Positions 1 to 64,000 of a stretch of DNA of 64,000 nt are shown here, one piece after another. A model generated the notes under the pieces. The model was not told where the DNA came from, did not search any database, and saw only the letters and a list, made by a program, of their open reading frames with translations. The stretch comes from a virus. The stretch spans positions 51,247 through 115,246 of IMG/VR virus record IMGVR_UViG_3300048694_001252; one strand, 5' to 3'. Positions within the stretch are counted from its first letter, which is position 1. Each line of letters begins with the position of its first letter. The position numbers and the translations under genes were made by a program.

Positions 1-464
1 TATAAAATATTATTCACCGTGGCTGTACCACCAAACCCAAAACTCACAATGTTGGCTGCACTGGCAGATCGAGAAAATACCATCTCGGCTTCCATGACAT
101 ACACCGTGCCCGACGACAGTGTCACACCTACACCAAACACGCTATTGGTACCGGACCCTACAGGATATGACCGGTTTGAATTGATACAAAAATACTGCAT
201 GCCCGGGATGATCCCCCTAAGAGCTCCGCTGGGAGTACCATAAAAACCTTGACCATCGTATTCAATAGATCCAGCAGTGGCCGTGGTCAAGAGGTTACCT
301 GAAGCAAAACTAAGTGGGGCGGCAGAGACATTGCCGGGATTGAGTACATTGCTGAGCAATGTGACATTGCCACTGGGCAATGTCAGTGTACCGGCTCCGG
401 CCGCAGCTGGTGCTTGCAATGTGACCGATCCACTGGTATCTCCGGCTATGGTTACTGCGCTCAC
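1..464 (-). CDS. Tail-fibre-associated protein (partial, runs off the left edge; not in the ORF track)
   Basis: GTG at 464-462 overlaps the TGA of the upstream collagen gene (GTGA). The frame is open to the window edge: [32 protein letters not shown]...[15 protein letters not shown]. Confidence 0.7.
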
Positions 465-3400
465 AGAATCACCCATCTCTGTCCAGATGCCACAGTGACA
501 CTGACGTTGTTGGCTGTGGTAATAGGTCCGATACTAAGAGCGTTATAACCCGATCCCACAGTATAGTTGGCTGTGATAGTGTTCGCTGTGAGTAGTAGTC
601 CATTGGTTGCCAAGAACACCGAACTAGAAAATGTTCCCAATGAAGTCAAGTTGCCGCCGGTAATATTGCCTGTCACGCTGAGCGCATTACTGGTGGCGTT
701 ATAAACAAATCCTGCTGTTGAAACGTTGGCCAACTGGTCAACTCCAGCTGCTCCTACCATAACCGGATAAAGATTAGCGGTAGTGGTATTATTGGTAGCG
801 TTGATTGTATTGGCCGATCCACCGCCCCCACCGCTAGGACCTTGGGCTCCTTGCGTACCCAAAGTACCTTGTGTGCCTGTGGCACCTTGCGTACCCGCCC
901 CTGTAGCACCTTGCGTACCTGTACCTGTGGCACCTTGCGTACCTGTACCTGTGGCACCTTGTGCACCAGTGGCGCCCTGTGTACCTGCCCCTGTAGCACC
1001 TTGTGCTCCGGTCACGCCCTGAGCGCCTGTAGCGCCTTGCGCGCCAGTTGATCCTTGTGCGCCAGTTGTGCCTTGAGTTCCCGTGGTTCCTTGCGCACCT
1101 GTTACACCTTGAGCCCCGGTAGCGCCCTGCGCACCATCTGTGCCCTGTGCACCTATTGTGCCCTGTGCACCTGTTGTGCCCTGTGCACCTGTGGTTCCTT
1201 GAGCTCCGGTTGTGCCTTGTGTGCCATTTGTTCCACTAGTACCCTGTGCACCTGTGGTGCCTTGAGCACCTGTTGTACCTTGTGTGCCATCCGTGCCTTG
1301 TGTACCTGTTGTGCCTTGCGCACCTGTTGTGCCCTGTGCACCTGTGGTGCCTTGAGCACCCGTGATGCCTTGTGTACCTGTGGTACCTGTTGTGCCTTGT
1401 GCGCCCGTAGCACCCTGTGCACCTGTGGTGCCTTGAGCACCTGTGGTGCCTTGTGTACCTGTGGTACCCGTGGTGCCTTGTGCGCCCGTAGCACCCTGTG
1501 CACCTGTTGTGCCTTGAGCACCAGTTGTGCCTTGAGCACCTGTTGTGCCTTGTGTACCTGTGGTGCCCGTTGTGCCTTGTGCACCCGTAGCGCCCTGTGC
1601 ACCTGTGGTGCCTTGAGCACCTGTGGTGCCTTGAGCACCCGTGATGCCTTGTGTACCTGTGGTACCTCTTGTGCCTTGCGCTCCAATCGTGCCTTGTACT
1701 CCCTGTGCACCTGTAGTGCCTTGTGCACCCGTGATGCCTTGCGCTCCAATCGTGCCTTGTACTCCCTGTGCACCTGTAGTGCCTTGTGCACCCGTGGTGC
1801 CTTGTGCACCTGTGGTGCCCTGTGTACCTGTTGTGCCTTGAGTGCCCGTGATGCCTTGCACGCCTTGTGCGCCTGTGGCACCTTGCGTACCGGCTGTGCC
1901 TTGAGCCCCGCTGACCAAGGCCACAAACAGAGTACTGTTATCAGCAAAATTGCTTGATCCGGTACCGCCTGATCCCAACAACATAACCGGATAGGTCCAG
2001 TAGTTGTTGGTAACAGTACTGGGTGTGCCATTTATCTGCCAGCGTTGATAATTGGCACTGTTGGCTCGATCCTGTATGGTTATTACTTCGGTATTCTGGA
2101 TCAGAGCCAAGAATATGTCAATGTCCTGACCATCATCTGTGAGGTGATCAATATTGATAGATGTGGCACTGGTCTGGGCCAAGTTATTCCAGATTACCTT
2201 GCCATCACCTGGATCACCACTGGTACTACCAGTATTGGCTCGATAATTGAATAGGTTGCTACTGCTACCTTGATTACCTTGCGTACCCTGTGTGCCTGTA
2301 GCACCCTGTGTGCCTTGAATGCCTTGAGTACCCGTGATGCCTTGCACGCCTTGTGCACCTGTGGTGCCTTGGGCACCTGTGATGCCTTGAGTGCCTTGTA
2401 TACCCGTGGTTCCTTGTACACCTTGTGTGCCTGTAGTGCCTTGTGCACCCGTGGTGCCTTGTGCACCTGTTGTGCCCTGAGCACCTGTTGTGCCTTGTGT
2501 ACCTAGAGTGCCTTGAGCACCTTGGGTGCCTTGTGCGCCTGTGGCGCCTTGTGCGCCTGTGGTACCTGTTGTGCCCTGAGTACCTGTGGTGCCTTGTGTG
2601 CCATTTGTTCCTGCAGTACCCTGTGTACCATCTGTGCCCTGTGCACCTGTTGTGCCCTGAGCACCTGTTGTGCCTTGTGTACCTGTTGTGCCTTGTGTAC
2701 CTGTGGTGCCTTGTGTACCTGTGGTACCTGTTGTGCCTTGGGCTCCGGTTGTGCCTTGTGTGCCTGTGGTACCTTGTGTACCTGCGGTACCTTGTGAGCC
2801 AGTGGTACCTTGATTGCCCGCAGTGCCTTGCGTACCAGTTTGTCCTTGGATGCCCGTGGTGCCTTGAGCACCTGTGGTACCCTGTGCACCTGTTACCCCT
2901 TGAACGCCTTGTGTACCTGTAGTGCCTTGTGCACCCGTGGCGCCTTGAGCTCCGGTTATACCTTGTGTGCCATCCGTGCCTTGTGTACCTGTGGCACCTT
3001 GAGTACCTGTGATGCCTTGAGTACCTACAGTGCCTTGCACGCCTTGCAAGCCCACAGTGCCTTGTGCACCCTGTACACCCTGTGTGCCGAGAATGCCTTG
3101 GAGACCCTGTGTACCTAGAGTACCTTGTACACCCTGAGTACCTACAGTTCCTTGCACACCTTGTGTGCCTTGAACACCCTGTGTGCCCGTAGTACCTTGT
3201 GAGCCAGTTGCGCCTTGAGCACCCACGGTGCCTTGGCTACCAATCACGCCCTGCGCACCTGTGACGCCTTGAGCACCTGTGGTACCTTGTGCGCCTGTGG
3301 TACCTTGAGTGCCTTGACTACCTGTGGTGCCTTGTGTGCCGTCTGTGCCCTGACTACCGGTAGTGCCCTGTGTACCCGTTGTGCCTTGAGCACCTGTGAC

Positions 3401-6400
3401 GCCTTGAGCACCTGTGACGCCTTGATTACCAATTATGCCCTGGAGACCTTGTGTGCCTGTAGTGCCCTGACTACCAGTAGTGCCCTGGATTCCCGTAGTA
3501 CCTTGCGCACCTGTGACGCCTTGAGTGCCCGTGACACCTTGAGATCCCAAGATACCCTGGATGCCTTGCGCACCTGTTGCACCTTGCGCACCCGTGACAC
3601 CATTGACCAAGGCCACAAATAGATTAGTTTCGTCTGCAAAATTGCTTGATCCGGTACCGCCTGATCCCAACAACATAACCGGATAGGTCCAGTAGTTGTT
3701 GGGTACCGAAGTGGGTGTACCATTTACCTGCCAGCGTTGATAATTGGCACTGTTGGCTCGATCCTGTATGGTTATTACTTCGGTATTCTGGATCAATGCC
3801 AAGAATATGTCAATGTCCTGACCACCGTCGGTTAGATGACTGATATTGATTGATGTGGCGTTGACTTGGGTGGCGTTGTTCCACAACAGATGACCGCTAC
3901 CAGGATCACCACTGATTATGTTGGTATCTGACTTGTAATTGAATAGATTACTGCTAGAGCCAGTATTACCTTGGCTGCCTGTAGTGCCTTGTGTGCCAGT
4001 TGTGCCTTGTGTGCCCGTGGTACCTGTGACGCCTTGAGCGCCTGTTGAGCCTTGGGCACCTGCAATACCCTGTGCGCCCGTGGTACCTTGGCTTCCAGCT
4101 ACCCCTTGTGTTCCTGTGGTGCCTTGAGCACCTGTGACGCCTTGCCCGCCCGTGACACCTTGTGTGCCCTGTGTGCCTGTGACGCCTTGAGCGCCTGTGG
4201 TGCCTTGTGTGCCCGTAGCGCCTTGTGAGCCTGTTGTGCCCTGTGTGCCTGTGACGCCTTGCGCTCCTGTGGTGCCTTGACCGCCAGTTGATCCTTGTGT
4301 GCCCGTAGTGCCCTGACTACCCGTAGTACCCTGAGCACCCGTAGTGCCTTGTGTACCCGTAGTGCCCTGTACGCCCGTAGTGCCTTGTGCACCTGTTGAG
4401 CCTTGGGTACCCTCAACTCCTTGGATACCTTGAATACCTTCTACACCTTGAGCACCTGTGACACCTTGGGTTCCAGTAACCCCTTGAACCCCCGTGGTGC
4501 CTTGTGCACCTTGTGCACCTGTAATGCCCTGAGTACCTACAGTACCTTGGGCACCTGTTGAACCTTGGGTACCCGTGGCTCCTTGCACTCCCTGTGTGCC
4601 CGTAGTACCTTGTGCACCCGTGGTGCCTTGGCCTCCTGTCGCCCCTTGTGTGCCTTGTGTGCCTGTGGTACCTTGTACACCCTGTGTACCAGTTTGCCCT
4701 TGGACTCCTTGTGCTCCAGTAGTACCTTGCGAGCCTGTCACTCCTTGCGTACCCTGTGTACCTGTGACGCCTTGTGCGCCATCTGTGCCCTGTGCACCTG
4801 TGGTGCCTTGACCTCCGGTAGCACCTTGTGTACCCTGTGTACCTGTGGTGCCTTGTGTGCCCGTGATGCCTTGGCCGCCTGTGGCACCTTGACTACCTGT
4901 GGTGCCTTGTGTGCCTTGACTACCAGTAGATCCCTGCGCACCTGTGGTGCCCTGTGCGCCATCCACACCTTGTACACCTTGTGTACCAGTGGTACCTTGT
5001 ACACCTTGGCCGCCTGTAACACCTTGTGTGCCTTGTGTACCTGTTGTGCCTTGAGCACCCGTAACGCCTTGGGTGCCTTGCGTACCGGTTTGTCCTTGAG
5101 TTCCTGTGGTGCCTTGTGCACCAGTGACGCCTTGAGTTCCTCCTACTCCCTGTACACCTTGGCTGCCTACAATACCTTGGGTGCCTGTGGTTCCTTGTGC
5201 ACCTGTAGTGCCCTGCGTACCTGTGGCGCCTTGTGTGCCTGTGGTACCTTGTGTACCCGTAACGCCCTGTGCGCCATCTGTACCCTGAGCGCCTGTGATG
5301 CCTTGTGTGCCAGTTGTGCCCTGAGTGCCTGTGGTGCCCTGTGAGCCAGTTGTACCTTGTGTGCCAGTTGTACCTTGTGTGCCAGTTGTACCTTGGGAGC
5401 CAGTTGTACCTTGGGAGCCGGTTGTACCTTGTGCGCCTGCGGGTCCGGGCGTACCACCAAGATTTACCTCCCAAGATGTGTAACTACCGGTTCCCGTTGC
5501 TGTGGTAATATTGGCCACCATGGCGCCGGTACCACTGTCATAACTGGTAACAGTACCATCCATGTAGTTGTTGGCATCGTAACTGATGATAATGTTCTGA
5601 GATGGGATATAGGCCAGGCTGGTTCCCACCGTGAGAGATTTAGATCCTGTGCCAATGGATAGATTGGTTGAGCTAGTGGTTTGATAGGCATCGCCTGTGA
5701 TGCCTTGTGATCCAATCGTGCCTTGTACACCCTGCGTACCTTGCGAGCCATTTGTTCCCTGTGTACCTGTAGTGCCTTGACTACCTACAGTACCTTGCGA
5801 ACCAGTAGTGCCTTGGATACCTGTGATACCTTGGCCGCCTGTAACTCCCTGTGTACCCTGTGTGCCTTGCGTACCTGTGACACCTTGACCGCCCACAGCA
5901 CCTTGACTGCCTACCGCGCCCTGTACGCCCTGACCTCCCACTGCACCCTGTACACCTTGAGTGCCCGTGATACCTTGAGTGCCCGTAGTGCCTTGTGCAC
6001 CAGTAGATCCTTGAGCGCCAAGAACTCCCTGTGTGCCTTGTGTGCCAGTATTGCCTTGTGTGCCCGTAGTTCCTTGAGCACCTGTGGTGCCCTGTGTACC
6101 CGTAGAGCCTTGAGCTCCTTGACTACCTGTGGTTCCTTGCGAGCCCGCAGTACCCTGTGTGCCTGTTATGCCTTGTGAGCCAGTAGTGCCTTGTACACCT
6201 GTCGCGCCTTGCGAGCCCGTAGTGCCTTGTGTGCCAGTTGTACCCTGTGATCCAATCGTGCCTTGTGTGCCTTGACTACCTGTGGTGCCTTGCGAGCCCG
6301 CAGTACCCTGTGTGCCTGTGGTGCCTTGAGCACCTGTGGTGCCTTGGCCGCCCGTGACACCTTGTGTGCCTTGAGTGCCCGTAACGCCCTGTGTGCCAGT

Positions 6401-7837
6401 TGTACCTTGTGCTCCAGTTTGTCCTTGACTACCGGTCACTCCCTGCGTACCCTGTGTGCCTGTGACGCCTTGCACTCCTGTAGTGCCTTGTGTGCCTGCG
6501 GTGCCCTGCGTACCTGTGGTGCCTTGTGATCCAACCGTACCTTGTGATCCGGTAGTGCCTTGTGTGCCCGTAGTGCCTTGTGCACCAACGGTGCCTTGCG
6601 ATCCTAGGGTGCCTTGAACACCTTGACTGCCTACGATACCTTGTGCACCAGTCTGACCTTGCGTACCTGTGGTGCCTTGAGTACCCGTGATGCCTTGTGT
6701 ACCCGTGGTGCCTTGTGTTCCCTGTGTGCCTGTAGTGCCTTGCGCACCCGTGATGCCTTGAGCGCCTGTGGCTCCTTGCACACCTTGAATTCCAGTAGTA
6801 CCTTGGCTGCCCACGCTACCTTGTACGCCTACCAGGCCTTGTGTGCCTACCACGCCTTGGAGACCTGTGGTTCCTTGCAAACCCTCAGTACCCTGTGTGC
6901 CCGTAGTGCCCTGAGTGCCCGTGGTACCCTGTGTGCCTGTGGTACCTTGCGCACCTGTGGTGCCTTGAGTGCCCGTGGTACCCTGTGTGCCTGTGGTACC
7001 TTGTGCGCCATCTGTTCCCTGTGTGCCTACCACGCCCTGGATGCCTTGTGCACCCACGGTGCCTTGACTTCCGGCTACGCCCTGACTGCCTGTGGTACCT
7101 TGGGTGCCACTCACTATGGACTGGCCGTTGGCTAGATAGAATGCATCGCCTACGATATTGCCGGCGGTTGTCAGTCCCTCGGCAGAAAACGTGGTCTGGC
7201 TACCAGTAGGATCACTGAGGATAAGGCTGTCGGCATTGGCCGAGATCTCAGCTGAACCCAGATATATGGTGCTGTTGGATAGATAGAGGTCGCGCCAACG
7301 AGCTGTGTCACTGCCTAGATCATAGGTGATGTTGGCTGCGGGTTCTAGATTGGCTGCGAATGTCACCTGGTTGCTGGCAAAAACAACCACATTACCGGTG
7401 CCGTTGATGCCCACTGTGATATTGCTGTCAGCTGCTAACACGCTCACGTTGGAAGTACCATTGGCGATGGCAGTACCATTGCCTGCACCGCCGCCGGAGA
7501 TACCGGTTAGAAATCTACCATTGCCATAATAGTAGCGGCTGTAGGTGCTGTCAAAGTAGCGATTGGCCGATCCTAGGTCATAAACGGAATCTATATTGGG
7601 CACCACGGTACTGGCCATGGTCACATTGCCTATCCCGTTGCCGGCTAAGACCAGATCTAGATTGGTTTCATTGGTACTGACACGATTGTTGGAGATCTGG
7701 ACTTGGCTGTTGACCGGTCCCGCTGTCCATATATTGGCAAAATTGTTATTGACCGCTTGAAAAGCGTCGCGCAGACTTTCACCCGTGCCGTCATTTACCG
7801 CACCGATGTCTATTAGCTGTTGTGGTGTATCGCTCAT
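461..7837 (-). CDS. Giant collagen-like fibre protein (2458 aa)
   Basis: N-terminal [18 protein letters not shown] anchor motif typical of T4-like fibre/baseplate proteins. Four long Gly-X-Y tracts (G-[ATS]-Q-G-[TVAI]-T) are separated by three globular inserts. Short C-terminal domain ...[22 protein letters not shown]. Confidence 0.85.
840..7110 (-). repeat. Degenerate 9/18-nt Gly-X-Y coding repeats in four tracts (approx. 840-1905, 2270-3600, 3960-5445, 5695-7110)
   Basis: Units such as ccttgtgcacctgtggtg repeat continuously and encode GAQGTT-type hexapeptides. Confidence 0.9.
1910..3960 (-). repeat. Duplicated ~120-aa globular domain (approx. 1910-2268 and 3600-3960)
   Basis: Both copies read SSSNLFNY...[36 protein letters not shown]...[23 protein letters not shown] and share long nucleotide-identical stretches. 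Confidence 0.9.
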
Positions 7838-7856
7838 TTAGTGGGATCCTATAGGA

Positions 7857-7862
7857 TATTTA
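7857..7862 (-). promoter_or_regulatory. Late promoter box TAAATA
   Basis: ggTAAATAtcctataggatcccactaaATG upstream of the collagen gene; resembles the T4 late promoter TATAAATA. Confidence 0.65.
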
Positions 7863-7889
7863 CCAATTTAGATCCCAAACTATTTTGCG

Positions 7890-10800
7890 CTAGACTCTGC
7901 CCACCACGATTTCAATCAGGCCCTGATCGCCCTCAAAGTTTTCCAGACTCTTGCCTATAATAGCACCAGTTGGGGGGTCTGCATCCGATCTGGCCGCGCC
8001 GTTGCCCGCGCTCACCATCATGTCGCCCTTGCGTATCACGCCCGTGACACGGGTTTTTACCCGCCCCTGCAGAGCCAGCAGTACCGGATGTTCAGCTGAT
8101 ATGCCCGCGTTCATGACGTGTCCCGGACCGGTACTGACCACACCGGCCACGGCTCGATCACCATCAACTGAACTGATAGTTACTTCGTGTGTGCCACCAA
8201 AGCAGAGCACAGTACCCGGTTCATAGTCTTGATCGGCGCTGTATTTTTCGGCCAAGTCGGCATATTGAGCTTGTGTTGATGTGACCTGTAGCGTGTTATT
8301 TGCTGCATCAAAACTGAATGCCGTGGCTGCTGTTCGAACTGAGGCTGTTTGGTTGCTACCGGCTGCGGCCACAAAAACCGGATAGAATGTACCAGTTGTG
8401 ACCGCTGTGGCATTGATAGCCGTACTGGGTCCAGTGGAGCCCTGAGTGCCCGTGGAGCCCTGAGTGCCCGTGGAACCCTGAGCGCCTGTAGCACCTTGAG
8501 TACCAGTACCTGTGGTACCCTGTGCACCTGTTGTGCCTTGTGCACCTGTGGTGCCTTGTGTGCCATTTGTTCCTGCAGTACCCTGTGCACCTGTGGTGCC
8601 TTGAGCACCTGTGGTACCTTGTGTGCCATTTGTTCCTGCAGTACCCTGTGCACCTGTGGTGCCTTGAGCACCTGTAGTACCTTGTGTGCCATTTGTTCCT
8701 GCAGTACCCTGTGCACCTGTGGTGCCTTGTGCGCCATTTGTTCCACTAGTACCCTGTGCACCTGTGGTGCCTTGTGTGCCATTTGTTCCACTAGTACCCT
8801 GTGCACCTGTGGTGCCTTGGCCGCCGGTGGCACCTTGTGTGCCATTTGTTCCACTAGTACCCTGTGCACCTGTAGCACCTTGGCCGCCAGTGGCACCTTG
8901 TGTGCCATTTGTTCCACTAGTACCCTGTGCACCTGTGGTGCCTTGAGTGCCAGTACCTGTGGTGCCTTGTGCACCTGTGGTACCTTGTGTGCCATTTGTT
9001 CCACTAGTACCCTGTGCACCTGTGGTACCCTGTGCACCTGTGGTGCCTTGTGCGCCATTTGTTCCACTAGTACCCTGTGCACCTGTAGTGCCTTGTGTGC
9101 CATTTGTTCCACTAGTACCCTGTGCACCTGTGGTGCCTTGTGCACCTGTTGTACCTTGAGCACCTGTGGTACCTTGTGTGCCATTTGTTCCACTAGTACC
9201 CTGTGCACCTGTGGTGCCTTGAGCACCTGTAGCACCTTGTGTGCCATTTGTTCCATTAGTACCCTGTGCACCTGTGGTGCCTTGGCTACCAGTAGCACCT
9301 TGACTACCTGTGATACCTTGAGCACCTGTTGTTCCTTGAACACCTGAACCTGTAGTGCCTTGAGTACCTTGGGTACCCGTAGCTCCTTGGGTACCAGTAA
9401 TTCCCTGTCGACCTTGAATACCTTGAGTGCCCTGTGCACCTGTGGTGCCTTGGCTACCAGTAGCACCTTGACTACCTGTGGTGCCTTGAGCACCTGTGGT
9501 GCCTTGAGAACCTGCACCTGTGGTGCCTTGTGGTCCCGGAGTTCCACCAAGATTTACTGACCAAGAACTATAAGTACCAGATCCAGTAGTACTAGTAATA
9601 TTGGTTACTAGCTGTCCAGTACCGCTGTTATAACTGGTAACAGTTCCTGACATATAATTGCTACCGTCATATGAGATAACAATATTTTGAGATGAGATAT
9701 ATGCTAAATTGGTACCAACAGTTATCGTTTGACTGCCAGTTGCAATAGTCAGACTAGTTGAGCTAGTGGTTACATAAGCGTCGCCAGTTATACCTTGTGA
9801 ACCTAGAATACCTTGCGATCCAGTGCTGCCTTGACTACCTGTAGCACCTTGGGTACCTGTGGCTCCTTGGGTACCAGTAATTCCCTGTCGACCTTGAATA
9901 CCTTGAGTGCCCTGTGCACCTGTAGTGCCTTGGCCACCAGTAGCGCCTTGACTACCTGTAGCACCTTGACTACCTGTGATGCCTTGCGCACCTGTGATGC
10001 CTTGGCCGCCGGTGGCACCTTGTGTGCCATTTGTTCCACTGGTACCCTGTGCACCTGTGGTGCCTTGTGTGCCATTTGTTCCACTGGTACCCTGTGCACC
10101 TGTGGTGCCTTGGCCACCAGTAGCGCCTTGACTACCTGTGATGCCTTGAGTACCTGCACCTGTGGTGCCTTGGCCACCAGTAGCGCCTTGGCCACCAGTA
10201 GCGCCTTGACTACCTGTGGTGCCTTGAGTACCTGCACCTGTGGTGCCTTGGCCACCAGTAGCGCCTTGTGTTCCCAATAAACCTTGAACGCCTTGAGTGC
10301 CCATGGTTCCTTGGCTGCCTGTGACACCTTGAGCACCTGTGCTACCTTGTGTTCCTTGTATTCCGGTAGCTCCTTGAGGACCGGTTGTGCCTTGCGCACC
10401 AGATCCAGTACTGCCCTGTATGCCCGTGGCACCTTGAGCACCAGAAGCTTGCACAGCCACACCATTGGCATATTGGAATCCTGCAGCAATGACGTTGCCA
10501 ACTGCTGTGACTTTACCGCTAGAAAACACATTTCCGCTGGCAGAAATTGCACCAGTGGCATTGACATTTGCACCCTGGACATTGCCCGATGCTGATACTG
10601 TAACACCTTGCACCAGCGCGGCAGATATTAGATTACCACTGGTGACATTTCCCGAAACTGAAACTGTGGTCCCAGTATGGATCACTGCGTTGACATTGGC
10701 CCCACCAAGTATATTGGCACCAGTAATATTGCCCGTGACTGATAGTCCAGTACCGTTGAATATTGCTGCTTGAGATCCACCAATACCCACTGTGACCGCA

Positions 10801-10997
10801 CCGCCGGCGCTGACCACCTTGACATTGCTGGTACCATTGGTTATTTGATTAACCGATACGTTGCCACCAATACTGGTATTTCCGTTGATGGTTAGATCCC
10901 CGGTGATGGTAGTTGCCCCAGCCGAAAGCTTGATCGAATCTGTAGGATCTATGGTTTCGATGGTGTAATTGCCGCTAACGCGCTTGATTGTGCTCAT
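7890..10997 (-). CDS. Collagen-like fibre protein with C-terminal intramolecular-chaperone/autoproteolytic-like domain (1035 aa)
   Basis: Two Gly-X-Y tracts. C-terminus AQYADLAEKY...PGTVL...VAGVVST.PG..MN...ALQGRV...KGDMMVS...IIGKSLE...IEIVVGRV. Ends in TAG. Confidence 0.8.
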   Translation of the reverse strand: MSTIKRVSGNYTIETIDPTDSIKLSAGATTITGDLTINGNTSIGGNVSVNQITNGTSNVKVVSAGGAVTVGIGGSQAAIFNGTGLSVTGNITGANILGGANVNAVIHTGTTVSVSGNVTSGNLISAALVQGVTVSASGNVQGANVNATGAISASGNVFSSGKVTAVGNVIAAGFQYANGVAVQASGAQGATGIQGSTGSGAQGTTGPQGATGIQGTQGSTGAQGVTGSQGTMGTQGVQGLLGTQGATGGQGTTGAGTQGTTGSQGATGGQGATGGQGTTGAGTQGITGSQGATGGQGTTGAQGTSGTNGTQGTTGAQGTSGTNGTQGATGGQGITGAQGITGSQGATGSQGATGGQGTTGAQGTQGIQGRQGITGTQGATGTQGATGSQGSTGSQGILGSQGITGDAYVTTSSTSLTIATGSQTITVGTNLAYISSQNIVISYDGSNYMSGTVTSYNSGTGQLVTNITSTTGSGTYSSWSVNLGGTPGPQGTTGAGSQGTTGAQGTTGSQGATGSQGTTGAQGTQGIQGRQGITGTQGATGTQGTQGTTGSGVQGTTGAQGITGSQGATGSQGTTGAQGTNGTNGTQGATGAQGTTGAQGTSGTNGTQGTTGAQGTTGAQGTTGAQGTSGTNGTQGTTGAQGTSGTNGAQGTTGAQGTTGAQGTSGTNGTQGTTGAQGTTGTGTQGTTGAQGTSGTNGTQGATGGQGATGAQGTSGTNGTQGATGGQGTTGAQGTSGTNGTQGTTGAQGTSGTNGAQGTTGAQGTAGTNGTQGTTGAQGTTGAQGTAGTNGTQGTTGAQGTTGAQGTAGTNGTQGTTGAQGTTGAQGTTGTGTQGATGAQGSTGTQGSTGTQGSTGPSTAINATAVTTGTFYPVFVAAAGSNQTASVRTAATAFSFDAANNTLQVTSTQAQYADLAEKYSADQDYEPGTVLCFGGTHEVTISSVDGDRAVAGVVSTGPGHVMNAGISAEHPVLLALQGRVKTRVTGVIRKGDMMVSAGNGAARSDADPPTGAIIGKSLENFEGDQGLIEIVVGRV

Positions 10998-11585
10998 CTA
11001 AAGGTCCTTTGGATTATTTAGTCGTCGTTGTAGGTCTTCTAGATCCAGATGAAACAGGTTAGCCAATCCATCAAATTGAGCAATATGCGCCGTGGTTGAT
11101 CCACGCACTCGGACAAAACGTATCCGCGGGAAATCGCCGGCGATACGCAGAATCTGCCGTGTCCAATTACCGGTATAAGTGGGTTGACTGCTGCTTTTTT
11201 TGTAGAATTCGGTATCCGCATACACATTGTTGAACAGATCGCCCGGCATTGGCCCCATATCAAATCCCACGAGATATATGGGATCATGATGGGCCAGTGC
11301 AGCCAAACTCACGGCCAATGGACCTGAACTAAATCCAAAATACTGCTGGGGTACAGACTTGGCACCTAGACCCGGAATAGGTTTACGAGTATAGAACTCG
11401 TATTGAGCCGAATAGCCACTCTCTTGTATGGCCGTGCTTATGGGTCTATCTGTAGACACCAATACTGTGGGTATAAATTCACGATAGAGAGCATTACAAC
11501 CATAGACGGGACCATGTCTTTTTACCTGATCCAGATCCAGCCCCATGCGACTGCGCCCGTTACCCAACACAAAAGCCACACTCAT
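10998..11585 (-). CDS. Rossmann-like nucleotide-sugar/transferase-type protein (DUF115/MptE-like or sialyltransferase-like fold)
   Basis: Motifs AFVLGNGRS, VYGCNALYR, SSGPLA and IYLVGFD. GGAGG RBS. Its TAG stop abuts the next ATG in frame. Confidence 0.55.
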   Translation of the reverse strand: MSVAFVLGNGRSRMGLDLDQVKRHGPVYGCNALYREFIPTVLVSTDRPISTAIQESGYSAQYEFYTRKPIPGLGAKSVPQQYFGFSSGPLAVSLAALAHHDPIYLVGFDMGPMPGDLFNNVYADTEFYKKSSSQPTYTGNWTRQILRIAGDFPRIRFVRVRGSTTAHIAQFDGLANLFHLDLEDLQRRLNNPKDL

Positions 11586-11617
11586 AAAAAATCCTCCCAG
11601 TAGTTATCTGGGAGGAT
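11586..11617 (-). terminator. Intrinsic terminator-like hairpin that also contains the RBS of the downstream gene
   Basis: Minus strand: ATCCTCCCAG-ATAACTA-CTGGGAGGAT-TTTTT-ATG (10-bp stem plus T tract). Confidence 0.7.
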
Positions 11618-11636
11618 CCTTTTGGTTTGACAAATG

Positions 11637-12464
11637 TTACGAAGTAAGGTTGTTGATCTGGGCCAATTGCAGACTACCATTCTGTGCGGAAGCACCATTG
11701 ATAACTTCTGCACCAGACCATGTGACCGTACCTTCATCAGTGAAGAAGTTGGTGGGATAAAAGTTTTCGCTACTTTGTACATTGGTACCATAGTTGCTGT
11801 CAGCGTAGTTGCCATAGGTCATGCCATTCCAGTCACGTACCCATTTATTGGTGATATAAGAAGCGTAAACAGCCGAACTATCACCCACAGAGTATGCCAC
11901 GCTCATATATCCTGCGCTGGGAGAACCAGTGTTGGCCAGAACACAGATACCCACATTCCACACGGTACCGTTGTCAACAACAGCCGAACTACCACTGATA
12001 GTGGCTGTGAAAATATCACCCTGTGCTGCATTGGGGCTAGCACCAAACTGAGACCAATCTGTACCGCTGGCACTGTTGATCATATAGGTATTACCGGCCA
12101 CGATGTCCTCATCTTGTATGTCCGAGGCTTTGGCCACCAAGAATTTGTGTGCACCCTTTTGGCGCAAGATGCGGCCCGATCCCGAACCAGTGCTAGAACC
12201 GCTGTTTAGTACGATATTGACCGTGCAGTTGATGTAGGGATTGGCAGCTGATCCCTGACCTTCTTGGAATCCACCCACCACGCCCAGATAATCCGAGGCG
12301 CTGAGTGTGCCAGCTGAGTTGTAAACCGGATCTGTCAGTGACCCAAAGTTGGGATAACCCACATCCACATTGACCGCGGCTGCGGGTTGATTTATGGTAC
12401 CATCGGCGTTGATCGTGATGCCCTGTGCAGGACCACGTTTGGAGATTTTGAGAGCTCGACCCAT
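11637..12464 (-). CDS. Putative virion structural protein (275 aa)
   Basis: Long ORF with AAGGA RBS, late promoter and terminator. Starts MGRALKISK and contains a GRILRQKGAHKFLV motif. Confidence 0.65.
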   Translation of the reverse strand: MGRALKISKRGPAQGITINADGTINQPAAAVNVDVGYPNFGSLTDPVYNSAGTLSASDYLGVVGGFQEGQGSAANPYINCTVNIVLNSGSSTGSGSGRILRQKGAHKFLVAKASDIQDEDIVAGNTYMINSASGTDWSQFGASPNAAQGDIFTATISGSSAVVDNGTVWNVGICVLANTGSPSAGYMSVAYSVGDSSAVYASYITNKWVRDWNGMTYGNYADSNYGTNVQSSENFYPTNFFTDEGTVTWSGAEVINGASAQNGSLQLAQINNLTS

Positions 12465-12488
12465 TTTGTTTGTTCCTTGTGTAAAGTT

Positions 12489-12544
12489 GCGGGTTCTATC
12501 CCGCTACGCTGTTTGGGGAAACAGCATAAGCCGCATGATTACGG
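12489..12544 (-). promoter_or_regulatory. Structured 5' leader (three adjacent hairpins)
   Basis: Minus strand CCG-taatcatg-CGG, TATGCTGTTT-cccc-AAACAGCGTA and GCGGG-atagaa-CCCGC, lying between the late promoter and the RBS. Confidence 0.5.
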
Positions 12545-12550
12545 ACCAAG

Positions 12551-12594
12551 TATTTATGCAAAAACCAAATTATACCAGAGTACCGTAGTAAATA
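12551..12594. promoter_or_regulatory. Back-to-back late promoters (TAAATA on - at 12551-12556; on + at 12589-12594)
   Basis: gcaTAAATActt on the minus strand and tagTAAATAccccGTG on the plus strand, each upstream of a divergent gene. Confidence 0.65.
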
Positions 12595-12598
12595 CCCC

Positions 12599-13747
12599 GT
12601 GAATACTGCACAGCTAATTGAAACCGGCAATCAACATCGTGCTGATCGCCAATATGATGCGGCTCTGGCCTGCTATGCCCAGGCCTTTGCCCAGGATCGC
12701 GGCTCATCTGCGGCCTTCAACAATTATGGCAATGTACTGCGTGAGATCGGGGAACCTGCTGGGGCATTGCCGTTCTTGGAACGTGCCATCCAGCTCAATC
12801 CCCAGGATCCCATGGCACAGTTCAATCGATCCGTGTGCTTGCTGCTCTTGGGCGACTATGAGCGCGGCTGGCCCGCATACGAGACCCGTTGGAACTACGA
12901 ACATCTCGCGGGCACCTTGCCCCAGCTTGATCGACCGCGCTGGACCGGACAAGATCTCCGGGATCGCTCTATACTGGTCATAGGCGAACAGGGACATGGT
13001 GACTGCATACAATTCAGTCGCTTCCTATGGAACCTACATGCCTTGGGCGCCCGCGTACATTTGCAGACCACCGATGGTTTGATACCGTTGTTCCAGAACA
13101 GCACCGTCATAGCATCGGTCTCGGCATACAGTAGTGCCATGCCCGAGGTTGATTACTGGATACCCATCATGAGCATCCCGGCCGTGCTGGGCCTGACCCT
13201 GCAGAATCTACCGCGATCCATCAACTATATCACAGCACCCGACAATTTGTGCCAGCAATGGCGCCAACTGTTGGGCAACAAAACGCGATTGAGAGTAGGC
13301 TTGTCCTGGAGTGGCCGCCGGGACGCCTGGCTCAACACCCACAAAGGTATGCCATTTGCTCAGGCTCTCACGCTGATACGATCAAACCCGCAATGCGAAT
13401 GGATCAATCTCCAGATTGATGCCACCCCAGAAGAAACAGCGGCCTTGGCCGAGCTGGGTGTGCGCATGTTTCCCGGTACCATCACTGGATTCCATGATAC
13501 TGCGGCCCTGCTGATGAACTTAGATGTGGTGCTGAGCGTGGATACTGCCATAGCGCATCTAGCTGGGGCGCTGGGTCGTCCCACCTGGGTCATGTTGCAG
13601 CGATTTGCCGTGGACTGGCGCTGGCTTCTAGCGCGATCAGATTCGCCCTGGTATCCCACAGCACGCCTGTTCCGTCAGGAGAATTTTGATGACTGGTCCA
13701 CGGTCATACGCGAAGTCAGTCAATATATCTCATGGTTCAAGGTATGA
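12599..13747 (+). CDS. TPR-repeat protein with GT-B (GT9-like) glycosyltransferase domain
   Basis: N-terminal TPRs (AFNNYGNVLREIG, AQFNRSVCLLLLG). C-terminal motifs EQGHGDCIQFSRF, VGLSWSG, DVVLSVDTAIAHLAGALGRPTW and WRW...SPWYPTARLFRQ. Confidence 0.85.
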   Translation: MNTAQLIETGNQHRADRQYDAALACYAQAFAQDRGSSAAFNNYGNVLREIGEPAGALPFLERAIQLNPQDPMAQFNRSVCLLLLGDYERGWPAYETRWNYEHLAGTLPQLDRPRWTGQDLRDRSILVIGEQGHGDCIQFSRFLWNLHALGARVHLQTTDGLIPLFQNSTVIASVSAYSSAMPEVDYWIPIMSIPAVLGLTLQNLPRSINYITAPDNLCQQWRQLLGNKTRLRVGLSWSGRRDAWLNTHKGMPFAQALTLIRSNPQCEWINLQIDATPEETAALAELGVRMFPGTITGFHDTAALLMNLDVVLSVDTAIAHLAGALGRPTWVMLQRFAVDWRWLLARSDSPWYPTARLFRQENFDDWSTVIREVSQYISWFKV

Positions 13748-13914
13748 GTCGACAACCAACCAAACTGATCGCAGCCGGAGACATAGTGCGCAGACCCACA
13801 GACCGTGCGCAGGGCGTGGTATTGTCACGCCGGGGCATATGGACCGTGGAGGTCAAATGGCCCAGTGGTGCCAAGGAAATCGTGAAAATCTCGGAGCTGA
13901 TCAGGGTGGCCTAG
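13744..13914 (+). CDS. Small hypothetical protein (56 aa, SH3-like beta pattern)
   Basis: ATG overlaps the upstream TGA (ATGA). Sequence GDIVRRP...GVVL...VEVKWPSG. Ends in TAG. Confidence 0.55.
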   Translation: MSRQPTKLIAAGDIVRRPTDRAQGVVLSRRGIWTVEVKWPSGAKEIVKISELIRVA

Positions 13915-13928
13915 ATTGTCCAATTTGT

Positions 13929-13960
13929 TTGTAAACCACCTGCAGAATCGTGCATAATTA
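13929..13960 (+). promoter_or_regulatory. Possible promoter for the tRNA operon
   Basis: TTGTAA-N18-CATAAT (sigma70-like), overlapping TAATTA (possible late-box variant) just upstream of the tRNA. Confidence 0.35.
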
Positions 13961-13966
13961 CCATAT

Positions 13967-14040
13967 GCGCCCGAAGCTGATCGGATAGCCGGAGCCTCTA
14001 AAACTCCTGGTAGCGGGTTCGACTCCCGCCTGGCGCACCA
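13967..14040 (+). tRNA. Amber suppressor tRNA (anticodon CUA)
   Basis: Cloverleaf: acceptor GCGCCCG/CTGGCGC + A73 + encoded CCA; D stem GCTG/TAGC with GG in the loop; anticodon arm GGAGC-CTCTAAA-ACTCC with CTA at 13998-14000; T arm GCGGG-TTCGACT-CCCGC. Confidence 0.9.
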
Positions 14041-14058
14041 CTAACCAAGGAGACTTTC

Positions 14059-14601
14059 ATGTCCTAGATTGAATATGCATGCCGAGATTGTGTTTTTCAT
14101 TTCAACAAAAAACATCTAGAAGACCCCACCGTGCCCATGTGGGTAATCAAAACACATGGTGAAACGTTCTATGTGAATCATGTCACATGCGAACTTGCCT
14201 GGTCAACCAAAGAAACCCCCGACAACACGCATACCAAAGGATCTCTCAAGATCCGTGAATGCCTGCTGACCATTGACGATGCCAATGAGGCCCGACTCAC
14301 TGAACTCACAGTCTGGGATCGGGTTCGTCTGCGCAATCAGCGACTGGGTATAACTCGAATCATATTTGCATACGGTAGTGATATCCATCGTGCGCTCAAG
14401 GCCAAGGAGTTCCGGCACAGCTCTTTCAAGAACGTGAGCGGAGGATGCGGTACCAGTTTTGTGGTCTGTGATCTCCTAGATCCAGCAGAGGCCACGTTTG
14501 CTGCTCTCAAATATCAGTTCAGAGTAATGAAACCCAATGAAGATTATTATCGAGCCTATGATCAACCCGGATCTCACATAGAGGAATCGGGAGAATACTG
14601 A
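14059..14601 (+). CDS. Hypothetical protein (180 aa) with an in-frame amber codon at position 3, needing read-through
   Basis: AGGAG (14048-14052) lies 6 nt before ATG TCC TAG ATT GAA TAT GCA TGC CGA GAT TGT GTT TTT CAT TTC AAC..., in frame with track ORF 14131-14601. The internal GTG/ATG starts lack a good RBS. Confidence 0.75.
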
Positions 14602-14618
14602 GGACAGATCGGGGTGGC

Positions 14619-15314
14619 CTAGACTCCATATTGCCCACGTGAGGCATTGAAGTTTTGCAAGACTTCCCAGTCAGACAAGGATCTATTGTAGCAGAAAAAC
14701 TGGCCTATACTGCCACTCAAGAGATTGCCATGATCGTAACTGGCTATGTCGGTGCTACCGTCGCCGGGATGCGGGTTGAGATTGTAGCTTGAACTGGCGT
14801 CAAATACACCGTTCACATAGGTTTTCATACTTACATAGGCTTCAAATGTCACGGCTATGTAATACCACTGACCTAGATCAAACGTGGCCACGGTGGGAAA
14901 TGCATTGTAGTTGGCCCAGTCCTGGTGTCCGCTATAGAAACGGTTGCCACCTGATCCAAAAGTGAAGTGACCACCTGCGAAACTACTCACTATGTTGTTG
15001 TTATAGCTGTAGCTGTTAAGACGCAACCACATGCTCTTGGTATACTGATTGTTGGGTAACACATTGGCAGTGAATCCCACACCGTACTGATTGGCGCCAT
15101 TGAACGTGAAGTAGGAGGGTGTGCCTGAGGTCCACGTGGGCGAATTCTGCAAGCTAATATTGGCTCCAAAACCCGAAAGATCATACCAGGTGGTTCCAGA
15201 TCCCGGATAGCTGGCAGGGTTATTGGCATCCAACCACATGGTCAGTCCTGTGGTGACATATCCAGGTTCATCCTGCAAGATTGTGCCTTGAATTTTGCCG
15301 CCTGAGATAATCAT
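14619..15314 (-). CDS. LamG/concanavalin-A-like domain protein
   Basis: LTMWLDANNPASYPGSGTTWYDLSG...WYYIAVT...YVNG...YNRSLS..EVLQNFNA. Confidence 0.8.
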   Translation of the reverse strand: MIISGGKIQGTILQDEPGYVTTGLTMWLDANNPASYPGSGTTWYDLSGFGANISLQNSPTWTSGTPSYFTFNGANQYGVGFTANVLPNNQYTKSMWLRLNSYSYNNNIVSSFAGGHFTFGSGGNRFYSGHQDWANYNAFPTVATFDLGQWYYIAVTFEAYVSMKTYVNGVFDASSSYNLNPHPGDGSTDIASYDHGNLLSGSIGQFFCYNRSLSDWEVLQNFNASRGQYGV

Positions 15315-16036
15315 ATTCCAAACCTTGATCTATTGGCATTGAAGTTCTGTGACACACCGCTGGTACCAATATCTGCGTTATAGATTCTTACAATGCTGAG
15401 TTTGCCGCCCCAGTATTGATAATTGTCCCAACGACTCATCAATCTGATGCCATTTCCACCACGCACTGAGTTGAAGCCGGGCCATGCACGACTGTTAACC
15501 AAGACGCCATTTACATACAGTCGCACGGTGGTGCCGTCCCAAGTGCCTGTGACCTGATACCAATTGCCTGTGATTAGTGTGACCTGCCCAGAATAAGTTG
15601 ATGCCCAACCACCATTGAATGAACCAGACTGGAGGTAGGGAAAACTGTCTTCGGTGTTGCCCAAAGTAAAGTTGAGGGGATTGCCAAAATACATTTCTGT
15701 CACAATACAAGGAGATCCCGAGCCCATGTTGGTAGTGTCATGATACAACCAGGCTTCCACAGTCCAGTTTGAAAATGTTGATGCAAATGATGGTCCCTGA
15801 GCATACTGACTCAAAGCCGGATCAAACAATATACTACCGCCATTGCCAGCATCGTAGGCAGGGCTGTTGGCCAAAGTATATACCAATCCGCTTTCAGTAT
15901 CAGTCCATGTTGAGCCTGAGCCTGGATAACTGGCAGGATTACCGGCGTCAAGATTCAAGATCAAATTGGCCTGCACCACTCCGGGTGTTTGATATCTACC
16001 GCCGCGATAGGTTCCACTTCTTATGATCATAATCAA
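15311..16036 (-). CDS. LamG/concanavalin-A-like domain protein
   Basis: LILNLDAGNPASYPGSGSTWTD...WYQVTGTWDGTTVRLYVNG...VRIYN...QNFNANRSRFGI. Confidence 0.8.
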   Translation of the reverse strand: MIMIIRSGTYRGGRYQTPGVVQANLILNLDAGNPASYPGSGSTWTDTESGLVYTLANSPAYDAGNGGSILFDPALSQYAQGPSFASTFSNWTVEAWLYHDTTNMGSGSPCIVTEMYFGNPLNFTLGNTEDSFPYLQSGSFNGGWASTYSGQVTLITGNWYQVTGTWDGTTVRLYVNGVLVNSRAWPGFNSVRGGNGIRLMSRWDNYQYWGGKLSIVRIYNADIGTSGVSQNFNANRSRFGI

Positions 16037-16794
16037 ATTCCGTAGGTAGTTTTCACAGCATTGTAGTTTGCGGTGACTTGAGCTTGACTCAAAGCAATGT
16101 TGTAAGCTCTCATTTGATAATAGGTGCCAATAGCAACATCAGTTGGCGTGCCTGAGGTACCAGCATTAGGATGGCGAGAACCAAAGTTCAATCCTGTGGC
16201 GGCAGGGCTTTGTGCAGAATTATATCCAGTGGAGACTGAGTTTTGTAGCGTTCCGTTGATGTATAACTTGAGGCTAGGTGTAGCATCTACTGTGATAATA
16301 AATTGTCTAATAGCTCCTGAGTTGGCAGTGACATTATAAAGGTTGTATTTGCTGGTCACTCCACCTATAGAGATTTGAGTTGAGCTTGCCCAATACGCCA
16401 TCCAACCAAGGCTCGCCAGGTAACTTTCATTGCCAAACAGTGTAGACCAAAAACTCGTTGCAGTAATATTTGCAATAACTTCAACGGTGAACGGGACTGC
16501 CAAATTATATGATGTATTGGCTACCATGGCCATGTTTGTGGCTTGACTTGGTCCCAATATCAACCCTCCATTGTTGCTGGAGGTATAAGTAGCGGTTCCG
16601 GTGCCTGTTTTGTATATCGTACCATTGCGACCATTGCCCGACTCATCTAGCCAATAGTTGAAGCTGGCAGTTGGTGCATTGAGATAGTTGATCTGTAGGC
16701 CTGATGTAGTGCCGGTCCAAGTATTATTGCTGGGGTACACAGGTGATGAAGCTGATCCCACGTTGTTCATCATATTCATCATGATGCCAGTCAT
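16033..16794 (-). CDS. LamG/concanavalin-A-like domain protein (likely start MTGIMMNMM at 16794)
   Basis: The ATG overlaps the upstream TAA (TAATG). WLDESGNGRNGT...LKLYING...MRAYNIALSQAQVTANYNA. Confidence 0.75.
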   Translation of the reverse strand: MTGIMMNMMNNVGSASSPVYPSNNTWTGTTSGLQINYLNAPTASFNYWLDESGNGRNGTIYKTGTGTATYTSSNNGGLILGPSQATNMAMVANTSYNLAVPFTVEVIANITATSFWSTLFGNESYLASLGWMAYWASSTQISIGGVTSKYNLYNVTANSGAIRQFIITVDATPSLKLYINGTLQNSVSTGYNSAQSPAATGLNFGSRHPNAGTSGTPTDVAIGTYYQMRAYNIALSQAQVTANYNAVKTTYGI

Positions 16795-19700
16795 TAACTT
16801 ACTCCTGTGCCGTTGATCATCCAAACGTTGGCGGCAACATTCAATAGTGTCGCCATGCCATATGTGGTCACGGTTCTATTACCAGCAGTGGCATTGCCTG
16901 CAAGATACAGACTTACTCCGGTGTCTTGTGCAATAGTGATGTTGCCGGTTCCACGATTTACAATACTGATTGCTGTGCCCACGGTCCAACTCACAGATGA
17001 GTTATTTGCGATAGTCAATGTGTTACCAGTGGACAATGTTGAGTAGTAATGCTTGCCTGCATCGGCTGCTGCTATTGTGGCATTGCCAGCGAACGATATT
17101 TGGGGAAGATCTCTATAACCAATGGCATAGTTAGCAGTGGTTACTGTTGCTGAATTGCCTAACACTGCTCCAGGAGCAATGATATTGCCACCCAGTTGCA
17201 CATTACCGCCCAAAGGATTCAACACGATTGGATAGTAAGTGGCATTTTGTGAATATCCGCTTTGTATCCATTGTGCATAGGCTGTGCTCACACCATTTAG
17301 TGTAGATCCAACTGGATACTGACCCAAAGCCAGATAGTTGCTGCCGGAACCGCCTATTGATACCGCAGCATTGGCAGTGATTGCGTTGGCTGCTGGGGCA
17401 AGCTGAATTCCGCTTAGTAAACTATGTTGTAATGTGGCTGTGGCGTTGGAGCCTACATTCAAGTTACCTGTAACACTGGCAGTTCCTGCGGTGCTGATGT
17501 TACCACCAATGATATTACCTGTGGCTGTGATCAATCCGCCAGTTAAAATGTTACCGTGTGTGGCATTACCAGTAGAACTCATAATGCCAGCAGTTAAGAT
17601 ATTGCCACCAGTGATGTTACTCGAGGCTGATATCAATCCACCTGTTAATACGTTACCACCTGTGATATTACCAGCGTTAACTGTGCCGGTGGTAGATATT
17701 GTGTTACTGCCATATGCAGCCAACAATGTGGTTACGTTTGAGTTTCCATAACTGCTACCTGCAGCAACCGCGGCAAACACACCATTACCATATAACACGG
17801 TGCTGGCGTTGCCGTTTAAGTTGATTGAACTAATATTGCCCAAGTTTGCGGCTGTGATATTACCTGTGGCCGAAATCAAACCTGCTGTGAGTAAGTTGCC
17901 ACCCGTGATGTTGGCTGACACTGACACTGTGGTTCCTGTGTACGTGGTAGCATTGACATTGGCACCACCTAGGATATTACCACCTGTGATGTTGCCAGTA
18001 GCTGAGATCAAACCTGTGGTCGTGACGTTGCCGCTGATTACGTTACCAGTCACAGATGCATTACCACTGGTAACTGAGAATCCACTTACAATCAAGTTAG
18101 ATTGGGCATTGACATTACCAGTTACAAAAATACCATTTGTGCTGTTGAAGTTTACTCGCTGACCAAACTGAACTGCGGAGCCATTCTGAGTTGTAATCGT
18201 ATTGTTAGAACCATAAATGGTCAGTGCTGTACCAATAGTTGCGTTGCCTGTTGCAGTCACATCAGATAAGGTCGTAGCTCCGGTTACCTGCAACGATGTG
18301 GCTGTAACTGTGCCCGAAGCTGATATACCAACACCAAGTAAGTTGCCGCCACGCACGTTACCAGTTGCACTGATTGCACCACCTGTGAGTATATTTGCAC
18401 CAGTGATGTTGCCAGTGGCATTTACCTGTCCTGCGGTAGACAAATTGCCACCAATCACATTGGCTGCGCTGGTGACAGTACCAGTTGCACTGATTGCACC
18501 ACCTGTGAGTATATTTGCACCAGTGATGTTACCTGCGGTCACAGTGCCAGTAGTGGATATTGTGTTGCTGCCAAATCCAGCTAGCAAAGTGGTCACATTT
18601 GAGTTGCTGTAGGCGGCTGGTAATCCTGTGAGCTGGCTACCATTGCCAAAAAAGTAGTTTGCTGAGATATTTCCCGAAGCACTGACCACTCCTGTGGCAA
18701 CAAGATTGCCACCTGTAACGTTACCGGTAGTGCTGACTGGCGCAGAACCACTGACTTGTATATTGCTTAGTAAACTGCCATCGCCTAAGATATAGGCACC
18801 ACGCACGTTACCAGTGGCCGAAATAGCACCACTGGTAGTGATCCCTGTGTTGGAGATTTGCGCCACGGTGTTTGCTGAGCCCGAGCCGCCGGCATTGAAC
18901 TTGATACCGTAGCCTGCTGTTGTGGTACCAAGAACCAAGTTGCCACCTGCTGCCCCACCTTGCACATACAGATAACCGTCTCTGCGCTGCACTGCTGAAC
19001 CAAGACTGTTGTCTTGTGTACCGTCCCACACACTGCTGGCTATACCCATGTCAAGATAGTTTGTGGTATCTGTGCCGTCATCTGCTGTGATCGCCAGTTC
19101 CATAGACGCCACATTACCGTGATTGGTATTCTGCAGGTTTACTTGGGTATAGCTGTTGTCATCGCCTGTTATTTGTACCACAGTGTTGGGCAGAGGTGTA
19201 TAACCGGTCTTGCCAGCATAGATAGCACCAATACCTGTTGATATATTGCCGTAGAACACACCCGAGTTGCCAGAAATCTGTGTGACGTTTCCTGTAAAGT
19301 TTATGTTGCCAGTCACAAACAAGTTACCACCAATGGTAGCGTTACCATCTAAATCAAAGTTTTTTGAGCCGTTGATGTTGCCACTTATGGTAGCGTCGTA
19401 AACACTCAGGTTGCCAGTTGTTGTGATATCTCCGGGAGCAGTCAGTGCACCTGTGTTATCAAATGTCCAATGGCTTGTGAATGCGCTTATGCTCACATTG
19501 CCATTGGCATAGATCTGGATATCGTTGGCATCCATGTAGATGGCTGTGAGATCATCCACAGTAGAAGTTAGATAGGCAGTGTTACCACCGTTTTCGTTCA
19601 GCGACAGTTTTGAGTTGCCCTGTACAACGTTGCCAGGTATAGTCAAGTTACCAGTATAATCAAACACCCAACTGTTAGAACCAGCTGTGATGTTTACATT

Positions 19701-22322
19701 ACCTGCATGGCCTGCTGGGTCTGCACTGTTGCCTGTTGTGAGATAGATGCTGCCGCCAGGACCTCCTCCACCTCCATCATTGAAGGCACCAACGCCGCCT
19801 GTGATCACAACGTCTCCACCAGAAGTGGTATAGTAGTCGCCTAGATCTGCTGATCCAGCTGTGATAGCTATGTTGTATCCATCAACCGCACCTGTAGCAG
19901 ACACTGTGGAAACGGTTGTATTACCCGACACAGTGACATTGCCAGTGGTATCAAACGTCCATACTGCTGTGTTGGCGGCCAGTTCAATGTTGCCTGTTCC
20001 GCCTTGGAACGTGACATTGCCTGCGGTATCAAATGTCCAGGCATACGATCCAGCAATGACTTCTACATTGGGGTTGGTGCCTACAAACGCACCTGCACTC
20101 ACATTACCTGTGGTCACCACATTGCCCGGAGCAAACAACTGGCCATTGGTATCAAAGTTCCAAAGATTGCTGTTGCTGACCAGTTGCATATTGCCACTGG
20201 CGCCCAAGTTACCTGTGCTGTCAAATGTCCAACCATACACATTGCCTGCATTGCCCACATTGGTTTGGATGACCACATTGGCATTAGCATACGTATAAGT
20301 GTCAACTCCATTTTCCATGCTGACACCATTGACATCACTTTGTATGTTGGCTGTAACAGTGAGTCCAGTGTTGCTGTAGGCCCAAAAAGCCTGATTGGTG
20401 TCTAAAATGATATTGCCGGGTGCTGTAAGATTGCCAGTATTGTCAAAGGTCCAAATATATACATTGGCCACCAGTTCAATATTGGCCTGATCGCCTACAA
20501 ATGTGTTGGCTGTGATATTACCTGTGGTTGATATCACATTTGATCCAAAGTTGGCCATGAGTGTGACCACGTTGGAGTCACCGTAATTACTGATTACGCC
20601 ATCTAGAATACTGACACCATTGGCATAGTTGATGTTTGATGTGTTACTGGGTAGATCTATATTGCCATTGCTTCGGAAGGAGTATGATCCTGTGCCCACA
20701 TTGAGAACAACACCACTACCGCTGGTGCTGTAGATTTGAACAGGTTGACTGCTTTGATTCAGTACTGATGGAAAAGTCATACCGGCATTGCTTTCAATGC
20801 CGGGATCAATGCGTATACCTTCATTGCCTAGACCACTATTGGGGGCACCTAAATTGCCATTGAATTCACCGATGGTCCATTCACCGTCCAACCATGATAT
20901 TAAATTACCCAATCCGTATTGAATGACGTTGCTAGCAGCCATCGGGGTATTGGTCATCGTGATACTGGCAAATGTATTACCGCCACCACCATAGGGATTA
21001 CCATTGGCATAGTTGATACTGCTGGTGTCTGAGGGCAGGGTAATATTGCCATTGTTTTCAAAACGCCATTGGCTAGCACCAGCATTGACCAGCACATTGC
21101 CGTAAAAACCTAGACCACCGGTGCTGATACCGCCACCAATGGTGACATTACCCCCGGGACCATCCCCACCATAACCTCCGGTCATTGTGATGGCTCCACC
21201 AGAACCACCGCCTCCATAACCGCCTAAGATCTCAACATAACCACCCGAGCCACCGCCACTGTCCCCACCTTTGAGGTATAGATATCCAGCTGTGCCTGCA
21301 CTTTGTACATCCCCGGCTTCTACACGAATATATCCGCCTGAACCGTTGCCGGGTCCATATCCGCCGCGTATCTTGACGTCACCGCCATTGCCGTCTGTAT
21401 CGCCACCGCGACCGGCCCAGAGATAGATATCGCCACCTTCTCCGCCAGTACCGTCGGCACCTTTGCCAGGATTGATTACCAAACGTTGTGAGTTTATGTT
21501 TGTATTTGCATCGCCATTGGCCGTGGTTATTACAGACTCGTAGTTGTTGTCTGTCAACGACAACGTGTAACCATACACTGTACCACTGGATATATCTCCA
21601 CGAGTCGTGTATTGCAATGGAGCAAGAAGTTGACCATTGTTGTCAAAGGTCCATGTGGCCGCGGTCACCCCAGTATTGTTGCCAGTTTGTAACGCTAGGT
21701 TACCATAGAGATTGAACAGCGTGGTCGTGTTGTTGATTGCACCATTAGTGGGCAGAATCAAGGCCGCAGTGGGGCCAGACAACAGATCACCGTTTGTGAC
21801 GGAACCGCCATTGATGTTGTATTGTGTGTTGCCTATAAATGCCCAGTTACCAAGATCAGCATTGCCACCCGCTACGTTACTCCAATAGGTGTTACCTACA
21901 CCATCCGTGGTCAAGACCTGACCTGCAACGCCCGCCAGACCGGTGTAGCGTACATTGCCTACCTGAACTACCTGACTGGTGATACCCGTCGTGTTGAGAT
22001 AGCGTATCCAGGCACTGTCATACCAGAACGCAGGGGTACCTAGATCATACACACTGTCCGACAAGGGTCGCATGTGCTGTGTGAGCGCCGTGGTCTGCAT
22101 CTGTATGTTGCCTAGACCATTGCCCGCGATCACGAGATCTAGATCGGTCTGGGTAGTTGACACCCAGTTGTTGGTGATCGTCACATTGGTGTTGACCGGA
22201 CCTGCTGCCCACACGTTGGCAAAGTTGTTGTTGACGTTGTCAAAGGCCTCACGCAGGCCTTCACCGGTACCGTTGTTGGGTGCCGAACCTAGATTGATTA
22301 CCTGCTGGGGGGTATTGCTCAT
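16794..22322 (-). CDS. Long tail-fibre/adhesin-like protein (1842 aa)
   Basis: Same N-terminal anchor as the 2458-aa collagen protein (NLGSAPNNGTGEGLREAF). Repeats of WTFDNTGNLT, GG.V.I.GG and [12 protein letters not shown]. Confidence 0.8.
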   Translation of the reverse strand: MSNTPQQVINLGSAPNNGTGEGLREAFDNVNNNFANVWAAGPVNTNVTITNNWVSTTQTDLDLVIAGNGLGNIQMQTTALTQHMRPLSDSVYDLGTPAFWYDSAWIRYLNTTGITSQVVQVGNVRYTGLAGVAGQVLTTDGVGNTYWSNVAGGNADLGNWAFIGNTQYNINGGSVTNGDLLSGPTAALILPTNGAINNTTTLFNLYGNLALQTGNNTGVTAATWTFDNNGQLLAPLQYTTRGDISSGTVYGYTLSLTDNNYESVITTANGDANTNINSQRLVINPGKGADGTGGEGGDIYLWAGRGGDTDGNGGDVKIRGGYGPGNGSGGYIRVEAGDVQSAGTAGYLYLKGGDSGGGSGGYVEILGGYGGGGSGGAITMTGGYGGDGPGGNVTIGGGISTGGLGFYGNVLVNAGASQWRFENNGNITLPSDTSSINYANGNPYGGGGNTFASITMTNTPMAASNVIQYGLGNLISWLDGEWTIGEFNGNLGAPNSGLGNEGIRIDPGIESNAGMTFPSVLNQSSQPVQIYSTSGSGVVLNVGTGSYSFRSNGNIDLPSNTSNINYANGVSILDGVISNYGDSNVVTLMANFGSNVISTTGNITANTFVGDQANIELVANVYIWTFDNTGNLTAPGNIILDTNQAFWAYSNTGLTVTANIQSDVNGVSMENGVDTYTYANANVVIQTNVGNAGNVYGWTFDSTGNLGASGNMQLVSNSNLWNFDTNGQLFAPGNVVTTGNVSAGAFVGTNPNVEVIAGSYAWTFDTAGNVTFQGGTGNIELAANTAVWTFDTTGNVTVSGNTTVSTVSATGAVDGYNIAITAGSADLGDYYTTSGGDVVITGGVGAFNDGGGGGPGGSIYLTTGNSADPAGHAGNVNITAGSNSWVFDYTGNLTIPGNVVQGNSKLSLNENGGNTAYLTSTVDDLTAIYMDANDIQIYANGNVSISAFTSHWTFDNTGALTAPGDITTTGNLSVYDATISGNINGSKNFDLDGNATIGGNLFVTGNINFTGNVTQISGNSGVFYGNISTGIGAIYAGKTGYTPLPNTVVQITGDDNSYTQVNLQNTNHGNVASMELAITADDGTDTTNYLDMGIASSVWDGTQDNSLGSAVQRRDGYLYVQGGAAGGNLVLGTTTAGYGIKFNAGGSGSANTVAQISNTGITTSGAISATGNVRGAYILGDGSLLSNIQVSGSAPVSTTGNVTGGNLVATGVVSASGNISANYFFGNGSQLTGLPAAYSNSNVTTLLAGFGSNTISTTGTVTAGNITGANILTGGAISATGTVTSAANVIGGNLSTAGQVNATGNITGANILTGGAISATGNVRGGNLLGVGISASGTVTATSLQVTGATTLSDVTATGNATIGTALTIYGSNNTITTQNGSAVQFGQRVNFNSTNGIFVTGNVNAQSNLIVSGFSVTSGNASVTGNVISGNVTTTGLISATGNITGGNILGGANVNATTYTGTTVSVSANITGGNLLTAGLISATGNITAANLGNISSINLNGNASTVLYGNGVFAAVAAGSSYGNSNVTTLLAAYGSNTISTTGTVNAGNITGGNVLTGGLISASSNITGGNILTAGIMSSTGNATHGNILTGGLITATGNIIGGNISTAGTASVTGNLNVGSNATATLQHSLLSGIQLAPAANAITANAAVSIGGSGSNYLALGQYPVGSTLNGVSTAYAQWIQSGYSQNATYYPIVLNPLGGNVQLGGNIIAPGAVLGNSATVTTANYAIGYRDLPQISFAGNATIAAADAGKHYYSTLSTGNTLTIANNSSVSWTVGTAISIVNRGTGNITIAQDTGVSLYLAGNATAGNRTVTTYGMATLLNVAANVWMINGTGVS

Positions 22323-22343
22323 ATTTTCCGTATCCTATAAGGA

Positions 22344-22349
22344 TATTTA
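22344..22349 (-). promoter_or_regulatory. Late promoter box TAAATA
   Basis: ccaTAAATAtccttataggatacggaaaatATG; overlaps the stop codon of the endonuclease gene. Confidence 0.65.
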
Positions 22350-23120
22350 TGGGCTGTACCTATCTCCCCGGCCACCACCGCGGCGCGCACAATGATCACC
22401 GTGCCGGTGATACCAGCCACGAGCAATATCGCGATCACAGTGCGGGCAATGTATCTTGACTCGTTTTTGGCCACGTTGCTTGGCTACTCTGCGTTCTACT
22501 ACTTCTGGGTCTACTTTACGCCCCAACATCGCTTTTCTGAGTTTTTGTTTTTGTTCATCACTCATTGGAATACCTTTGTTGTGGGCTTGTTGTTTGCCTT
22601 TTTTGGCTTCGCTTATCTTACGGCGAGTTTCCTCTGATACCGCTTTACCATAACGTCCATTTTTTTCTCCCTTGTGAGCTTCAGAGTTTTTGCGTCTATG
22701 ATCTTCTGTTGCTATTTTGCCCTTATTCTTTCCAACATTTGATTGTCTAATTTTTTCAATTTGTTCTTTAGACTTAGGTTTACCTTTGTGAAACTCACTG
22801 ATCTTACGACGACTCTCTTTAGTAGGTACAATATATCCCGCGACATTCTGATTGATCCAACGATCATCTTCTAGCACGCGGCAGCGCCGTAACACTCTGG
22901 TTTCCCATGCTACTGCTTGTTCTCGAGTTTCAAACACCCGGCGTATCTCTACATCAAAACTATCGCGGCCGGTCTCTTCAATCAACCGTTGTACTTTGGG
23001 ACTGCTGGTAAAGTATTGGTGCCAGAGATCTTGCTCTGGTGGTAATTTGTTGGCACTGCGTACCCCGTAATATACACGATTGGTAGGACGATGTCGGATT
23101 AGATATGTATAAGGTTTCAT
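22347..23120 (-). CDS. Free-standing Seg-like GIY-YIG homing endonuclease with NUMOD3 repeats
   Basis: N-terminal YTYLI...YYGVR...YFTSS...E...E...WIN. Repeats such as ESRRKISEFHKGK and EETRRKISEAKKGK. C-terminal CPHC. Confidence 0.75.
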   Translation of the reverse strand: MKPYTYLIRHRPTNRVYYGVRSANKLPPEQDLWHQYFTSSPKVQRLIEETGRDSFDVEIRRVFETREQAVAWETRVLRRCRVLEDDRWINQNVAGYIVPTKESRRKISEFHKGKPKSKEQIEKIRQSNVGKNKGKIATEDHRRKNSEAHKGEKNGRYGKAVSEETRRKISEAKKGKQQAHNKGIPMSDEQKQKLRKAMLGRKVDPEVVERRVAKQRGQKRVKIHCPHCDRDIARGWYHRHGDHCARRGGGRGDRYSP

Positions 23121-23125
23121 ATTGT

Positions 23126-23186
23126 TATTTAGTTAGAGAGTGCGATTTCACCTATCTAACATAACATTCTTAGGAGAAATAGTCAA
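23126..23186 (-). promoter_or_regulatory. Sigma70-like promoter plus late box for the homing endonuclease
   Basis: TTGACT-N17-TATGTT with a TGn extension (23186-23158), and cTAAATAacaatATG (23131-23126). Confidence 0.5.
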
Positions 23187-23187
23187 C

Positions 23188-23210
23188 AAAAAACCCACCG
23201 AAGTGGGTTT
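23188..23210 (-). terminator. Rho-independent terminator after the major capsid gene
   Basis: AAACCCAC-TTCG-GTGGGTTT-TTT (cUUCGg tetraloop and U tract). Confidence 0.85.
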
Positions 23211-23237
23211 CTTGTTTTGTTGCGTCGACCAACTGGA

Positions 23238-24434
23238 TTAGCTGAAGGACAAATTGCTCACGGCAATTTCCCCTACGTAGTCGCCAGCATTGCCGAAGCT
23301 GCTTGCGGTGTTTGTCAACTCGATGTAGCCATATCTCGTCATAAAGCTCACGACCGGTTCAAACGTGGTCGGATCCAGCACCACGCCTGAGCTCATCAAG
23401 GGGATGTAGGGGCAGTAGAACGCCGGGGCGTCTGCTTCCGAACTTCCCTTGTAGCCAACCAGCACCGGGGTGGTGTCAGCAGCGTAGCTGTCAACAAACA
23501 CGCGCATGCTGCCGTTCAGGGTGCCCACAAACTTGGTGTTGGTGGGAGCCTCAAACGTGCCTTCGGTGGTGCGAGCAAAAGCCGAAGTGGTAGCTGATTG
23601 CAGCACAGTGAGTGCAGCCGAGCTAACAACGGCATAGTTACCAGCGCCACGACGTGTGCGTTGAGCGATCAGGTTTGCCACACGATTGATCAGCACTGCC
23701 AGAGCAGCGTGTTCGTCACCCACGAACGTAGCAGTACCCGAAACGGTAGCTTGGTTGTAAGTAAACTCAGTCGAAGCCAGGCTGCGCAGGCTCAACAGGA
23801 TCTCTTGGTCGATTTCAGCCGTGATTTCCTGAGCCAGTGCTGCCATGATTTCAGCTTCAACGTCGATGCCGTGCATGGCCTGTGCATCTTGTGCCGATTC
23901 AAACGTCCAACGAGCCTGCAGTTTGCGGGTCTTGGCTTCAACCGCTTGCTTCAGGATCTGAACGCTGATCTGTTTACCGCCAGTGCCTTCCATGGTAGCT
24001 GTGTTGCCACCGGTGTAGTTGGCCGTGCTGGTGGTATCTTTGGGCACAGTTGAGTATGCCACAGCGATCGTGAACGGGCTCAGTGCTTCTTGACCCGCGG
24101 TCACGCTGGTAGCAGCGGCCGAAGTATCAGTCAAGCTCTGTGCATAACGCACACGCAGAGTGTGGATCTGACCCACAGGACCGGTCATGGGCTGTACACC
24201 AACCAGCTCATTGGCGATAACCGTAGGCATCACACGTCGGATCACCGGCAGAATCACGCGATTCAGCGTAGCGATGTTGCCCGCAGCGGTTGAACCGCTC
24301 GAGGCATTTTCTTTCAGGTAGCGTCGGGTGTTTTCAAGAATCACCTTCATGCTATTGCGTCGAGTACCTTGGAGTCCTTCCAACAGGGCCTCTTTGGTTT
24401 CTTCCCAACGGCTTTCAAGTAGTTGCTCTGACAT
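23238..24434 (-). CDS. gp23: Major capsid protein, T4 gp23 family
   Basis: LPVIRRVMPTVIANELVGVQPMTGPVGQIHTLRVRY, VEAKTRKLQARWT, EITAEIDQEIL, FYCPYIPL and TFEPVVSFMTRYG. Confidence 0.95.
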   Translation of the reverse strand: MSEQLLESRWEETKEALLEGLQGTRRNSMKVILENTRRYLKENASSGSTAAGNIATLNRVILPVIRRVMPTVIANELVGVQPMTGPVGQIHTLRVRYAQSLTDTSAAATSVTAGQEALSPFTIAVAYSTVPKDTTSTANYTGGNTATMEGTGGKQISVQILKQAVEAKTRKLQARWTFESAQDAQAMHGIDVEAEIMAALAQEITAEIDQEILLSLRSLASTEFTYNQATVSGTATFVGDEHAALAVLINRVANLIAQRTRRGAGNYAVVSSAALTVLQSATTSAFARTTEGTFEAPTNTKFVGTLNGSMRVFVDSYAADTTPVLVGYKGSSEADAPAFYCPYIPLMSSGVVLDPTTFEPVVSFMTRYGYIELTNTASSFGNAGDYVGEIAVSNLSFS

Positions 24435-24453
24435 TTCTGTCTCTCCTTTGTTA

Positions 24454-25545
24454 TTACAGCCCTGCCAGACGCTTGAGTTCGATCACGTTGTTATCTGTGT
24501 CTTGCTCCTGCGACTCCGGCAATTGTTTATCACCAGTCACTGCCGTGACCGATTCAGCCACGACCTTGCGAGTTGTGGTTTTACGGTCTTCCAGCACTGC
24601 CGGTAGATACTTTTCAAATGCGCCTTTCAACCGCGAGGTCTGGACGCTTTCCAACAGACCGCGCATGACTTCGGCCTTGTCCCGGTTCAGGGGTGCAAGT
24701 AGTTCGGTCATGGTCTGTGCACGTTCGTTGTTTTCACGGATCATGCTCAGTTCACGGTTTTTGCTCTCAACAAGCACGCGAGCGCGTTCGCTGAGTTCAA
24801 TCGCTTCACGCAGTTTGTGATCCTTGTCCACCACCAGCTGATTCAAGCGACGCATCTCGGCCTTTTCGTTGAGATGTGTGGCGCCAAATTCTGCTGCATA
24901 GGCTTCAAAAATCCTGCGTCCAAAACTGTTCTCGCGAGCAATTTGGATATCTTCCTGCAGTTGTGACAGTTCGCTACGTAGATGCTGGCTCACAGCCTGG
25001 CTCATCTTGGCCGCGCTTTCTTTAACAAAGCGGGTCTTGAGTGCCTCTAGTTTGCCTCGTGCTTCGCGGACCAAACGCACTTTGGTTTCCACCACATCGC
25101 GTTTGTCCTGAGCAAACTCTGTGATCTCACGTGCCAGTGCAGCCACTATGAAGTTTTCTAGTTTGACCAGACCTTCATTGTGGATCTTGCGATCACGGCG
25201 CAGTTCGGTGATTTCTTCTGCCAATTTCTTGGTAAGGAAGCCATTGAACTTTGTGGCCGATTCCTGCATTTTGCGCTGGAAGCGCACTCGATCTTCGGCC
25301 AAGCGGGTTTTTTCTTCCACCTGGGCCTGGATCTCTGCGGTGAGACCTTCTGTTACCATGCGATCTAGGGCTTCTACCATCACAGTCTTGTCATGCTCAT
25401 AGCGTTGTGCGAATTCCTCGCGGAGTTCCACACGTACTTGTTCACGGGTCTCATTGAGCTTGGTTTCCCAGGCTTCATTGATCTCCTTTCCCATTTCTTC
25501 GGTGATCAAGTTGCTGTCAAGCAATGGTTTCAGTTGCTCAAACAT
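24454..25545 (-). CDS. gp22: Prohead core scaffolding protein, gp22-like
   Basis: Coiled-coil, Glu/Lys-rich protein located between the protease and capsid genes. Confidence 0.8.
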   Translation of the reverse strand: MFEQLKPLLDSNLITEEMGKEINEAWETKLNETREQVRVELREEFAQRYEHDKTVMVEALDRMVTEGLTAEIQAQVEEKTRLAEDRVRFQRKMQESATKFNGFLTKKLAEEITELRRDRKIHNEGLVKLENFIVAALAREITEFAQDKRDVVETKVRLVREARGKLEALKTRFVKESAAKMSQAVSQHLRSELSQLQEDIQIARENSFGRRIFEAYAAEFGATHLNEKAEMRRLNQLVVDKDHKLREAIELSERARVLVESKNRELSMIRENNERAQTMTELLAPLNRDKAEVMRGLLESVQTSRLKGAFEKYLPAVLEDRKTTTRKVVAESVTAVTGDKQLPESQEQDTDNNVIELKRLAGL

Positions 25546-25558
25546 GCTTGGTTTCTCC

Positions 25559-26203
25559 TTAGATTTTGAGATCCCGGATCAGGCGTTTGACTTCCTGAGC
25601 CAGATATCTCTGTACCTTGTCGCTTTCACCAGCTTCACGGGCCATTTCAATCAGCCTATGACCATTACGCATATTCATGAGACCTTCATAGATGGCCTGT
25701 GGATATGCGTTGGGTGCGCTGGGTTGTGCGACTACATCAATAGTGACGATTTCAAAGTCACTAACATGTCCTGTATGGTCGTCAACGTTGCCGCTACCGC
25801 GGCTGCTGACGCCCAGTTTGACTCCGCTTTGCAGCAGAGTCGTGATCAGTTGTCCCATGGGCGTGGGTAGGATCTTGAGCTTGCCGCAACCGGCATGCCC
25901 GTCCATCCACATTTCTTGCACATCATGACACACACGATCCAGATTGATCTTGAGATCATCGGGGTGGTCTACCTCGCCCAGTACTGAATTGCCATTACGG
26001 ATCTGCTCGTTGATGGTGTTTACGGCCTTGGTAATCTCATGACGCGGATATATGCGATCATTGGCGTTTCTTTTGTCGCCTTCGATACAGATGCCCTTGA
26101 GATAGAGATTCTTACCTCCCTTGCCGGTAGCATCGTCCTCGGTTATGACTTCGATACGTGCCTGATTGAAGGTAAGATTTTCTCTGAGATAACGTGGTGT
26201 CAT
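25559..26203 (-). CDS. gp21: Prohead protease, gp21 family
   Basis: RNANDRIYP, LGEVDHP, KILPTPMG, LGVSSRGSG and DVVAQPSAPNAY. Confidence 0.92.
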   Translation of the reverse strand: MTPRYLRENLTFNQARIEVITEDDATGKGGKNLYLKGICIEGDKRNANDRIYPRHEITKAVNTINEQIRNGNSVLGEVDHPDDLKINLDRVCHDVQEMWMDGHAGCGKLKILPTPMGQLITTLLQSGVKLGVSSRGSGNVDDHTGHVSDFEIVTIDVVAQPSAPNAYPQAIYEGLMNMRNGHRLIEMAREAGESDKVQRYLAQEVKRLIRDLKI

Positions 26204-26209
26204 CTGGTG

Positions 26210-27142
26210 TTAGCCCCGGCGACCCGGTAGCGGGCTCTTGGTGTTGACACCTGTGGCCTGGGCCAAGTGCGGCTTGGTAGCAGGTTTCTGACCCTTCATG
26301 TCTTTGCCCGGTTGGTTTTGCACGTCCGAGATCAGGTCTTTGGTGGTGTTTTTGTAGGCCGGGGTGTCATGCTTGCCTTCGGGGCTGTCACCGGTCACAT
26401 GCACGGGCTTGCCCGCCATGCCAGTTTTGCCACTGTTGAAAGCTACAGGACCGGACTTACCATCACCTTCTTCGCTGGTGGTAACTTTGGGTTTTACCTG
26501 CTTGAGGCTGATAGCTTCGGCCATGGGTTCCATTTCTGCGGTGTCGTCAGTGGCAATAGCATCGCCACCAATATCGGCCGGCATGTCATCACCATTGCCC
26601 ATGTCATCGTGCTCGGCTTCTTCATGGCCCATGAGATCTTCAAACTCAGCCATGAGTTCATCCAGCTTGTCTTCTAGATTCATGATGTCGTCTTTGGTGG
26701 CCGGTTCGTCACCGCCCATGTCAGCGTCATCCATATCAGCATCATCCATATCAGCATCATCCATATCAGCATCATCCATATCGGCGTCGCTGTCTTCAAC
26801 ATCGGTCACTTCTGCTTCTTCGTCTTCGCCTTCCATGGTGTTGATGTCGCTTTCTTCGTCCATCTCCACATCATCAATCAGACCCTTGGCTGCGTCGCCG
26901 CCCATGGCAGATTCTTCGACTTCGTCATCGGCAGCTTCGTCTAGTTCTTCGGCAGATTCTTCAACTTCGTCGTCGGCAGCTTCGTCAAGATCTTTATCTT
27001 CTTCGCTGTCTTTGGCCTCTTCCTGCATGAGGTTTTCATAGATTTCGCGGCTCTTTTCTACCACGATTTCATGGAAAAGTTCGCGAGCTTTGGCTTCTTC
27101 ATCATTGATCACATATTCGATCAACTGTTCAAATCGGTTCAT
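26210..27142 (-). CDS. Highly acidic prohead core/scaffold-like protein
   Basis: Asp/Glu-rich and located between the portal and protease genes, like T4 gp67/gp68. AAGGAG RBS and a late box at 27175-27180. Confidence 0.7.
   Translation of the reverse strand: MNRFEQLIEYVINDEEAKARELFHEIVVEKSREIYENLMQEEAKDSEEDKDLDEAADDEVEESAEELDEAADDEVEESAMGGDAAKGLIDDVEMDEESDINTMEGEDEEAEVTDVEDSDADMDDADMDDADMDDADMDDADMGGDEPATKDDIMNLEDKLDELMAEFEDLMGHEEAEHDDMGNGDDMPADIGGDAIATDDTAEMEPMAEAISLKQVKPKVTTSEEGDGKSGPVAFNSGKTGMAGKPVHVTGDSPEGKHDTPAYKNTTKDLISDVQNQPGKDMKGQKPATKPHLAQATGVNTKSPLPGRRG
26717..26788 (-). repeat. 15-nt tandem repeat (about 5 copies, DADMD)
   Basis: catccatatcagcat units. Confidence 0.85.
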
Positions 27143-27226
27143 GAGGGCTACTCCTTGTAGGTAAAGTGTAGTGTTATTTACAGCAATGCCTAAAAACCCG
27201 GTGTTTTAGGGGGTAAAAATAGTATT

Positions 27227-27448
27227 TTACAGACCGGGCGCGGCTGGTGGGGGTGCGTATTGCTTGCGAATTTCTTCTAGATCACGTTTGTATTCCACGG
27301 CGCGCACATCATTCATGCGACGTAGCTTGTTGAGTTGTCGCAGCGTGAGACGTGTTTTGCGCAGATCTTTTATGGTGATCTGGCTGTTGTCTTGGCTAAG
27401 ATCTTGATAGGCCTGGGGCTCAGTGGCCCAAAATTCACGCAATATCAT
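27227..27448 (-). CDS. Small head-module protein (73 aa)
   Basis: Basic motif RKTRLTLRQLNKLRRMND. Preceded by TATAAATA (27454-27461) 5 nt before the ATG. Confidence 0.7.
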   Translation of the reverse strand: MILREFWATEPQAYQDLSQDNSQITIKDLRKTRLTLRQLNKLRRMNDVRAVEYKRDLEEIRKQYAPPPAAPGL

Positions 27449-27456
27449 GTTGGTAT

Positions 27457-29259
27457 TTATACTGCTGGTGGAGGTGTTGCCGGGGGTGTAGCAGCACCGG
27501 GCAAGGCACCACCCGGAGCAGCGGTGCCTGGGGCAGCGGTGCCAGGAGCACCCAGAGCACCAGGTTCACCCATGCCGGCCACGTCCTGAGCCATACCAAT
27601 GTCACTTTCTATACCGCCCGGTGTGACTCCCACACTGCGTAGGTCCGAACCTGATACCGGAGTAACTTCAGGCTTACTGCGTTCCTCATTCCACAACCGG
27701 GCATTTTCTTTGATCTCATCTTCGGAAAGCCCCAGGAAACGCTGCATCATGAAACGCTTGCTCATGTAAGGAAGCTGTTCCATCTGCGTGAATGACGTGA
27801 TACGTGCTGTGTCCAGTTCGCTCTGGCGATAGCTGGCAAAGTTTTGCGGGGCGCAGAACTTGATGTTGAACAGGCTGCTATCAATATTGAACCCGCGCCA
27901 TTTCAAGAACATCTTGAATTCGTCATCTAGCTTTTGTACAATATGCTTCTGTAGGCGTTCGCAGTACTGATTGAATCGATATTCCTGTATCAGGGCTGTG
28001 CCCACTTTACCATCACTCATGACTCGATCACTATCATCGGGGCCGGTGGGCAAATAGCTTGAAGGTACACGTAGACCGCGAGCCATCTTGTTGTTGAAGT
28101 ACTTGAGGTCGTCAATCTCACCTAGATTTTGACCACCTTGCAGTGTGTCAACCGTGCTGCCACGACCTTCGGCTGTGACAGGGAAAAAGTAATCTTCGTT
28201 GATGCTGAGTGGATTGTAGCTGGCATCCATCATGTTGGCACCACCACCTGTGACCGTGGGGATACGGCGCTGATGCATCTCGTTTTTCACGCGCTCCACA
28301 AACTGCATGGCCAGGTGCGATGGCATGTTGCCCACGTCAATCTTGAAGATCCTGCGTTCAGGAGCACGAGCCACGCGATATATCAAGACCGAATCTTCCA
28401 AAAGCTCTTTCTGCTTGAACACCTTGTAGATCTGCTCCAGCACCGAACGTCCAAAAGGCCAGAACACATCTAGACCCTCGTTGAGACTGATGTGTACCAC
28501 ATGTTTAGCGTCAATACAGGTCTCGTTCATGGCAGTCATGAAGCGGCTGTTGCCCACGCCGCCGCCTGCACCACCATTGGGCATGGTGTAATTGGCCGAA
28601 CCTGATATGGTACCGGTCACAGGATTGGTCATGTAGTCTGTGGTGGTCTTCTGCGCTATGCTCAGGCTCTGGAAGTTGGGGTTGATATCTCGGATCACGT
28701 ACTGTTCGGGACGTTTGCCTTCGGACTCGTTTACAATGATGCGCATGACCTTGCTCATGTCCACCCACATCATTTCAAATGTTTCAGGGTCACGTATGAA
28801 CAACTGATCACCATACTTGATACCGTTCCTGAACAGTTTGAATATGCGTTCGTCCAGGCGGTTGATCTTGGTCCACTGCTGGAGTTGTTTGCGTATGATT
28901 GAAACTTCGTGTTCGGTGGGATCGTCTTTGTAATCGACCTCAAAGGGTGTGCTATTGTCTTTGTTGGGTTGAGTACTGAATTCTGCTATGATGTCGAGAC
29001 AGGCATTGATTTCCGAATCCATGTCCATGTTTTCGTACTGATTATATCGCTCGATACGATTGGGGTGTCCCGAATACACTTCGGGCAAACGACTGGCATA
29101 ATTCCGGAACTGGAAATCTGGTGGCATGCCGGGATAGCCACCATCATTGCGTGGATAACCCGGTAGCCCAAATTGATTTTTGCCCGAGATCGGGCTCATC
29201 ATGCCTGATGTGTCTGCTATCTTGAAATACTTGCGCCAGCCGCGTTTGTCTTGTGCCAT
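27457..29259 (-). CDS. gp20: Portal vertex protein, gp20 family
   Basis: LLEDSVLIYRVARAPERRIFKIDVGNMP, EDYFFP, LQGGQNLGEIDDLKYF and LRVPSSYL. Late box at 29267-29272. Confidence 0.95.
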   Translation of the reverse strand: MAQDKRGWRKYFKIADTSGMMSPISGKNQFGLPGYPRNDGGYPGMPPDFQFRNYASRLPEVYSGHPNRIERYNQYENMDMDSEINACLDIIAEFSTQPNKDNSTPFEVDYKDDPTEHEVSIIRKQLQQWTKINRLDERIFKLFRNGIKYGDQLFIRDPETFEMMWVDMSKVMRIIVNESEGKRPEQYVIRDINPNFQSLSIAQKTTTDYMTNPVTGTISGSANYTMPNGGAGGGVGNSRFMTAMNETCIDAKHVVHISLNEGLDVFWPFGRSVLEQIYKVFKQKELLEDSVLIYRVARAPERRIFKIDVGNMPSHLAMQFVERVKNEMHQRRIPTVTGGGANMMDASYNPLSINEDYFFPVTAEGRGSTVDTLQGGQNLGEIDDLKYFNNKMARGLRVPSSYLPTGPDDSDRVMSDGKVGTALIQEYRFNQYCERLQKHIVQKLDDEFKMFLKWRGFNIDSSLFNIKFCAPQNFASYRQSELDTARITSFTQMEQLPYMSKRFMMQRFLGLSEDEIKENARLWNEERSKPEVTPVSGSDLRSVGVTPGGIESDIGMAQDVAGMGEPGALGAPGTAAPGTAAPGGALPGAATPPATPPPAV

Positions 29260-29275
29260 AGTGGGGTATTTATTG

Positions 29276-32065
29276 TTAATGCATCGACGAGCGAGCTATC
29301 TTGGCCGTGATTTCCGCACTGGTTTCGTGTGTGCGTTTGATGTTTCTCAAGAGATCCAGCATTTCAATCTGATTGGGTTTGGGCTTGGCCAACTCGCTGG
29401 CCAGGTCTTTTATGGCCGTTTTGATATCAACCTTGACTGCATCGCGCAGATTTTGCTGCAATCGATCGGGGTTTGGCAGATCTCCCAGCTGCCGGATGAT
29501 CTCACCTACTTCACCTAGATCCACGGGAATATTACCGCCCTTGAGTGGTATCACAGCTTCAGCACCGGCCTCGCCCACGACACTGGGACCTAGAGCGATG
29601 CCTCCTCTGGCCAGTGCGGGTAGATCTTGCACAAACAGATCGTGTTCTTTTTGGCGTCTTTTTTGCAGAGTCGGATCTACCTTGCCACTGGCTTTGTTAT
29701 AGAGCAGCATGGCATCAGCAGTTTCTTGATTGATGCGTTTGCCTCGATTGGTCACGGTAGACAATACACCGTCACCAAGATTGTAGGCAAAGGATGTCAT
29801 GGCATCTATCTGGTTTTGACCCCACTCTCGATCTTTGCCGACCGCAACAACCTTGGCAACTAGATTACCTATCCAGGTTGTGAGTCGTTTGTATGCTTCT
29901 TCTTTGTCAATAGTTTTTTTGCCCGAGATTTCATCAGGATCTTCGGTCCTGGTACCATAACCAATGCTATATTGTGAATGATCTTTGTAGGCCTTGGCCC
30001 TGAATCCTTCAAATTGCATGATCATGTCAATACCTTGACTTGACACGTTTGAAATTGGTACCTTTATTGTTTTGGCCGTAGATGATTTTTTCTTGGGCTC
30101 TAGAGGTTCACCCATGGCCAGACCGGATGTTTGTTTGGGGTTAGCAGCCGCTGGAGCAGGTGTTGGTGCTGGCATAGTAGCCGCAGGTTTAGTAGCTGCC
30201 GGAGCAGGTGTTGGTTCTGGCATAGTGGCCGCCGGAGCCGGTGCTGCTGGAGCAGGTGTTGGTGCTGGCATAGTGGCCGCTGGAGCCGGTGCCGCCGGAG
30301 CAGGTGTTGGTGCTGGCATAGTGGCCGCAGGTTTAGTAGCTGCCGGAGCAGATGTTGCGGGAGCAGGTGTTGCCGCCGGAGCAGGTGTTGGTGCTGGCAT
30401 AGTGGCCGCAGTCTTGGGTGCAGCCTTTTGTTCTTGCTGTCGTTGAGCAGCATCCTCGGTGCGTTTTTCCTCGGCTCTCTTGTTCCTGAGATCAGCTTCT
30501 CTTTTTACGGCCTGATTCAATTCTTCTTTCTGTTGATCCTCACGCTGTTTCTTGGCTTCAGCATCTTGCTGTTTGGCCCGTTCTCGAGCAGCCTGCCCCT
30601 GATCCTGGGCCTGGGCCTTGGGTTCAAGCTCATCTTTTTGTCTCAATATCGTCTTGTTGAACCATTTGAGCGCTGTGGTAGCAGCCTCTAATCCCCAGGT
30701 CATGAGCCCAAACAGAGTACTCACAGGCCCGGCGCCGGCTCGTACAAATTCCTGCATGGCCAGGCTCAGTTCCAGTTGACTATTTCGTAGTTTGGCCTGT
30801 GCTTCGGTGGCAGGATCGGCCTGGCCACTCAGAGTTTTCTGTTGCTGTTTTACCAATTGCTGGTATTGCGCAGTAAGATCTTTGTTGGCCCGATTGCTGG
30901 CATTCACTACTTCATTGAGTGATCCAAAAGTTTCATTGAATGCCATGGATTGACCATACATGCCACCAAATCGATCCTTGGTCTTGGCCATGGCATCAAA
31001 GGCCTTTTGCATGGCATCGGTGGGGCTTTTCAATCCCTTGCTTGCAGCCATGAGATCATTGGCCGCATCAGCACCTATGGTCAATAGCAGTTTGCGAGCC
31101 GCGGGATCCTGGAGGTTGCCCGAAAACCAAGCTCTCAGGCCCTTGGCATACAAGGGTCCAGCAGAATTTTCCATGAGTGTGCTCATGGCCATCATGCTGC
31201 GAGCATCTTCTGAACGACCTTGGGCCTCGGCCTGATTTACAGCGGCCAAGAACTGTTCTTGAGTGAGCGCTTCGGCACGTTGCGTTTCTAATTCTTTGCG
31301 TGTGGCACCGGTCAATTGGGTCAGCACATTCATTTCTTGGATATACTCAGCTGCACTATGTGCCACCTGCTGATCTGTGCGGCGGGTCGTGGCACCCATG
31401 AGATTCTGCTGATTTATATAACCGGCCACACCCTCATTGAGGTCGTTCACGGTCATGCCCAGAGCCATATAACCTGTACGGTCTTTTTGCAGCTCTTTGC
31501 TGACCTGGGCAAATCGAGTTCGGCCTTCAGCTGCGGTACCACCAAACAGAGCCAGGCTACGACTATTGGCCGCTATCAGTTGAGCATAGCTCTGGAAATC
31601 TTTCATGACCAGACCCATGCTGGCCGCATCTTGGGCCGCACCGGTCATGCCATCTGCTGCTACTGCGCCCGATTTGCTGAGCGATTGGAACAGTTCAAAC
31701 TGTTTGTCCAGCATGGCGCCAACGGCACGAGTGTACTCCACAAAAGCCGTGCTGGTCTTGAGTATGATACCAGCCAATCGAGTGTGCGGGAACCTCAAGA
31801 GTATGCTGCCCACGCTGCTCATGGCCTTGCTGCCCTCGGCTAGAGCACCATCAAAGGCCTTGTATCCCTGTTCACCGCGATAGAGATCGCCCGTGAGCTG
31901 CTTGACACTGCGCAGCATGTGGGACAGGGCTTCGCGGCGCAGACGATTTATTTCTTTTTGGTTGGCTTCGGCCGCGGCCGCGGCCTGTTCGGCATCTCGC
32001 GCAGCCTGCTCTTTTTCTTGCTGAAGCTTCTGGATGGCATCCAGCAGTTCTTTATTGTCGGCCAT
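29276..32065 (-). CDS. Tape-measure-like protein with C-terminal GH24 (T4-lysozyme-like) domain
   Basis: Long Ala/Gln-rich helical region and a Pro/Ala linker, then QFEGFRAKAYKD...YSIGYG...QIDAMTSFAYNLG...LQKRRQKE, then ARGGIALGPSVVGEAGAEAVIPL. Confidence 0.75.
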   Translation of the reverse strand: MADNKELLDAIQKLQQEKEQAARDAEQAAAAAEANQKEINRLRREALSHMLRSVKQLTGDLYRGEQGYKAFDGALAEGSKAMSSVGSILLRFPHTRLAGIILKTSTAFVEYTRAVGAMLDKQFELFQSLSKSGAVAADGMTGAAQDAASMGLVMKDFQSYAQLIAANSRSLALFGGTAAEGRTRFAQVSKELQKDRTGYMALGMTVNDLNEGVAGYINQQNLMGATTRRTDQQVAHSAAEYIQEMNVLTQLTGATRKELETQRAEALTQEQFLAAVNQAEAQGRSEDARSMMAMSTLMENSAGPLYAKGLRAWFSGNLQDPAARKLLLTIGADAANDLMAASKGLKSPTDAMQKAFDAMAKTKDRFGGMYGQSMAFNETFGSLNEVVNASNRANKDLTAQYQQLVKQQQKTLSGQADPATEAQAKLRNSQLELSLAMQEFVRAGAGPVSTLFGLMTWGLEAATTALKWFNKTILRQKDELEPKAQAQDQGQAARERAKQQDAEAKKQREDQQKEELNQAVKREADLRNKRAEEKRTEDAAQRQQEQKAAPKTAATMPAPTPAPAATPAPATSAPAATKPAATMPAPTPAPAAPAPAATMPAPTPAPAAPAPAATMPEPTPAPAATKPAATMPAPTPAPAAANPKQTSGLAMGEPLEPKKKSSTAKTIKVPISNVSSQGIDMIMQFEGFRAKAYKDHSQYSIGYGTRTEDPDEISGKKTIDKEEAYKRLTTWIGNLVAKVVAVGKDREWGQNQIDAMTSFAYNLGDGVLSTVTNRGKRINQETADAMLLYNKASGKVDPTLQKRRQKEHDLFVQDLPALARGGIALGPSVVGEAGAEAVIPLKGGNIPVDLGEVGEIIRQLGDLPNPDRLQQNLRDAVKVDIKTAIKDLASELAKPKPNQIEMLDLLRNIKRTHETSAEITAKIARSSMH
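30148..30410 (-). repeat. Pro/Ala-rich tandem repeats (PAATMPAPTPAPAA)
   Basis: Several near-identical ggagcaggtgttggtgctggcatagtggccgc units. Confidence 0.85.
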
Positions 32066-32076
32066 GTTCTAACCCC

Positions 32077-32095
32077 ATAAATATCCTATATTTAT
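32077..32095. promoter_or_regulatory. Palindromic pair of face-to-face late promoters
   Basis: ATAAATAT-CCT-ATATTTAT, giving TAAATA on + at 32078-32083 and on - at 32089-32094, between divergent genes. Confidence 0.7.
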
Positions 32096-32104
32096 AGGTA
32101 TTTT

Positions 32105-32947
32105 ATGACCCAAACTCCCAACCCTTTACAAGCCTGGTTTCGTCGTGCTGCGATCTATATGCGTTTGCCCAGCCAGGGTCAACACTGGCCCGAAGGCTCA
32201 CTGGACATGCCCGCAAACGGAGAATTTCCCGTGTTGCCCATGACCGCCCTGGACGAAATTACCTACCGCACACCCGATGCTCTGTTCAATGGTCAGGCCG
32301 TGGTAGATGTGGTACAGAGCTGCCTGCCCAACATACGCGACGCCTGGCTCATGCCCAGTACCGATCTCATTAGCGTGTTGATCAGCATCAGGATCGCCAG
32401 CTACGGACAGGACATGGAAATTGTCAGTACCTGTCCCAAATGTAATGAAACCCAGGACTATACCCTGGATCTCAGACAGATCCTGGATGGGCTTAGCCAG
32501 GCCGATTTTGGTCAAAACCTGGTAATCAACGATCTGGAAGTGTTCTTTACACCCATGAACTATCGTCAACAGACACAGATTGGCATGGATCAATACGAAA
32601 CCCAGCGCCTGATAGCCAACAGTCAAGACGCAGCTCTAACCGATGATCAGAAAAATCAGGCCCTGAACGAGGCCATGAAACGCATCAGCCAAGCCACCAC
32701 TCGGGCCATGGCATTCGGCATAGCAGGCATACGAGCACCATCGGGCTTTGCCAGCGAGCCTGAACACATCATGGAATTCCTTACACAGTGCGATCGCCGT
32801 GTGTATGCAGCCATACGCGATCATCAGGTCACACTGCGCGAAGCCGGTGAGATCAAACCTGTAGATATCACTTGTAGCGGTTGTGAAAATCGATATCAAC
32901 AACAGATTGAACTGGACCTGGCAAATTTTTTCGCAGCCGCCTCTTGA
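32105..32947 (+). CDS. Baseplate hub/tail assembly protein, T4 gp26-like
   Basis: NPLQAWFRR..IYMRLPS.G, VLPMTALDE, IRIASYG, and CPKC and CSGC zinc motifs. Ends ...ANFFAAAS. Confidence 0.7.
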   Translation: MTQTPNPLQAWFRRAAIYMRLPSQGQHWPEGSLDMPANGEFPVLPMTALDEITYRTPDALFNGQAVVDVVQSCLPNIRDAWLMPSTDLISVLISIRIASYGQDMEIVSTCPKCNETQDYTLDLRQILDGLSQADFGQNLVINDLEVFFTPMNYRQQTQIGMDQYETQRLIANSQDAALTDDQKNQALNEAMKRISQATTRAMAFGIAGIRAPSGFASEPEHIMEFLTQCDRRVYAAIRDHQVTLREAGEIKPVDITCSGCENRYQQQIELDLANFFAAAS

Positions 32948-33162
32948 TGCTGTCAGTTGGCGATATCGAAAAACAAATCACCAGCATGGAGCAAGAGGCG
33001 GCGGCAATCAGATCCAATTGCATGAAGATGGCCTGGCACATGCGCGGTGGCGCCAGTTACGAACACATACTGTTGATGAGCAGTCACGAACGCGAAGCCA
33101 TTGGCAATCTCATCAAGGAAAATATCGAAACCACAAACAAGACTCGATTGCCTTGGTTCTGA
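32947..33162 (+). CDS. Small gp51-like protein; possibly also the -1 frameshift extension of the upstream gene
   Basis: TGATG overlap. Sequence WHMRGGASYEHILLMSSHEREAI..LIKENIE. Confidence 0.65.
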   Translation: MLSVGDIEKQITSMEQEAAAIRSNCMKMAWHMRGGASYEHILLMSSHEREAIGNLIKENIETTNKTRLPWF

Positions 33163-33174
33163 CTGGTAATAGAG

Positions 33175-33592
33175 AGATCTCTTGCGAGATCTGTTGATTC
33201 GCTTGCGCTCATCAACTGTTTCCGAGCGGAGCGATTTTTAGGATCATCTAGATGGAGTGGTCACACTTGGCCCGCACAGGGCCAAGATTGATCTGCACAT
33301 CATCTGAGTATCGCAGTCACCTAGCGTTAGAGCATTACAGAGGCGGTTGTCCGGTACCTCGAGCTCCGTCTTATTACAACGGCGGCCTGCATCAAATACG
33401 CTAACATTCCATGCAGACGTGCACGATCACTCGTGCGTCATTGGGCCTTGATATCCTGTTCTAACAATCAAACCCCGGCGTTTTGGGATCCTCGTCCTGT
33501 GAAGGATAGTGATTGAGAGCTCCTGCGGCGGAGTCTTTGGTCCCGGTGATCCGATAGATCCCGTTGTCATCAGTGCACGAATTTGGCCTGCA
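33175..33592 (-). ncRNA. Candidate large structured RNA (~420 nt) downstream of the GIY-YIG gene
   Basis: Longest gene-free stretch in the window. Many hairpins, three with GNRA loops on the minus strand (GCAA, GCAA, GTGA), one with G.A mismatches, and a possible pseudoknot. Confidence 0.6.
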
Positions 33593-34033
33593 CTAGCCCT
33601 GACCGCTTAGTTTGCCTCGGATATGACTGCCATGCACACGTACCTGGATGTGGCCGTTGTAGTAGCTGTCACTCTCTAACACACGCTGACTAAATTGTTC
33701 TCTTGCTTCGATGTAGCTGCATTCTGCCCGGCTTTTGCAATAATAAAGTATTTCGCGCTGGAAGTTTTGGTTGCCTAGTTTTGCGATGTCTTGGAGCAGT
33801 TGGGGGCTAGACCCCCAATAGTCTCGCCAATCACTCTCGACTTGTGTGCGTATTTTGCGTTTTCGTTTGTTGCCGTTTTTGAATTTGACTGTGCGTTGCC
33901 TGGTCTTGCGAAATTGAGCTAGTTTTTTGCCTATGTACTTGCGCTGCGTGATGAGATTGGTTATTTCATATACAAAACCCGCACAATCTAGGGGCAGTTG
34001 TTCTACTGGGTTGCCTTGATATAGCCATGTCAT
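33593..34033 (-). CDS. Compact GIY-YIG family nuclease (146 aa)
   Basis: GFVYEITN...KYIGKK, YWGSS, FQREIL, E...E and YYN motifs, with a very basic insertion KTRQRTVKFKNGNKRKRKIR. Confidence 0.8.
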   Translation of the reverse strand: MTWLYQGNPVEQLPLDCAGFVYEITNLITQRKYIGKKLAQFRKTRQRTVKFKNGNKRKRKIRTQVESDWRDYWGSSPQLLQDIAKLGNQNFQREILYYCKSRAECSYIEAREQFSQRVLESDSYYNGHIQVRVHGSHIRGKLSGQG

Positions 34034-34062
34034 AATGACATATAATTATGACATTTGTGAAA

Positions 34063-34545
34063 TTATATGTTTTTTTCATAGACCCACCCTTGATTGTTGG
34101 TTTCCACGCTGTAGATCCAGGAAAATGTAGGCCATGTCCATTCCAGCCACCACTCACCGTTGAAACCTAGATAATTGCTGTGTATGATAGGTTCTACAGA
34201 GATACCACGTTCCTGCGCGTATTGATAGTAACTCGCGGTATACTCGGGTCGATAACGTGTGTGTCGCATGAAACTGTCGTAAAAAAACTTTTCGATTCCT
34301 ATGCGTTTTATTATAACAGCCTTGTCTCGACCATCGCGATTGTCGCTCTCCCGTTTGTTCAAAAAGAACACACTGAGTCTGTTGTGATCTAGAGCAGGCA
34401 GGGTCCAGGTAAATTCACTTTCGTTATCACACAGACCTTGATGTAACACACGGTCGTTGAATAGTATCTGTACGGCAGGAGGATCCTGCCATAACACTGG
34501 TTGTAAAACCAAGTCCAAAATCACATCACGTTCCGCAATAGCCAT
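34063..34545 (-). CDS. Hypothetical protein (about 160 aa; likely start MAIAERD)
   Basis: Its start overlaps the end of the radical SAM gene. C-terminal YLGFNGEWWLEW..P.FSWI. Confidence 0.6.
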   Translation of the reverse strand: MAIAERDVILDLVLQPVLWQDPPAVQILFNDRVLHQGLCDNESEFTWTLPALDHNRLSVFFLNKRESDNRDGRDKAVIIKRIGIEKFFYDSFMRHTRYRPEYTASYYQYAQERGISVEPIIHSNYLGFNGEWWLEWTWPTFSWIYSVETNNQGWVYEKNI

Positions 34546-35845
34546 ATTGAGATAGTAGATTGTAATGAACCAGCGAATAATCGCGCAAGTTAATAGACTT
34601 GAGACGATCCCATTCATCTAGACGTTTGGCACACGTGGTCAGTAAATCATGAACATCTGCGGGTTCTGGTTGTTCAAGATATCTAATAATACTCTGACAC
34701 TCGTTGCGTATACTGATGTTGATCCTACCGGGATCTTTTTGATTATTGAGTTGGGCCGAGTCTGTGCCCGGTACCCGATCTAGAATTGTTTGGATGTGTT
34801 TGATGGTCTCGCTCTTGATATGCTGTGGTAGTAACCGACCCACTTGCCAGGGTGGATTGATCATCAAACTGTTATCTATGGGAATGCCATGACTCCAAGC
34901 CCACTCGATCAAGTTGCCATATGTAGGTAAACTCAGGAGTCCGGGCACAGTTCTAATAGCCAGACTGGTGTTTTGTGGACGTTGATCTATAAGCACTTGG
35001 ATATTTCGCAATATCTGCGATATATTGCCGCCTTGGCGTATATAATCACCGATGGTATCTACGCTTTCGATACTGATTCCAATTTCAGTCCGTTTGAACT
35101 GACCGAGACGCTTAAAATATCTAGTATAGTCCAAGCTACCATTGATGGTGAAACTGAAGTTCACATCATGAGCATAGTTCCGGTCAATGAAGTAATCAAG
35201 CAACCAATCAAACCTGGGCATCAAACCCACTTCACCACCAATCACGTGTATGACCTTGATTTGATGTGCCGAACTGTCAAGAAAATCCACAAAGTTTTTC
35301 CATCCTGTGGCATCATCGGACCAGTGCGTAAAATCACTGTCTGGCGGCAACCAATTCAGCTGACGATGTTCCTGTTGTAGTTTGCTGCTGAAGTAAGGAT
35401 TACACATCCTACAGGCAAAGTTACAGACATCACCAAGATTGATATGCAAACTATGTGGTGTAGTTTCGGTCAGCCCTTGATTGAGTTCGCTGAATCTAAA
35501 TCGGTGATAGTTGGGACTTTGAACATAACTTCTTTCAAATGAATCGTGGAATATGACAGATTTCATGTTTTCTTTGCGCCGTATACTCTCATACCCAACA
35601 GCATCTTTGGTCTGACACATACGACACATGGGATCTGGGGTATCACCCAGCTTGATCATGCGAGCCTGGCGCATACGTTCTCCATTCCAGTAATCCTGCA
35701 TGGTAATGCGCTTGATGTTCCAGATCTTGCCCAGGGCGGTGCCTCGAATTTTGTCATTCTGGCAACCACAGAGGTCAAAACTACCATCATGATTGATGTT
35801 GAGTTCGTACCAGGGAACACCACAAAATATTTTACTGTTGGGCAT
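34526..35845 (-). CDS. Radical SAM protein with N-terminal Cys-rich (twitch/SPASM-like) region
   Basis: CNFACRMC (CxxxCxxC) and IGGE motifs; N-terminal FCGVPW...LCGC...CRMC. Confidence 0.85.
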   Translation of the reverse strand: MPNSKIFCGVPWYELNINHDGSFDLCGCQNDKIRGTALGKIWNIKRITMQDYWNGERMRQARMIKLGDTPDPMCRMCQTKDAVGYESIRRKENMKSVIFHDSFERSYVQSPNYHRFRFSELNQGLTETTPHSLHINLGDVCNFACRMCNPYFSSKLQQEHRQLNWLPPDSDFTHWSDDATGWKNFVDFLDSSAHQIKVIHVIGGEVGLMPRFDWLLDYFIDRNYAHDVNFSFTINGSLDYTRYFKRLGQFKRTEIGISIESVDTIGDYIRQGGNISQILRNIQVLIDQRPQNTSLAIRTVPGLLSLPTYGNLIEWAWSHGIPIDNSLMINPPWQVGRLLPQHIKSETIKHIQTILDRVPGTDSAQLNNQKDPGRINISIRNECQSIIRYLEQPEPADVHDLLTTCAKRLDEWDRLKSINLRDYSLVHYNLLSQYGYCGT

Positions 35846-36809
35846 TTTTACACTTGAGTTGACAGATCTCTACGGGATTGTGTTCCAGTCCATCCTGAAA
35901 CTGCTGCCATAGCTGATGGTCGTTCATGATATCAAAAAACGAACGACGGCGTATGCTCAAAAGATCACGATGTTGTCTTACGAATTCATTGTATTGATAA
36001 TCACTGCTGAACCATGGGCAAGGTGAGACCACACCGTTGACTCCAATAAACAAATCTTTTTTGTAGTTCAAACAACGTGCCCAGGCATGCGGAAACCGTG
36101 GTTCTGACACAGCGATAGCTGCATACTCACAGGGATTGATCACATCTATGTTGGCGTCATAGATTAGATTTTGAGATACCAGATCCGGTCTTGGCTTGAG
36201 ACGGTCCAAACCATTTACACTATAGCTATGATCAAATTTGCTACTTTTCACAGTCTGGAACCAGTTACAACCTAGATCTCGAGCTAGATCGCGTATAGAA
36301 TCTATATGATCTTGATTGAAGGCAAAGTAAATGGTGCTCCATTTGATTAGGCAATCACTGCTGCGTCTCAGCGCACGAATACCTTCCTGGATGGTCGCAA
36401 AGTCACTGTTCACACGATACTGGTTGTTGCTGTGATCGTCCCAACCATCCACGCTGAATGTGACCATGTCGTTGCGATCTAACATGCGACCCAGTTGACT
36501 CCACCACTGGGCTTTTTTGTAACTGCCATTGGTGATAGTGCGGATACGAACATTGCTGTTTTGCTTGATGTAATTGATGATATCTAAAAAATCACTGGCA
36601 TAGATGGGGTCACCTATGTCACCGCAGAACAGTATGTGTTTGATTCGTGCTAGTGTCTCGGGGGGGAATCCTCTTTGAAAATCTCCAAGACTGATTTCCT
36701 GATTGATGCGATCGAGATCAAGCTCGGTCCTGGGGCAACGTGGACATCTAAGCACACATTTGCTACTGAGCTCAATGTGAATACTATCAGTGTTAAACAA
36801 CGTCAACAT
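35832..36809 (-). CDS. Radical SAM protein (likely start MLTLFN at 36809)
   Basis: IELSSKCVLRCPRC, CGDIGDP, TNGS and FSVDG motifs, plus C-terminal Cys residues (SPCPW, ICQLKC). Confidence 0.85.
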   Translation of the reverse strand: MLTLFNTDSIHIELSSKCVLRCPRCPRTELDLDRINQEISLGDFQRGFPPETLARIKHILFCGDIGDPIYASDFLDIINYIKQNSNVRIRTITNGSYKKAQWWSQLGRMLDRNDMVTFSVDGWDDHSNNQYRVNSDFATIQEGIRALRRSSDCLIKWSTIYFAFNQDHIDSIRDLARDLGCNWFQTVKSSKFDHSYSVNGLDRLKPRPDLVSQNLIYDANIDVINPCEYAAIAVSEPRFPHAWARCLNYKKDLFIGVNGVVSPCPWFSSDYQYNEFVRQHRDLLSIRRRSFFDIMNDHQLWQQFQDGLEHNPVEICQLKCKNAQQ

Positions 36810-38556
36810 CGGTATTATAGTTAGTAAACCCGCCCTCTTTGACCACACGCAGGATATTCTCCACACGTCCAGCCAGCTCATCCCGGTGACTGACCAGCCA
36901 GATGCTCTTGTGGCGCTCGCGGCTCATCTTTTTCAGTAGAGCCAGACTGTTTTCTACACCTTGTGTATCCATGCCGGAATCTACCAGTTCATCTATGAAT
37001 AGCACGTTGATGGTGCTGTAGAGGCTTTCCCATACATCCCGGAACGCCCAGCTCATGCTCAAGATCAAGCGATTGCGTTCACCACGCGACAGATTATCAA
37101 AGTCCAGGTCACGACCCAGTTCAGTGATAGTGACCGAAAGATCGTTTTGGAATATGACCTGATGCGGCAATCCTATGCGGTCCAGGTACCAGGTCAGTCT
37201 AGAGTTGAGATAGCTGAGATTCTGTTCTATGATCTTTTTACGGATAAAGCTGTCTTTGTTGGTAAGCAGCTTCAAGAGAAAGTCCTGATGCTCGTGCAGG
37301 CGAGTCAAAGTGTTGAGAGCGTCATAGGTCACGATCTGGAGAGCCTGATTCTGCATGTCCGAGATCTGATCAGCATAGGGATCAATTTCGATCTGGCGCA
37401 CAGCCAATTCACGGCGCAATTGTTCCAGGCTGTTGCGATGATTCAGGGCCTGCTCAAGATCATCGTAGAACATGGCGGGTGGCTTGCCCAATTCACCCAG
37501 CTCTCGCAACGTTGCCAGATGTTCCTGTTCCTGTGTATCTGCGGCCAACCATTGCAGGGCCGCTTCCTGCAGATGAGTCTGTTTTTCCTTGAGTATCTTG
37601 TCTTGCTTGTCGTCATGTATGTTCTGACCGCAGGCATAGCATTGGTGTTTGCTCAATTGATCGATTTCCCGTTCCAGCTGGCTCTGTTGCTTTTCCAGTT
37701 TGGTTTTGTCTGTGCGTATAGTGCGGAGATACTGGTTGCACTGATCGATCTGTTTCTTGACTTCGTTATAGCGATCCAGATCACGATGCGCCTGTATCTC
37801 CTGCTCAATGTCGATGTGTTCCAGTTCCTGTATCGAAGTCAGGAAAGCTGCACAGTCCTCGCGTTGCTTTTTACCCCAAAGAGTCTGGCGTTTGCGCAGA
37901 CTTTCAATCTGTTCTTCGATACGTCGATTGGCCTCCTGCACGGCCCGGATACGCATTTCTTCCTGAGTGATGCTGTCGCGGGTTTCACGATTGAGTTCTT
38001 TCACGCGATCAGCCCGCTCACTCAGTAGCGTGATGCCTAGCAGTTGTTCGATTATGGCGCGCTGGTCATTGGCCTTGAGAGCTAGGAAAGGTTCAGTATA
38101 GGTATTGAGTGCCAATACATGACGGAACATGTCATGGCTGAGACCCAGGATTCGTTCTATTGCGGTTTGGGTTTCGCGGCTATCGCCCTGACTGTTGTCC
38201 TGTGAGGCCTGCTCTTCCTGATTCACATAGAATTTGAGCACGTTGGGCTTGCGACCGCGCTCGATACGATAGTCCACACCGTTCACGGCAAATTCCAGGC
38301 TGACCAACATGTTTTTGGCATTGGTCTTGTTGATGAGATTGTCTCGGCGTATGTTAGTAAGAGCCTGACCATACAGTGCATAGCTCAGAGCATTGATGAT
38401 CGTGGTCTTGCCAGTACCGTTCCGGCTGCCATCACCGCCCAGGTCTAGATTTTCACCCAGGACCAAGGTAAGGTCCCGGCGATCAAAATTGATGGCTTGG
38501 GTAGCATTGCCCACGCTCATGAAGTTGCGTACTGTGAGATCTCGTATGTGTATCAT
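36793..38556 (-). CDS. gp46: Recombination ATPase, gp46/SbcC/Rad50-like
   Basis: Walker A NGTGKTT, zinc hook CYAC, signature LSRGE, Walker B LFIDE, and VSH. Confidence 0.93.
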   Translation of the reverse strand: MIHIRDLTVRNFMSVGNATQAINFDRRDLTLVLGENLDLGGDGSRNGTGKTTIINALSYALYGQALTNIRRDNLINKTNAKNMLVSLEFAVNGVDYRIERGRKPNVLKFYVNQEEQASQDNSQGDSRETQTAIERILGLSHDMFRHVLALNTYTEPFLALKANDQRAIIEQLLGITLLSERADRVKELNRETRDSITQEEMRIRAVQEANRRIEEQIESLRKRQTLWGKKQREDCAAFLTSIQELEHIDIEQEIQAHRDLDRYNEVKKQIDQCNQYLRTIRTDKTKLEKQQSQLEREIDQLSKHQCYACGQNIHDDKQDKILKEKQTHLQEAALQWLAADTQEQEHLATLRELGELGKPPAMFYDDLEQALNHRNSLEQLRRELAVRQIEIDPYADQISDMQNQALQIVTYDALNTLTRLHEHQDFLLKLLTNKDSFIRKKIIEQNLSYLNSRLTWYLDRIGLPHQVIFQNDLSVTITELGRDLDFDNLSRGERNRLILSMSWAFRDVWESLYSTINVLFIDELVDSGMDTQGVENSLALLKKMSRERHKSIWLVSHRDELAGRVENILRVVKEGGFTNYNTDVDVV

Positions 38557-39569
38557 AGGGTCTGATAGATTTGTAATAGCAGTTTGGGATCGTAGAATTC
38601 GCTTTCGATGTGCGAGATCTGATCGGTCACGATCTGATCCACACTTTCAAAACGCACCTGACCCGGAGCCATGTCTTCTTCCAGGGCCGCACGTTTGTTG
38701 GGTATCAGGGCCATCTCGCGCAGGCGATACTGATCCACAAAGGTCTCGCGTATGAAGTTGGCTTCTTCGTAGCTGATTTCGATGTCCAATTGAACCCTCA
38801 CATGCATGTTGGGCTTTAGGATATCAGCGGCATGATCGATCACGTGCGAGAGATTCCATACGTTGTATAGAGGCTGATCGGTCCAGGCATGATATTCAGG
38901 TTCGCCGCCCCATTCCAAGATCATGCAGCCGCGCTGACTGTCACCGGCATCAGCATAGTTGTGCGGAAACGCATTGCCGATATAGTGTATGTTGCCGTGA
39001 TTTTGCCTGAGATGGAAGTGTCCCGAGAACACCCGATCAAAGTTGGCAAAGTGCTCGCGCTTGATTTCACCGGTATCGGGCATTTCTACCATGGCATTCA
39101 TTTTGAAGTGCGGCAGTTCAAAGTGTCCGAACATGTAGCGAGCCTGCATCCGGGAGATCTGTTTGTGATCGTCACCTACCAGCCAAGGCGCTATGATCAC
39201 ATCGCCGCTTTCAAACCAGTCGTTGCAGATGTGTATGTTGGGTATATGTCGGGCCCACTCGGTGCTGTAGATGTCGCGCCGATCACGATAGTAGAGATCG
39301 TGATTGCCCGGTATGAAATACACCTGGTCAAAGGCCGCGCCGAGTCGTTCCAGGGCCCGCAGGCTGTATTGCAGAGTCATCATGTTGATACTGGCTCTGT
39401 GATGACTCCAGTCGCCCAAGAACATGGCAGTTTCGCAACCTTCGCGCCGGGCCAGATCTATGAACCAATCCACGAACTGCTCGCAGTCCTGATTGTGAAT
39501 CAAACTGTTTGATTTGAGTCCAAAGTGTATGTCCGTGAATACCGCGGCCTTGCGAAATAAATTTGCCAT
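38553..39569 (-). CDS. gp47: Recombination nuclease, gp47/SbcD/Mre11-like
   Basis: Metallophosphoesterase motifs DIHFG, LGD, GNHD, GHFE and SGHFH. Confidence 0.93.
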   Translation of the reverse strand: MANLFRKAAVFTDIHFGLKSNSLIHNQDCEQFVDWFIDLARREGCETAMFLGDWSHHRASINMMTLQYSLRALERLGAAFDQVYFIPGNHDLYYRDRRDIYSTEWARHIPNIHICNDWFESGDVIIAPWLVGDDHKQISRMQARYMFGHFELPHFKMNAMVEMPDTGEIKREHFANFDRVFSGHFHLRQNHGNIHYIGNAFPHNYADAGDSQRGCMILEWGGEPEYHAWTDQPLYNVWNLSHVIDHAADILKPNMHVRVQLDIEISYEEANFIRETFVDQYRLREMALIPNKRAALEEDMAPGQVRFESVDQIVTDQISHIESEFYDPKLLLQIYQTL

Positions 39570-39581
39570 GGCTCTAGTTTA

Positions 39582-40478
39582 CTATTCTTCCGAAACAGTT
39601 GCAACCCCAGATGGCTTGGTTTGACTATATTGACGCGTCCATGAGGGATTGAGACCGTTGATTTCGAGTATGTCGTCGCGTATGTTCTGCATCTTCTTTT
39701 CAATATTGAGTATGCGAGTAAACGAGTTCGTGATGGCCGCAGTGTAGTAGGCAAAGGGATTGGAGCTCTTGCTCTCATCAAATTGCAGGCCGATCTGGCT
39801 GAGTTGCAGCAGAGCCTGTCCGCGCATTTCTTCGTTGTAGGTGTATCCGCGCCAGTTGCTTCGGGTGGCATAGCGTTCGCACAGCTTCATGAACATCAGG
39901 GCCAGCTTGCGAGTCATGGCGCCATGTTCTCGGAAAAAGGTACCGCTGTCAAGATCACCCTGCCAGTGGCTTTTGCCCACTACGTAGGGTATACGATGTT
40001 CGTTGATGCGATAGTGGAAAAAGGGCGGGAAATTTACTCGTATGTGCGTGGGATCTTGAAGACCGTTTTCGATCGCGGCCGTGCGATCGACCAAATCCTC
40101 GGCAGTCTCTTCCACATCGTCGAGATCCAGGATGTCTTCCAGGCGACGTTTTTTGGCCTGAGATTTGGGTATTTTTTTGGGAGCAAGTGGTATATGTTCC
40201 CAGGTCATGACACGGAATACCAGATCAGTATTGGGTATTTTCTTTTCGTTTACTTCTTGACCGGTTTCGCGACTGAGTCGATCTGCGCGATTGCGCCGAG
40301 CTTCGGCTATGGTTCGTAGATTGATACGTGCTAGACTGGGCAGTATGATATCGTATTGATGATCCAGTACAGGATCGCGGAACACACAGTAGGTGTTCTT
40401 GCTGAGATGTATTTCTTTCAGGATGTCGCGATTGTTCAGATAGTTTACTCTTGCGGGGGTCCGTGTTTCAGTAGGCAT
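39582..40478 (-). CDS. gp55: Late-transcription sigma factor, gp55-like
   Basis: NYLNNRDILKEI, NWRGYTYNEEM and FDESKSSNPFAYYTAAITNSFTRILNIEKK. Adjacent to gp47/gp46 as in T4. Confidence 0.85.
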   Translation of the reverse strand: MPTETRTPARVNYLNNRDILKEIHLSKNTYCVFRDPVLDHQYDIILPSLARINLRTIAEARRNRADRLSRETGQEVNEKKIPNTDLVFRVMTWEHIPLAPKKIPKSQAKKRRLEDILDLDDVEETAEDLVDRTAAIENGLQDPTHIRVNFPPFFHYRINEHRIPYVVGKSHWQGDLDSGTFFREHGAMTRKLALMFMKLCERYATRSNWRGYTYNEEMRGQALLQLSQIGLQFDESKSSNPFAYYTAAITNSFTRILNIEKKMQNIRDDILEINGLNPSWTRQYSQTKPSGVATVSEE

Positions 40479-40499
40479 TACCTCATTCTCCAGGGTGAG

Positions 40500-40532
40500 T
40501 ATTTATTGTAGCATTTTTTACCAGTCTGTCAA
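40500..40532 (-). promoter_or_regulatory. Overlapping sigma70 and late promoters for gp55
   Basis: TTGACA-N16-TACAAT with a TGc extension; the -10 runs straight into TAAATA (TACAATAAATA). Confidence 0.7.
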
Positions 40533-40566
40533 CCTGTTTCTAATACTAAGCTGTTATTTTTATTGG

Positions 40567-40572
40567 TAAATA
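40567..40572 (+). promoter_or_regulatory. Late promoter box TAAATA
   Basis: ggTAAATAtgcgatAGGAacccaacATG. Confidence 0.65.
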
Positions 40573-40589
40573 TGCGATAGGAACCCAAC

Positions 40590-42446
40590 ATGGCCGGCAT
40601 AAAATTACCCCCAAATGTGACCCTGGACTCAAACACTGGTCTTTACATCATACGCAACCCGCAAGGGCAGACCATCAGAGTAGGTGCTGATACCCAGGCT
40701 CAACTGGATCAATATGTAAATTCAGTCAATACCGGTGTACCCACATCGATCACAGTCACCGATCCCAACACCGGAAATCCGCGTACCAGCAATTTTGATC
40801 CCACGGCGATCATACAACAAAGTAACGAAATAGCAGCGCAGAACGCCTTGTTGACCACGACCAAACGCCAGACTGGGCTGTTGGGCAACACCGATGGTAC
40901 GTACACTGATTTCCGGACCGGGCAAACACTGACCCAAGCCGAAGCAGCGGCCAAGATACAGGCCGCCGGGTTACCGCCCGAAGCTCTAGTCGCGATCACC
41001 CCTAAAAATGCTCCCACATACGCAGCGGCCCAGGCAGCAGTGAACGATACCACCAATACCCCCAGCAATCGCACCGGGGTCAACGCCGAACAGCCGTCGC
41101 AATCACCCGCGGCCACCAATACGAATATCGCTCCCACAGCACCGGCTGCTCCGGCAGTGGAAGCACAGCAACCGGCTGCTCCGGCTGCGGATACAGTTCC
41201 CGCGGCAGCAACGGCTCCGCAACCAGAAGCTGCGGCAGCAACCCCAGTGACTCCATCGGAATTGGCTGACCCCACGGTCAACAACGCGCCTCCACAGCCC
41301 GACGCTACAGCAGCAACACCGGTTTTCTACAATGATGAGTTACCGCCAAACAGTACACAGACAGCAGAGAATTTGATACAGAACACAGCGCCAGCTCCGG
41401 TTTTCTACAATGATGAGTTACCGCCAAACAGTACACAGACAGCACAGGATTTGATACAGAACACAGCGCCGGCGCCGGTGCCGCCCAGTGGATTGCCCTA
41501 TCGTAACGATTTTACCGGTAGTTATGTTGGTCAAAACGGTGAAGTACCTCCGATAATCGGTGACTTTAATCCCGAAGCCAGTCTCGAGCAAGCCATCAAG
41601 TCCGCGGCTCAAGATCAAAGCACACTGCAACAAAGGTATGGGCAAACTACCAATAGCGGTGATTGGCGTGTGCGTATACGTCTGGCGACTGGTGCCAATT
41701 ATCTATATAAAGACAACAGCAACGATCTTATGGCTCCACTAAGAACTAGTGATGGTGTGATTTTCCCCTACGTTCCCACAGTAAACACCAACTATGTGGC
41801 CGACTATGATGCCAAGGCTCTCACACACAGCAACTATCGTGGTCTCTTTTACAAAAGTAGCTATGTGAATGACATTGGGATCACGGGCACCTTTACGGCC
41901 CAGAACACACCCGAGGCCAAGTATCTCTTGGCCGTGATACATTTTTTCCGATCAGCTACCAAGATGTTTTATGGACAGGATGCACAGCGTGGAGCACCAC
42001 CGCCCGTGGTATATCTTTCGGGTTTTGGTCAATATCAATTCAATAATCACCCCTGTGTGATCGCTAACTTCCAATATCAGCTGCCTAATAGTGTGGATTA
42101 TATTCGAATTGATCCCAACAACCAAGGGCAGAATCTCGTGGTAAATCGTAGCCAGGTTTCCAGTTCACCCAGCCCAATCAGCAGCGTACTGTCTCGATTG
42201 GAGTCTTTGAAAAATATCATAACCGGTACCACGGTGCAGGCAGGTGCACAAGGTTCGGGTAATCAGGCCCAGGATCTGGGTGCTGTGTCAGGTACTGTGA
42301 GTGGGACTGCACAAACCACCTATGTGCCCACTCGCATGGATATCACAGTAACACTGAGACCCATACAAACACGCAGTCAGATCAGTCAACAGTTCAGTCT
42401 CAAAGATTTTGCCAATGGTAGCCTGCTCAAACAAGGATTCTGGTAA
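40590..42446 (+). CDS. Baseplate/tail-tube-associated protein (gp48/gp54-like C-terminal domain) with low-complexity N-terminal half
   Basis: C-terminal GVIFPYVP...THSNY...FTAQN..EA.YLLAVIHFFRSATKMFYG...PPPV.YLSGFG. Pro/Ala-rich linker with a 78-nt duplication. Confidence 0.6.
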   Translation: MAGIKLPPNVTLDSNTGLYIIRNPQGQTIRVGADTQAQLDQYVNSVNTGVPTSITVTDPNTGNPRTSNFDPTAIIQQSNEIAAQNALLTTTKRQTGLLGNTDGTYTDFRTGQTLTQAEAAAKIQAAGLPPEALVAITPKNAPTYAAAQAAVNDTTNTPSNRTGVNAEQPSQSPAATNTNIAPTAPAAPAVEAQQPAAPAADTVPAAATAPQPEAAAATPVTPSELADPTVNNAPPQPDATAATPVFYNDELPPNSTQTAENLIQNTAPAPVFYNDELPPNSTQTAQDLIQNTAPAPVPPSGLPYRNDFTGSYVGQNGEVPPIIGDFNPEASLEQAIKSAAQDQSTLQQRYGQTTNSGDWRVRIRLATGANYLYKDNSNDLMAPLRTSDGVIFPYVPTVNTNYVADYDAKALTHSNYRGLFYKSSYVNDIGITGTFTAQNTPEAKYLLAVIHFFRSATKMFYGQDAQRGAPPPVVYLSGFGQYQFNNHPCVIANFQYQLPNSVDYIRIDPNNQGQNLVVNRSQVSSSPSPISSVLSRLESLKNIITGTTVQAGAQGSGNQAQDLGAVSGTVSGTAQTTYVPTRMDITVTLRPIQTRSQISQQFSLKDFANGSLLKQGFW

Positions 42447-42745
42447 TGGCCACTTACGATAGCACCAGTCCCTATTTCACCACGCCCTATAGTCAGTTCT
42501 TCTTGGACGTCATGAATAATCGCCCTATACCCAAAGAGAGTGATGATGTATTGACCACGATTTCACTGACCTATCAGTATCGACCGGATCTTATGAGTTT
42601 TGACCTGTATGGCACACCCACACTGTGGTGGGTATTTTATCAGCGTAACCCCAATACCTTGACAGCCCCGCCCTGGGATTTCGTGGCCGGCACCAGGATC
42701 TACTTGCCCAAGCAAAGTACCTTGAAATCCACGCTGGGATACTGA
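42446..42745 (+). CDS. Baseplate wedge subunit, gp53-like (LysM-like)
   Basis: YQYRPDLMSFDLYGTPTLWWVF..RN...IYLP. Confidence 0.75.
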   Translation: MATYDSTSPYFTTPYSQFFLDVMNNRPIPKESDDVLTTISLTYQYRPDLMSFDLYGTPTLWWVFYQRNPNTLTAPPWDFVAGTRIYLPKQSTLKSTLGY

Positions 42746-42747
42746 GC

Positions 42748-45624
42748 ATGGCCGATCAACCAGTTGCCCCAATCACTGCCGACACCGCATCTGGTGCCAC
42801 TACTGGAACCGACGCGCCGGTACGACCCCTGGATCAGACTCAAGCACCTGCCTATACTCCAGCTCGTCGTACCGGTAGACTGATTGGATTTGAATCCAAT
42901 CGCGGTGGCGCGGCTGTGGGAGAGATTAGAGCACCGGTAGAACCTGTGGCACCAGTTGCGCCCGGTGCAGGTGCCACTGATGATAATCCACAACCCGATC
43001 AAGTGGATCTCACTGGGGCACGTAGCTATCAAGACCTAGTCACAGAGTGGAGCGTGAAACCGCAGCCCAACATCCTGGATCGATATCCCAGCTATACCTG
43101 GCAAGCATCGGTCTACATGATGAGCCCCGAACAGGCCAATGCCTATATCAAGAATCCCCGCAAACGACCCAATGGTTACAATCTCCTGTTCCAGAGTGGT
43201 GGTGCGGCCCGGGGACGCGGCGCACCACGCGGCGCCAGTGCCGGCACCGAGCAAGAACTGTTTCAAGATACCGATAATCGCAATCCCTTCTTCAGCAACG
43301 ATTTCTATATCGATGAGATCACGTTCAAGACACTGGCTCCCGGTAAAGGCTCTCAAACAGTCCACAGTGATGCCGAACTCAAATTCAGTGTGATTGAACC
43401 TGGTAATATCAGTCTCATTAGTAGATTGGCCGATGCTGCGCGTGACTTGTCGCCCACGCTCGATGGCAAAACCAACTATGCCTCGGCATCATATCTCATG
43501 ATCATTACCTTTTGGGCCCAGGATCAAGACGGTAACATGGTACAGGTAGGCGAGCGATCATCCACCAATCCCGAAGGGGCCTTGGTAGAAAAATACCTGC
43601 CCTTTACCATACAAAAAATATCCTATACCATCGGCAGCGGCCTGGTCAAATACGAATGGGCATGTGCCGTGACCGGCTTGTGGGAGGGAACCACCACACG
43701 CTGGAATACCATACGAAACACTGTGGAGTTACGCGGTGCCACTGTGGATGAAATGCTCAATGGTGCCAATCCCGCTACGATACAAGAACAGCAAGCGGCA
43801 GCCGACACGGCTACTACCACTACAACCGCGACCCCAACTGCTCCGCCTCGTCGCACTGGTAGACTGATTGGATTTGAATCCAACCGTGGTGGTGCGGCTG
43901 TGGGTCAGATACGCGCATCCACGCTACCCCCACCCAAAAGCAACGTTTCCCAGAGTGCTCTTGGACTCATGGACTATCTCAATGCACAGGAAAAGCAGGA
44001 TGTGCGCAACGGTTTGAAAAACATAGCCAATGAATATGTGCTGGAATACACACCCGAAGCAGAAGCTCTGATCAAATCAGCCCAATTACGCAAGGTCGGC
44101 GAAACAGTAAACAAAGCGGCCACGTCCATGGAACAGGCCAAGTCGCAGGACCCCCAATCGGCCAATCCTGACAAAGGTGGGCAGAGCATAAACACTCGCC
44201 TATTGTCAATAGCAGGCGGCGCTCAAGTGGTCAAGATCATGGAGATGGTGATTCGTGGTAGCACCTATATCACAGATCAAGCCAATGTGGAATTTGATGA
44301 GGAAAATAATCTACCGGTACCCAATAAAAAAATACCCAGCAAACAGAATCCCGGATTCAAGTGGTTCAGTATCATGCCTCGAGCTGAAAAATTGGGATTT
44401 GATGACAAAATTAGAGATTATGCTCGTCGCATAACTTATACCATCAGCACATTCAATGTGGCTCTCATGATGAGCCCTTATTTTTCCAAAGGTATATTTC
44501 CGGGACTACACAAACGCTATCCCTATTGGTTCACTGGTCAGAACATCGCAGTCTTGGACTATAAAGAAACTTTCAACTATTCCTATTTGATAACCAATAG
44601 TGGTAGTCCCGATAGTAAAAGTGTCAAAGCTACCACCGATGAAAATATGACTACTAGCATGGTAGTCATACCCTACGTAGCGATAGCAGCACGATCCAGC
44701 GAAAGTGGCCAAGGCGCTCAAAATCGCGCCAACGATATAGCAGCCAACGCAGCCGAAAATCTTTTCAATCCAGCCGATCTAGGCACTGCAAAAATCACTA
44801 TCCTGGGAGATCCAGCCTGGATCATGCAGGGCAGTATGCTGAATTCAGGACTCAATACTTCCAACGATACTCGTGGCTTCAACGATGATGGTAGTATAAA
44901 TTTTGATACCCAGCAGGCGCTCTGGGAAATAGTGTGGCAGAAGCCCGAAGATTATGATCTTGCCACTGGATTGGCTGATCCCTATAGTCGCACCGAACGA
45001 CTTTACAAAACTCGCCAGGCTCTCCAGAGTCGGGTATATATAGCCAATACGATAGAAAACTTTTTCCGCGGTGGTGAATTCACACAGACTATTGAGGGTA
45101 GCCTGGTACCAATACCAGTTGATGCCCAAGTCAGCGCAGACGCCAAAACCGAATTTGATGCACAAAATCAAGCCGCTACCGAGGCTGCCGGTGGTATGGA
45201 TACTCAATCGGATCAACGCGAACAGCCTGTGAGCGATAATCGATCGGTACCGGCTGTATCCCAGGCCTTGAACGGTGCTGCTGGAGAAATCGCAGGTGGC
45301 GTAGAACCCACATCAGTTGTGCTCAACAACGATTTCTTCAACGCAGCGCGTATGCAAAACACCGCCGGTGGTGCATCGGCTCTGTTGGTAGCAGCCACAC
45401 CTACCTTGTCTAATATCATTCCACTCAATAATGGTGTTAGCAGTATGTCTCAAATGATAAATTCTGCAGTGGCCAATGCTGCACCTGGTATCGCAACAGT
45501 ACAAACAGCACCGGCACCCTTGCCGGTAATCAGCAATGGACAGGTAGTGGGTGGTGCACAACCCACCACAGGCGAGGTCAACCCCGTGGTGTCGCAACCA
45601 CAGAACATGGCAAGAGAAACCTAA
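42748..45624 (+). CDS. Large baseplate hub/tail protein (958 aa)
   Basis: Lies between the gp53-like and gp5-like genes. C-terminal AKITILGDPAWI...F..GEFTQTIEG motif typical of hub proteins. Confidence 0.55.
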   Translation: MADQPVAPITADTASGATTGTDAPVRPLDQTQAPAYTPARRTGRLIGFESNRGGAAVGEIRAPVEPVAPVAPGAGATDDNPQPDQVDLTGARSYQDLVTEWSVKPQPNILDRYPSYTWQASVYMMSPEQANAYIKNPRKRPNGYNLLFQSGGAARGRGAPRGASAGTEQELFQDTDNRNPFFSNDFYIDEITFKTLAPGKGSQTVHSDAELKFSVIEPGNISLISRLADAARDLSPTLDGKTNYASASYLMIITFWAQDQDGNMVQVGERSSTNPEGALVEKYLPFTIQKISYTIGSGLVKYEWACAVTGLWEGTTTRWNTIRNTVELRGATVDEMLNGANPATIQEQQAAADTATTTTTATPTAPPRRTGRLIGFESNRGGAAVGQIRASTLPPPKSNVSQSALGLMDYLNAQEKQDVRNGLKNIANEYVLEYTPEAEALIKSAQLRKVGETVNKAATSMEQAKSQDPQSANPDKGGQSINTRLLSIAGGAQVVKIMEMVIRGSTYITDQANVEFDEENNLPVPNKKIPSKQNPGFKWFSIMPRAEKLGFDDKIRDYARRITYTISTFNVALMMSPYFSKGIFPGLHKRYPYWFTGQNIAVLDYKETFNYSYLITNSGSPDSKSVKATTDENMTTSMVVIPYVAIAARSSESGQGAQNRANDIAANAAENLFNPADLGTAKITILGDPAWIMQGSMLNSGLNTSNDTRGFNDDGSINFDTQQALWEIVWQKPEDYDLATGLADPYSRTERLYKTRQALQSRVYIANTIENFFRGGEFTQTIEGSLVPIPVDAQVSADAKTEFDAQNQAATEAAGGMDTQSDQREQPVSDNRSVPAVSQALNGAAGEIAGGVEPTSVVLNNDFFNAARMQNTAGGASALLVAATPTLSNIIPLNNGVSSMSQMINSAVANAAPGIATVQTAPAPLPVISNGQVVGGAQPTTGEVNPVVSQPQNMARET

Positions 45625-47136
45625 ATGGCTGAAAATACACAACGTACCAATGGAGTACCAGTCAACTATCGCTTTGATCGTGGCGGTACCCCGGCCCTGT
45701 TTGGACCGTTTTATGGCAAGGTCATGAACAATGTCGATCCCACCCGTAATGGTCGATTGCAAGTGTACATTGAGGCGTTTGGTACTGCGGCCGAGGATGA
45801 CGATAGCCAGTGGAAAACCGTGCAATATCTCCCGCCCTTTTACGGAGTAACACCACCCAATCTTACCCCATCAACCGGCGATGGTCAGTTTCCCAACAAT
45901 CAAAACAGCTATGGCATGTGGTTTACACCTCCCGATCTAGGCGTCAAGGTGTTGTGTATGTTCGTGGATGGTGACACACAGGATCCTTCCAAGGCCTACT
46001 ACATTGGTGTGGTACCCGTGAACAGCGTGAACCACATGATACCGGCCATTGGGGCTGAATCCAACTATGTGCCCGGCAATCCCAATCAAGAGGCCTATTT
46101 TGTCAATGCCAGCAGCATGCCGGTCACGGAAATCAATACCAACAACACCACACAGGACAATGCCAGTAGATTCTTTGACGCTAAAAAACCAATACAGAGC
46201 GTGGTGGCTGCGGCCATGTTCCAGCAGGGTCTAGCCGAGGATACCGAACGTGGTCCCATACATAGCTCGGCGCAGCGTGAAAGTCCCAGTGCCTGTTATG
46301 GTATCAGTACACCAGGAACTGCGATCTATCAGGGTGGTCTCAAACCCAAAGATATATTGCAAAAACTCAATGCGGATGAAGTCAAACCCGCGGATCTACA
46401 GGTGATAGGTCGCATGGGCGGTCATACCCTGGTCATGGATGATGGCGACATCGAGGGCAACAATCAACTGTTCCGCTTGCGTACAGCCAAGGGTCATCAG
46501 ATCATGATGAATGATACTGATAACTTCCTCTATATCATACATGCCAATGGTCAGACCTGGATCGAGCTGGGTGTAGAAGGCACTGTGGACATCTACAGCA
46601 GCAATTCAGTCAACGTGCGCACCCAGGGCGATATCAATATGCATGCCGATCGCGATATCACAATGTGGGCCGGTCGCGATATCCGGATGCATGCTCGGCA
46701 GGATATCATTCAAGAAGCTGATCGAAACTATGCTCTTACGGCACAGGCTGACTTGAAAATCTACAGCAAAAATACCCTGTATGTCAAAGCCGATGGCGCC
46801 ATAGGTATACAAAGCGCCAGCACCACTTGGAATTCCGGTAGCCAGTATACTTTGACCGCTGGCGGTATTGATCTCAACGGTCCGGTAGCACCACCGGTCA
46901 CCGCACCCACACCCATACCCAAGGTCAAACTAGATACTGTGAAATTTAGCACCAATAAAGGTTGGATCAAGGACACCGGCAATCTCGAATCCATCTGTAA
47001 TCGTGTGCCCACACACGAACCCTGGCCCTATCACAATCTTGGGGTCAACGTCAAGATTGAGTATGAATCAGGTCAACCCACCCCGCCGCCCGCGGCACCA
47101 CCAATCCCGGCCAATGTGACCTTGAGAGTAAAATGA
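45625..47136 (+). CDS. Baseplate central spike, gp5/VgrG-like (OB fold plus beta-helix, no lysozyme domain evident)
   Basis: GKVMNNVDPTRNGRLQVYI, GMWFTPPD.G..V, GHTLVMDD, RTAKGHQIMMND and RVPTHEPWPYH. Confidence 0.75.
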   Translation: MAENTQRTNGVPVNYRFDRGGTPALFGPFYGKVMNNVDPTRNGRLQVYIEAFGTAAEDDDSQWKTVQYLPPFYGVTPPNLTPSTGDGQFPNNQNSYGMWFTPPDLGVKVLCMFVDGDTQDPSKAYYIGVVPVNSVNHMIPAIGAESNYVPGNPNQEAYFVNASSMPVTEINTNNTTQDNASRFFDAKKPIQSVVAAAMFQQGLAEDTERGPIHSSAQRESPSACYGISTPGTAIYQGGLKPKDILQKLNADEVKPADLQVIGRMGGHTLVMDDGDIEGNNQLFRLRTAKGHQIMMNDTDNFLYIIHANGQTWIELGVEGTVDIYSSNSVNVRTQGDINMHADRDITMWAGRDIRMHARQDIIQEADRNYALTAQADLKIYSKNTLYVKADGAIGIQSASTTWNSGSQYTLTAGGIDLNGPVAPPVTAPTPIPKVKLDTVKFSTNKGWIKDTGNLESICNRVPTHEPWPYHNLGVNVKIEYESGQPTPPPAAPPIPANVTLRVK

Positions 47137-48533
47137 GCAAATTCACTTTCACCAATCCCTTGAATGGTCAGATCATAGAAGTAGAAGGTCCGCCCACGTT
47201 GACCCAGGCCCAGGCTCAAGAGATTTTCAAACAGCAGTTTGATGCCGGTAGCCTGGTGGGTCTCCGATCCGGCGACACCATCAACAGCGCCAGTCAACTG
47301 GCTGGTGGTCTGCTGAGTTCAGCGGCACAGGTAAGTCAATCACTGTTACCCCAGGCATCGACACTGCTGAATCAAGGGCTACCCCAGGCTCTAACAACTG
47401 CTTCGGCGGCCGCCACGGATATCACAGACAAAATCAAGAACGTGGTGCCTACATTGCCCATCAACATGGGAGACCTGGCCAAACAGACCAGTTCCTTGAT
47501 GCCCATGCAGGGTCTGGATCAACTGGATGTGAGATCTACCTTGAGTCAGGCCAGTAAACTGGTAAGTCAAGCCGCCGATCAAGTGTCAAATGAACTGGGC
47601 GCTGGCAAATTTGGATTTGATGCTCAGCAGTTGGAACGTGCCGGTGTGCTCAAACCAGGCACATTTAGTACCTATCTCGCAGATGGCACTGCCAATCTTA
47701 CTTCGGTGCTAAACAGCCCCTCGGTCTGGACCGGTGCCAATGGCATAACCGATGTCGACAAATTATTGAGTTCGGTACCCACGCAGAATCTCATACAGCA
47801 GGATCTCATGAGTCAGGGTCTGTCCGGAGTCAAGGAACTGGGTGTGAATATTGACAAGCTGGGTAAATCTCTACAGGCCGGAGTAGCACTCAATGCCAGC
47901 AAAAGCATCCAGGACACAGTGGCCTGGGCCAAGGGCCTGCCACTTCCGGCCGAAGTCAAAACCCAGTTGGATCAGGCTGCTCGTGATGCTGCATTTGCTA
48001 CCGATCTTGGCAACACCGTGGCCAATGATGCAGTCAAACAACAGGATCCTGCCTTGCCCGCGATCGATACTGCGCAGAGGCAGACCGTGGATGCAGCCAC
48101 CACACGGGTGACTGGCAGCGACAAGATACCGCAGGTGGATTTTCAATCTGCTTCGGTCCAGGAACTATTGGGTACCACAGTGGCCACTTTTGGTATACAG
48201 GTGGATGTGTTGGCTCGTAATCGCTATACCGATCTCAATAACCAAACCATCGAACTCATACCCCTGACTGACACCGTGAGCACAGAAAAAAATCCCGCTC
48301 AGATAGCCAGTTTGCTCCAGCGTTGGCAGGATCTACTGGGCGAATATGATGCGTTTAGCGGTGAAATCCTGAGCCTCCAACGACAAAGTCAGGCCCTGGA
48401 AACTCGTAGTGGTAAACCTATCCCGGGCGCAGCCAACCTTGAAGCCGTGGCAGTGCGCATACCGCCCGCAGTGGCCATAGTGAAAAAGTATATTGATCGT
48501 TTGCAAAACCTACTGCAAGGGCTTACGAGTTAG
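47133..48533 (+). CDS. Hypothetical baseplate-region protein (466 aa)
   Basis: Coupled by an ATGA overlap. Contains GAGKFGFDAQQLERAGVLKPG...SVWTG. Confidence 0.65.
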   Translation: MSKFTFTNPLNGQIIEVEGPPTLTQAQAQEIFKQQFDAGSLVGLRSGDTINSASQLAGGLLSSAAQVSQSLLPQASTLLNQGLPQALTTASAAATDITDKIKNVVPTLPINMGDLAKQTSSLMPMQGLDQLDVRSTLSQASKLVSQAADQVSNELGAGKFGFDAQQLERAGVLKPGTFSTYLADGTANLTSVLNSPSVWTGANGITDVDKLLSSVPTQNLIQQDLMSQGLSGVKELGVNIDKLGKSLQAGVALNASKSIQDTVAWAKGLPLPAEVKTQLDQAARDAAFATDLGNTVANDAVKQQDPALPAIDTAQRQTVDAATTRVTGSDKIPQVDFQSASVQELLGTTVATFGIQVDVLARNRYTDLNNQTIELIPLTDTVSTEKNPAQIASLLQRWQDLLGEYDAFSGEILSLQRQSQALETRSGKPIPGAANLEAVAVRIPPAVAIVKKYIDRLQNLLQGLTS

Positions 48534-48534
48534 C

Positions 48535-48542
48535 TATAAATA
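48535..48542 (+). promoter_or_regulatory. Late promoter TATAAATA
   Basis: Exact T4 consensus 5 nt before the ATG at 48548. Confidence 0.75.
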
Positions 48543-48547
48543 TCATT

Positions 48548-48922
48548 ATGACTACTTTCGTTGGTTTCAGCACAGTAAATCGTCCCAAAAAGTTCACGCT
48601 CACGGACTTTGCATTGGTCAAGCAGGACTTGATCAATGCCTTCAACATACGTCAAGGAAGCCTGCCCGGTCGTCCGGCCACGGGTACCTTGATATGGGAC
48701 TTCCTGTTCGAAAATCAAATCGAAGAACTACAAAACAACGTGATCCGAGAGATACAGCGAGTGGTGGCCCAGGATCCACGTATCACTGTGACCAACCTCC
48801 AGGTATTCCCCCAAGAAAATGGCATGCTGATCCAGCTACAACTGGCCACAGTGCAGAGTACCAATGCCGAAATACTCAGCGTGTTTTTTGACGCCCAACA
48901 ACGATTCGCCTCCTACGTATAA
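48548..48922 (+). CDS. gp25: Baseplate wedge subunit, gp25-like
   Basis: LVKQDLINAFNIRQG...P..GTLIWDFLFE...IQRVVAQDPRI. Confidence 0.85.
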   Translation: MTTFVGFSTVNRPKKFTLTDFALVKQDLINAFNIRQGSLPGRPATGTLIWDFLFENQIEELQNNVIREIQRVVAQDPRITVTNLQVFPQENGMLIQLQLATVQSTNAEILSVFFDAQQRFASYV

Positions 48923-48943
48923 CCTAGCCTTTTTTGCCGCCCA

Positions 48944-48949
48944 TAAATA
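48944..48949 (+). promoter_or_regulatory. Late promoter box TAAATA within a hairpin loop
   Basis: CCTTTT-TTGCC-gcccaTAAATAaca-GGCAA-cc-AAAAGG. Confidence 0.6.
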
Positions 48950-48976
48950 ACAGGCAACCAAAAGGTTTTTATTGAG

Positions 48977-51900
48977 ATGGCACAAACCACCCGACAGACT
49001 GCTATTTTTGGTGTGGAAGACTGGAAACAGATCTACCAAACCTACCGCGAAGCTGACTTCCAGAGCTATGATTTCGAAACTCTACGCAAGAGTTTCATAG
49101 ATTACCTCAGACTATACTATCCCGAAACATTCAATGACTATGTGGAGAGTTCGGAATTCATAGCTCTGCTGGATATCATTGCTTTCATGGGTCAGAGTCT
49201 GGCATTTCGTACCGACTTGAACACACGCGAAAACTATATCGACACCGCGGAACGTCGTGACAGCGTGACTCGCTTGGCCAATCTCGTGAGCTATACTGCC
49301 AAGCGCAACACCGCAGCCCAGGGCTTGCTCAAGGTATTCAACGTGGTCACTACCGAGAATGTGGTAGATTACAATGGTGTGAATTTGGGCAATATCATAG
49401 TGAACTGGAATGACCCTACCAATCCCGATTGGCAGGAGCAATTCACTACCATCATCAATGCAGCACTGGTAGATAGCCAAAAGATCGGCCGTCCTGGTAA
49501 CCGACAGAGCATATTGGGTGTGCTCACAGATGAATATGCTGTGAATCTAGTGCCCGGCTTCTTGCCCGTGATCAGTTATAGTGCCACGGTTGACAACATA
49601 TCCATGCCGTTTGAGGCCATGAGCTCAACCACAGTGGGTGAGGATTACATATACGAACCGCCGCCACGCCCTGGCGTCAGCTTCAACATGCTGTATCGCA
49701 ATGATCAAATGGGCTATGCCAGTGCTGATACCGGTTATTTCTTCCTGTTCAAACAGGGGGTGTTGCAGAATCAAGATTTCAACCTGCCCGAACGCATCGC
49801 CAATCGCACTGTAAACATCAACATTGAAGGTGTAAACAATCAGGATCGTTGGTTGTTCCAGTTGGATAACGTGGGCAACATCAATCGCGAATGGCAGTAT
49901 GTGGAGAATATCTATTCCGCTGCGGCCCAGCAACAACAGCAGTTGCGCCCAATCTATACTGTGAACAGTCGTACCAACGATCAGATCACCATGGTGTTTG
50001 GTGACGGTGTGTTTAGCGAGATTCCAGTGGGCACGTTCCGTGCCTATGTGCGAGCCAGCAACGGTCTGCAATACATCATCAATCCTGAAGAGATGCAGAA
50101 CGTCACGCTACCTATCAATTATATCAGTCGTACCGGTAACCTAGAAACTATAACTTTCACCTGCGGTATCACCAAGCCCGTGAGCAACGCACAAGCTCGC
50201 GAAAGCATCAACGACATCAAACAACGTGCCCCGGCCCGTTACTATACACAGAATCGCATGGTAAATGGCGAGGATTATAACCTGTTCCCGTTTACGGCCT
50301 ACAACAGCATACTCAAAAGCAAGGCCGTGAATCGCAGCAGTATCGGAACCAGTCGCTATCTTGACCTCGTGGACAACACCGGCAAATACAGTAGCACCAA
50401 TACATTTGGCAGTGACGGTGGTTTGTGGGAGGAAAACATCCTACCGGCCATACTATTTTCCTGGACCAATCGTAACGAGATCGCAGATGTTATCGCCAAT
50501 CAGATACAGCCACACCTGATTGATCCTACCATGCGGCAGTTCTATTATGCCAATTTTCCACGTGAGCTCTGCAACACCTTTGATATACAATGCACGGCCA
50601 CCACGTCGGGCACCAATGCCATCACGGTATCTGATACCAATGCTGACGATTTTTTCAATCGCTATGTGACCACGTCGGTATTACCCTTGCAAATTGTTTT
50701 CAACGGTGACGTGGGCGGTGGTATTATATCAGGCTTGCCCTACTATATCATCGGCATCAACAGCATCAACAAAACCTTTACTGTCAGCACCGCACCCAAT
50801 GGCAGCGCCACGGTCTTGACCAATAGTACTGTGACCATGCCGGCCACGATCAATCTCAATACCTATAACACCACCTGGCATCAAAGTACTACGTTGGCCA
50901 ACGAAACCACGGGCTATTTTGTCAATAATTCTTCATCGCCTATTGCAATAGGTAGTACTTCAAGTACCACTTTGCGTTATGCAGTCGTGGGTAGCCTTGT
51001 AAGATTTGTAGCGCCCAGCGGTTACTATTTTGATGCCAATAATCATCTCCAGGTGGGAGTTCCACAACGACCCGAAGAGCATCTAGAAATCTGGGCCAGT
51101 CCCATCAAGATTTCAGGCGATGGCAGCAACAACGGTCTGGGCAATTTCTCCAATGGTCAAGGACCGGTCACACTGAACGACTTTGTGCCCACGGGCGCTA
51201 TAGTGGATACCATTATCCCGTTGTTCGCAACCGATCTCACTACCAGCGTAAAACAACAGATAACCGAGCAGATGTTGCTGTACAAGACCTTTGGTCTTGG
51301 TTATGATAACGATGGTAGCATAACCGGTACACCCTATTCTTGGTATGTGATCACTGCCACCAACATCAATACCGATGCGCCCTGGAGTCAGACCTATGCA
51401 GGTAACACCTCGGGATTGAACCTTGACGCGTCATGGTTAGCACAGTTCGTGGTAGAAAATCAGAACTATACTATCACGTTCCGGGGTCTGGCCTATGTGT
51501 TTGGATCAGTCCTGCAGACTAGATTCTTCTTCTACGGTGATGAACAGATCTATGACAGCCGCAGTGGCACCGTGATACGTGATTTCATCGATGTGCTGTC
51601 GGTCAACACTGAACCTGACAGCAATGCGCATCTGCCGGGCAGCATCTATACGACCATTATAGGTCAGCCGGTAGAACCAGACGGTTATGTGGATGATTTC
51701 AAGGTATTGGTTAGCTATCGCGATCACGACAATGATGGTGTGCCAGATAACCCTGACTTTTTTGAAGAAATCGTGGCACCCACAGTGAACCCCACACAGA
51801 AATTGATTTTCCTCCAGCAAGTGGTAGATTTTGACAATCTGCAGAGATATGTGCTGGTAGAACCCGGTCGGGTGAGTTCTGACTATGCCACGCTACCTGA

Positions 51901-52681
51901 TATTGAGATGGCCAAAAACCAATGGGTACCTGGGCAGGTGTTTTATGCCACGTCTGAGGAGGCTTTTTATCAATTGAACATAACCACAGATGGTGTGCTG
52001 CAAGTAAACCCAATATCGGGCTGGCAAGCGCGGGTGGGACGTCAGGCTCTGTACTATCAATATCGACACAATGCGCCCCTGACCACACGTATTGATCCTG
52101 GTACTACCAACATCATAGATCTCTATCTGGTTACCAATCAATTCTATACTGCCTATCAAAATTGGTTGAGAGATACCACGGGCACTGTGCTTGAACCCGA
52201 ACCACCCACCATTGGTGAGCTCAGTACAGCATATCAGGCTCTGGATGATTACAAAATGTTGAGCGACAATATTGTGCCCAACAGTGTGGTTTTCAAACCG
52301 CTGTTTGGTGCCAAGGCTGCCCCGCAATTGCGAGCCACTGTCAAGGTCATACGTGCAGCCAACAGCACCGCAACCTCTAGCGAAATCAAGAGCGCAGTAT
52401 TGGCACAGATGAACGCCTATTTCAGCATCGACATCTGGAACTTTGGTGACACCTTTTATTTCAGCGAACTGGCTGCATATCTGCACCGTACACTGGGTAC
52501 CATCATATCTTCGGTGGTCTTGGTCCCCCTTGACCCACAAAAGAGCTTTGGTGATCTATACGAAATCCGCAGTCAGCCCAACGAGATTTTTGCCAATGCA
52601 GCAACCATTGACAACATTGATGTGATAGAAGCCTTGACCAGCGTCAATTTGCATACAGCACCAGGTAGTGGAGTAATTTGA
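48977..52681 (+). CDS. gp6: Baseplate wedge protein, gp6-like (1234 aa)
   Basis: YDFETLRKSFIDYLR..YPE.FNDY.ESSE, ENYIDTAERRDSV.RLA..VSY, FGDGVF, and ESINDIKQRAP..YYTQNRMVNGEDY. Confidence 0.85.
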   Translation: MAQTTRQTAIFGVEDWKQIYQTYREADFQSYDFETLRKSFIDYLRLYYPETFNDYVESSEFIALLDIIAFMGQSLAFRTDLNTRENYIDTAERRDSVTRLANLVSYTAKRNTAAQGLLKVFNVVTTENVVDYNGVNLGNIIVNWNDPTNPDWQEQFTTIINAALVDSQKIGRPGNRQSILGVLTDEYAVNLVPGFLPVISYSATVDNISMPFEAMSSTTVGEDYIYEPPPRPGVSFNMLYRNDQMGYASADTGYFFLFKQGVLQNQDFNLPERIANRTVNINIEGVNNQDRWLFQLDNVGNINREWQYVENIYSAAAQQQQQLRPIYTVNSRTNDQITMVFGDGVFSEIPVGTFRAYVRASNGLQYIINPEEMQNVTLPINYISRTGNLETITFTCGITKPVSNAQARESINDIKQRAPARYYTQNRMVNGEDYNLFPFTAYNSILKSKAVNRSSIGTSRYLDLVDNTGKYSSTNTFGSDGGLWEENILPAILFSWTNRNEIADVIANQIQPHLIDPTMRQFYYANFPRELCNTFDIQCTATTSGTNAITVSDTNADDFFNRYVTTSVLPLQIVFNGDVGGGIISGLPYYIIGINSINKTFTVSTAPNGSATVLTNSTVTMPATINLNTYNTTWHQSTTLANETTGYFVNNSSSPIAIGSTSSTTLRYAVVGSLVRFVAPSGYYFDANNHLQVGVPQRPEEHLEIWASPIKISGDGSNNGLGNFSNGQGPVTLNDFVPTGAIVDTIIPLFATDLTTSVKQQITEQMLLYKTFGLGYDNDGSITGTPYSWYVITATNINTDAPWSQTYAGNTSGLNLDASWLAQFVVENQNYTITFRGLAYVFGSVLQTRFFFYGDEQIYDSRSGTVIRDFIDVLSVNTEPDSNAHLPGSIYTTIIGQPVEPDGYVDDFKVLVSYRDHDNDGVPDNPDFFEEIVAPTVNPTQKLIFLQQVVDFDNLQRYVLVEPGRVSSDYATLPDIEMAKNQWVPGQVFYATSEEAFYQLNITTDGVLQVNPISGWQARVGRQALYYQYRHNAPLTTRIDPGTTNIIDLYLVTNQFYTAYQNWLRDTTGTVLEPEPPTIGELSTAYQALDDYKMLSDNIVPNSVVFKPLFGAKAAPQLRATVKVIRAANSTATSSEIKSAVLAQMNAYFSIDIWNFGDTFYFSELAAYLHRTLGTIISSVVLVPLDPQKSFGDLYEIRSQPNEIFANAATIDNIDVIEALTSVNLHTAPGSGVI

Positions 52682-55600
52682 TGGCACGTTTTAGAACAGT
52701 AAACTATCTTCCCGAGATTTTTCAAACCGATGCCAACCGGCAATTTTTGGCAGCCACACTTGATACCCTAGTACAAGAACCACAACTCAAGCAGACACAG
52801 GGTTTCATAGGTCGCACAGTGGGACCGGGTGTGATACCCGAAGACCGTTATGTAGTAGAGCCCAATAAAACACGTGCCGACTATCAGTTGGAGCCGGGTG
52901 TGATCAGCCTTGATCCCAAGGATACTGCTCGCATACAAGATGCCATTACCTATCCTGGTATACTTGAATCGGTATCTGCTCGCGGTGGCGTGGGCAGCAG
53001 ACCCGATCGCCTCATGCAGAGCGATTACTACACCTGGGATCCATTTTGCAATTTTGATAGTCTGGTCAACTACAGTCAATATTACTGGCTGCCCAATGGA
53101 CCTGATGCAGTAGATGTAAGTGCCACTGGAATACCGGTCACTGACACATTTGATGTGACTCGTGCCAATGGTGTGTATACTTTTTCAGGCCTGGCTGGCA
53201 CCAACCCCACTGTTGAATTGGTGCGTGGTGGCAGTTACATTTTCAATGTATACCAGAACAGCAAAGAAACTGTAAACTTCAAGGTCAGCAATCAGGGTCT
53301 GGCCGGATACACCATAGACAATCAGGTCAATCCCACGATTACCCTGGCTCGGGGCAACACCTATGTGTTCAATCTGGTTCTGCGTGGTCCCTACCCCTTC
53401 TGGATCAAGACCAATAACGAACTGGGCACAGCCTATGCCTACAATGATGGCGTCACACGTAACGGTAGCTTGACCGGGATCGTGACTTTTGTAGTTCCTC
53501 AAGACGCTCCGGATGTGCTGTATTATGTGTCGGAAAATCAACCCAACATGCGTGGTATGATCAATATCGTGGATGGTGACCCCGGAACCGGCCCTGGTTT
53601 CTGGATCCAAACCGAACCCGGTATTGGTGGCCGAAACAGCGCCAGCCCCAACATCTCCACACGTGAAGTCCTGGGTGTGATCAACAATGGTGAAGATCTG
53701 GGCACCGTGGTATTCAACGTGCCTACCAAGACACAGCAGAACTATTTCTACAATCTACCCACCTACAGTCTACCTGTGGATCTGGTCAGCACCATAAGCT
53801 ATACCGATCTGCAGGGTCAAAGCGTGAGTGGATTCCTGCAGATCTATGGTGGCATCGATGGCGTCAGTAATCTTGACAATCGCACTGTGATTTTCACAGG
53901 TGGTAGTCCCGGGATTGACCCGCCTGATACCCGCCAATTGTTCCAGATCACCTATGACTATATTGACAACATTCCCTACATCAATGTGGCCAAGATAGCC
54001 GACATACCCAATCAATGCAAGTGGATGATACGTTATGGCACGATGTATTCCAATACGCAATGGTACAAGACTCCGCAGGGTACCTTCAAACGAATGCCAC
54101 TGCTGACTGCGGCACTGGATACTCTGTACTATCAGGATGGCACTGATCCTGGTATAGTGGGAAAAATACGGCTCGTTGATCCAGTCAACAGCAGTACCAT
54201 CTATATCGATGACATCCTGGGCAAAAAGAACTATACCAGTCCCAACGGAGTCACATTTACCAATGGACTCAAGGTGGTGTTTCGTGGTGATGTATTGCCA
54301 GACACCTATGCCAGCAACACCATCACGATCGATTGTTTATCCACCACTAGCCAACAAAATCTCATCAGTACCTACAGCACCGAACATCTACGTGTGGGTC
54401 AAGAAATCATATTCTCGGCACCCACGCTGGGCGGTCTGACACCGGCACAGCCCTACTATGTGCGCTTCATAGACAATGTGTTGCAGTTTCAAGTTTCTGA
54501 AACGCCCGATGGTGCCGCAGTAGCCCTAGCCAACGGAACTGGCCATATGTTGGCGGCCGTGACCAATTATCGTGCCTATTATGTGGCCGGTGTGGGTACC
54601 GCTATCCAACTATTGCCAGTGACCGATTTCGTTACACCTGAACTGTATATCGGTGATGAAAACGAGTCCGGTAGCACGGTACCGCTCTTGCCGGACTATA
54701 TCACGATTGATCGTGCCAGTTCCGATCACAATGCATGGAGCCGCAGCAATCGCTGGTTCCATATTGATGTGATACAGGCCACAGCCGAATACAACAACAC
54801 CATAGTCACGCTCAATGAAACTGATCGTGCACGTCGCCCTATCATACAGTTCAATGCGGGGATACGCCTATTTGACATGGGCTCACAGGGCCTGGCTCCG
54901 GTTGATGTGATTGATTTTACCGAAACCGATGCTCTAAGCAATGTGGAGGGTGCTACCAGTTATACCGTTTATGGATATAGCGTAATCAATGGTTCCAGGA
55001 TTATTTTTGCCAATGATCTAGATCCACAGGTGCGGGACAAAATATGGCAGGTAGAATTTATCTATCCCGATACAGTACCGCCCCTGGTCAGTCAACCTGT
55101 GATACATTTGCGCTTGGCCGATGATGGTGATGTGGCGGTTGATATGTGCACGGTGATCTTGAATCACGGTACCAGTCAGCTACCGGTTCCCACAGGTGAA
55201 ACAGAAATCATAGGTGGACAAACGGTGATCAAGGGTCAAGCCGGAGCCAGCTACTGGTATGATGGTACGGCTTGGATAGCATCACAAACCAAGACACAGG
55301 TGCAGCAGCCACCACTGTTCAATGTGTATGACATGCAGGGCGTGAGTTTTAGCGATCGTGTCAAATATCCCAGCACTGACTTTGCAGGAACTCGGTTGTT
55401 CAGTTACGCCATCAGTGATGTTGGTGTCAAAGATGTGGTGTTGGGTTTTCCTCTGCGATACCTCACTATCAACAATCTAGGTGATATTGTTTTTGACAAC
55501 AACCTCTACACCGATCAATTCAACTACGTCAAAGATAAAGGCAGTTATACACAGTCGATCAGTGCAGGTACGCCAAGAGTATACAGCACACGCACGGAAT

Positions 55601-58600
55601 ACCAACGTGTGCTAGGTTGGCAAGATGCTGTGACTACCACGCAGGTATATCAGCAGTTCCGATTCGTATTCACCACAGTGAATCTTGAATTGGATGTGGT
55701 GGTAAGCGAACGCACTGATATACCTGTGGTCAAGGTCTATGTCAACAACGTATGGCTACCACCGGCGGGATTCAGTATCGCACGATATGACAAACGAACT
55801 GTGATAACTCTGGCCACAGCACCGGCACCAGATAGCATTATAGAAGTCGTGGCACTGAGCGAGCAGACTAGCAATACCGGTTTCTATCAGGTACCCATCA
55901 ATCTACAAAACAATCCGTTCAACGCCAACAGCGATGCCTTTACCTTGGGTACCATACGGCAACACTATCAGAGCATTTGCGAAAATCTCTTGCCATTGTC
56001 GGGTCCGGTAAATGGTGCAAACAACTCTCGTGACCTTGGTGATATTGTGCCCTATGGTCAGGTGATATTACAACAGAGCGCACCGCTCACCTTGGCCGGT
56101 TACTTTTTGCGTAGCAACAAGTTCAATATCTGGAACAGTCTGGTCTATAACGGCCGAGAGTACACCAAATACAAAAATCTCATACTAGAAAACGTCACTC
56201 AGCAGGTGATCAATTTTGAAACTGCGGCTCAAATACTCGATCGTGCCATAGCCAATGTGACTCAAGGGCGCGTAGAAACACAGCCATTCTATTGGTCCGA
56301 CATGTTGCCTTCGGGATCAATCTATCAAGAAACTGTCTACCCCATCACATACATCACCACGCGCACTTTCAACACGCTTTACGTGCATGATTATACTTCG
56401 GCCAATTATCTTGGCATGGATGTGTATCTAGATGGAGACATACTCACTCGCGGGCGTGATTATACTGTGGCCGCCAATGCTGCCACGATCACAGTCATAA
56501 CCACGCTGGCAGTGGGTCAGACTCTGACCATTCGAGAGTACGAGACCACTGCGGGCAGTTTCTGCCCCAACACACCCACCAAGCTGGGATTGTATCCGGC
56601 CTGGCAACCGGAAATAGTGGTGCAGACCACCACGGACGGCGAGCAAGCCATGATCATGGGTCATGATGGCAGCGCCACCAAGATTTTTGGGGATATACGT
56701 GATAGCGTGTTATTGGAGTTTGAAACACGCATCTACAACAATCTCAAATTGGATGACAATCCAGTACCCTTGACTATAGCAGATGTGTTACCGGGGCAAT
56801 TCAGACGTACCGGATTTGATCTGAGCGAGATACAGAATATTCTCAATCAAGATTTCCTGAGCTGGATAGCCTGGAACAAATTGGATTATACCACACAAGA
56901 ATTCAATATTTCCAACAGCTTTACCTACAATTATAGCCAGGCCCAAAATCGCCTGGATTCGTCCCTGCTGCCCGGAGCTTGGCGCGGTATCAATCGCTAT
57001 TTCTATGACACAGTGCAGCCACAAAGCACACCATGGGAGATGCTGGGATTCTCGGTCAAGCCCACTTGGTGGGATCTCACCTATGGTACCGGACCCTACA
57101 CCGATGGTAACTTGGTGTTGTGGGATGATCTTGAGGCAGGTATCGTGCGTGATCCCCTGGGAGCCTATGTGCTTCCGGCCTATGTGCGTCCACGTCTGAC
57201 TCAAGTGATTCCCAGTGGCAGCGAGGGACAATTGCTATCGCCCCTGGACACTGTGGTGGGCAATTTTGAAGATGAAACGTTTGTTAATGATTGGTCAGTG
57301 GGCAATGGCGGACCCACCGAAGCGTCATGGTGGACCAGCAGTCTCTATCCCTTTGCTGTGATGCGCGTGTTGGCTCTGACTCGCCCGGCCAAGTTCTTTT
57401 CACTGTTCGTGGATCGCGATCTCTATCGCTACAACAGCGAATTTGAACAATACCTCTATCGGGGTCGTTATCGCATGGATGCTCGCGATCTTGAAGTGTA
57501 TGGCAATGGAGTTAGCAAGGCCAGCTTCATGAACTGGATCGTGGATTACAATCGTCAAACCGGCCTGGACAGTACCCAGGAAATGTCTCAGGATCTAGCC
57601 AATCTAGATGTGCGGTTGTGTTATCGCATGGCCAGCTTCTCAGACAAACAATACATCACGCTCATGACCGAGCGCAGTACTCCCAACAGCAACAACAGCG
57701 GATTCACCATACCCGACAACAGTTATCAATTGTTGCTGTACAAGAATCAAGTGTTTGCTGAAGTGACCTACAGCTCGGTCATCGTACAACGTACCAATAC
57801 CGGATATCAGGTGTTTGGCTATAGCACCTTGCAGCCCTATTTCACACAGACTGTGAGCATGAGCACCAGTAAGCCACTCACGATCACATCAGGTGGTATC
57901 ACAGTACAGGTCAGCACAGTATTCAGCAATATCACGCAACAGATACCTTACAGCACGGAATTTGCCACGCCCCAAGAAGTGGCCCAATTCTTATTGTGTT
58001 ACGGCCACTGGCTAGGAACTCAAGGTTTTGTGTTTGACAACATCAGTAATGGTTATGTACTGGATTGGACTCGCATGGCGTCTGAGTTCCTCTACTGGGC
58101 CGGTCAAGACTGGGACAATGGTGTATTGATCAACATCAATCCCTTGGCACAAAAATTGCAGATCACCAAGGCTCAAAGTGTGGTGGACAGTCTCCAGGTA
58201 CAGAGCGCCGAAAACGTGTTGCTGGATCAAAATCGTCGAGAACTACCCACTCGCAATCTCAACATCGTGCGATTGGACAATACTCTCACTGTAGAGCCCA
58301 TGACTGATCAAAGCCTCAGTTTCGTAGATCTTAATTTTACCAGCTACGAACACATGATAGTGCTGAACAATCGCAGCGAGTTTGGCGATCTTATACTAGA
58401 TCCTACCACCGGTGCGAGACAGTCGCGCTTGTATCTCATGACCACGAATACCAGCGACTGGAATGGTAGCATCGATACCCCGGGCTTCATACTCAACCGT
58501 GACAACATCGAAGCGTGGACCGGTTTGAGAACCTATGCCAAAGGCGAGATAGTGCGTCACAAAGGTAGCTATTGGAGCGCGGCCACGATCGTGCAACCCA

Positions 58601-61600
58601 GCGCCAGATTCAACTACAATGACTGGTTACAGAGCGATTATACCAAGATTGAACAGGGTCTCCTGCCCAACCTGGCCAACAAAGCGGTACAATTGCAACA
58701 GAGCTATGACATCAATCAGGCCAACATTGACAGTGAACAGGATCTATTCAGCTTTGGTTTGATCGGATTCCGCCCGCGACAGTATCTGGCCGCGTTAGAT
58801 CTTGACAGTGTGGGCCAAGTCAATGTGTATCGACAATTCTTGGGCACCAAAGGTACCAAGCTCAGTGCAGAAAATCTACGTTCCAGCCGCCTGACCAAGG
58901 AGCAGGCTGATTATGCTATCTTTGAAAACTGGGCAGTACAGCGCGGAGTCTATGGCGCAAATGCCAATCGTAGCTTCGTGGAATTCCGACTGAATCGAGC
59001 TCTTTTGAGCGCCAATCCCAGTACAGTACAGGTGATCAATGCCGGTGAATCCAGCGAAGCTGATCAGACCATACTGTTGGGAAATATCTGGCGCCAGAGC
59101 TACAAACTGACCACAACCGACATATTCCCTACCACGCTAGATTTGCCCACTGATGTGGGATTGCCCAGCGCCGGCTATGTGGATATTGACGATGTGGATA
59201 TCACGGTATTTGATATCACAGATCCGGCCAATCTATCGGCCAACCTTGACAAGATAGGTGTGGGCACTTCGGTCTGGGTGGCCAAAATCAACGATTATGA
59301 TTGGAACATTTATCGTTGCGAAAGTATTCCAGGCAGCATCAATCATCTCTGCGATAATCTTGATGGTACCAGCCTGGTTATCTTTACCCAACAGCACGGA
59401 TTGTCTGTGGGTAATCAGTTGATCATAAGATTTTTTGACGCCGCGGTAGATGGCATTTACCGTGTGCTTTCGGTACCCAGCCTCAACCAGGTGACCATAG
59501 CCTATCAGTTTGTGGGTCGCGGTCGCACTGTGATAGATGGCACCGGTATCGGTTTCACGCTGGAAACCATGCGAGTGGCCCAATTCAGTGATTTGGTGAA
59601 TCTACCCTATGCCAATCAACTCACACCGGGTGCTAGAGCCTGGGTAGACGACGACGGCGATGGACGTTGGGGAGTGTATGAAAAGCAGGACATCTATACC
59701 GCTACTACCACGCTTGCCAGCAAAAATCCAGATGCAACTGAAGGCTATGGTGCCACGGTGGCCATGGGTGCCAATCAACAATCGGTTCTAGTGGGAAGCC
59801 CAAGATATGGATTCCCGGCAGGCGCGGAAAAAGGTGCCATCTATACCTACGTCAAAAACTATACCGGCACCTTCCAACCGGTCAGTCCGGTGCTGGGCAC
59901 GGATGCCATCCTAGAGCTAGGCACTGCAGATTCCAGAGGATTTGGTAGCAGCCTCAGCATAGGCAATCTAGATTGGGCCGTAGCTGGTGCACCTGGTAGC
60001 TTGGGCGGAGCGGCTCAGACCGATTCGGGATATGCTGCCGTGATACATCGCAGTGAAGCGGTAGTGCCCAACGCCAATCCTTATCAGCTGTGGCAATTGT
60101 TGACCACTCCGGGTCTGATCAATACAGATCAGGCTCAGTTTGGTAGCACCGTGGCCATGAGTCATGATGAGCGTTGGATGTACATTGGTGCACCCTACAA
60201 AGACAACGGTTCAGTTGCGGCCTACACTCGAGTAGAGTGGCGCGAACAGACACTGGACACTCATGGAACCGGATCTCAAACTGACTATGCGTTTGGTGGC
60301 ACGATAGAGATCAGTGATGCCAATCAACTAGCGGTCACCGTGAATGGCATATTACAAACGTTGGGAGTGGATTACTCGGTAAATCTCGTTACGCAACAGG
60401 TGATATTTGGATCGGCACCGGCTGCTGATCGACCCATACGTATTCGCAGGCTAGATGCTGTGCAGTTGGATGAAACAGCAGGACCCACCTATGATTTGGC
60501 ACAATATTTCTATCAGGTAGATCTCGCGGATAGCAATATCTATAGCTTCCAACTCACGCTCAATGGCGATCTATTGCGTCCCAATATCGATTATACATTC
60601 AACACCATGACCAAGATAGTGTCTATCTCGGCGGCGTTGACCCTGGGTGATGTATTGTTGGCTCGCGCCAGCTGGTACTGGCTCTATGTGGATACCATAT
60701 TACCGCCCACGATCACTGGTACCCCGGCTCTGTTTGGATCAAGTCTGGTCTGCACTACTGATGGTAGACAGGTCTTGATAGGTGCACGTAATCAGGATGT
60801 GGATGGGGTCGTGCAAGCCGGCTGTGTTTATGTGTATGATCGCGATGTACAGCGTTTCCATTATGGCGAAACCAGTACAGTAACGTTCACGGTGTTGGGC
60901 AGTGCGCCCAATCCACTAGCAGTATCGGTCTTGGTCAACAACCAGTTTTTGACACCCGAAACCAGCACAGTGGTAGATGCACCCAATAGCTTTACCGTAA
61001 GCGGCAACAACATCACAGTCAATACCGATCTCGTTACAGGTGATTTTGTCGACATTGAGACCAATCAATTCCAGTTAGCACAGGTGATCATGCAGGACCA
61101 GATTGCGGAATTCAGCAACTATGGACAGGCAGTCGACATCTGCCGGTACAATTGCAGTCTCTATGTGGGAGCACCACAGAGCAGCGTACAGATATTCAAG
61201 GGTGGTGTGGTAGAACGCAGCGTGAATCAGGCCCGATCTTTTGGTATCATCGCCAGCGTCAACACCAATCCGGTACTAACTCCCGGTGATACTCTGCGGG
61301 TCAACAATCAAGATGTTGAGGTTCCCGCGGCCAGTGGCAGCGTGTCCAGCCTGCAGGGTTTGGCCCTGGCCATAACCAATCAGGTACCCAATACGCAGGC
61401 CTCAGTCACAAACGGAGTGTTGCAGATCACAGTAATGAACATGGCAGCCTCGGTACCGGGCAATCGTTTGCAGGTGGCACCTGGCACTGTGGGTACCGCG
61501 TTCGATGATCTAGGGTTCGACACCTTTGTGATAGCCCAGACCATAACCAGTCCCCTGCCACTACAATATGCGCAATTTGGTGCCGCACTTACCATATCAG

Positions 61601-64000
61601 ACACAGCCACAGAATTGTTAGTGGCCGCTCCCGCAGGCAGTACCTATCTCGTGATAGAATTTGACAACGATCAAACCGATTTTGATGCTGGATCTACGCT
61701 GTTGTTCAATTCCAGCGATGGTAGTGGTGCTGTCTATGTTTACGATTACTTGCCGTCAAATCAACCCAGCGTGACCAATCCGGCAAAGTTTATACTGGGA
61801 CAGCAGATCGCTATTTCAGATCTAGGCACTCTGGATCAACTGGGTCGGGGCTTGAGCTATCGCGATGGTGTGTTACTCATGGGAGCTCCGGGCAGTGATC
61901 TCAACGACAGCAGCCAGGCCGATTATGGGCGAGTGTATATCTGGCAAAATCCCACTCGTGAATCAGCCTGGCGTCTGCTGCATCGAGAAACTGCGGTAGT
62001 GGACATTCGCATGCTGGATAGCGTATATCTGTACAATCTAGTCAGCAGTGAGACCACGCAGTTCTTGGATTTCTTCAGTCCCTTGCAGGGCAAAATCCTG
62101 GGTGCTGCGCAGCAAAATATCGATTTTATCAGTGCAGTTGATCCGGCCGGTTACAACGTGGGTGCCATAGGATCCAAGGGTCAGACCTGGGGGCAGGATC
62201 GTGTGGGTGAAACTTGGTGGGATGTTTCCAGTGTGCGTTTCTTGGACAGCAGCCAAGACAACATCACCTATGATGCACGTCAGTGGGGTCGGGTATTTCC
62301 GGGCAGCCAGATCAACATATATCAGTGGATCGTGAGTGCTGTACCACCGGCCAACTATAGCGGTCCTGGGCAGGTGCGAGATGTGACGAATTATTCTGTG
62401 AATTCCGTGCTCACCCGCGAAGGTATATTGCAAACTCAATATTTCTTCTGGGTAAGTGATCTCACTACCATAGCCACCAACAAGGGCAAAACGCTATCGA
62501 TCTCTACGGTAGCTCAATACATAGAAAACCCGCGCCTGAGTGGTATCGCTTATATGGCACCTATCAATGCCAACACTGTGGCCCTATACAATTGTCAAAA
62601 TCTTATAGAAGCCCAGGACACTGTGCTACATGTTGAGTTTGATCGCGAACTCAATGATGACAATGTGCATATAGAGTATCAATTGATACCGCAAGATCGT
62701 GCAGATGGTTGGCTCAGTGACAGTTTGTATCGCAAATTGTTGGATAGCTTCTGTGGTGTGGATGCAGCCGGCAATCTTGTGCCCGATAATTCACTGAGTC
62801 CGGCCGAACAGTATGGTGTGCAATTCCGTCCTCGCCAGAGCATGTTCTCGGATCGCTTCCTGGCGCTCAAGACCTATATTGTGCGCTCCAATACTATATT
62901 GGCTCAATATCCCATAGTGGAAATGCGCAATCTTGGCCTACTCAATAGCGAACAGCCCATACCACCTGTCAATTCAGGTGAATACGACGTACAGGTAGCT
63001 GACATAGAAATATTGGGATACCAAAACATATATCAGGTGCCCTTGGGTTATCGATATCTAGTCCAGACTGATAGTTCTGAATTTGGTCTCTGGACCATAT
63101 ATCAGGTGGTCTTGACCGGAGAAAGTGTTACCAGAGAATTGAGATTGGTTCAAGTGCAGAATTATCGCACTGCCGATTACTGGAACTATATCGATTGGGT
63201 TCGTCCCGGATATAATGCCAGCATCCAGCCCTTGGCTCAGGTGGCAAACTACAGCGCTCTAGATACAGTATCGGTGCCTGTGGGCAGCAGTGTCAAGGTC
63301 CTGGCCAACAGTCAAGGCATGTACGAAATCTACTTGCGTACCGACACCGGATGGGAGCGTGTGGTATTGCAGAATGGTACCATAGCCATATCTGATACCA
63401 TATATGATTATCCCGCAGGCCGATTTGGCTTTGACGCCGAGGCTTTTGACACCCTATATTTTGATCAAGATCCCACTACGGAAACTCGTCGTATTTTACA
63501 AGCACTCAACGAACAGATTTTCACAGATGAGCTCTTGATCTATCGCAATCAACTGTTGATCTTGATGTTCAATTTTGTATTGACTGAATTCCCGGCGCCG
63601 CAGTGGTTGATGAAAACCAGCTTGATTGACGTGGATCATAGACTACGAAGTCTGTTGCCGTTCCCCAACTATCAATTGGACAATCAGGAATTCGTGGTAG
63701 ATTACATTCAGGAAGTCAAGCCCTATCATGTGCAAATACGACAGGTCAATCTGCGCTATTTTGGTCAGGACGATTTCATGGGTGACATCACAGACTTTGA
63801 TGTTCCGGCCTATTACAATACAGCATTGGATATACCTCAATATGTGAGTCCCATCCTGACTCCCTATGCCATAAGCACAGCCACAGGGTCGCCTAGTACG
63901 ATCCAGAGCGATGCCTCGGCCACTGACCCCATCTGGACTCAGTGGCCCTGGAGTCAATGGTATGGCCACTATCTCATGTTGATTGATGGTGTCACTGTGG
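52681..64000 (+). CDS. Giant virion/baseplate protein (>3,770 aa, partial; absent from the ORF track, presumably because it has no stop in the window)
   Basis: The ATG overlaps the gp6 TGA (TGATG): MARFRTVNYLPEIFQT... The frame reads open where I checked it, including the last line, and no closed ORF in this frame is listed. FG-GAP/beta-propeller-like repeats at about 59.7-62 kb (FGSSLSIG...VAGAPG, FGSTVAMS...YIGAPY). Confidence 0.85.
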   Translation, partial: MARFRTVNYLPEIFQTDANRQFLAATLDTLVQEPQLKQTQGFIGRTVGPGVIPEDRYVVEPNKTRADYQLEPGVISLDPKDTARIQDAITYPGILESVSARGGVGSRPDRLMQSDYYTWDPFCNFDSLVNYSQYYWLPNGPDAVDVSATGIPVTDTFDVTRANGVYTFSGLAGTNPTVELVRGGSYIFNVYQNSKETVNFKVSNQGLAGYTIDNQVNPTITLARGNTYVFNLVLRGPYPFWIKTNNELGTAYAYNDGVTRNGSLTGIVTFVVPQDAPDVLYYVSENQPNMRGMINIVDGDPGTGPGFWIQTEPGIGGRNSASPNISTREVLGVINNGEDLGTVVFNVPTKTQQNYFYNLPTYSLPVDLVSTISYTDLQGQSVSGFLQIYGGIDGVSNLDNRTVIFTGGSPGIDPPDTRQLFQITYDYIDNIPYINVAKIADIPNQCKWMIRYGTMYSNTQWYKTPQGTFKRMPLLTAALDTLYYQDGTDPGIVGKIRLVDPVNSSTIYIDDILGKKNYTSPNGVTFTNGLKVVFRGDVLPDTYASNTITIDCLSTTSQQNLISTYSTEHLRVGQEIIFSAPTLGGLTPAQPYYVRFIDNVLQFQVSETPDGAAVALANGTGHMLAAVTNYRAYYVAGVGTAIQLLPVTDFVTPELYIGDENESGSTVPLLPDYITIDRASSDHNAWSRSNRWFHIDVIQATAEYNNTIVTLNETDRARRPIIQFNAGIRLFDMGSQGLAPVDVIDFTETDALSNVEGATSYTVYGYSVINGSRIIFANDLDPQVRDKIWQVEFIYPDTVPPLVSQPVIHLRLADDGDVAVDMCTVILNHGTSQLPVPTGETEIIGGQTVIKGQAGASYWYDGTAWIASQTKTQVQQPPLFNVYDMQGVSFSDRVKYPSTDFAGTRLFSYAISDVGVKDVVLGFPLRYLTINNLGDIVFDNNLYTDQFNYVKDKGSYTQSISAGTPRVYSTRTEYQRVLGWQDAVTTTQVYQQFRFVFTTVNLELDVVVSERTDIPVVKVYVNNVWLPPAGFSIARYDKRTVITLATAPAPDSIIEVVALSEQTSNTGFYQVPINLQNNPFNANSDAFTLGTIRQHYQSICENLLPLSGPVNGANNSRDLGDIVPYGQVILQQSAPLTLAGYFLRSNKFNIWNSLVYNGREYTKYKNLILENVTQQVINFETAAQILDRAIANVTQGRVETQPFYWSDMLPSGSIYQETVYPITYITTRTFNTLYVHDYTSANYLGMDVYLDGDILTRGRDYTVAANAATITVITTLAVGQTLTIREYETTAGSFCPNTPTKLGLYPAWQPEIVVQTTTDGEQAMIMGHDGSATKIFGDIRDSVLLEFETRIYNNLKLDDNPVPLTIADVLPGQFRRTGFDLSEIQNILNQDFLSWIAWNKLDYTTQEFNISNSFTYNYSQAQNRLDSSLLPGAWRGINRYFYDTVQPQSTPWEMLGFSVKPTWWDLTYGTGPYTDGNLVLWDDLEAGIVRDPLGAYVLPAYVRPRLTQVIPSGSEGQLLSPLDTVVGNFEDETFVNDWSVGNGGPTEASWWTSSLYPFAVMRVLALTRPAKFFSLFVDRDLYRYNSEFEQYLYRGRYRMDARDLEVYGNGVSKASFMNWIVDYNRQTGLDSTQEMSQDLANLDVRLCYRMASFSDKQYITLMTERSTPNSNNSGFTIPDNSYQLLLYKNQVFAEVTYSSVIVQRTNTGYQVFGYSTLQPYFTQTVSMSTSKPLTITSGGITVQVSTVFSNITQQIPYSTEFATPQEVAQFLLCYGHWLGTQGFVFDNISNGYVLDWTRMASEFLYWAGQDWDNGVLININPLAQKLQITKAQSVVDSLQVQSAENVLLDQNRRELPTRNLNIVRLDNTLTVEPMTDQSLSFVDLNFTSYEHMIVLNNRSEFGDLILDPTTGARQSRLYLMTTNTSDWNGSIDTPGFILNRDNIEAWTGLRTYAKGEIVRHKGSYWSAATIVQPSARFNYNDWLQSDYTKIEQGLLPNLANKAVQLQQSYDINQANIDSEQDLFSFGLIGFRPRQYLAALDLDSVGQVNVYRQFLGTKGTKLSAENLRSSRLTKEQADYAIFENWAVQRGVYGANANRSFVEFRLNRALLSANPSTVQVINAGESSEADQTILLGNIWRQSYKLTTTDIFPTTLDLPTDVGLPSAGYVDIDDVDITVFDITDPANLSANLDKIGVGTSVWVAKINDYDWNIYRCESIPGSINHLCDNLDGTSLVIFTQQHGLSVGNQLIIRFFDAAVDGIYRVLSVPSLNQVTIAYQFVGRGRTVIDGTGIGFTLETMRVAQFSDLVNLPYANQLTPGARAWVDDDGDGRWGVYEKQDIYTATTTLASKNPDATEGYGATVAMGANQQSVLVGSPRYGFPAGAEKGAIYTYVKNYTGTFQPVSPVLGTDAILELGTADSRGFGSSLSIGNLDWAVAGAPGSLGGAAQTDSGYAAVIHRSEAVVPNANPYQLWQLLTTPGLINTDQAQFGSTVAMSHDERWMYIGAPYKDNGSVAAYTRVEWREQTLDTHGTGSQTDYAFGGTIEISDANQLAVTVNGILQTLGVDYSVNLVTQQVIFGSAPAADRPIRIRRLDAVQLDETAGPTYDLAQYFYQVDLADSNIYSFQLTLNGDLLRPNIDYTFNTMTKIVSISAALTLGDVLLARASWYWLYVDTILPPTITGTPALFGSSLVCTTDGRQVLIGARNQDVDGVVQAGCVYVYDRDVQRFHYGETSTVTFTVLGSAPNPLAVSVLVNNQFLTPETSTVVDAPNSFTVSGNNITVNTDLVTGDFVDIETNQFQLAQVIMQDQIAEFSNYGQAVDICRYNCSLYVGAPQSSVQIFKGGVVERSVNQARSFGIIASVNTNPVLTPGDTLRVNNQDVEVPAASGSVSSLQGLALAITNQVPNTQASVTNGVLQITVMNMAASVPGNRLQVAPGTVGTAFDDLGFDTFVIAQTITSPLPLQYAQFGAALTISDTATELLVAAPAGSTYLVIEFDNDQTDFDAGSTLLFNSSDGSGAVYVYDYLPSNQPSVTNPAKFILGQQIAISDLGTLDQLGRGLSYRDGVLLMGAPGSDLNDSSQADYGRVYIWQNPTRESAWRLLHRETAVVDIRMLDSVYLYNLVSSETTQFLDFFSPLQGKILGAAQQNIDFISAVDPAGYNVGAIGSKGQTWGQDRVGETWWDVSSVRFLDSSQDNITYDARQWGRVFPGSQINIYQWIVSAVPPANYSGPGQVRDVTNYSVNSVLTREGILQTQYFFWVSDLTTIATNKGKTLSISTVAQYIENPRLSGIAYMAPINANTVALYNCQNLIEAQDTVLHVEFDRELNDDNVHIEYQLIPQDRADGWLSDSLYRKLLDSFCGVDAAGNLVPDNSLSPAEQYGVQFRPRQSMFSDRFLALKTYIVRSNTILAQYPIVEMRNLGLLNSEQPIPPVNSGEYDVQVADIEILGYQNIYQVPLGYRYLVQTDSSEFGLWTIYQVVLTGESVTRELRLVQVQNYRTADYWNYIDWVRPGYNASIQPLAQVANYSALDTVSVPVGSSVKVLANSQGMYEIYLRTDTGWERVVLQNGTIAISDTIYDYPAGRFGFDAEAFDTLYFDQDPTTETRRILQALNEQIFTDELLIYRNQLLILMFNFVLTEFPAPQWLMKTSLIDVDHRLRSLLPFPNYQLDNQEFVVDYIQEVKPYHVQIRQVNLRYFGQDDFMGDITDFDVPAYYNTALDIPQYVSPILTPYAISTATGSPSTIQSDASATDPIWTQWPWSQWYGHYLMLIDGVTV

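What the first reader, a model, noticed from the sequence alone, without database searches (positions are those of the whole stretch)
13967..14601. Amber-suppressor tRNA co-transcribed with a gene that has an amber stop at codon 3: a candidate tRNA-gated read-through switch
Seen in the sequence: a complete tRNA with anticodon loop CUCUAAA (CUA, reads UAG) ends at 14040. Next come AGGAG (14048-14052) and, at ideal spacing, ATG TCC TAG ATT GAA TAT GCA TGC CGA GAT TGT GTT TTT CAT TTC AAC AAA AAA CAT CTA GAA GAC CCC ACC GTG CCC ATG..., in frame with the 156-aa track ORF. This gives a 180-aa protein MS*IEYACRDCVFHFNKKHLEDPTVPMWVIKTHG.... No other long gene here has an internal TAG, and seven genes use TAG as their stop, so the genome is not globally recoded. 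Established knowledge: some phages reassign TAG genome-wide and carry CUA tRNAs. Inference: here a single gene seems locked behind its own neighbouring suppressor, so the protein is made only when the tRNA is matured, charged and out-competes RF1. It could sense host translation state or an anticodon-nuclease defence. It could form a feedback loop if the protein (CxxC, several His, GGCG motif, function unknown) matures or charges the tRNA or inhibits RF1. It could also be a precursor stage of stop-codon reassignment.
Basis: partly seen in the sequence, partly recalled or inferred. Interest (0 to 1): 0.93.

Follow-up and report, generated by a model that had tools for sequence, protein, structure and literature searches.

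The report
Phage gene locked by amber codon
A freshwater giant phage that otherwise uses the normal genetic code carries a small insertable cassette: a tRNA that reads the UAG stop codon, followed by a conserved gene whose third codon is UAG. The protein can apparently be made in full only when that tRNA overrides the stop, and more than a hundred other phages keep the same pairing.

Summary

**In the window**
- The tRNA(CUA) at 13967-14040 is real (ARAGORN; Infernal 45 bits).
- AAGGAG, ATG, TCC and TAG follow it, in frame with the ORF that ends at 14601.

**In relatives**
- Among 137 distinct homologues from IMG/VR and one cultured Rhizobium phage, 126 have an in-frame stop just before the first conserved strand. 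It is always TAG, never TAA or TGA.
- 91 of 117 loci with full flanks have a same-strand CUA tRNA within 3 kb.
- The 23 codons between TAG and the annotated start show a coding (third-position) substitution pattern and form the first beta-strand of a confident model.

- A close relative has an empty site, so the 690-bp tRNA+gene unit is a discrete indel bounded by a 17-nt direct repeat.
- Several TAG-less homologues also sit beside CUA tRNAs.
- A fused, TAG-less form lies in a Pth2-like/RnlA/phosphatase operon of jumbo phages. The protein is therefore probably tied to tRNA or translation.

**Still open**
- The protein matches no known family and no confident fold. Its function and the amino acid inserted at UAG are unknown.

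This scan has reported the same module on other DNA. I found no published description.

The parts
13899..13915 (+). Left copy of the 17-nt direct repeat GATCAGGGTGGCCTAGA. It is the end of the 60-aa ORF 13732-13914, whose stop is the TAG inside the repeat.
   Evidence: the repeat finder D2, 16/17 identical, 708 nt apart. These are the only two copies of GGGTGGCCTAG in the 115-kb contig. The relative L132 has a single copy at the empty site.
13916..14606 (+). The cassette: about 690 bp holding a promoter-like site, tRNA(CUA) and the amber-gated ORF. It is present here and absent from a close relative.
   Evidence: Window 10944-13915 and 14604-15257 are contiguous in L132, where the Laminin_G-like neighbour is 91% identical in protein. 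Metagenome contigs break away exactly at 13916 and 14607 (table 7).
13929..13958 (+). Sigma-70-like promoter candidate TTGTAA-18-CATAAT, ending 8 nt before the tRNA.
   Evidence: Consensus scan. This is a pattern match only. No + strand terminator-like site lies between the tRNA and the ORF, so co-transcription is inferred.
13967..14040 (+). Amber-suppressor-type tRNA with anticodon CUA. It is class I (short variable loop), has G1-C72, C2-G71 and A73, and encodes CCA. C6.U67 and C31.A39 are mismatches.
   Evidence: ARAGORN; Infernal RF00005 45 bits. In the 60-sequence family alignment, 17 of 18 pairs have compensatory changes. It is the only tRNA in the 115-kb contig.
14047..14052 (+). Shine-Dalgarno AAGGAG, 6 nt upstream of ATG 14059.
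   Evidence: Read directly. The region is not structured (z = 0.57). GTG 14131 and ATG 14137 have no comparable site.
14059..14064 (+). Two-codon leader ATG TCC (Met-Ser).
   Evidence: In homologues the leader is ATG plus mostly 1-9 variable codons, with no codon periodicity.
14065..14067 (+). In-frame UAG, the lock, followed by A (TAG ATT).
   Evidence: Invariant in the 64 distinct aligned segments whose TAG lies exactly 10 codons before the anchor, while neighbouring third positions vary. 126 of 137 homologues have TAG here and none has TAA or TGA. No variant in contigs of 3 independent studies.
14068..14343 (+). N-terminal core domain (protein residues 4-95; 'FHFNK...PMWV.K..G.T.YV.H...WSTKETPDN.HTKGS'). 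It is all-beta and includes a WW-like three-stranded motif.
   Evidence: Homologues match from residue 4-8 onward. AF2 pLDDT is 93, and strand 1 is residues 4-15. The codon-position entropy pattern is coding. Best VIA Z is 3.8; there is a weak WW match.
14344..14601 (+). C-terminal domain (about residues 97-172, ferredoxin-like beta-alpha-beta-beta-alpha-beta), a short acidic tail, and the TGA stop at 14599-14601.
   Evidence: AF2 model. VIA-align gives Z 5-6 to ACT/RRM/EF-G-domain-like folds, which is generic. The domain is absent from the core-only subfamily.
14607..14623 (+). Right copy of the direct repeat GATCGGGGTGGCCTAGA. It overlaps the stop (CTA on +) of the convergent Laminin_G-like gene 14619-15314 (-).

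Best explanation
This is a self-contained, insertable 'lock-and-key' cassette.

**How it works**
- One promoter-like site drives a suppressor-type tRNA(CUA) and, 18 nt further on, an mRNA with a strong ribosome-binding site. Its reading frame is Met-Ser-UAG, followed by a conserved 177-residue protein.
- Ribosomes that start at ATG 14059 end after two codons if RF1 reads the UAG. They make the protein only if the cassette's own tRNA reads it.
- Protein output therefore depends on the amount of mature, charged suppressor relative to RF1. This is a natural coherent feed-forward, AND-type gate. It would suppress leaky expression, add a delay, and scale the protein dose with the read-through capacity of the infected cell.
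- A stop at codon 3 makes failure cheap, because only a dipeptide is made.

**What the protein probably does**
Its relatives sit beside CUA tRNAs even when they lack the TAG. A fused form lies in a Pth2-like/RNA-ligase/phosphatase operon. So the protein most likely acts on or alongside tRNA or translation, as a factor needed in proportion to amber suppression.

**Shown versus inferred**
- Shown: the anatomy, the conservation of TAG, the tRNA linkage, coding selection right after TAG, and the indel nature of the cassette.
- Inferred: co-transcription, actual suppression, the amino acid inserted, and the gate or dose-coupling purpose.
- Unknown: the protein's biochemical activity.
For: **Anatomy:**

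**Coding starts right after TAG**
- tblastn and HMMER hits align from residue 4-8.
- Entropy at codon positions 1/2/3 is 0.40/0.27/1.12 for the 23 codons after TAG, against 1.04/1.28/1.38 before it.
- AF2 strand 1 is residues 4-15, with pLDDT above 90.
- No canonical start lies between TAG and codon 25, and no SD precedes GTG 14131 or ATG 14137.

**TAG is selected**
- 126 of 137 distinct homologues have a stop there. All are TAG.
- TAG is spread across the whole family tree and lost only 2-6 times.

**The key is linked**
- 91 of 117 loci have a same-strand CUA tRNA within 3 kb. ARAGORN misses some with odd D-arms.
- The cultured Rhizobium phage RHph_I1_18 has MSEFM-TAG-NESCREV..., unannotated, ending 11 nt before its tRNA(cta).
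- The tRNA family keeps its cloverleaf through compensatory changes in 17 of 18 pairs.

**Not recoding**
- 35 of 107 ORFs end in TAG.
- Large structural ORFs are intact under code 11.
- This is the only such ORF in the contig.

**The residue at the site is not constrained**
- TAG-less homologues start with ATG there or carry R or N.

**The cassette is a unit:** empty site in L132.

**The gate logic works in principle:** a synthetic circuit of the same logic damps leaky expression in E. coli (PMC7969014, abstract seen).
Against: - Nothing is experimental. Expression, processing and charging of the tRNA, and read-through itself, are not shown, and no RNA run holding the stretch was listed.
- A third of the contig's genes end in TAG, so an efficient suppressor should be costly. 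This argues for weak suppression or tight control.
- The tRNA is transcribed with its client, so the 'lock' opens whenever the cassette is on. The selective benefit of gating is therefore inferred, not obvious.
- About 22% of loci show no CUA tRNA within 3 kb. In at least one such case (L044) it lies 9 kb away.
- Six of ten TAG-less homologues still have the tRNA, so the tRNA has some role beyond unlocking this gene.
- In about 90% of cases the codon after TAG is AUU, AUC or AUA, which also fits the reinitiation rival.
- Only 33% of the genome is in hand.
Confidence: 0.72

Rival explanations
1. Termination-reinitiation. ATG-TCC-TAG is a two-codon upstream mini-ORF that loads ribosomes. The main ORF is then started at the next codon (AUU, a weak start) without any read-through. 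On this view the tRNA is an unrelated neighbour.
For: The codon after TAG is ATT, ATC or ATA in most homologues. TAG-less homologues begin with ATG at or next to that position. Two-codon minigenes with a strong SD are known from lambda bar (my own knowledge).
Against: A mini-ORF could end in any stop, yet 126 of 126 use TAG. Some homologues have ACT, AAC, GTA, AAA or CAG after TAG, and these cannot initiate. The same-strand CUA tRNA is present in 85 of 107 TAG-bearing loci. L060 has lost both the TAG and the nearby tRNA, although it is nested in a TAG clade.
Confidence: 0.1
2. The phage is partly recoded (TAG read as an amino acid, 'code 15') in the two-thirds of the genome not in the contig. 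This gene is then just one of many recoded genes, and the tRNA serves them all.
For: The contig is only 33% complete. Recoded phages do carry CUA tRNAs (bioRxiv 10.1101/2021.08.26.457843). Some database copies of the family appear to have been translated with TAG as Q.
Against: TAG ends 35 of 107 ORFs here, including in the structural region where recoding usually appears. No other gated ORF is in 115 kb. The same one-gene pattern recurs in more than 100 contigs. It also occurs in RHph_I1_18, which is deposited as a complete genome with 300 annotated features; I did not check that phage's genetic code.
Confidence: 0.05
3. UAG encodes a special or non-canonical residue that the protein needs at that position (pyrrolysine-like logic).
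For: There is a single conserved in-frame UAG next to a dedicated CUA tRNA, as with pylT and mtmB. ARAGORN labels the tRNA 'Pyl', but only because of the anticodon.
Against: TAG-less homologues start at that position or have R or N there. The leader before it is variable, and the site precedes the first structured residue. The tRNA has a standard G18G19, T-loop and 5-nt variable loop. I did not search the contig for a dedicated synthetase or biosynthesis genes.
Confidence: 0.03
4. The annotated 156-aa product (from GTG 14131 or ATG 14137) is the real protein. On this view the upstream frame is a decaying remnant, or the TAG is a sequencing error.
For: Gene callers pick that start. Many database entries of the family begin at the equivalent Met.
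Against: There is strong purifying selection on the 23 upstream codons. They form the central first strand of the fold. No SD precedes the internal starts. The TAG is confirmed in independent assemblies.
Confidence: 0.02

Closest known systems
Stop-codon-recoded phages with their own suppressor tRNAs ('code 15', TAG read as Gln; crAss-like, Lak and others; bioRxiv 10.1101/2021.08.26.457843; PMC9523058)
   Same: A phage-encoded CUA tRNA allows in-frame TAG codons in phage genes to be translated. It has been proposed as a timing device for gene expression.
   Different: In those phages tens of genes, mainly late ones, are recoded and TAG is depleted as a stop. Here one gene carries one TAG at its very start, the key sits beside the lock, and TAG remains a common stop (35 of 107 ORFs). 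The 'code change module' described there is itself written in standard code, whereas this cassette's own gene carries the in-frame TAG.
Synthetic suppressor-tRNA coherent feed-forward loop ('leak dampener', PMC7969014)
   Same: The logic is the same. One input drives both a suppressor tRNA and a target mRNA carrying amber codons, so the output needs both and leak is suppressed.
   Different: That circuit is engineered in E. coli. This one is natural, compact (about 690 bp), conserved across more than 100 phages, and apparently mobile.
prfB (RF2) autoregulation through an early in-frame UGA (own knowledge)
   Same: An early in-frame stop codon in a translation-related gene makes its synthesis report on the cell's termination or decoding capacity at that codon.
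   Different: prfB escapes by a +1 frameshift and senses its own product. Here escape is by a dedicated tRNA, and a feedback role for the protein is not shown.
pylT with the methylamine methyltransferase genes (pyrrolysine; own knowledge, reviews listed)
   Same: A dedicated CUA tRNA gene is linked to client genes that have one conserved in-frame UAG, in an organism that still uses UAG as a stop.
   Different: In that system the residue is catalytic and needs PylS and PylBCD. Here the site tolerates any residue or can be absent, and the tRNA has a standard architecture.
Suppressor-tRNA + Pth2-like hydrolase cassettes noted earlier in this scan (e1-933198 and others; unpublished AI notes)
   Same: The design is the same: a CUA tRNA beside a small gene with TAG at about codon 3, in standard-code phages.
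   Different: The client protein family differs. The link found here is that a TAG-less fused form of the present family lies two genes from a Pth2-like gene in Atu_ph07 and Phosso.

Membership tests
Functional tRNA (Rfam RF00005) | Cloverleaf scoring above the family cut-off | tested here: met
   45 bits against a gathering score of 29, full length 1-71. ARAGORN agrees.
Functional tRNA (Rfam RF00005) | Helices maintained by compensatory change in relatives | tested here: met
   17 of 18 consensus pairs have double changes among 60 distinct sequences.
Amber suppressor tRNA | Anticodon CUA in a 7-nt loop with U33 and a purine at position 37 | tested here: met
   The loop is C-U-CUA-A-A. TCTAA is invariant in the family alignment.
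Amber suppressor tRNA | Is aminoacylated and reads UAG in vivo | not testable with these tools
   No RNA run holding the stretch was listed, and there is no proteomic data. The identity set (G1-C72, C2-G71, mostly A73, class I) does not settle the amino acid.
Genome-wide TAG recoding (code 15) | Many conserved genes carry in-frame TAG | tested here: not met
   Only this ORF fits in 115 kb. Structural genes are intact under code 11. Two-thirds of the genome is unseen.
Genome-wide TAG recoding (code 15) | TAG is rare or absent as a terminator | tested here: not met
   35 of 107 heuristic ORFs end in TAG.
Pyrrolysine system | tRNA-Pyl architecture: 3-nt variable loop, 6-bp anticodon stem, no G18G19/T-psi-C consensus (own knowledge of the family) | tested here: not met
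   The tRNA has GG in the D-loop, a GGTTCGA T-loop and a 5-nt variable loop.
Pyrrolysine system | The residue at the UAG site is functionally required | tested here: not met
   TAG-less homologues start at this site or have R or N there.
Known protein families (Pfam, PHROGs, NCBIfam, PADLOC) | Significant profile match | tested here: not met
   No family matched at the thresholds used.
WW domain | Two Trp about 20 residues apart around a three-stranded sheet with a G-x-x-Y-Y-x-N-H core | tested here: inconclusive
   A profile of the core domain hits NEDD4-like WW domains over 18 positions. E is 5e-4 for a four-WW protein and about 0.06 for single domains. AF2 shows three short strands there. 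Structure searches do not list WW domains.
OB-fold nucleic-acid binders | Five-stranded closed beta-barrel superposing on OB proteins | tested here: inconclusive
   The best VIA matches are Stn1/Ten1, RPA and PriB at Z 3.1-3.8, below the level that carries meaning.

The most novel reading that the evidence does not exclude
The protein is itself a trans-acting factor of UAG decoding. It could be, for example, an RF1 antagonist, a chaperone or protector of the suppressor tRNA, or a rescue factor for the damage read-through causes.

The cassette would then be a feedback device. Positive feedback would give a switch into a UAG-read-through state. Negative feedback would give a homeostat that holds read-through at a set level.

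Because the cassette is mobile, it could seed TAG recoding when it lands in a new phage. On this view it is the missing first step on the road to code 15.
Probability: 0.2. Interest if true: 0.92.

Novelty: new variant of a known kind. Interest (0 to 1): 0.82.

Why it matters
- **A client for orphan suppressor tRNAs.** Suppressor tRNAs in phages that use the standard code have had no known target. This cassette gives them a conserved one and shows a natural translational AND-gate built from one tRNA and one stop codon. Synthetic biologists engineered the same design independently.
- **A testable intermediate on the way to recoding.** It sits between the standard code and stop-codon reassignment.
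- **A new protein family linked to tRNA.** It has at least 147 clusters at 50% identity, no known fold match and three architectures. All point to tRNA or translation.
- **A compact natural part.** The unit is about 690 bp and apparently portable, so it could serve for leak-free expression.
- **A cultured system exists.** RHph_I1_18 on Rhizobium carries the module, so the idea can be tested directly.

Tried and rejected
**Family searches**
- Pfam, PHROGs, NCBIfam and PADLOC gave no family for the protein.

**Fold searches**
- Foldseek against the PDB gave nothing at E <= 0.001, for the whole model and for the N-domain.
- VIA-align wide gave only generic ferredoxin-like matches for the C-domain (Z 5-6) and OB-like rows at Z <= 3.8 for the N-domain.
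For the part after TAG it gave no usable hit.

**Similarity searches**
- blastn of the region against 50,697 phage records gave no match.

I could not read the DNA behind database proteins that show Q at the TAG site. Their nearest IMG/VR relatives have TAG there, so Q is probably a code-15 translation.

**tRNA isotype**
- Similarity to 36 other phage tRNAs from the same loci was uninformative: 0.67-0.74 maximum identity for all isotypes.

**Pth2**
- There is no Pth2 (PF01981) in this contig. No relative of the Atu_ph07/Phosso Pth2-like gene lies in the other loci.

**RNA structure**
- There is no read-through-stimulating structure around the TAG (z = 0.57).
- No other Rfam family, such as a ribozyme, lies next to the tRNA.

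**Expression**
- No RNA holder was listed among public runs, so nothing can be said on expression.

**Not run**
- Complex prediction was not used. I make no binding claim, and the host's RF1 is unknown.

**Considered and dropped**
- The CxxC as a redox or zinc motif: the second Cys is not conserved.
- A 2H-phosphoesterase reading of H-x-T: the Thr is not conserved.

Full report
**1. What is there**

The window is part of a T4-like jumbo-type phage.
- It holds a major head protein (phrog_138), a portal and a baseplate hub.
- The head protein is 66% identical to those of Pseudomonas phage PA5oct and Sinorhizobium phage Phosso.
- The record is a single linear 115,246-bp contig. CheckV rates it about 33% complete.
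- Public freshwater metagenomes hold the stretch.

At the finding's coordinates the sequence reads exactly as described.
- A tRNA with anticodon CUA and an encoded CCA lies at 13967-14040 (ARAGORN; Infernal 45 bits against a cut-off of 29).
- AAGGAG follows at 14047-14052, then ATG at 14059, TCC and TAG at 14065-14067.
- The open frame then runs through the annotated GTG (14131) to TGA (14599-14601), which gives 180 codons.
- A sigma-70-like site, TTGTAA-18-CATAAT, ends 8 nt before the tRNA. No terminator-like site separates the tRNA from the ORF.
- The start region is unstructured.
- This is the only tRNA in the contig.

**2. Is the TAG real and is it a stop here?**

- Contigs from three independent freshwater studies cover 14065-14067 without a variant. 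They differ from the window at nearby sites.
- TAG is a normal terminator in this phage: 35 of 107 heuristic ORFs end with it.
- The long structural ORFs (2458, 1842, 1234 and more than 3774 aa) are intact under the standard code.
- A scan of the contig for SD-ATG-(1-10 codons)-TAG followed by a long ORF returns only this gene as a case with a strong SD and a late first canonical start.

**3. The frame upstream of the annotated start is coding**

- tblastn against phage records matches residues 7-86.
- IMG/VR relatives match from residue 1-4.
- An exhaustive HMMER search finds 147 clusters at 50% identity. Many are annotated from the internal Met, as expected if gene callers stop at TAG.
- I compared 64 distinct DNA segments aligned on the TAG. 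The 23 codons after it have entropies of 0.40/0.27/1.12 at codon positions 1/2/3. The four codons before it have 1.04/1.28/1.38, apart from the ATG. The TAG itself is invariant.
- AlphaFold models are confident (pLDDT 93). They place residues 4-15 as the first, central beta-strand.

**4. The lock and the key travel together**

Three scans of IMG/VR plus the phage records gave 137 distinct homologues whose N-terminus lies in the fetched locus.
- 126 have an in-frame stop 7-11 codons before the FHFNK motif. All 126 are TAG, and none is TAA or TGA.
- Each TAG is preceded by an ATG and a short leader, mostly 1-9 variable codons (MS, MA, MQ, ML, MSM, MTQQ, MTDLNPIAI and others).
- Of 117 loci with at least 1.5 kb on both sides, 91 carry a CUA tRNA within 3 kb, always on the gene's strand. 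It lies upstream in 79 and downstream in 12.
- This is an undercount. Infernal and a loop/T-arm pattern found CUA tRNAs with unusual D-arms that ARAGORN missed (L005, L041 and others). In L044's contig the tRNA lies 9 kb away.
- The cultured Rhizobium phage RHph_I1_18 has the unannotated frame MSEFM-TAG-NESCREVIFHFNK..., ending 11 nt before its annotated tRNA(cta).
- The tRNAs form one family: G1-C72, C2-G71, mostly A73, CCA encoded, short variable loop. In 17 of 18 consensus pairs the helix is kept through compensatory changes.
- On a quick tree of the core domain, TAG-bearing genes fill the whole tree and TAG-less ones need 2-6 changes. L060, nested in a TAG clade, has lost both the TAG and the nearby tRNA.

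(a) *The cassette is a discrete indel.*
- In IMG/VR contig 3300047400_000252 (L132) the Laminin_G-like neighbour is 91% identical in protein. There, window 10944-13915 and 14604-15257 are contiguous, with a single copy of GATCCGGGTGGCCTAGA.
- In the window that 17-mer flanks the cassette on both sides (13899-13915 and 14607-14623).
- Metagenome contigs also break away exactly at 13916 and 14607.
- Whether this is an insertion with target duplication or a deletion between repeats cannot be told. Either way the tRNA and gene move as one unit. This fits their presence on very different phage backbones.

(b) *The protein goes with CUA tRNAs even without the lock.* Six of ten TAG-less homologues with full flanks have a CUA tRNA close by (L054, L057, L058 with two, L067, L071, L089).

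(c) *The family has three architectures*.
- Core only, about 80-95 aa, with the tRNA usually directly downstream.
- Core plus a ferredoxin-like C-domain and acidic tail, as here, with the tRNA usually upstream.
- An N-terminal helical extension plus the core, without a TAG, in Atu_ph07 and Phosso.
- The third form lies in an operon with a gene annotated as peptidyl-tRNA hydrolase in Phosso, a T4-type RnlA RNA ligase and a metallophosphatase. Atu_ph07 encodes an opal (UCA) suppressor, not an amber one (PMC6102473).

(d) *The site tolerates any residue.* TAG-less forms start with ATG there (MIELAC..., MVEIAC...) or have R or N. Database entries with Q there align to TAG in their nearest DNA relatives and are probably code-15 translations.

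**6. What the protein is**

- No Pfam, PHROG, NCBIfam or PADLOC family matches.
- The C-domain (about residues 97-172) is a ferredoxin-like beta-alpha-beta-beta-alpha-beta unit. It gives only generic matches to ACT, RRM and EF-G domain-like folds, at Z 5-6.
- The core domain has no convincing structural relative. The best rows are OB-like, at Z 3.8.
- A profile search of PDB sequences picks up WW domains over the stretch P-M-W-V-x-K-x-x-G-x-T-x-Y-V-x-H...W. The E-value is 5e-4 at best. I treat this as a lead only.
- The core has many invariant polar residues (H, N, K, H, T, K, E, T, N, T, K). This suggests an active site or a tight interface with a conserved partner.
- Recurrent neighbours in other phages are an AhpC/TSA peroxiredoxin and an AhpD-like (CMD) protein. 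Their meaning is unclear.

**7. Mechanism**

The best-supported reading is tRNA-dependent translation of the ORF through UAG. One transcriptional input makes both the key and the locked message. Protein output then needs both and rises more steeply than transcription.

This is the logic of the engineered suppressor-tRNA feed-forward 'leak dampener' (PMC7969014). In spirit it also resembles prfB's early UGA.

Placing the stop at codon 3, before the first structured residue, makes failure cheap and leaves the residue free.

The protein's relatives keep company with stop-reading tRNAs and tRNA-repair or hydrolase genes. I therefore infer that it works on or alongside tRNA or translation, and is needed in proportion to suppression. 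That step is inference.

The main rival is a two-codon uORF with reinitiation at AUU. It explains the frequent Ile codon after TAG. It does not explain the exclusive use of TAG, the non-start codons seen in some homologues, or the tRNA linkage.

**8. What is known**

The literature held here describes several related things:
- genome-scale recoding with suppressor tRNAs;
- 'code change modules' written in standard code;
- standard-code phages that have acquired a suppressor;
- ribozymes beside phage suppressor tRNAs.

I found no description of a single conserved gene locked by a UAG beside its own tRNA.

This scan has already reported the same module in other genomes, and a parallel one whose client is a Pth2-like hydrolase. 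My tests were run independently and agree. The empty site, the TAG-less linkage and the operon link to Pth2-like and RnlA genes did not appear in the short notes I was shown.

**9. Limits**

- There is no experimental evidence of expression, charging or read-through.
- The inserted amino acid is unknown. By E. coli identity rules, U35 with A73 would fit Lys, and CUA anticodons attract GlnRS. This is my own knowledge and was not tested.
- Two-thirds of the genome is unseen.
- The tree is a quick one on 85 columns.

Noticed in passing
window 10995-11000 (- strand); ORFs 10998-11585 and 7890-10997: A 195-aa ORF (phrog_30607) ends in TAG. The ATG of the 1035-aa collagen-like tail-fibre gene follows immediately and in frame (…CCTT TAG ATG AGC…). 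An amber suppressor would therefore make a 1231-aa fusion. In the contig, TAG-terminated ORFs run a median of 17 codons to the next in-frame stop, against 7 for TAA and 9 for TGA.
   Followed up: partly
L005:2632-2701, L041:2840-2911 and about nine other loci: These are CUA tRNAs with an atypical D-arm (GCCGACGGTCGGC, no GG). ARAGORN does not call them, but Infernal or a loop/T-arm pattern finds them, directly upstream of the gated gene. Standard tRNA finders therefore undercount phage suppressor tRNAs.
   Followed up: partly
L058:2322-2396 and 2402-2477: Two different CUA tRNAs lie in tandem upstream of a TAG-less homologue.
   Followed up: no
L042:3676-4242, L070:1963-2586, L065:1477-2016 and about 17 loci each: AhpC/TSA-type peroxiredoxin and AhpD-like (CMD) genes recur next to the cassette in other phages. 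They are not present beside it in this window.
   Followed up: partly
window 14578-14587 compared with the L132 empty site: The right-hand repeat may extend to about 47 nt. CATAGAGGAA near the end of the gated ORF matches the 3' end of the upstream 60-aa ORF as it reads in the relative L132. It could mark the recombination point or be chance.
   Followed up: partly
window 22347-23120 (-): A homing-endonuclease-like gene (phrog_314, E 7e-24) lies directly beside the major head protein gene.
   Followed up: no
window 461-7837 (-), 16794-22322 (-), 48977-52681 (+), 52678-63999 (+, open): These are very large ORFs (2458, 1842, 1234 and more than 3774 aa), uninterrupted under the standard code. I did not scan them against family libraries. 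Three Laminin_G/concanavalin-like paralogues lie in tandem at 14619-16824.
   Followed up: no
window 13965-13967 and 14040 (metagenome contigs X4, X7): Other contigs match only the tRNA at 90% or more and diverge exactly at its two ends. The same tRNA therefore sits in other contexts in the same lakes (table 7).
   Followed up: no

What the first reader, a model, noticed from the sequence alone, without database searches (positions are those of the whole stretch)
33175..34033. Compact GIY-YIG nuclease followed directly by a ~420-nt structured RNA: possible ribonucleoprotein or RNA-guided system
Seen: the only long gene-free stretch in this dense window starts right at the GIY-YIG stop. Minus-strand hairpins include AGATCTC-GCAA-GAGATCT (33175-33192), GTTGAT-GA-GC-GCAA-GC-GA-ATCAAC with tandem G.A pairs (33193-33216), CTTGGCCC-N5-GGGCCAAG (33266-33286), GAGG..CGG-ACAA-CCG-CCTC (33340-33360) and GCACGA-GTGA-TCGTGC (33421-33436). 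The loop of the CTGCAT/ATGCAG stem (33387-33416) carries 33398-33403, which is complementary to 33322-33327 (a possible pseudoknot). AGATGAT occurs twice, 56 nt apart, flanking one hairpin. Three GNRA loops on the gene's own strand argue for an RNA. The protein has only the catalytic domain plus a very basic arm and lacks the NUMOD/HTH DNA-binding modules of homing endonucleases (contrast 22347-23120). Inference: the RNA may be a partner or guide, by analogy to IscB/omegaRNA and TnpB/reRNA. I do not recognise it as a named family.
Basis: partly seen in the sequence, partly recalled or inferred. Interest (0 to 1): 0.75.

Follow-up and report, generated by a model that had tools for sequence, protein, structure and literature searches.

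The report
Full-length Polynucleobacter-1 phage RNA behind nuclease
The gene-free stretch behind a small nuclease gene of this uncultured freshwater giant phage encodes a real, about 440-base, doubly knotted non-coding RNA whose first third was catalogued in 2010 (Polynucleobacter-1); it always follows a small nuclease gene, but nothing here shows that it guides that nuclease, and its job is still unknown.

Summary
Observation confirmed; the guide-RNA reading is not supported. Window 33175-33616 (minus strand) is a ~440-nt structured RNA. Its 5' third is Rfam RF01718, Polynucleobacter-1 (91 bits, cut-off 37). The rest is not in Rfam, but it is conserved and covaries: 94% of cells paired, 59 of 84 pairs compensatory, two pseudoknots.

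New here:
- In about 208 distinct RNA loci with enough upstream DNA, a small nuclease gene always lies upstream on the same strand. It is the compact GIY-YIG in about 205 and a non-homologous PD-(D/E)XK nuclease, annotated as a Holliday-junction resolvase, in 3-4, in the same slot. None lacks a nuclease.
- The neighbours of the pair vary (16 upstream and 30 downstream families).
- The compact GIY-YIG family also occurs in 459 cultured phage records; no cultured phage record matches the RNA, and the three records inspected have no room for it. One homolog is PSSM2_218, the gene the 2010 paper linked to the motif.
- Two complete genomes carry this GIY-YIG as their only recognisable resolvase-type nuclease.
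- There is no guide-like segment.
- The two 7-nt "twin boxes" change together, like with like (10 words). They track no other RNA column, no GIY-YIG residue and no nearby complement.

This scan has met the same RNA in at least 55 other genomes. Function unknown.

The parts
33593..34033 (-). Compact stand-alone GIY-YIG nuclease gene (146 aa). It has the catalytic domain with a long basic beta-hairpin (about residues 40-66) and a His/Arg-rich tail. Its TAG stop lies inside the RNA's first pseudoknot strand (GGCUAG).
   Evidence: Pfam PF19835 SegE_GIY-YIG, E 1.8e-32. phrog_447. AlphaFold2 pLDDT 86.7. The best structural matches are GIY-YIG domains: I-TevI Z 7.8, UvrC 5.5, T4 EndoII 5.1. GIY, YIG, E109 and N126 are invariant in 26 relatives.
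33175..33616 (-). Full-length structured RNA, about 440 nt: a 5' leader overlapping the last codons of the ORF, a 5' domain, a central pseudoknotted core, a twin-box domain and two 3' hairpins.
   Evidence: Conserved over its whole length in relatives. Covariation statistics. The leader ...CAAAnUAAGCAGU... is kept even where another ORF is inserted upstream.
33462..33598 (-). 5' domain, which is Rfam RF01718 Polynucleobacter-1 (model positions 1-141). It includes pseudoknot 1: GGCU 33595-33598 pairs with GGCC 33585-33588 in the loop of hairpin P1.
   Evidence: cmscan 91.2 bits against a gathering score of 37, E 6e-20. PK1 pairs GC 21 / AU 15 and GC 63 / AU 27.
33387..33436 (-). Two hairpins: GCACGA-GUGA-UCGUGC (33421-33436) and CUGCAU...AUGCAG (33387-33416). 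The loop UAGCGU (33398-33403) of the second is the 5' strand of pseudoknot 2.
   Evidence: Helices 8-10; all 12 pairs of helix 10 have changes on both sides.
33322..33327 (-). ACGCUA, the 3' strand of pseudoknot 2.
   Evidence: Helix 11: 6 of 7 pairs have compensatory change and 95.8% of cells pair. Confirmed.
33340..33360 (-). Nearly invariant core hairpin GAGGUACCGGACAACCGCCUC.
   Evidence: Invariant columns. Its 17-mer alone retrieved more than 119 viral and more than 120 metagenome contigs.
33299..33305 (-). Twin box 1 (AGAUGAU), preceded by GUGAC-N7-ACUC.
33266..33286 (-). Hairpin CUUGGCCC-N5-GGGCCAAG between the two boxes.
   Evidence: Helix 15. One of its pairs also shows a third column that copies one side.
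33243..33249 (-). Twin box 2 (AGAUGAU), preceded by GUGAC-N6-AUCU.
   Evidence: It is identical to box 1 in 164 of 186 distinct loci, across 10 different words. Per position in 126 sequences the two boxes read G,G 82 / A,A 44 with 0 discordant; A,A 64 / G,G 60 with 2 discordant; U,U 90 / A,A 23 / G,G 8 with 5 discordant.
33193..33216 (-). Hairpin with conserved GAGCG-NNA-GCGAA (tandem G.A) inside a covarying stem.
   Evidence: Helices 16-17; alignment.
33175..33192 (-). Terminal hairpin with a CGYAG-type loop and no U-run. Conservation ends here.
   Evidence: Helix 18: 6 of 6 pairs compensatory.
33138..33155 (-). Terminator-like hairpin plus T-run on the minus strand, 20 nt past the RNA and inside the 3' end of the convergent 72-aa ORF. 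It is a possible end of the transcript.
   Evidence: This is a weak consensus match: 1 found against 1.4 expected.

Best explanation
What it is (shown). This is a full-length member of the Polynucleobacter-1 RNA family. It is a single-copy, ~440-nt RNA with two pseudoknots. It is read from the minus strand as the last element of the transcription unit that ends with the phage's small stand-alone nuclease gene.

How it most likely works (inferred).
- The nuclease is a housekeeping DNA-branch or junction-cutting enzyme of this T4-like clade. It is neither a homing endonuclease nor an RNA-guided enzyme.
- The RNA is a self-contained folded RNA, of the scaffold or ribozyme class, made at the same time and place as the nuclease. 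It is not a guide.
- Its two identical 7-nt boxes act as a pair. Either they touch each other like with like, or a two-fold symmetric reader binds both. That would clamp the 3' domain.

The biochemical activity of the RNA is not known.
For: RNA identity and reality:
- Rfam RF01718 at 91.2 bits.
- Conservation over the whole length.
- 94.1% of cells paired, 59 of 84 compensatory pairs, 0 of 500 shuffles as good.
- Both pseudoknots covary.
- One copy per genome.

Nuclease as a housekeeping enzyme:
- Homologs of 38-52% identity are in 459 cultured phage records, mostly Kyanoviridae, at similar relative genome positions.
- No cultured phage record matches the RNA, and the three homolog loci inspected have no room for a large RNA behind the gene.
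- Two 99-100% complete 346-kb genomes hold exactly one such gene and no Endo VII, RusA, RuvC or PDDEXK_15.
- In contigs without it, a PF24608 nuclease (phrog_244, annotated as a Holliday-junction resolvase) sits in the same slot: radical-SAM gene, nuclease, RNA, convergent baseplate gene.

RNA not dependent on the GIY-YIG protein:
- The same RNA follows the PD-(D/E)XK gene. RF01718 scores 39.2 bits in L237, and L438 matches the profile over its full length.
- Other ORFs are tolerated between nuclease and RNA in 29 of about 208 loci.
- No protein column tracks the boxes; the highest mutual information is 0.3 of about 1 bit.

Twin boxes:
- They covary by identity at the same index only. No third RNA column takes part.
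- Both boxes differ between RNAs that are 97.8% identical elsewhere.
- Spacing is 47-61 nt in every frame, so they are not coding.
Against: - The pair stays together while its neighbours fall into 16 unrelated upstream and 30 unrelated downstream families. No RNA locus lacks a nuclease upstream. This is stronger linkage than synteny alone would predict and fits a direct functional tie.
- The RNA-linked GIY-YIG proteins have a basic hairpin 6-11 residues longer and an invariant His/Arg tail that RNA-less homologs lack or have only in part. These could be RNA-binding additions.
- No transcript data could be obtained.
- The resolvase role is inferred from absence of other families, position and annotation, not shown.
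- Like-with-like pairing of seven bases is rare in known RNA structures.
Confidence: 0.45

Rival explanations
1. The nuclease and the RNA form a working pair without guide function. The RNA binds, holds back, localises or times a toxic structure-specific nuclease, or it acts in cis on the nuclease message. Both kinds of junction-cutting nuclease are expected to be dimers, so the twin boxes could be the two seats of a dimer.
For: - Linkage holds in both directions: 76 of 76 informative GIY-YIG loci have the RNA, and 0 of about 208 RNA loci lack a nuclease upstream.
- The flanks are highly variable.
- The slot is kept when the nuclease family is swapped.
- The stop codon of the ORF lies in or within about 15 nt of pseudoknot 1, so translating the ORF and folding the RNA compete.
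- The longer basic arm and His/Arg tail are specific to the RNA-linked clade.
Against: - Two unrelated folds would both have to recognise the same RNA.
- No protein residue covaries with the boxes.
- 14% of loci have another gene in between.
- Homologs work without any such RNA in cultured phages.
Confidence: 0.28
2. One reading: an RNA-guided nuclease. The RNA supplies target recognition to a GIY-YIG domain that has no DNA-binding module, as in IscB/omegaRNA or TnpB/reRNA, or in bridge RNAs with two specificity loops.
For: - The RNA overlaps the 3' end of the nuclease ORF, as reRNA does.
- The protein has no NUMOD or HTH module.
- HEARO, from the same 2010 survey, turned out to be the IscB guide (my own knowledge).
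- The twin boxes are short, fast-changing words.
Against: - There is no long variable guide segment, and the 3' end is conserved hairpins.
- The boxes are 7 nt with 3-4 variable letters.
- Neither the box nor its complement sits at any fixed place within +/-1.5 kb, and neither is enriched in the genome.
- The nuclease can be exchanged for a PD-(D/E)XK fold.
- The compact protein family is widespread without the RNA.
- No transposon ends were seen, and the module sits in one syntenic neighbourhood.
Confidence: 0.05
3. The RNA gene is a conserved target beside which selfish nuclease genes settle. The compact GIY-YIG, the PD-(D/E)XK gene and the full-length GIY-YIG/NUMOD gene are free-standing homing endonucleases that cut RNA-gene alleles lacking them. 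Their cutting drives the turnover of the flanks.
For: - Three nuclease gene types lie directly upstream of the RNA's 5' end. One is a bona fide-looking GIY-YIG with NUMOD-like repeats in L044 and L233.
- The flanks are hypervariable.
- Nuclease genes mark the boundaries of genetic exchange in phages (PMC10055350; title and abstract only).
Against: - The compact gene is not sporadic. It is present in every informative relative, single-copy, and a positionally conserved gene in cultured cyanophages.
- It has no DNA-binding domain.
- GIY-YIG and PD-(D/E)XK are mutually exclusive, and the two complete genomes searched have no other resolvase. This fits replacement of an essential gene.
- No RNA allele without a nuclease was found.
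Confidence: 0.1
4. It is only a 3' untranslated structure that ends and stabilises the operon transcript at a point of convergent transcription.
For: - It lies at the end of the minus-strand unit, facing the plus-strand baseplate genes.
- It has two terminal hairpins and a terminator-like site just beyond.
Against: - 440 nt with two pseudoknots, invariant unpaired stretches and co-changing boxes is far more than a terminator needs.
- The final hairpin has no U-run.
- In about a quarter of loci the next gene lies on the same strand.
Confidence: 0.07
5. The stretch acts as DNA, for example as an origin, iterons or a recombination site whose two identical core words must match.
For: Identical short direct repeats that may vary in sequence but must stay the same are also what recombination core sites show (my own knowledge). 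The boxes behave this way.
Against: - G-U pairs are invariant on one strand only, and compensatory changes run through 18 helices.
- 47-61 bp is too short for DNA looping between the boxes.
- No recombinase gene is linked.
Confidence: 0.02

Closest known systems
Polynucleobacter-1 RNA motif (Rfam RF01718; Weinberg et al. 2010, Genome Biol 11:R31, PMC2864571)
   Same: The 5' 137 nt match the whole model at 91 bits. The paper already noted that most examples lie downstream of a gene family with possible homology to PSSM2_218. I show that PSSM2_218 is a 37%-identical homolog of this GIY-YIG. The authors' raw alignment already carries a 'tail' and a 'tailpknot'.
   Different: The Rfam model stops at 141 positions. 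The core hairpin, the twin boxes and the 3' hairpins (about 300 nt) are not modelled there. The paper found none in purified phages and gave no function. The upstream gene was not recognised as a GIY-YIG nuclease.
HEARO / omegaRNA with IscB, and reRNA with TnpB
   Same: A large structured RNA next to or overlapping a small nuclease gene, first seen by the same kind of comparative survey.
   Different: Those RNAs carry a guide of about 16-20 nt at one end, sit in IS200/605 transposons and bind one nuclease family. Here there is no guide segment and no transposon ends, and the nuclease family can be swapped.
Seg-type free-standing GIY-YIG homing endonucleases of T4 (SegA-G) and I-TevI
   Same: The same catalytic fold and the Seg-type inserted hairpin.
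   Different: There is no C-terminal DNA-binding domain. The gene is not sporadic. It is single-copy and positionally conserved.
Large bacterial and phage ncRNAs of unknown function (GOLLD, ROOL, OLE, raiA)
   Same: Several hundred nucleotides, many helices, pseudoknots, conserved unpaired stretches, and a frequent phage setting (my own knowledge).
   Different: No Rfam match to any of them at E up to 5 on this stretch. Like-with-like twin boxes are not a described feature of those RNAs, as far as I know.
Holliday-junction resolvases of phages (T4 Endo VII, RusA, Hjc-like PD-(D/E)XK)
   Same: A PF24608/phrog_244 gene, annotated as a resolvase, replaces the GIY-YIG in the same slot. Two complete genomes with the GIY-YIG have no other resolvase family.
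   Different: No GIY-YIG phage resolvase is known to me. The activity is untested.

Membership tests
Polynucleobacter-1 RNA (RF01718) | Covariance-model score above the curated gathering score over the full model | tested here: met
   91.2 bits against 37, model positions 1-141 of 141, E 6e-20.
Polynucleobacter-1 RNA (RF01718) | Consensus helices kept by compensatory change in relatives | tested here: met
   Helices 1-7: 94-100% of cells paired (87% in the single-pair helix 7), and 21 of 30 pairs changed on both sides.
Polynucleobacter-1 RNA (RF01718) | Lies downstream of a gene of the PSSM2_218 / GOS11034 family | tested here: met
   The upstream ORF is 37% identical to PSSM2_218, E 2e-20.
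GIY-YIG nuclease superfamily | GIY and YIG strands, catalytic Glu and Asn, and the fold | tested here: met
   PF19835 at 1.8e-32. V21-Y22, Y33-I34-G35, E109 and N126 are invariant. I-TevI catalytic domain Z 7.8, rmsd 2.8 A over 82 residues.
Free-standing homing endonuclease (Seg type) | A DNA-binding module (NUMOD, HTH or zinc finger) after the catalytic domain | tested here: not met
   The Pfam domain covers residues 3-129 of 146 and nothing else matches. The tail of about 17 residues has low confidence.
Free-standing homing endonuclease (Seg type) | Sporadic presence among close relatives, with alleles that lack the gene | tested here: not met
   The nuclease is present in front of every informative RNA locus. 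There is one copy in each complete genome. Homologs are in 459 cultured phage records at similar relative positions.
RNA-guided nuclease (IscB/TnpB-like) | A hypervariable guide segment of about 16 nt or more next to a conserved scaffold | tested here: not met
   The variable stretches are 2-12 nt, 6 nt and an A-rich spacer. Both ends of the RNA are conserved structure.
RNA-guided nuclease (IscB/TnpB-like) | A target matching the variable RNA letters at the element's border or elsewhere | tested here: inconclusive
   Neither the box nor its complement sits at a fixed place within +/-1.5 kb in 118 loci. There is no enrichment in the 115-kb record. Whole genomes of relatives were not scanned.
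RNA-guided nuclease (IscB/TnpB-like) | One cognate nuclease family bound to the RNA | tested here: not met
   The same RNA follows a PD-(D/E)XK gene in L237, L221, L283 and L438. Binding itself cannot be tested with these tools.
Group I / group II introns, RNase P, tmRNA, known ribozymes | A match to the family's covariance model | tested here: not met
   cmscan of 33000-34150 at E up to 5 returns only RF01718. ARAGORN finds no tmRNA. The flanking ORFs are not halves of one gene.
Holliday-junction resolvase (for the nuclease) | Cleavage of four-way DNA junctions | not testable with these tools
   Indirect evidence only: mutual exclusion with PF24608/phrog_244 in the same slot, and no Endo VII, RusA or RuvC in two complete genomes.

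The most novel reading that the evidence does not exclude
A modular nuclease-RNA system in which the folded RNA is the specificity or control subunit and the nuclease is an exchangeable cutting module (GIY-YIG or PD-(D/E)XK). The two identical boxes would read two copies of one short site, on DNA or RNA. This would be a kind of RNA-directed cutting or recombination unlike CRISPR, OMEGA or bridge RNAs.
Probability: 0.06. Interest if true: 0.9.

Novelty: new member of a known kind. Interest (0 to 1): 0.58.

Why it matters
- Large, complex-fold RNAs with no known job are rare. Past ones (HEARO, OLE, ROOL/GOLLD) led to new biology.
- This RNA is widespread in uncultured freshwater giant T4-like phages. 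It matched more than 119 viral contigs and more than 120 metagenome contigs with one exact 17- or 21-mer. It has sat in Rfam since 2010 as a 141-nt orphan.
- The full RNA is three times longer. It carries an unusual signature, two words that must stay identical while changing quickly. It is tied to a nuclease slot that tolerates two unrelated folds.
- Either reading can be tested. If the tie is functional, this is a new kind of nuclease-RNA partnership. If it is not, it is still a candidate new ribozyme or scaffold RNA. Separately, the compact GIY-YIG may be the missing junction resolvase of cyanophage-like T4 relatives.

Tried and rejected
- blastn of the RNA against 50,697 cultured phage records: no match.
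- Close relatives of the flanking baseplate gene by single protein: none. An alignment query then worked.
- Pattern scan of bacterial genomes: the first 80 hits were all chance matches with no RNA and no GIY-YIG. The Polynucleobacter chromosome copy could therefore not be examined.
- Coding or ribosome-hopping reading of the boxes. The words look like a sense codon followed by UGA or UAA. Rejected because the spacing of 47-61 nt falls in all three frames, there are stops upstream, and the Polynucleobacter lineage uses AGCGAAA.
- Box 1 pairing with AUCU in front of box 2: rejected, because ACAUGAA variants keep AUCU.
- Antiparallel box-to-box pairing: no covariation between mirrored positions.
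- The linker as partner of the boxes: its length of 2-12 nt rules it out.
- C/D-box, CsrA-site and anticodon-loop likenesses: each fails on the variant words.
- T4 late promoter TATAAATA near the RNA: none.
- Foldseek against the PDB gave only weak rows, with I-TevI at probability 0.94. VIA-align gave the GIY-YIG matches.
- TAG recoding, prompted by the suppressor tRNA: TAG ends 16 of 52 long ORFs.
Full report
**The observation.** All the hairpins, the loop-to-tail complementarity and the two AGATGAT words are in the sequence at the stated places on the minus strand. The ORF 33593-34033(-) is a GIY-YIG catalytic domain and nothing more: PF19835 covers residues 3-129 of 146. The 438 nt behind it fold better than shuffles, z = -3.4.

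**It has a name.** The match covers the full model at 91.2 bits against a cut-off of 37. Nothing else in Rfam 15 matches 33000-34150 at E up to 5.
- The motif comes from Weinberg et al. 2010.
- Their supplement says most examples lie downstream of genes of family GOS11034, 'with possible homology to PSSM2_218' of cyanophage P-SSM2, and that none was seen in a purified phage.
- PSSM2_218 is a 145-aa protein 37% identical to the window's GIY-YIG, E 2e-20. So the gene-RNA linkage was in print in 2010, although the gene was not recognised as a nuclease.
- Their raw alignment also carries a 'tail' and a 'tailpknot', which is part of what lies 3' of the Rfam model.

**Full extent and structure.**
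- The window is part of a 115-kb virus record estimated at 33% complete, which implies a genome of about 350 kb.
- 80 IMG/VR loci encode 62-75% identical proteins. The whole 430-nt spacer, not just the Rfam part, is 65-79% identical in them.
- A 39-sequence alignment (A1) gives an RNAalifold structure with 45 of 74 pairs compensated.
- I added both pseudoknots and the outer stem of the GA hairpin. With these, 94.1% of cells pair, against 79.4% in shuffles and 36-41% when partners are slid. 59 of 84 pairs change on both sides, and 0 of 500 shuffles do as well.
Pseudoknot 1 joins GGCU at the very start with GGCC in the first hairpin loop.
- G-U pairs that never vary fix the strand.
- A short leader (...CAAAnUAAGCAGU...) in front of the Rfam start is kept even where a different ORF precedes the RNA. 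The RNA therefore begins inside the last codons of the nuclease ORF. In the window, the TAG stop is part of pseudoknot 1.

**Linkage.** I tested it in both directions.
- Protein to RNA: 76 of the 80 loci chosen by protein have the RNA. The other four end less than 230 nt after the gene.
- RNA to protein, first sample: I searched with the invariant 17-mer of the core hairpin, which says nothing about the gene, and added loci found through the neighbouring baseplate gene. Of 141 distinct RNA loci with enough upstream DNA, 119 have the compact GIY-YIG directly upstream, 20 have it with one ORF in between, 2 have a PD-(D/E)XK gene instead, and none has no nuclease.
- RNA to protein, second sample: an independent set of metagenome contigs gave 57, 9, 1 and 0.
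- Copy number: the RNA is single-copy per genome.
- Flanks: among the 119 adjacent pairs, the next ORF upstream falls into 16 unrelated families and the next ORF downstream into 30. The broad neighbourhood is still syntenic: baseplate gp26-like gene, a 72-aa ORF, then the convergent RNA and nuclease.
- The pair is therefore the stable unit in a plastic region.

**The nuclease.**
- AlphaFold2 (pLDDT 86.7) gives a GIY-YIG fold with a long inserted beta-hairpin. The best solved matches are I-TevI (Z 7.8), a GIY-YIG restriction enzyme, UvrC and T4 EndoII. The catalytic residues are invariant.
- Homologs of 38-52% identity occur in 459 cultured phage records, mostly T4-like cyanophages, at similar relative genome positions. 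The three inspected are 143-146 aa.
- In Melnitz, S-SRM01 and P-SSM2 the gene is followed by 148 nt, 87 nt and an overlapping ORF respectively. There is no room for this RNA, and blastn finds the RNA in no cultured phage.
- The compact build is therefore the family norm, not a loss that an RNA must make good.
- Some relatives lack the gene altogether: records G051, G052 and G055, plus metagenome contig L438, which has the other nuclease directly in front of the RNA. There a 171-173-aa PF24608 PD-(D/E)XK protein occupies the same slot. It is phrog_244, 'RusA-like Holliday junction resolvase', and its homologs in other giant phages are annotated as resolvases. The gene order is radical-SAM gene, nuclease, RNA, convergent baseplate gene.
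- The RNA behind the PD-(D/E)XK gene is ordinary. RF01718 scores 39.2 bits in L237. L438 matches the profile over its full length and has intact twin boxes.
- Two 99-100% complete genomes have exactly one compact GIY-YIG and no Endo VII, RusA, RuvC or PF24608. The PF24608 records searched with the Pfam model (G051, G055) have no SegE-type GIY-YIG.
- I read this as non-orthologous replacement of one essential DNA-branch nuclease. That is an inference, not a test.

**The site between nuclease and RNA.** It accepts other genes. One is a full-length GIY-YIG with NUMOD-like repeats (L044, L233). Others are two SGNH-like ORFs and several ORFs with no family.

**Twin boxes.**
- The two 7-nt words sit in two repeated units, GUGAC-N6/7-A(CUC|UCU)-word, on either side of a hairpin.
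- In 126 distinct sequences the three commonly variable letters agree between the boxes almost without exception: G,G 82 / A,A 44 with 0 discordant; A,A 64 / G,G 60 with 2 discordant; U,U 90 / A,A 23 / G,G 8 with 5 discordant.
- Ten words occur. One is ACAUGAA, where a normally fixed G is C in both boxes. The Polynucleobacter lineage uses AGCGAAA in both.
- RNAs 97.8% identical elsewhere differ in both boxes.
- Each variable column covaries only with the same index in the other box. No third RNA column takes part and no mirrored position does.
- The boxes track no GIY-YIG residue. They have no complement or copy at any fixed place within 1.5 kb and no excess in the genome.
- Spacing is 47-61 nt in all frames.
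- This pattern fits a like-with-like contact between the two words, or a reader that must see two equal sites. I cannot tell which.

**Weighing the readings.**
- The guide reading fails on three defining features: a guide segment, one cognate nuclease, and a matching target nearby.
- A looser partnership is still alive. The pair is kept amid changing neighbours. The slot survives a change of nuclease fold. The ORF's stop lies in the RNA's first pseudoknot. The RNA-linked proteins have a basic hairpin 6-11 residues longer and an invariant His/Arg tail that RNA-less homologs lack or have only in part.
- Against the partnership: two unrelated folds, inserted ORFs, and no protein-box covariation.
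- The homing-target reading explains why three nuclease gene types sit at one site. It does not fit a single-copy, always-present, positionally conserved gene without a DNA-binding domain.
- A plain terminator or a DNA element does not fit the covariation.

**Earlier work of this scan.** It has met the same RNA in at least 55 other genomes. Those notes reached the same anatomy and no function. I had seen the twin words before reading them.

- the swap to a PD-(D/E)XK nuclease in the same slot;
- mutual exclusion of the two nuclease families and the absence of other resolvases;
- the PSSM2_218 identification;
- counts of neighbour turnover;
- the negative protein-box test;
- the kept 5' leader.

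Noticed in passing
window 13967-14040 (+): A tRNA gene with anticodon CUA, an amber suppressor (ARAGORN labels it tRNA-Pyl; Rfam tRNA 45 bits). TAG still ends 16 of 52 ORFs of 150 aa or more, so there is no sign of wholesale TAG recoding. The GIY-YIG ORF of this finding ends in TAG.
   Followed up: partly
window 22347-23120 (-), Pfam match at 22842-23123: A second, longer SegE-type GIY-YIG gene (open frame of 261 aa; PF19835, E 3.7e-10).
   Followed up: partly
window 34526-35845 (-) and 35832-36881 (-): Two adjacent radical-SAM/SPASM proteins directly upstream of the nuclease unit. Radical-SAM genes also precede the PD-(D/E)XK nuclease in L283 and L438. ORF 34063-34617 (184 aa, no family) overlaps the first by 92 nt.
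   Followed up: no
window 29276-32065 (-): A 929-aa protein with a long Pro/Ala/Thr-rich tandem repeat (PAPTPAPAA...). It looks like a tail tape-measure or hub protein, with what looks by eye like a lysozyme-type domain near the C-terminus (not searched). The repeat produces several spurious overlapping ORFs.
   Followed up: no
L044:2403-3107 and L233:7198-7821: A full-length GIY-YIG gene with NUMOD-like repeats inserted exactly between the compact GIY-YIG gene and the RNA. A remnant of the compact gene's last codons is kept next to the RNA.
   Followed up: partly
L028:3426-4451, L014:3440-4453, L079:3432-4250: ORFs of 272-341 aa with a GCS(I/F)xxGxG motif (SGNH/GDSL-like by eye, no Pfam match), inserted between nuclease and RNA in some relatives.
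   Followed up: no
alignment of 126 RNAs; window RNA positions about 238, 328 and 342 (hairpin 33266-33286): One base pair of the hairpin between the boxes (U-A 50 / C-G 31 / A-U 16) has a third column, about 90 nt upstream, that copies its 3' partner (A,A 43 / G,G 34 / U,U 22). This could be a base triple or an alternative pairing.
   Followed up: no
window about 33217-33245 (-), alignment A1 columns 481-535: A semi-conserved UCGCUUCGCU in the A-rich spacer is complementary to the AGCGAA strand of the following GA hairpin. This could be an alternative pairing or switch.
   Followed up: no
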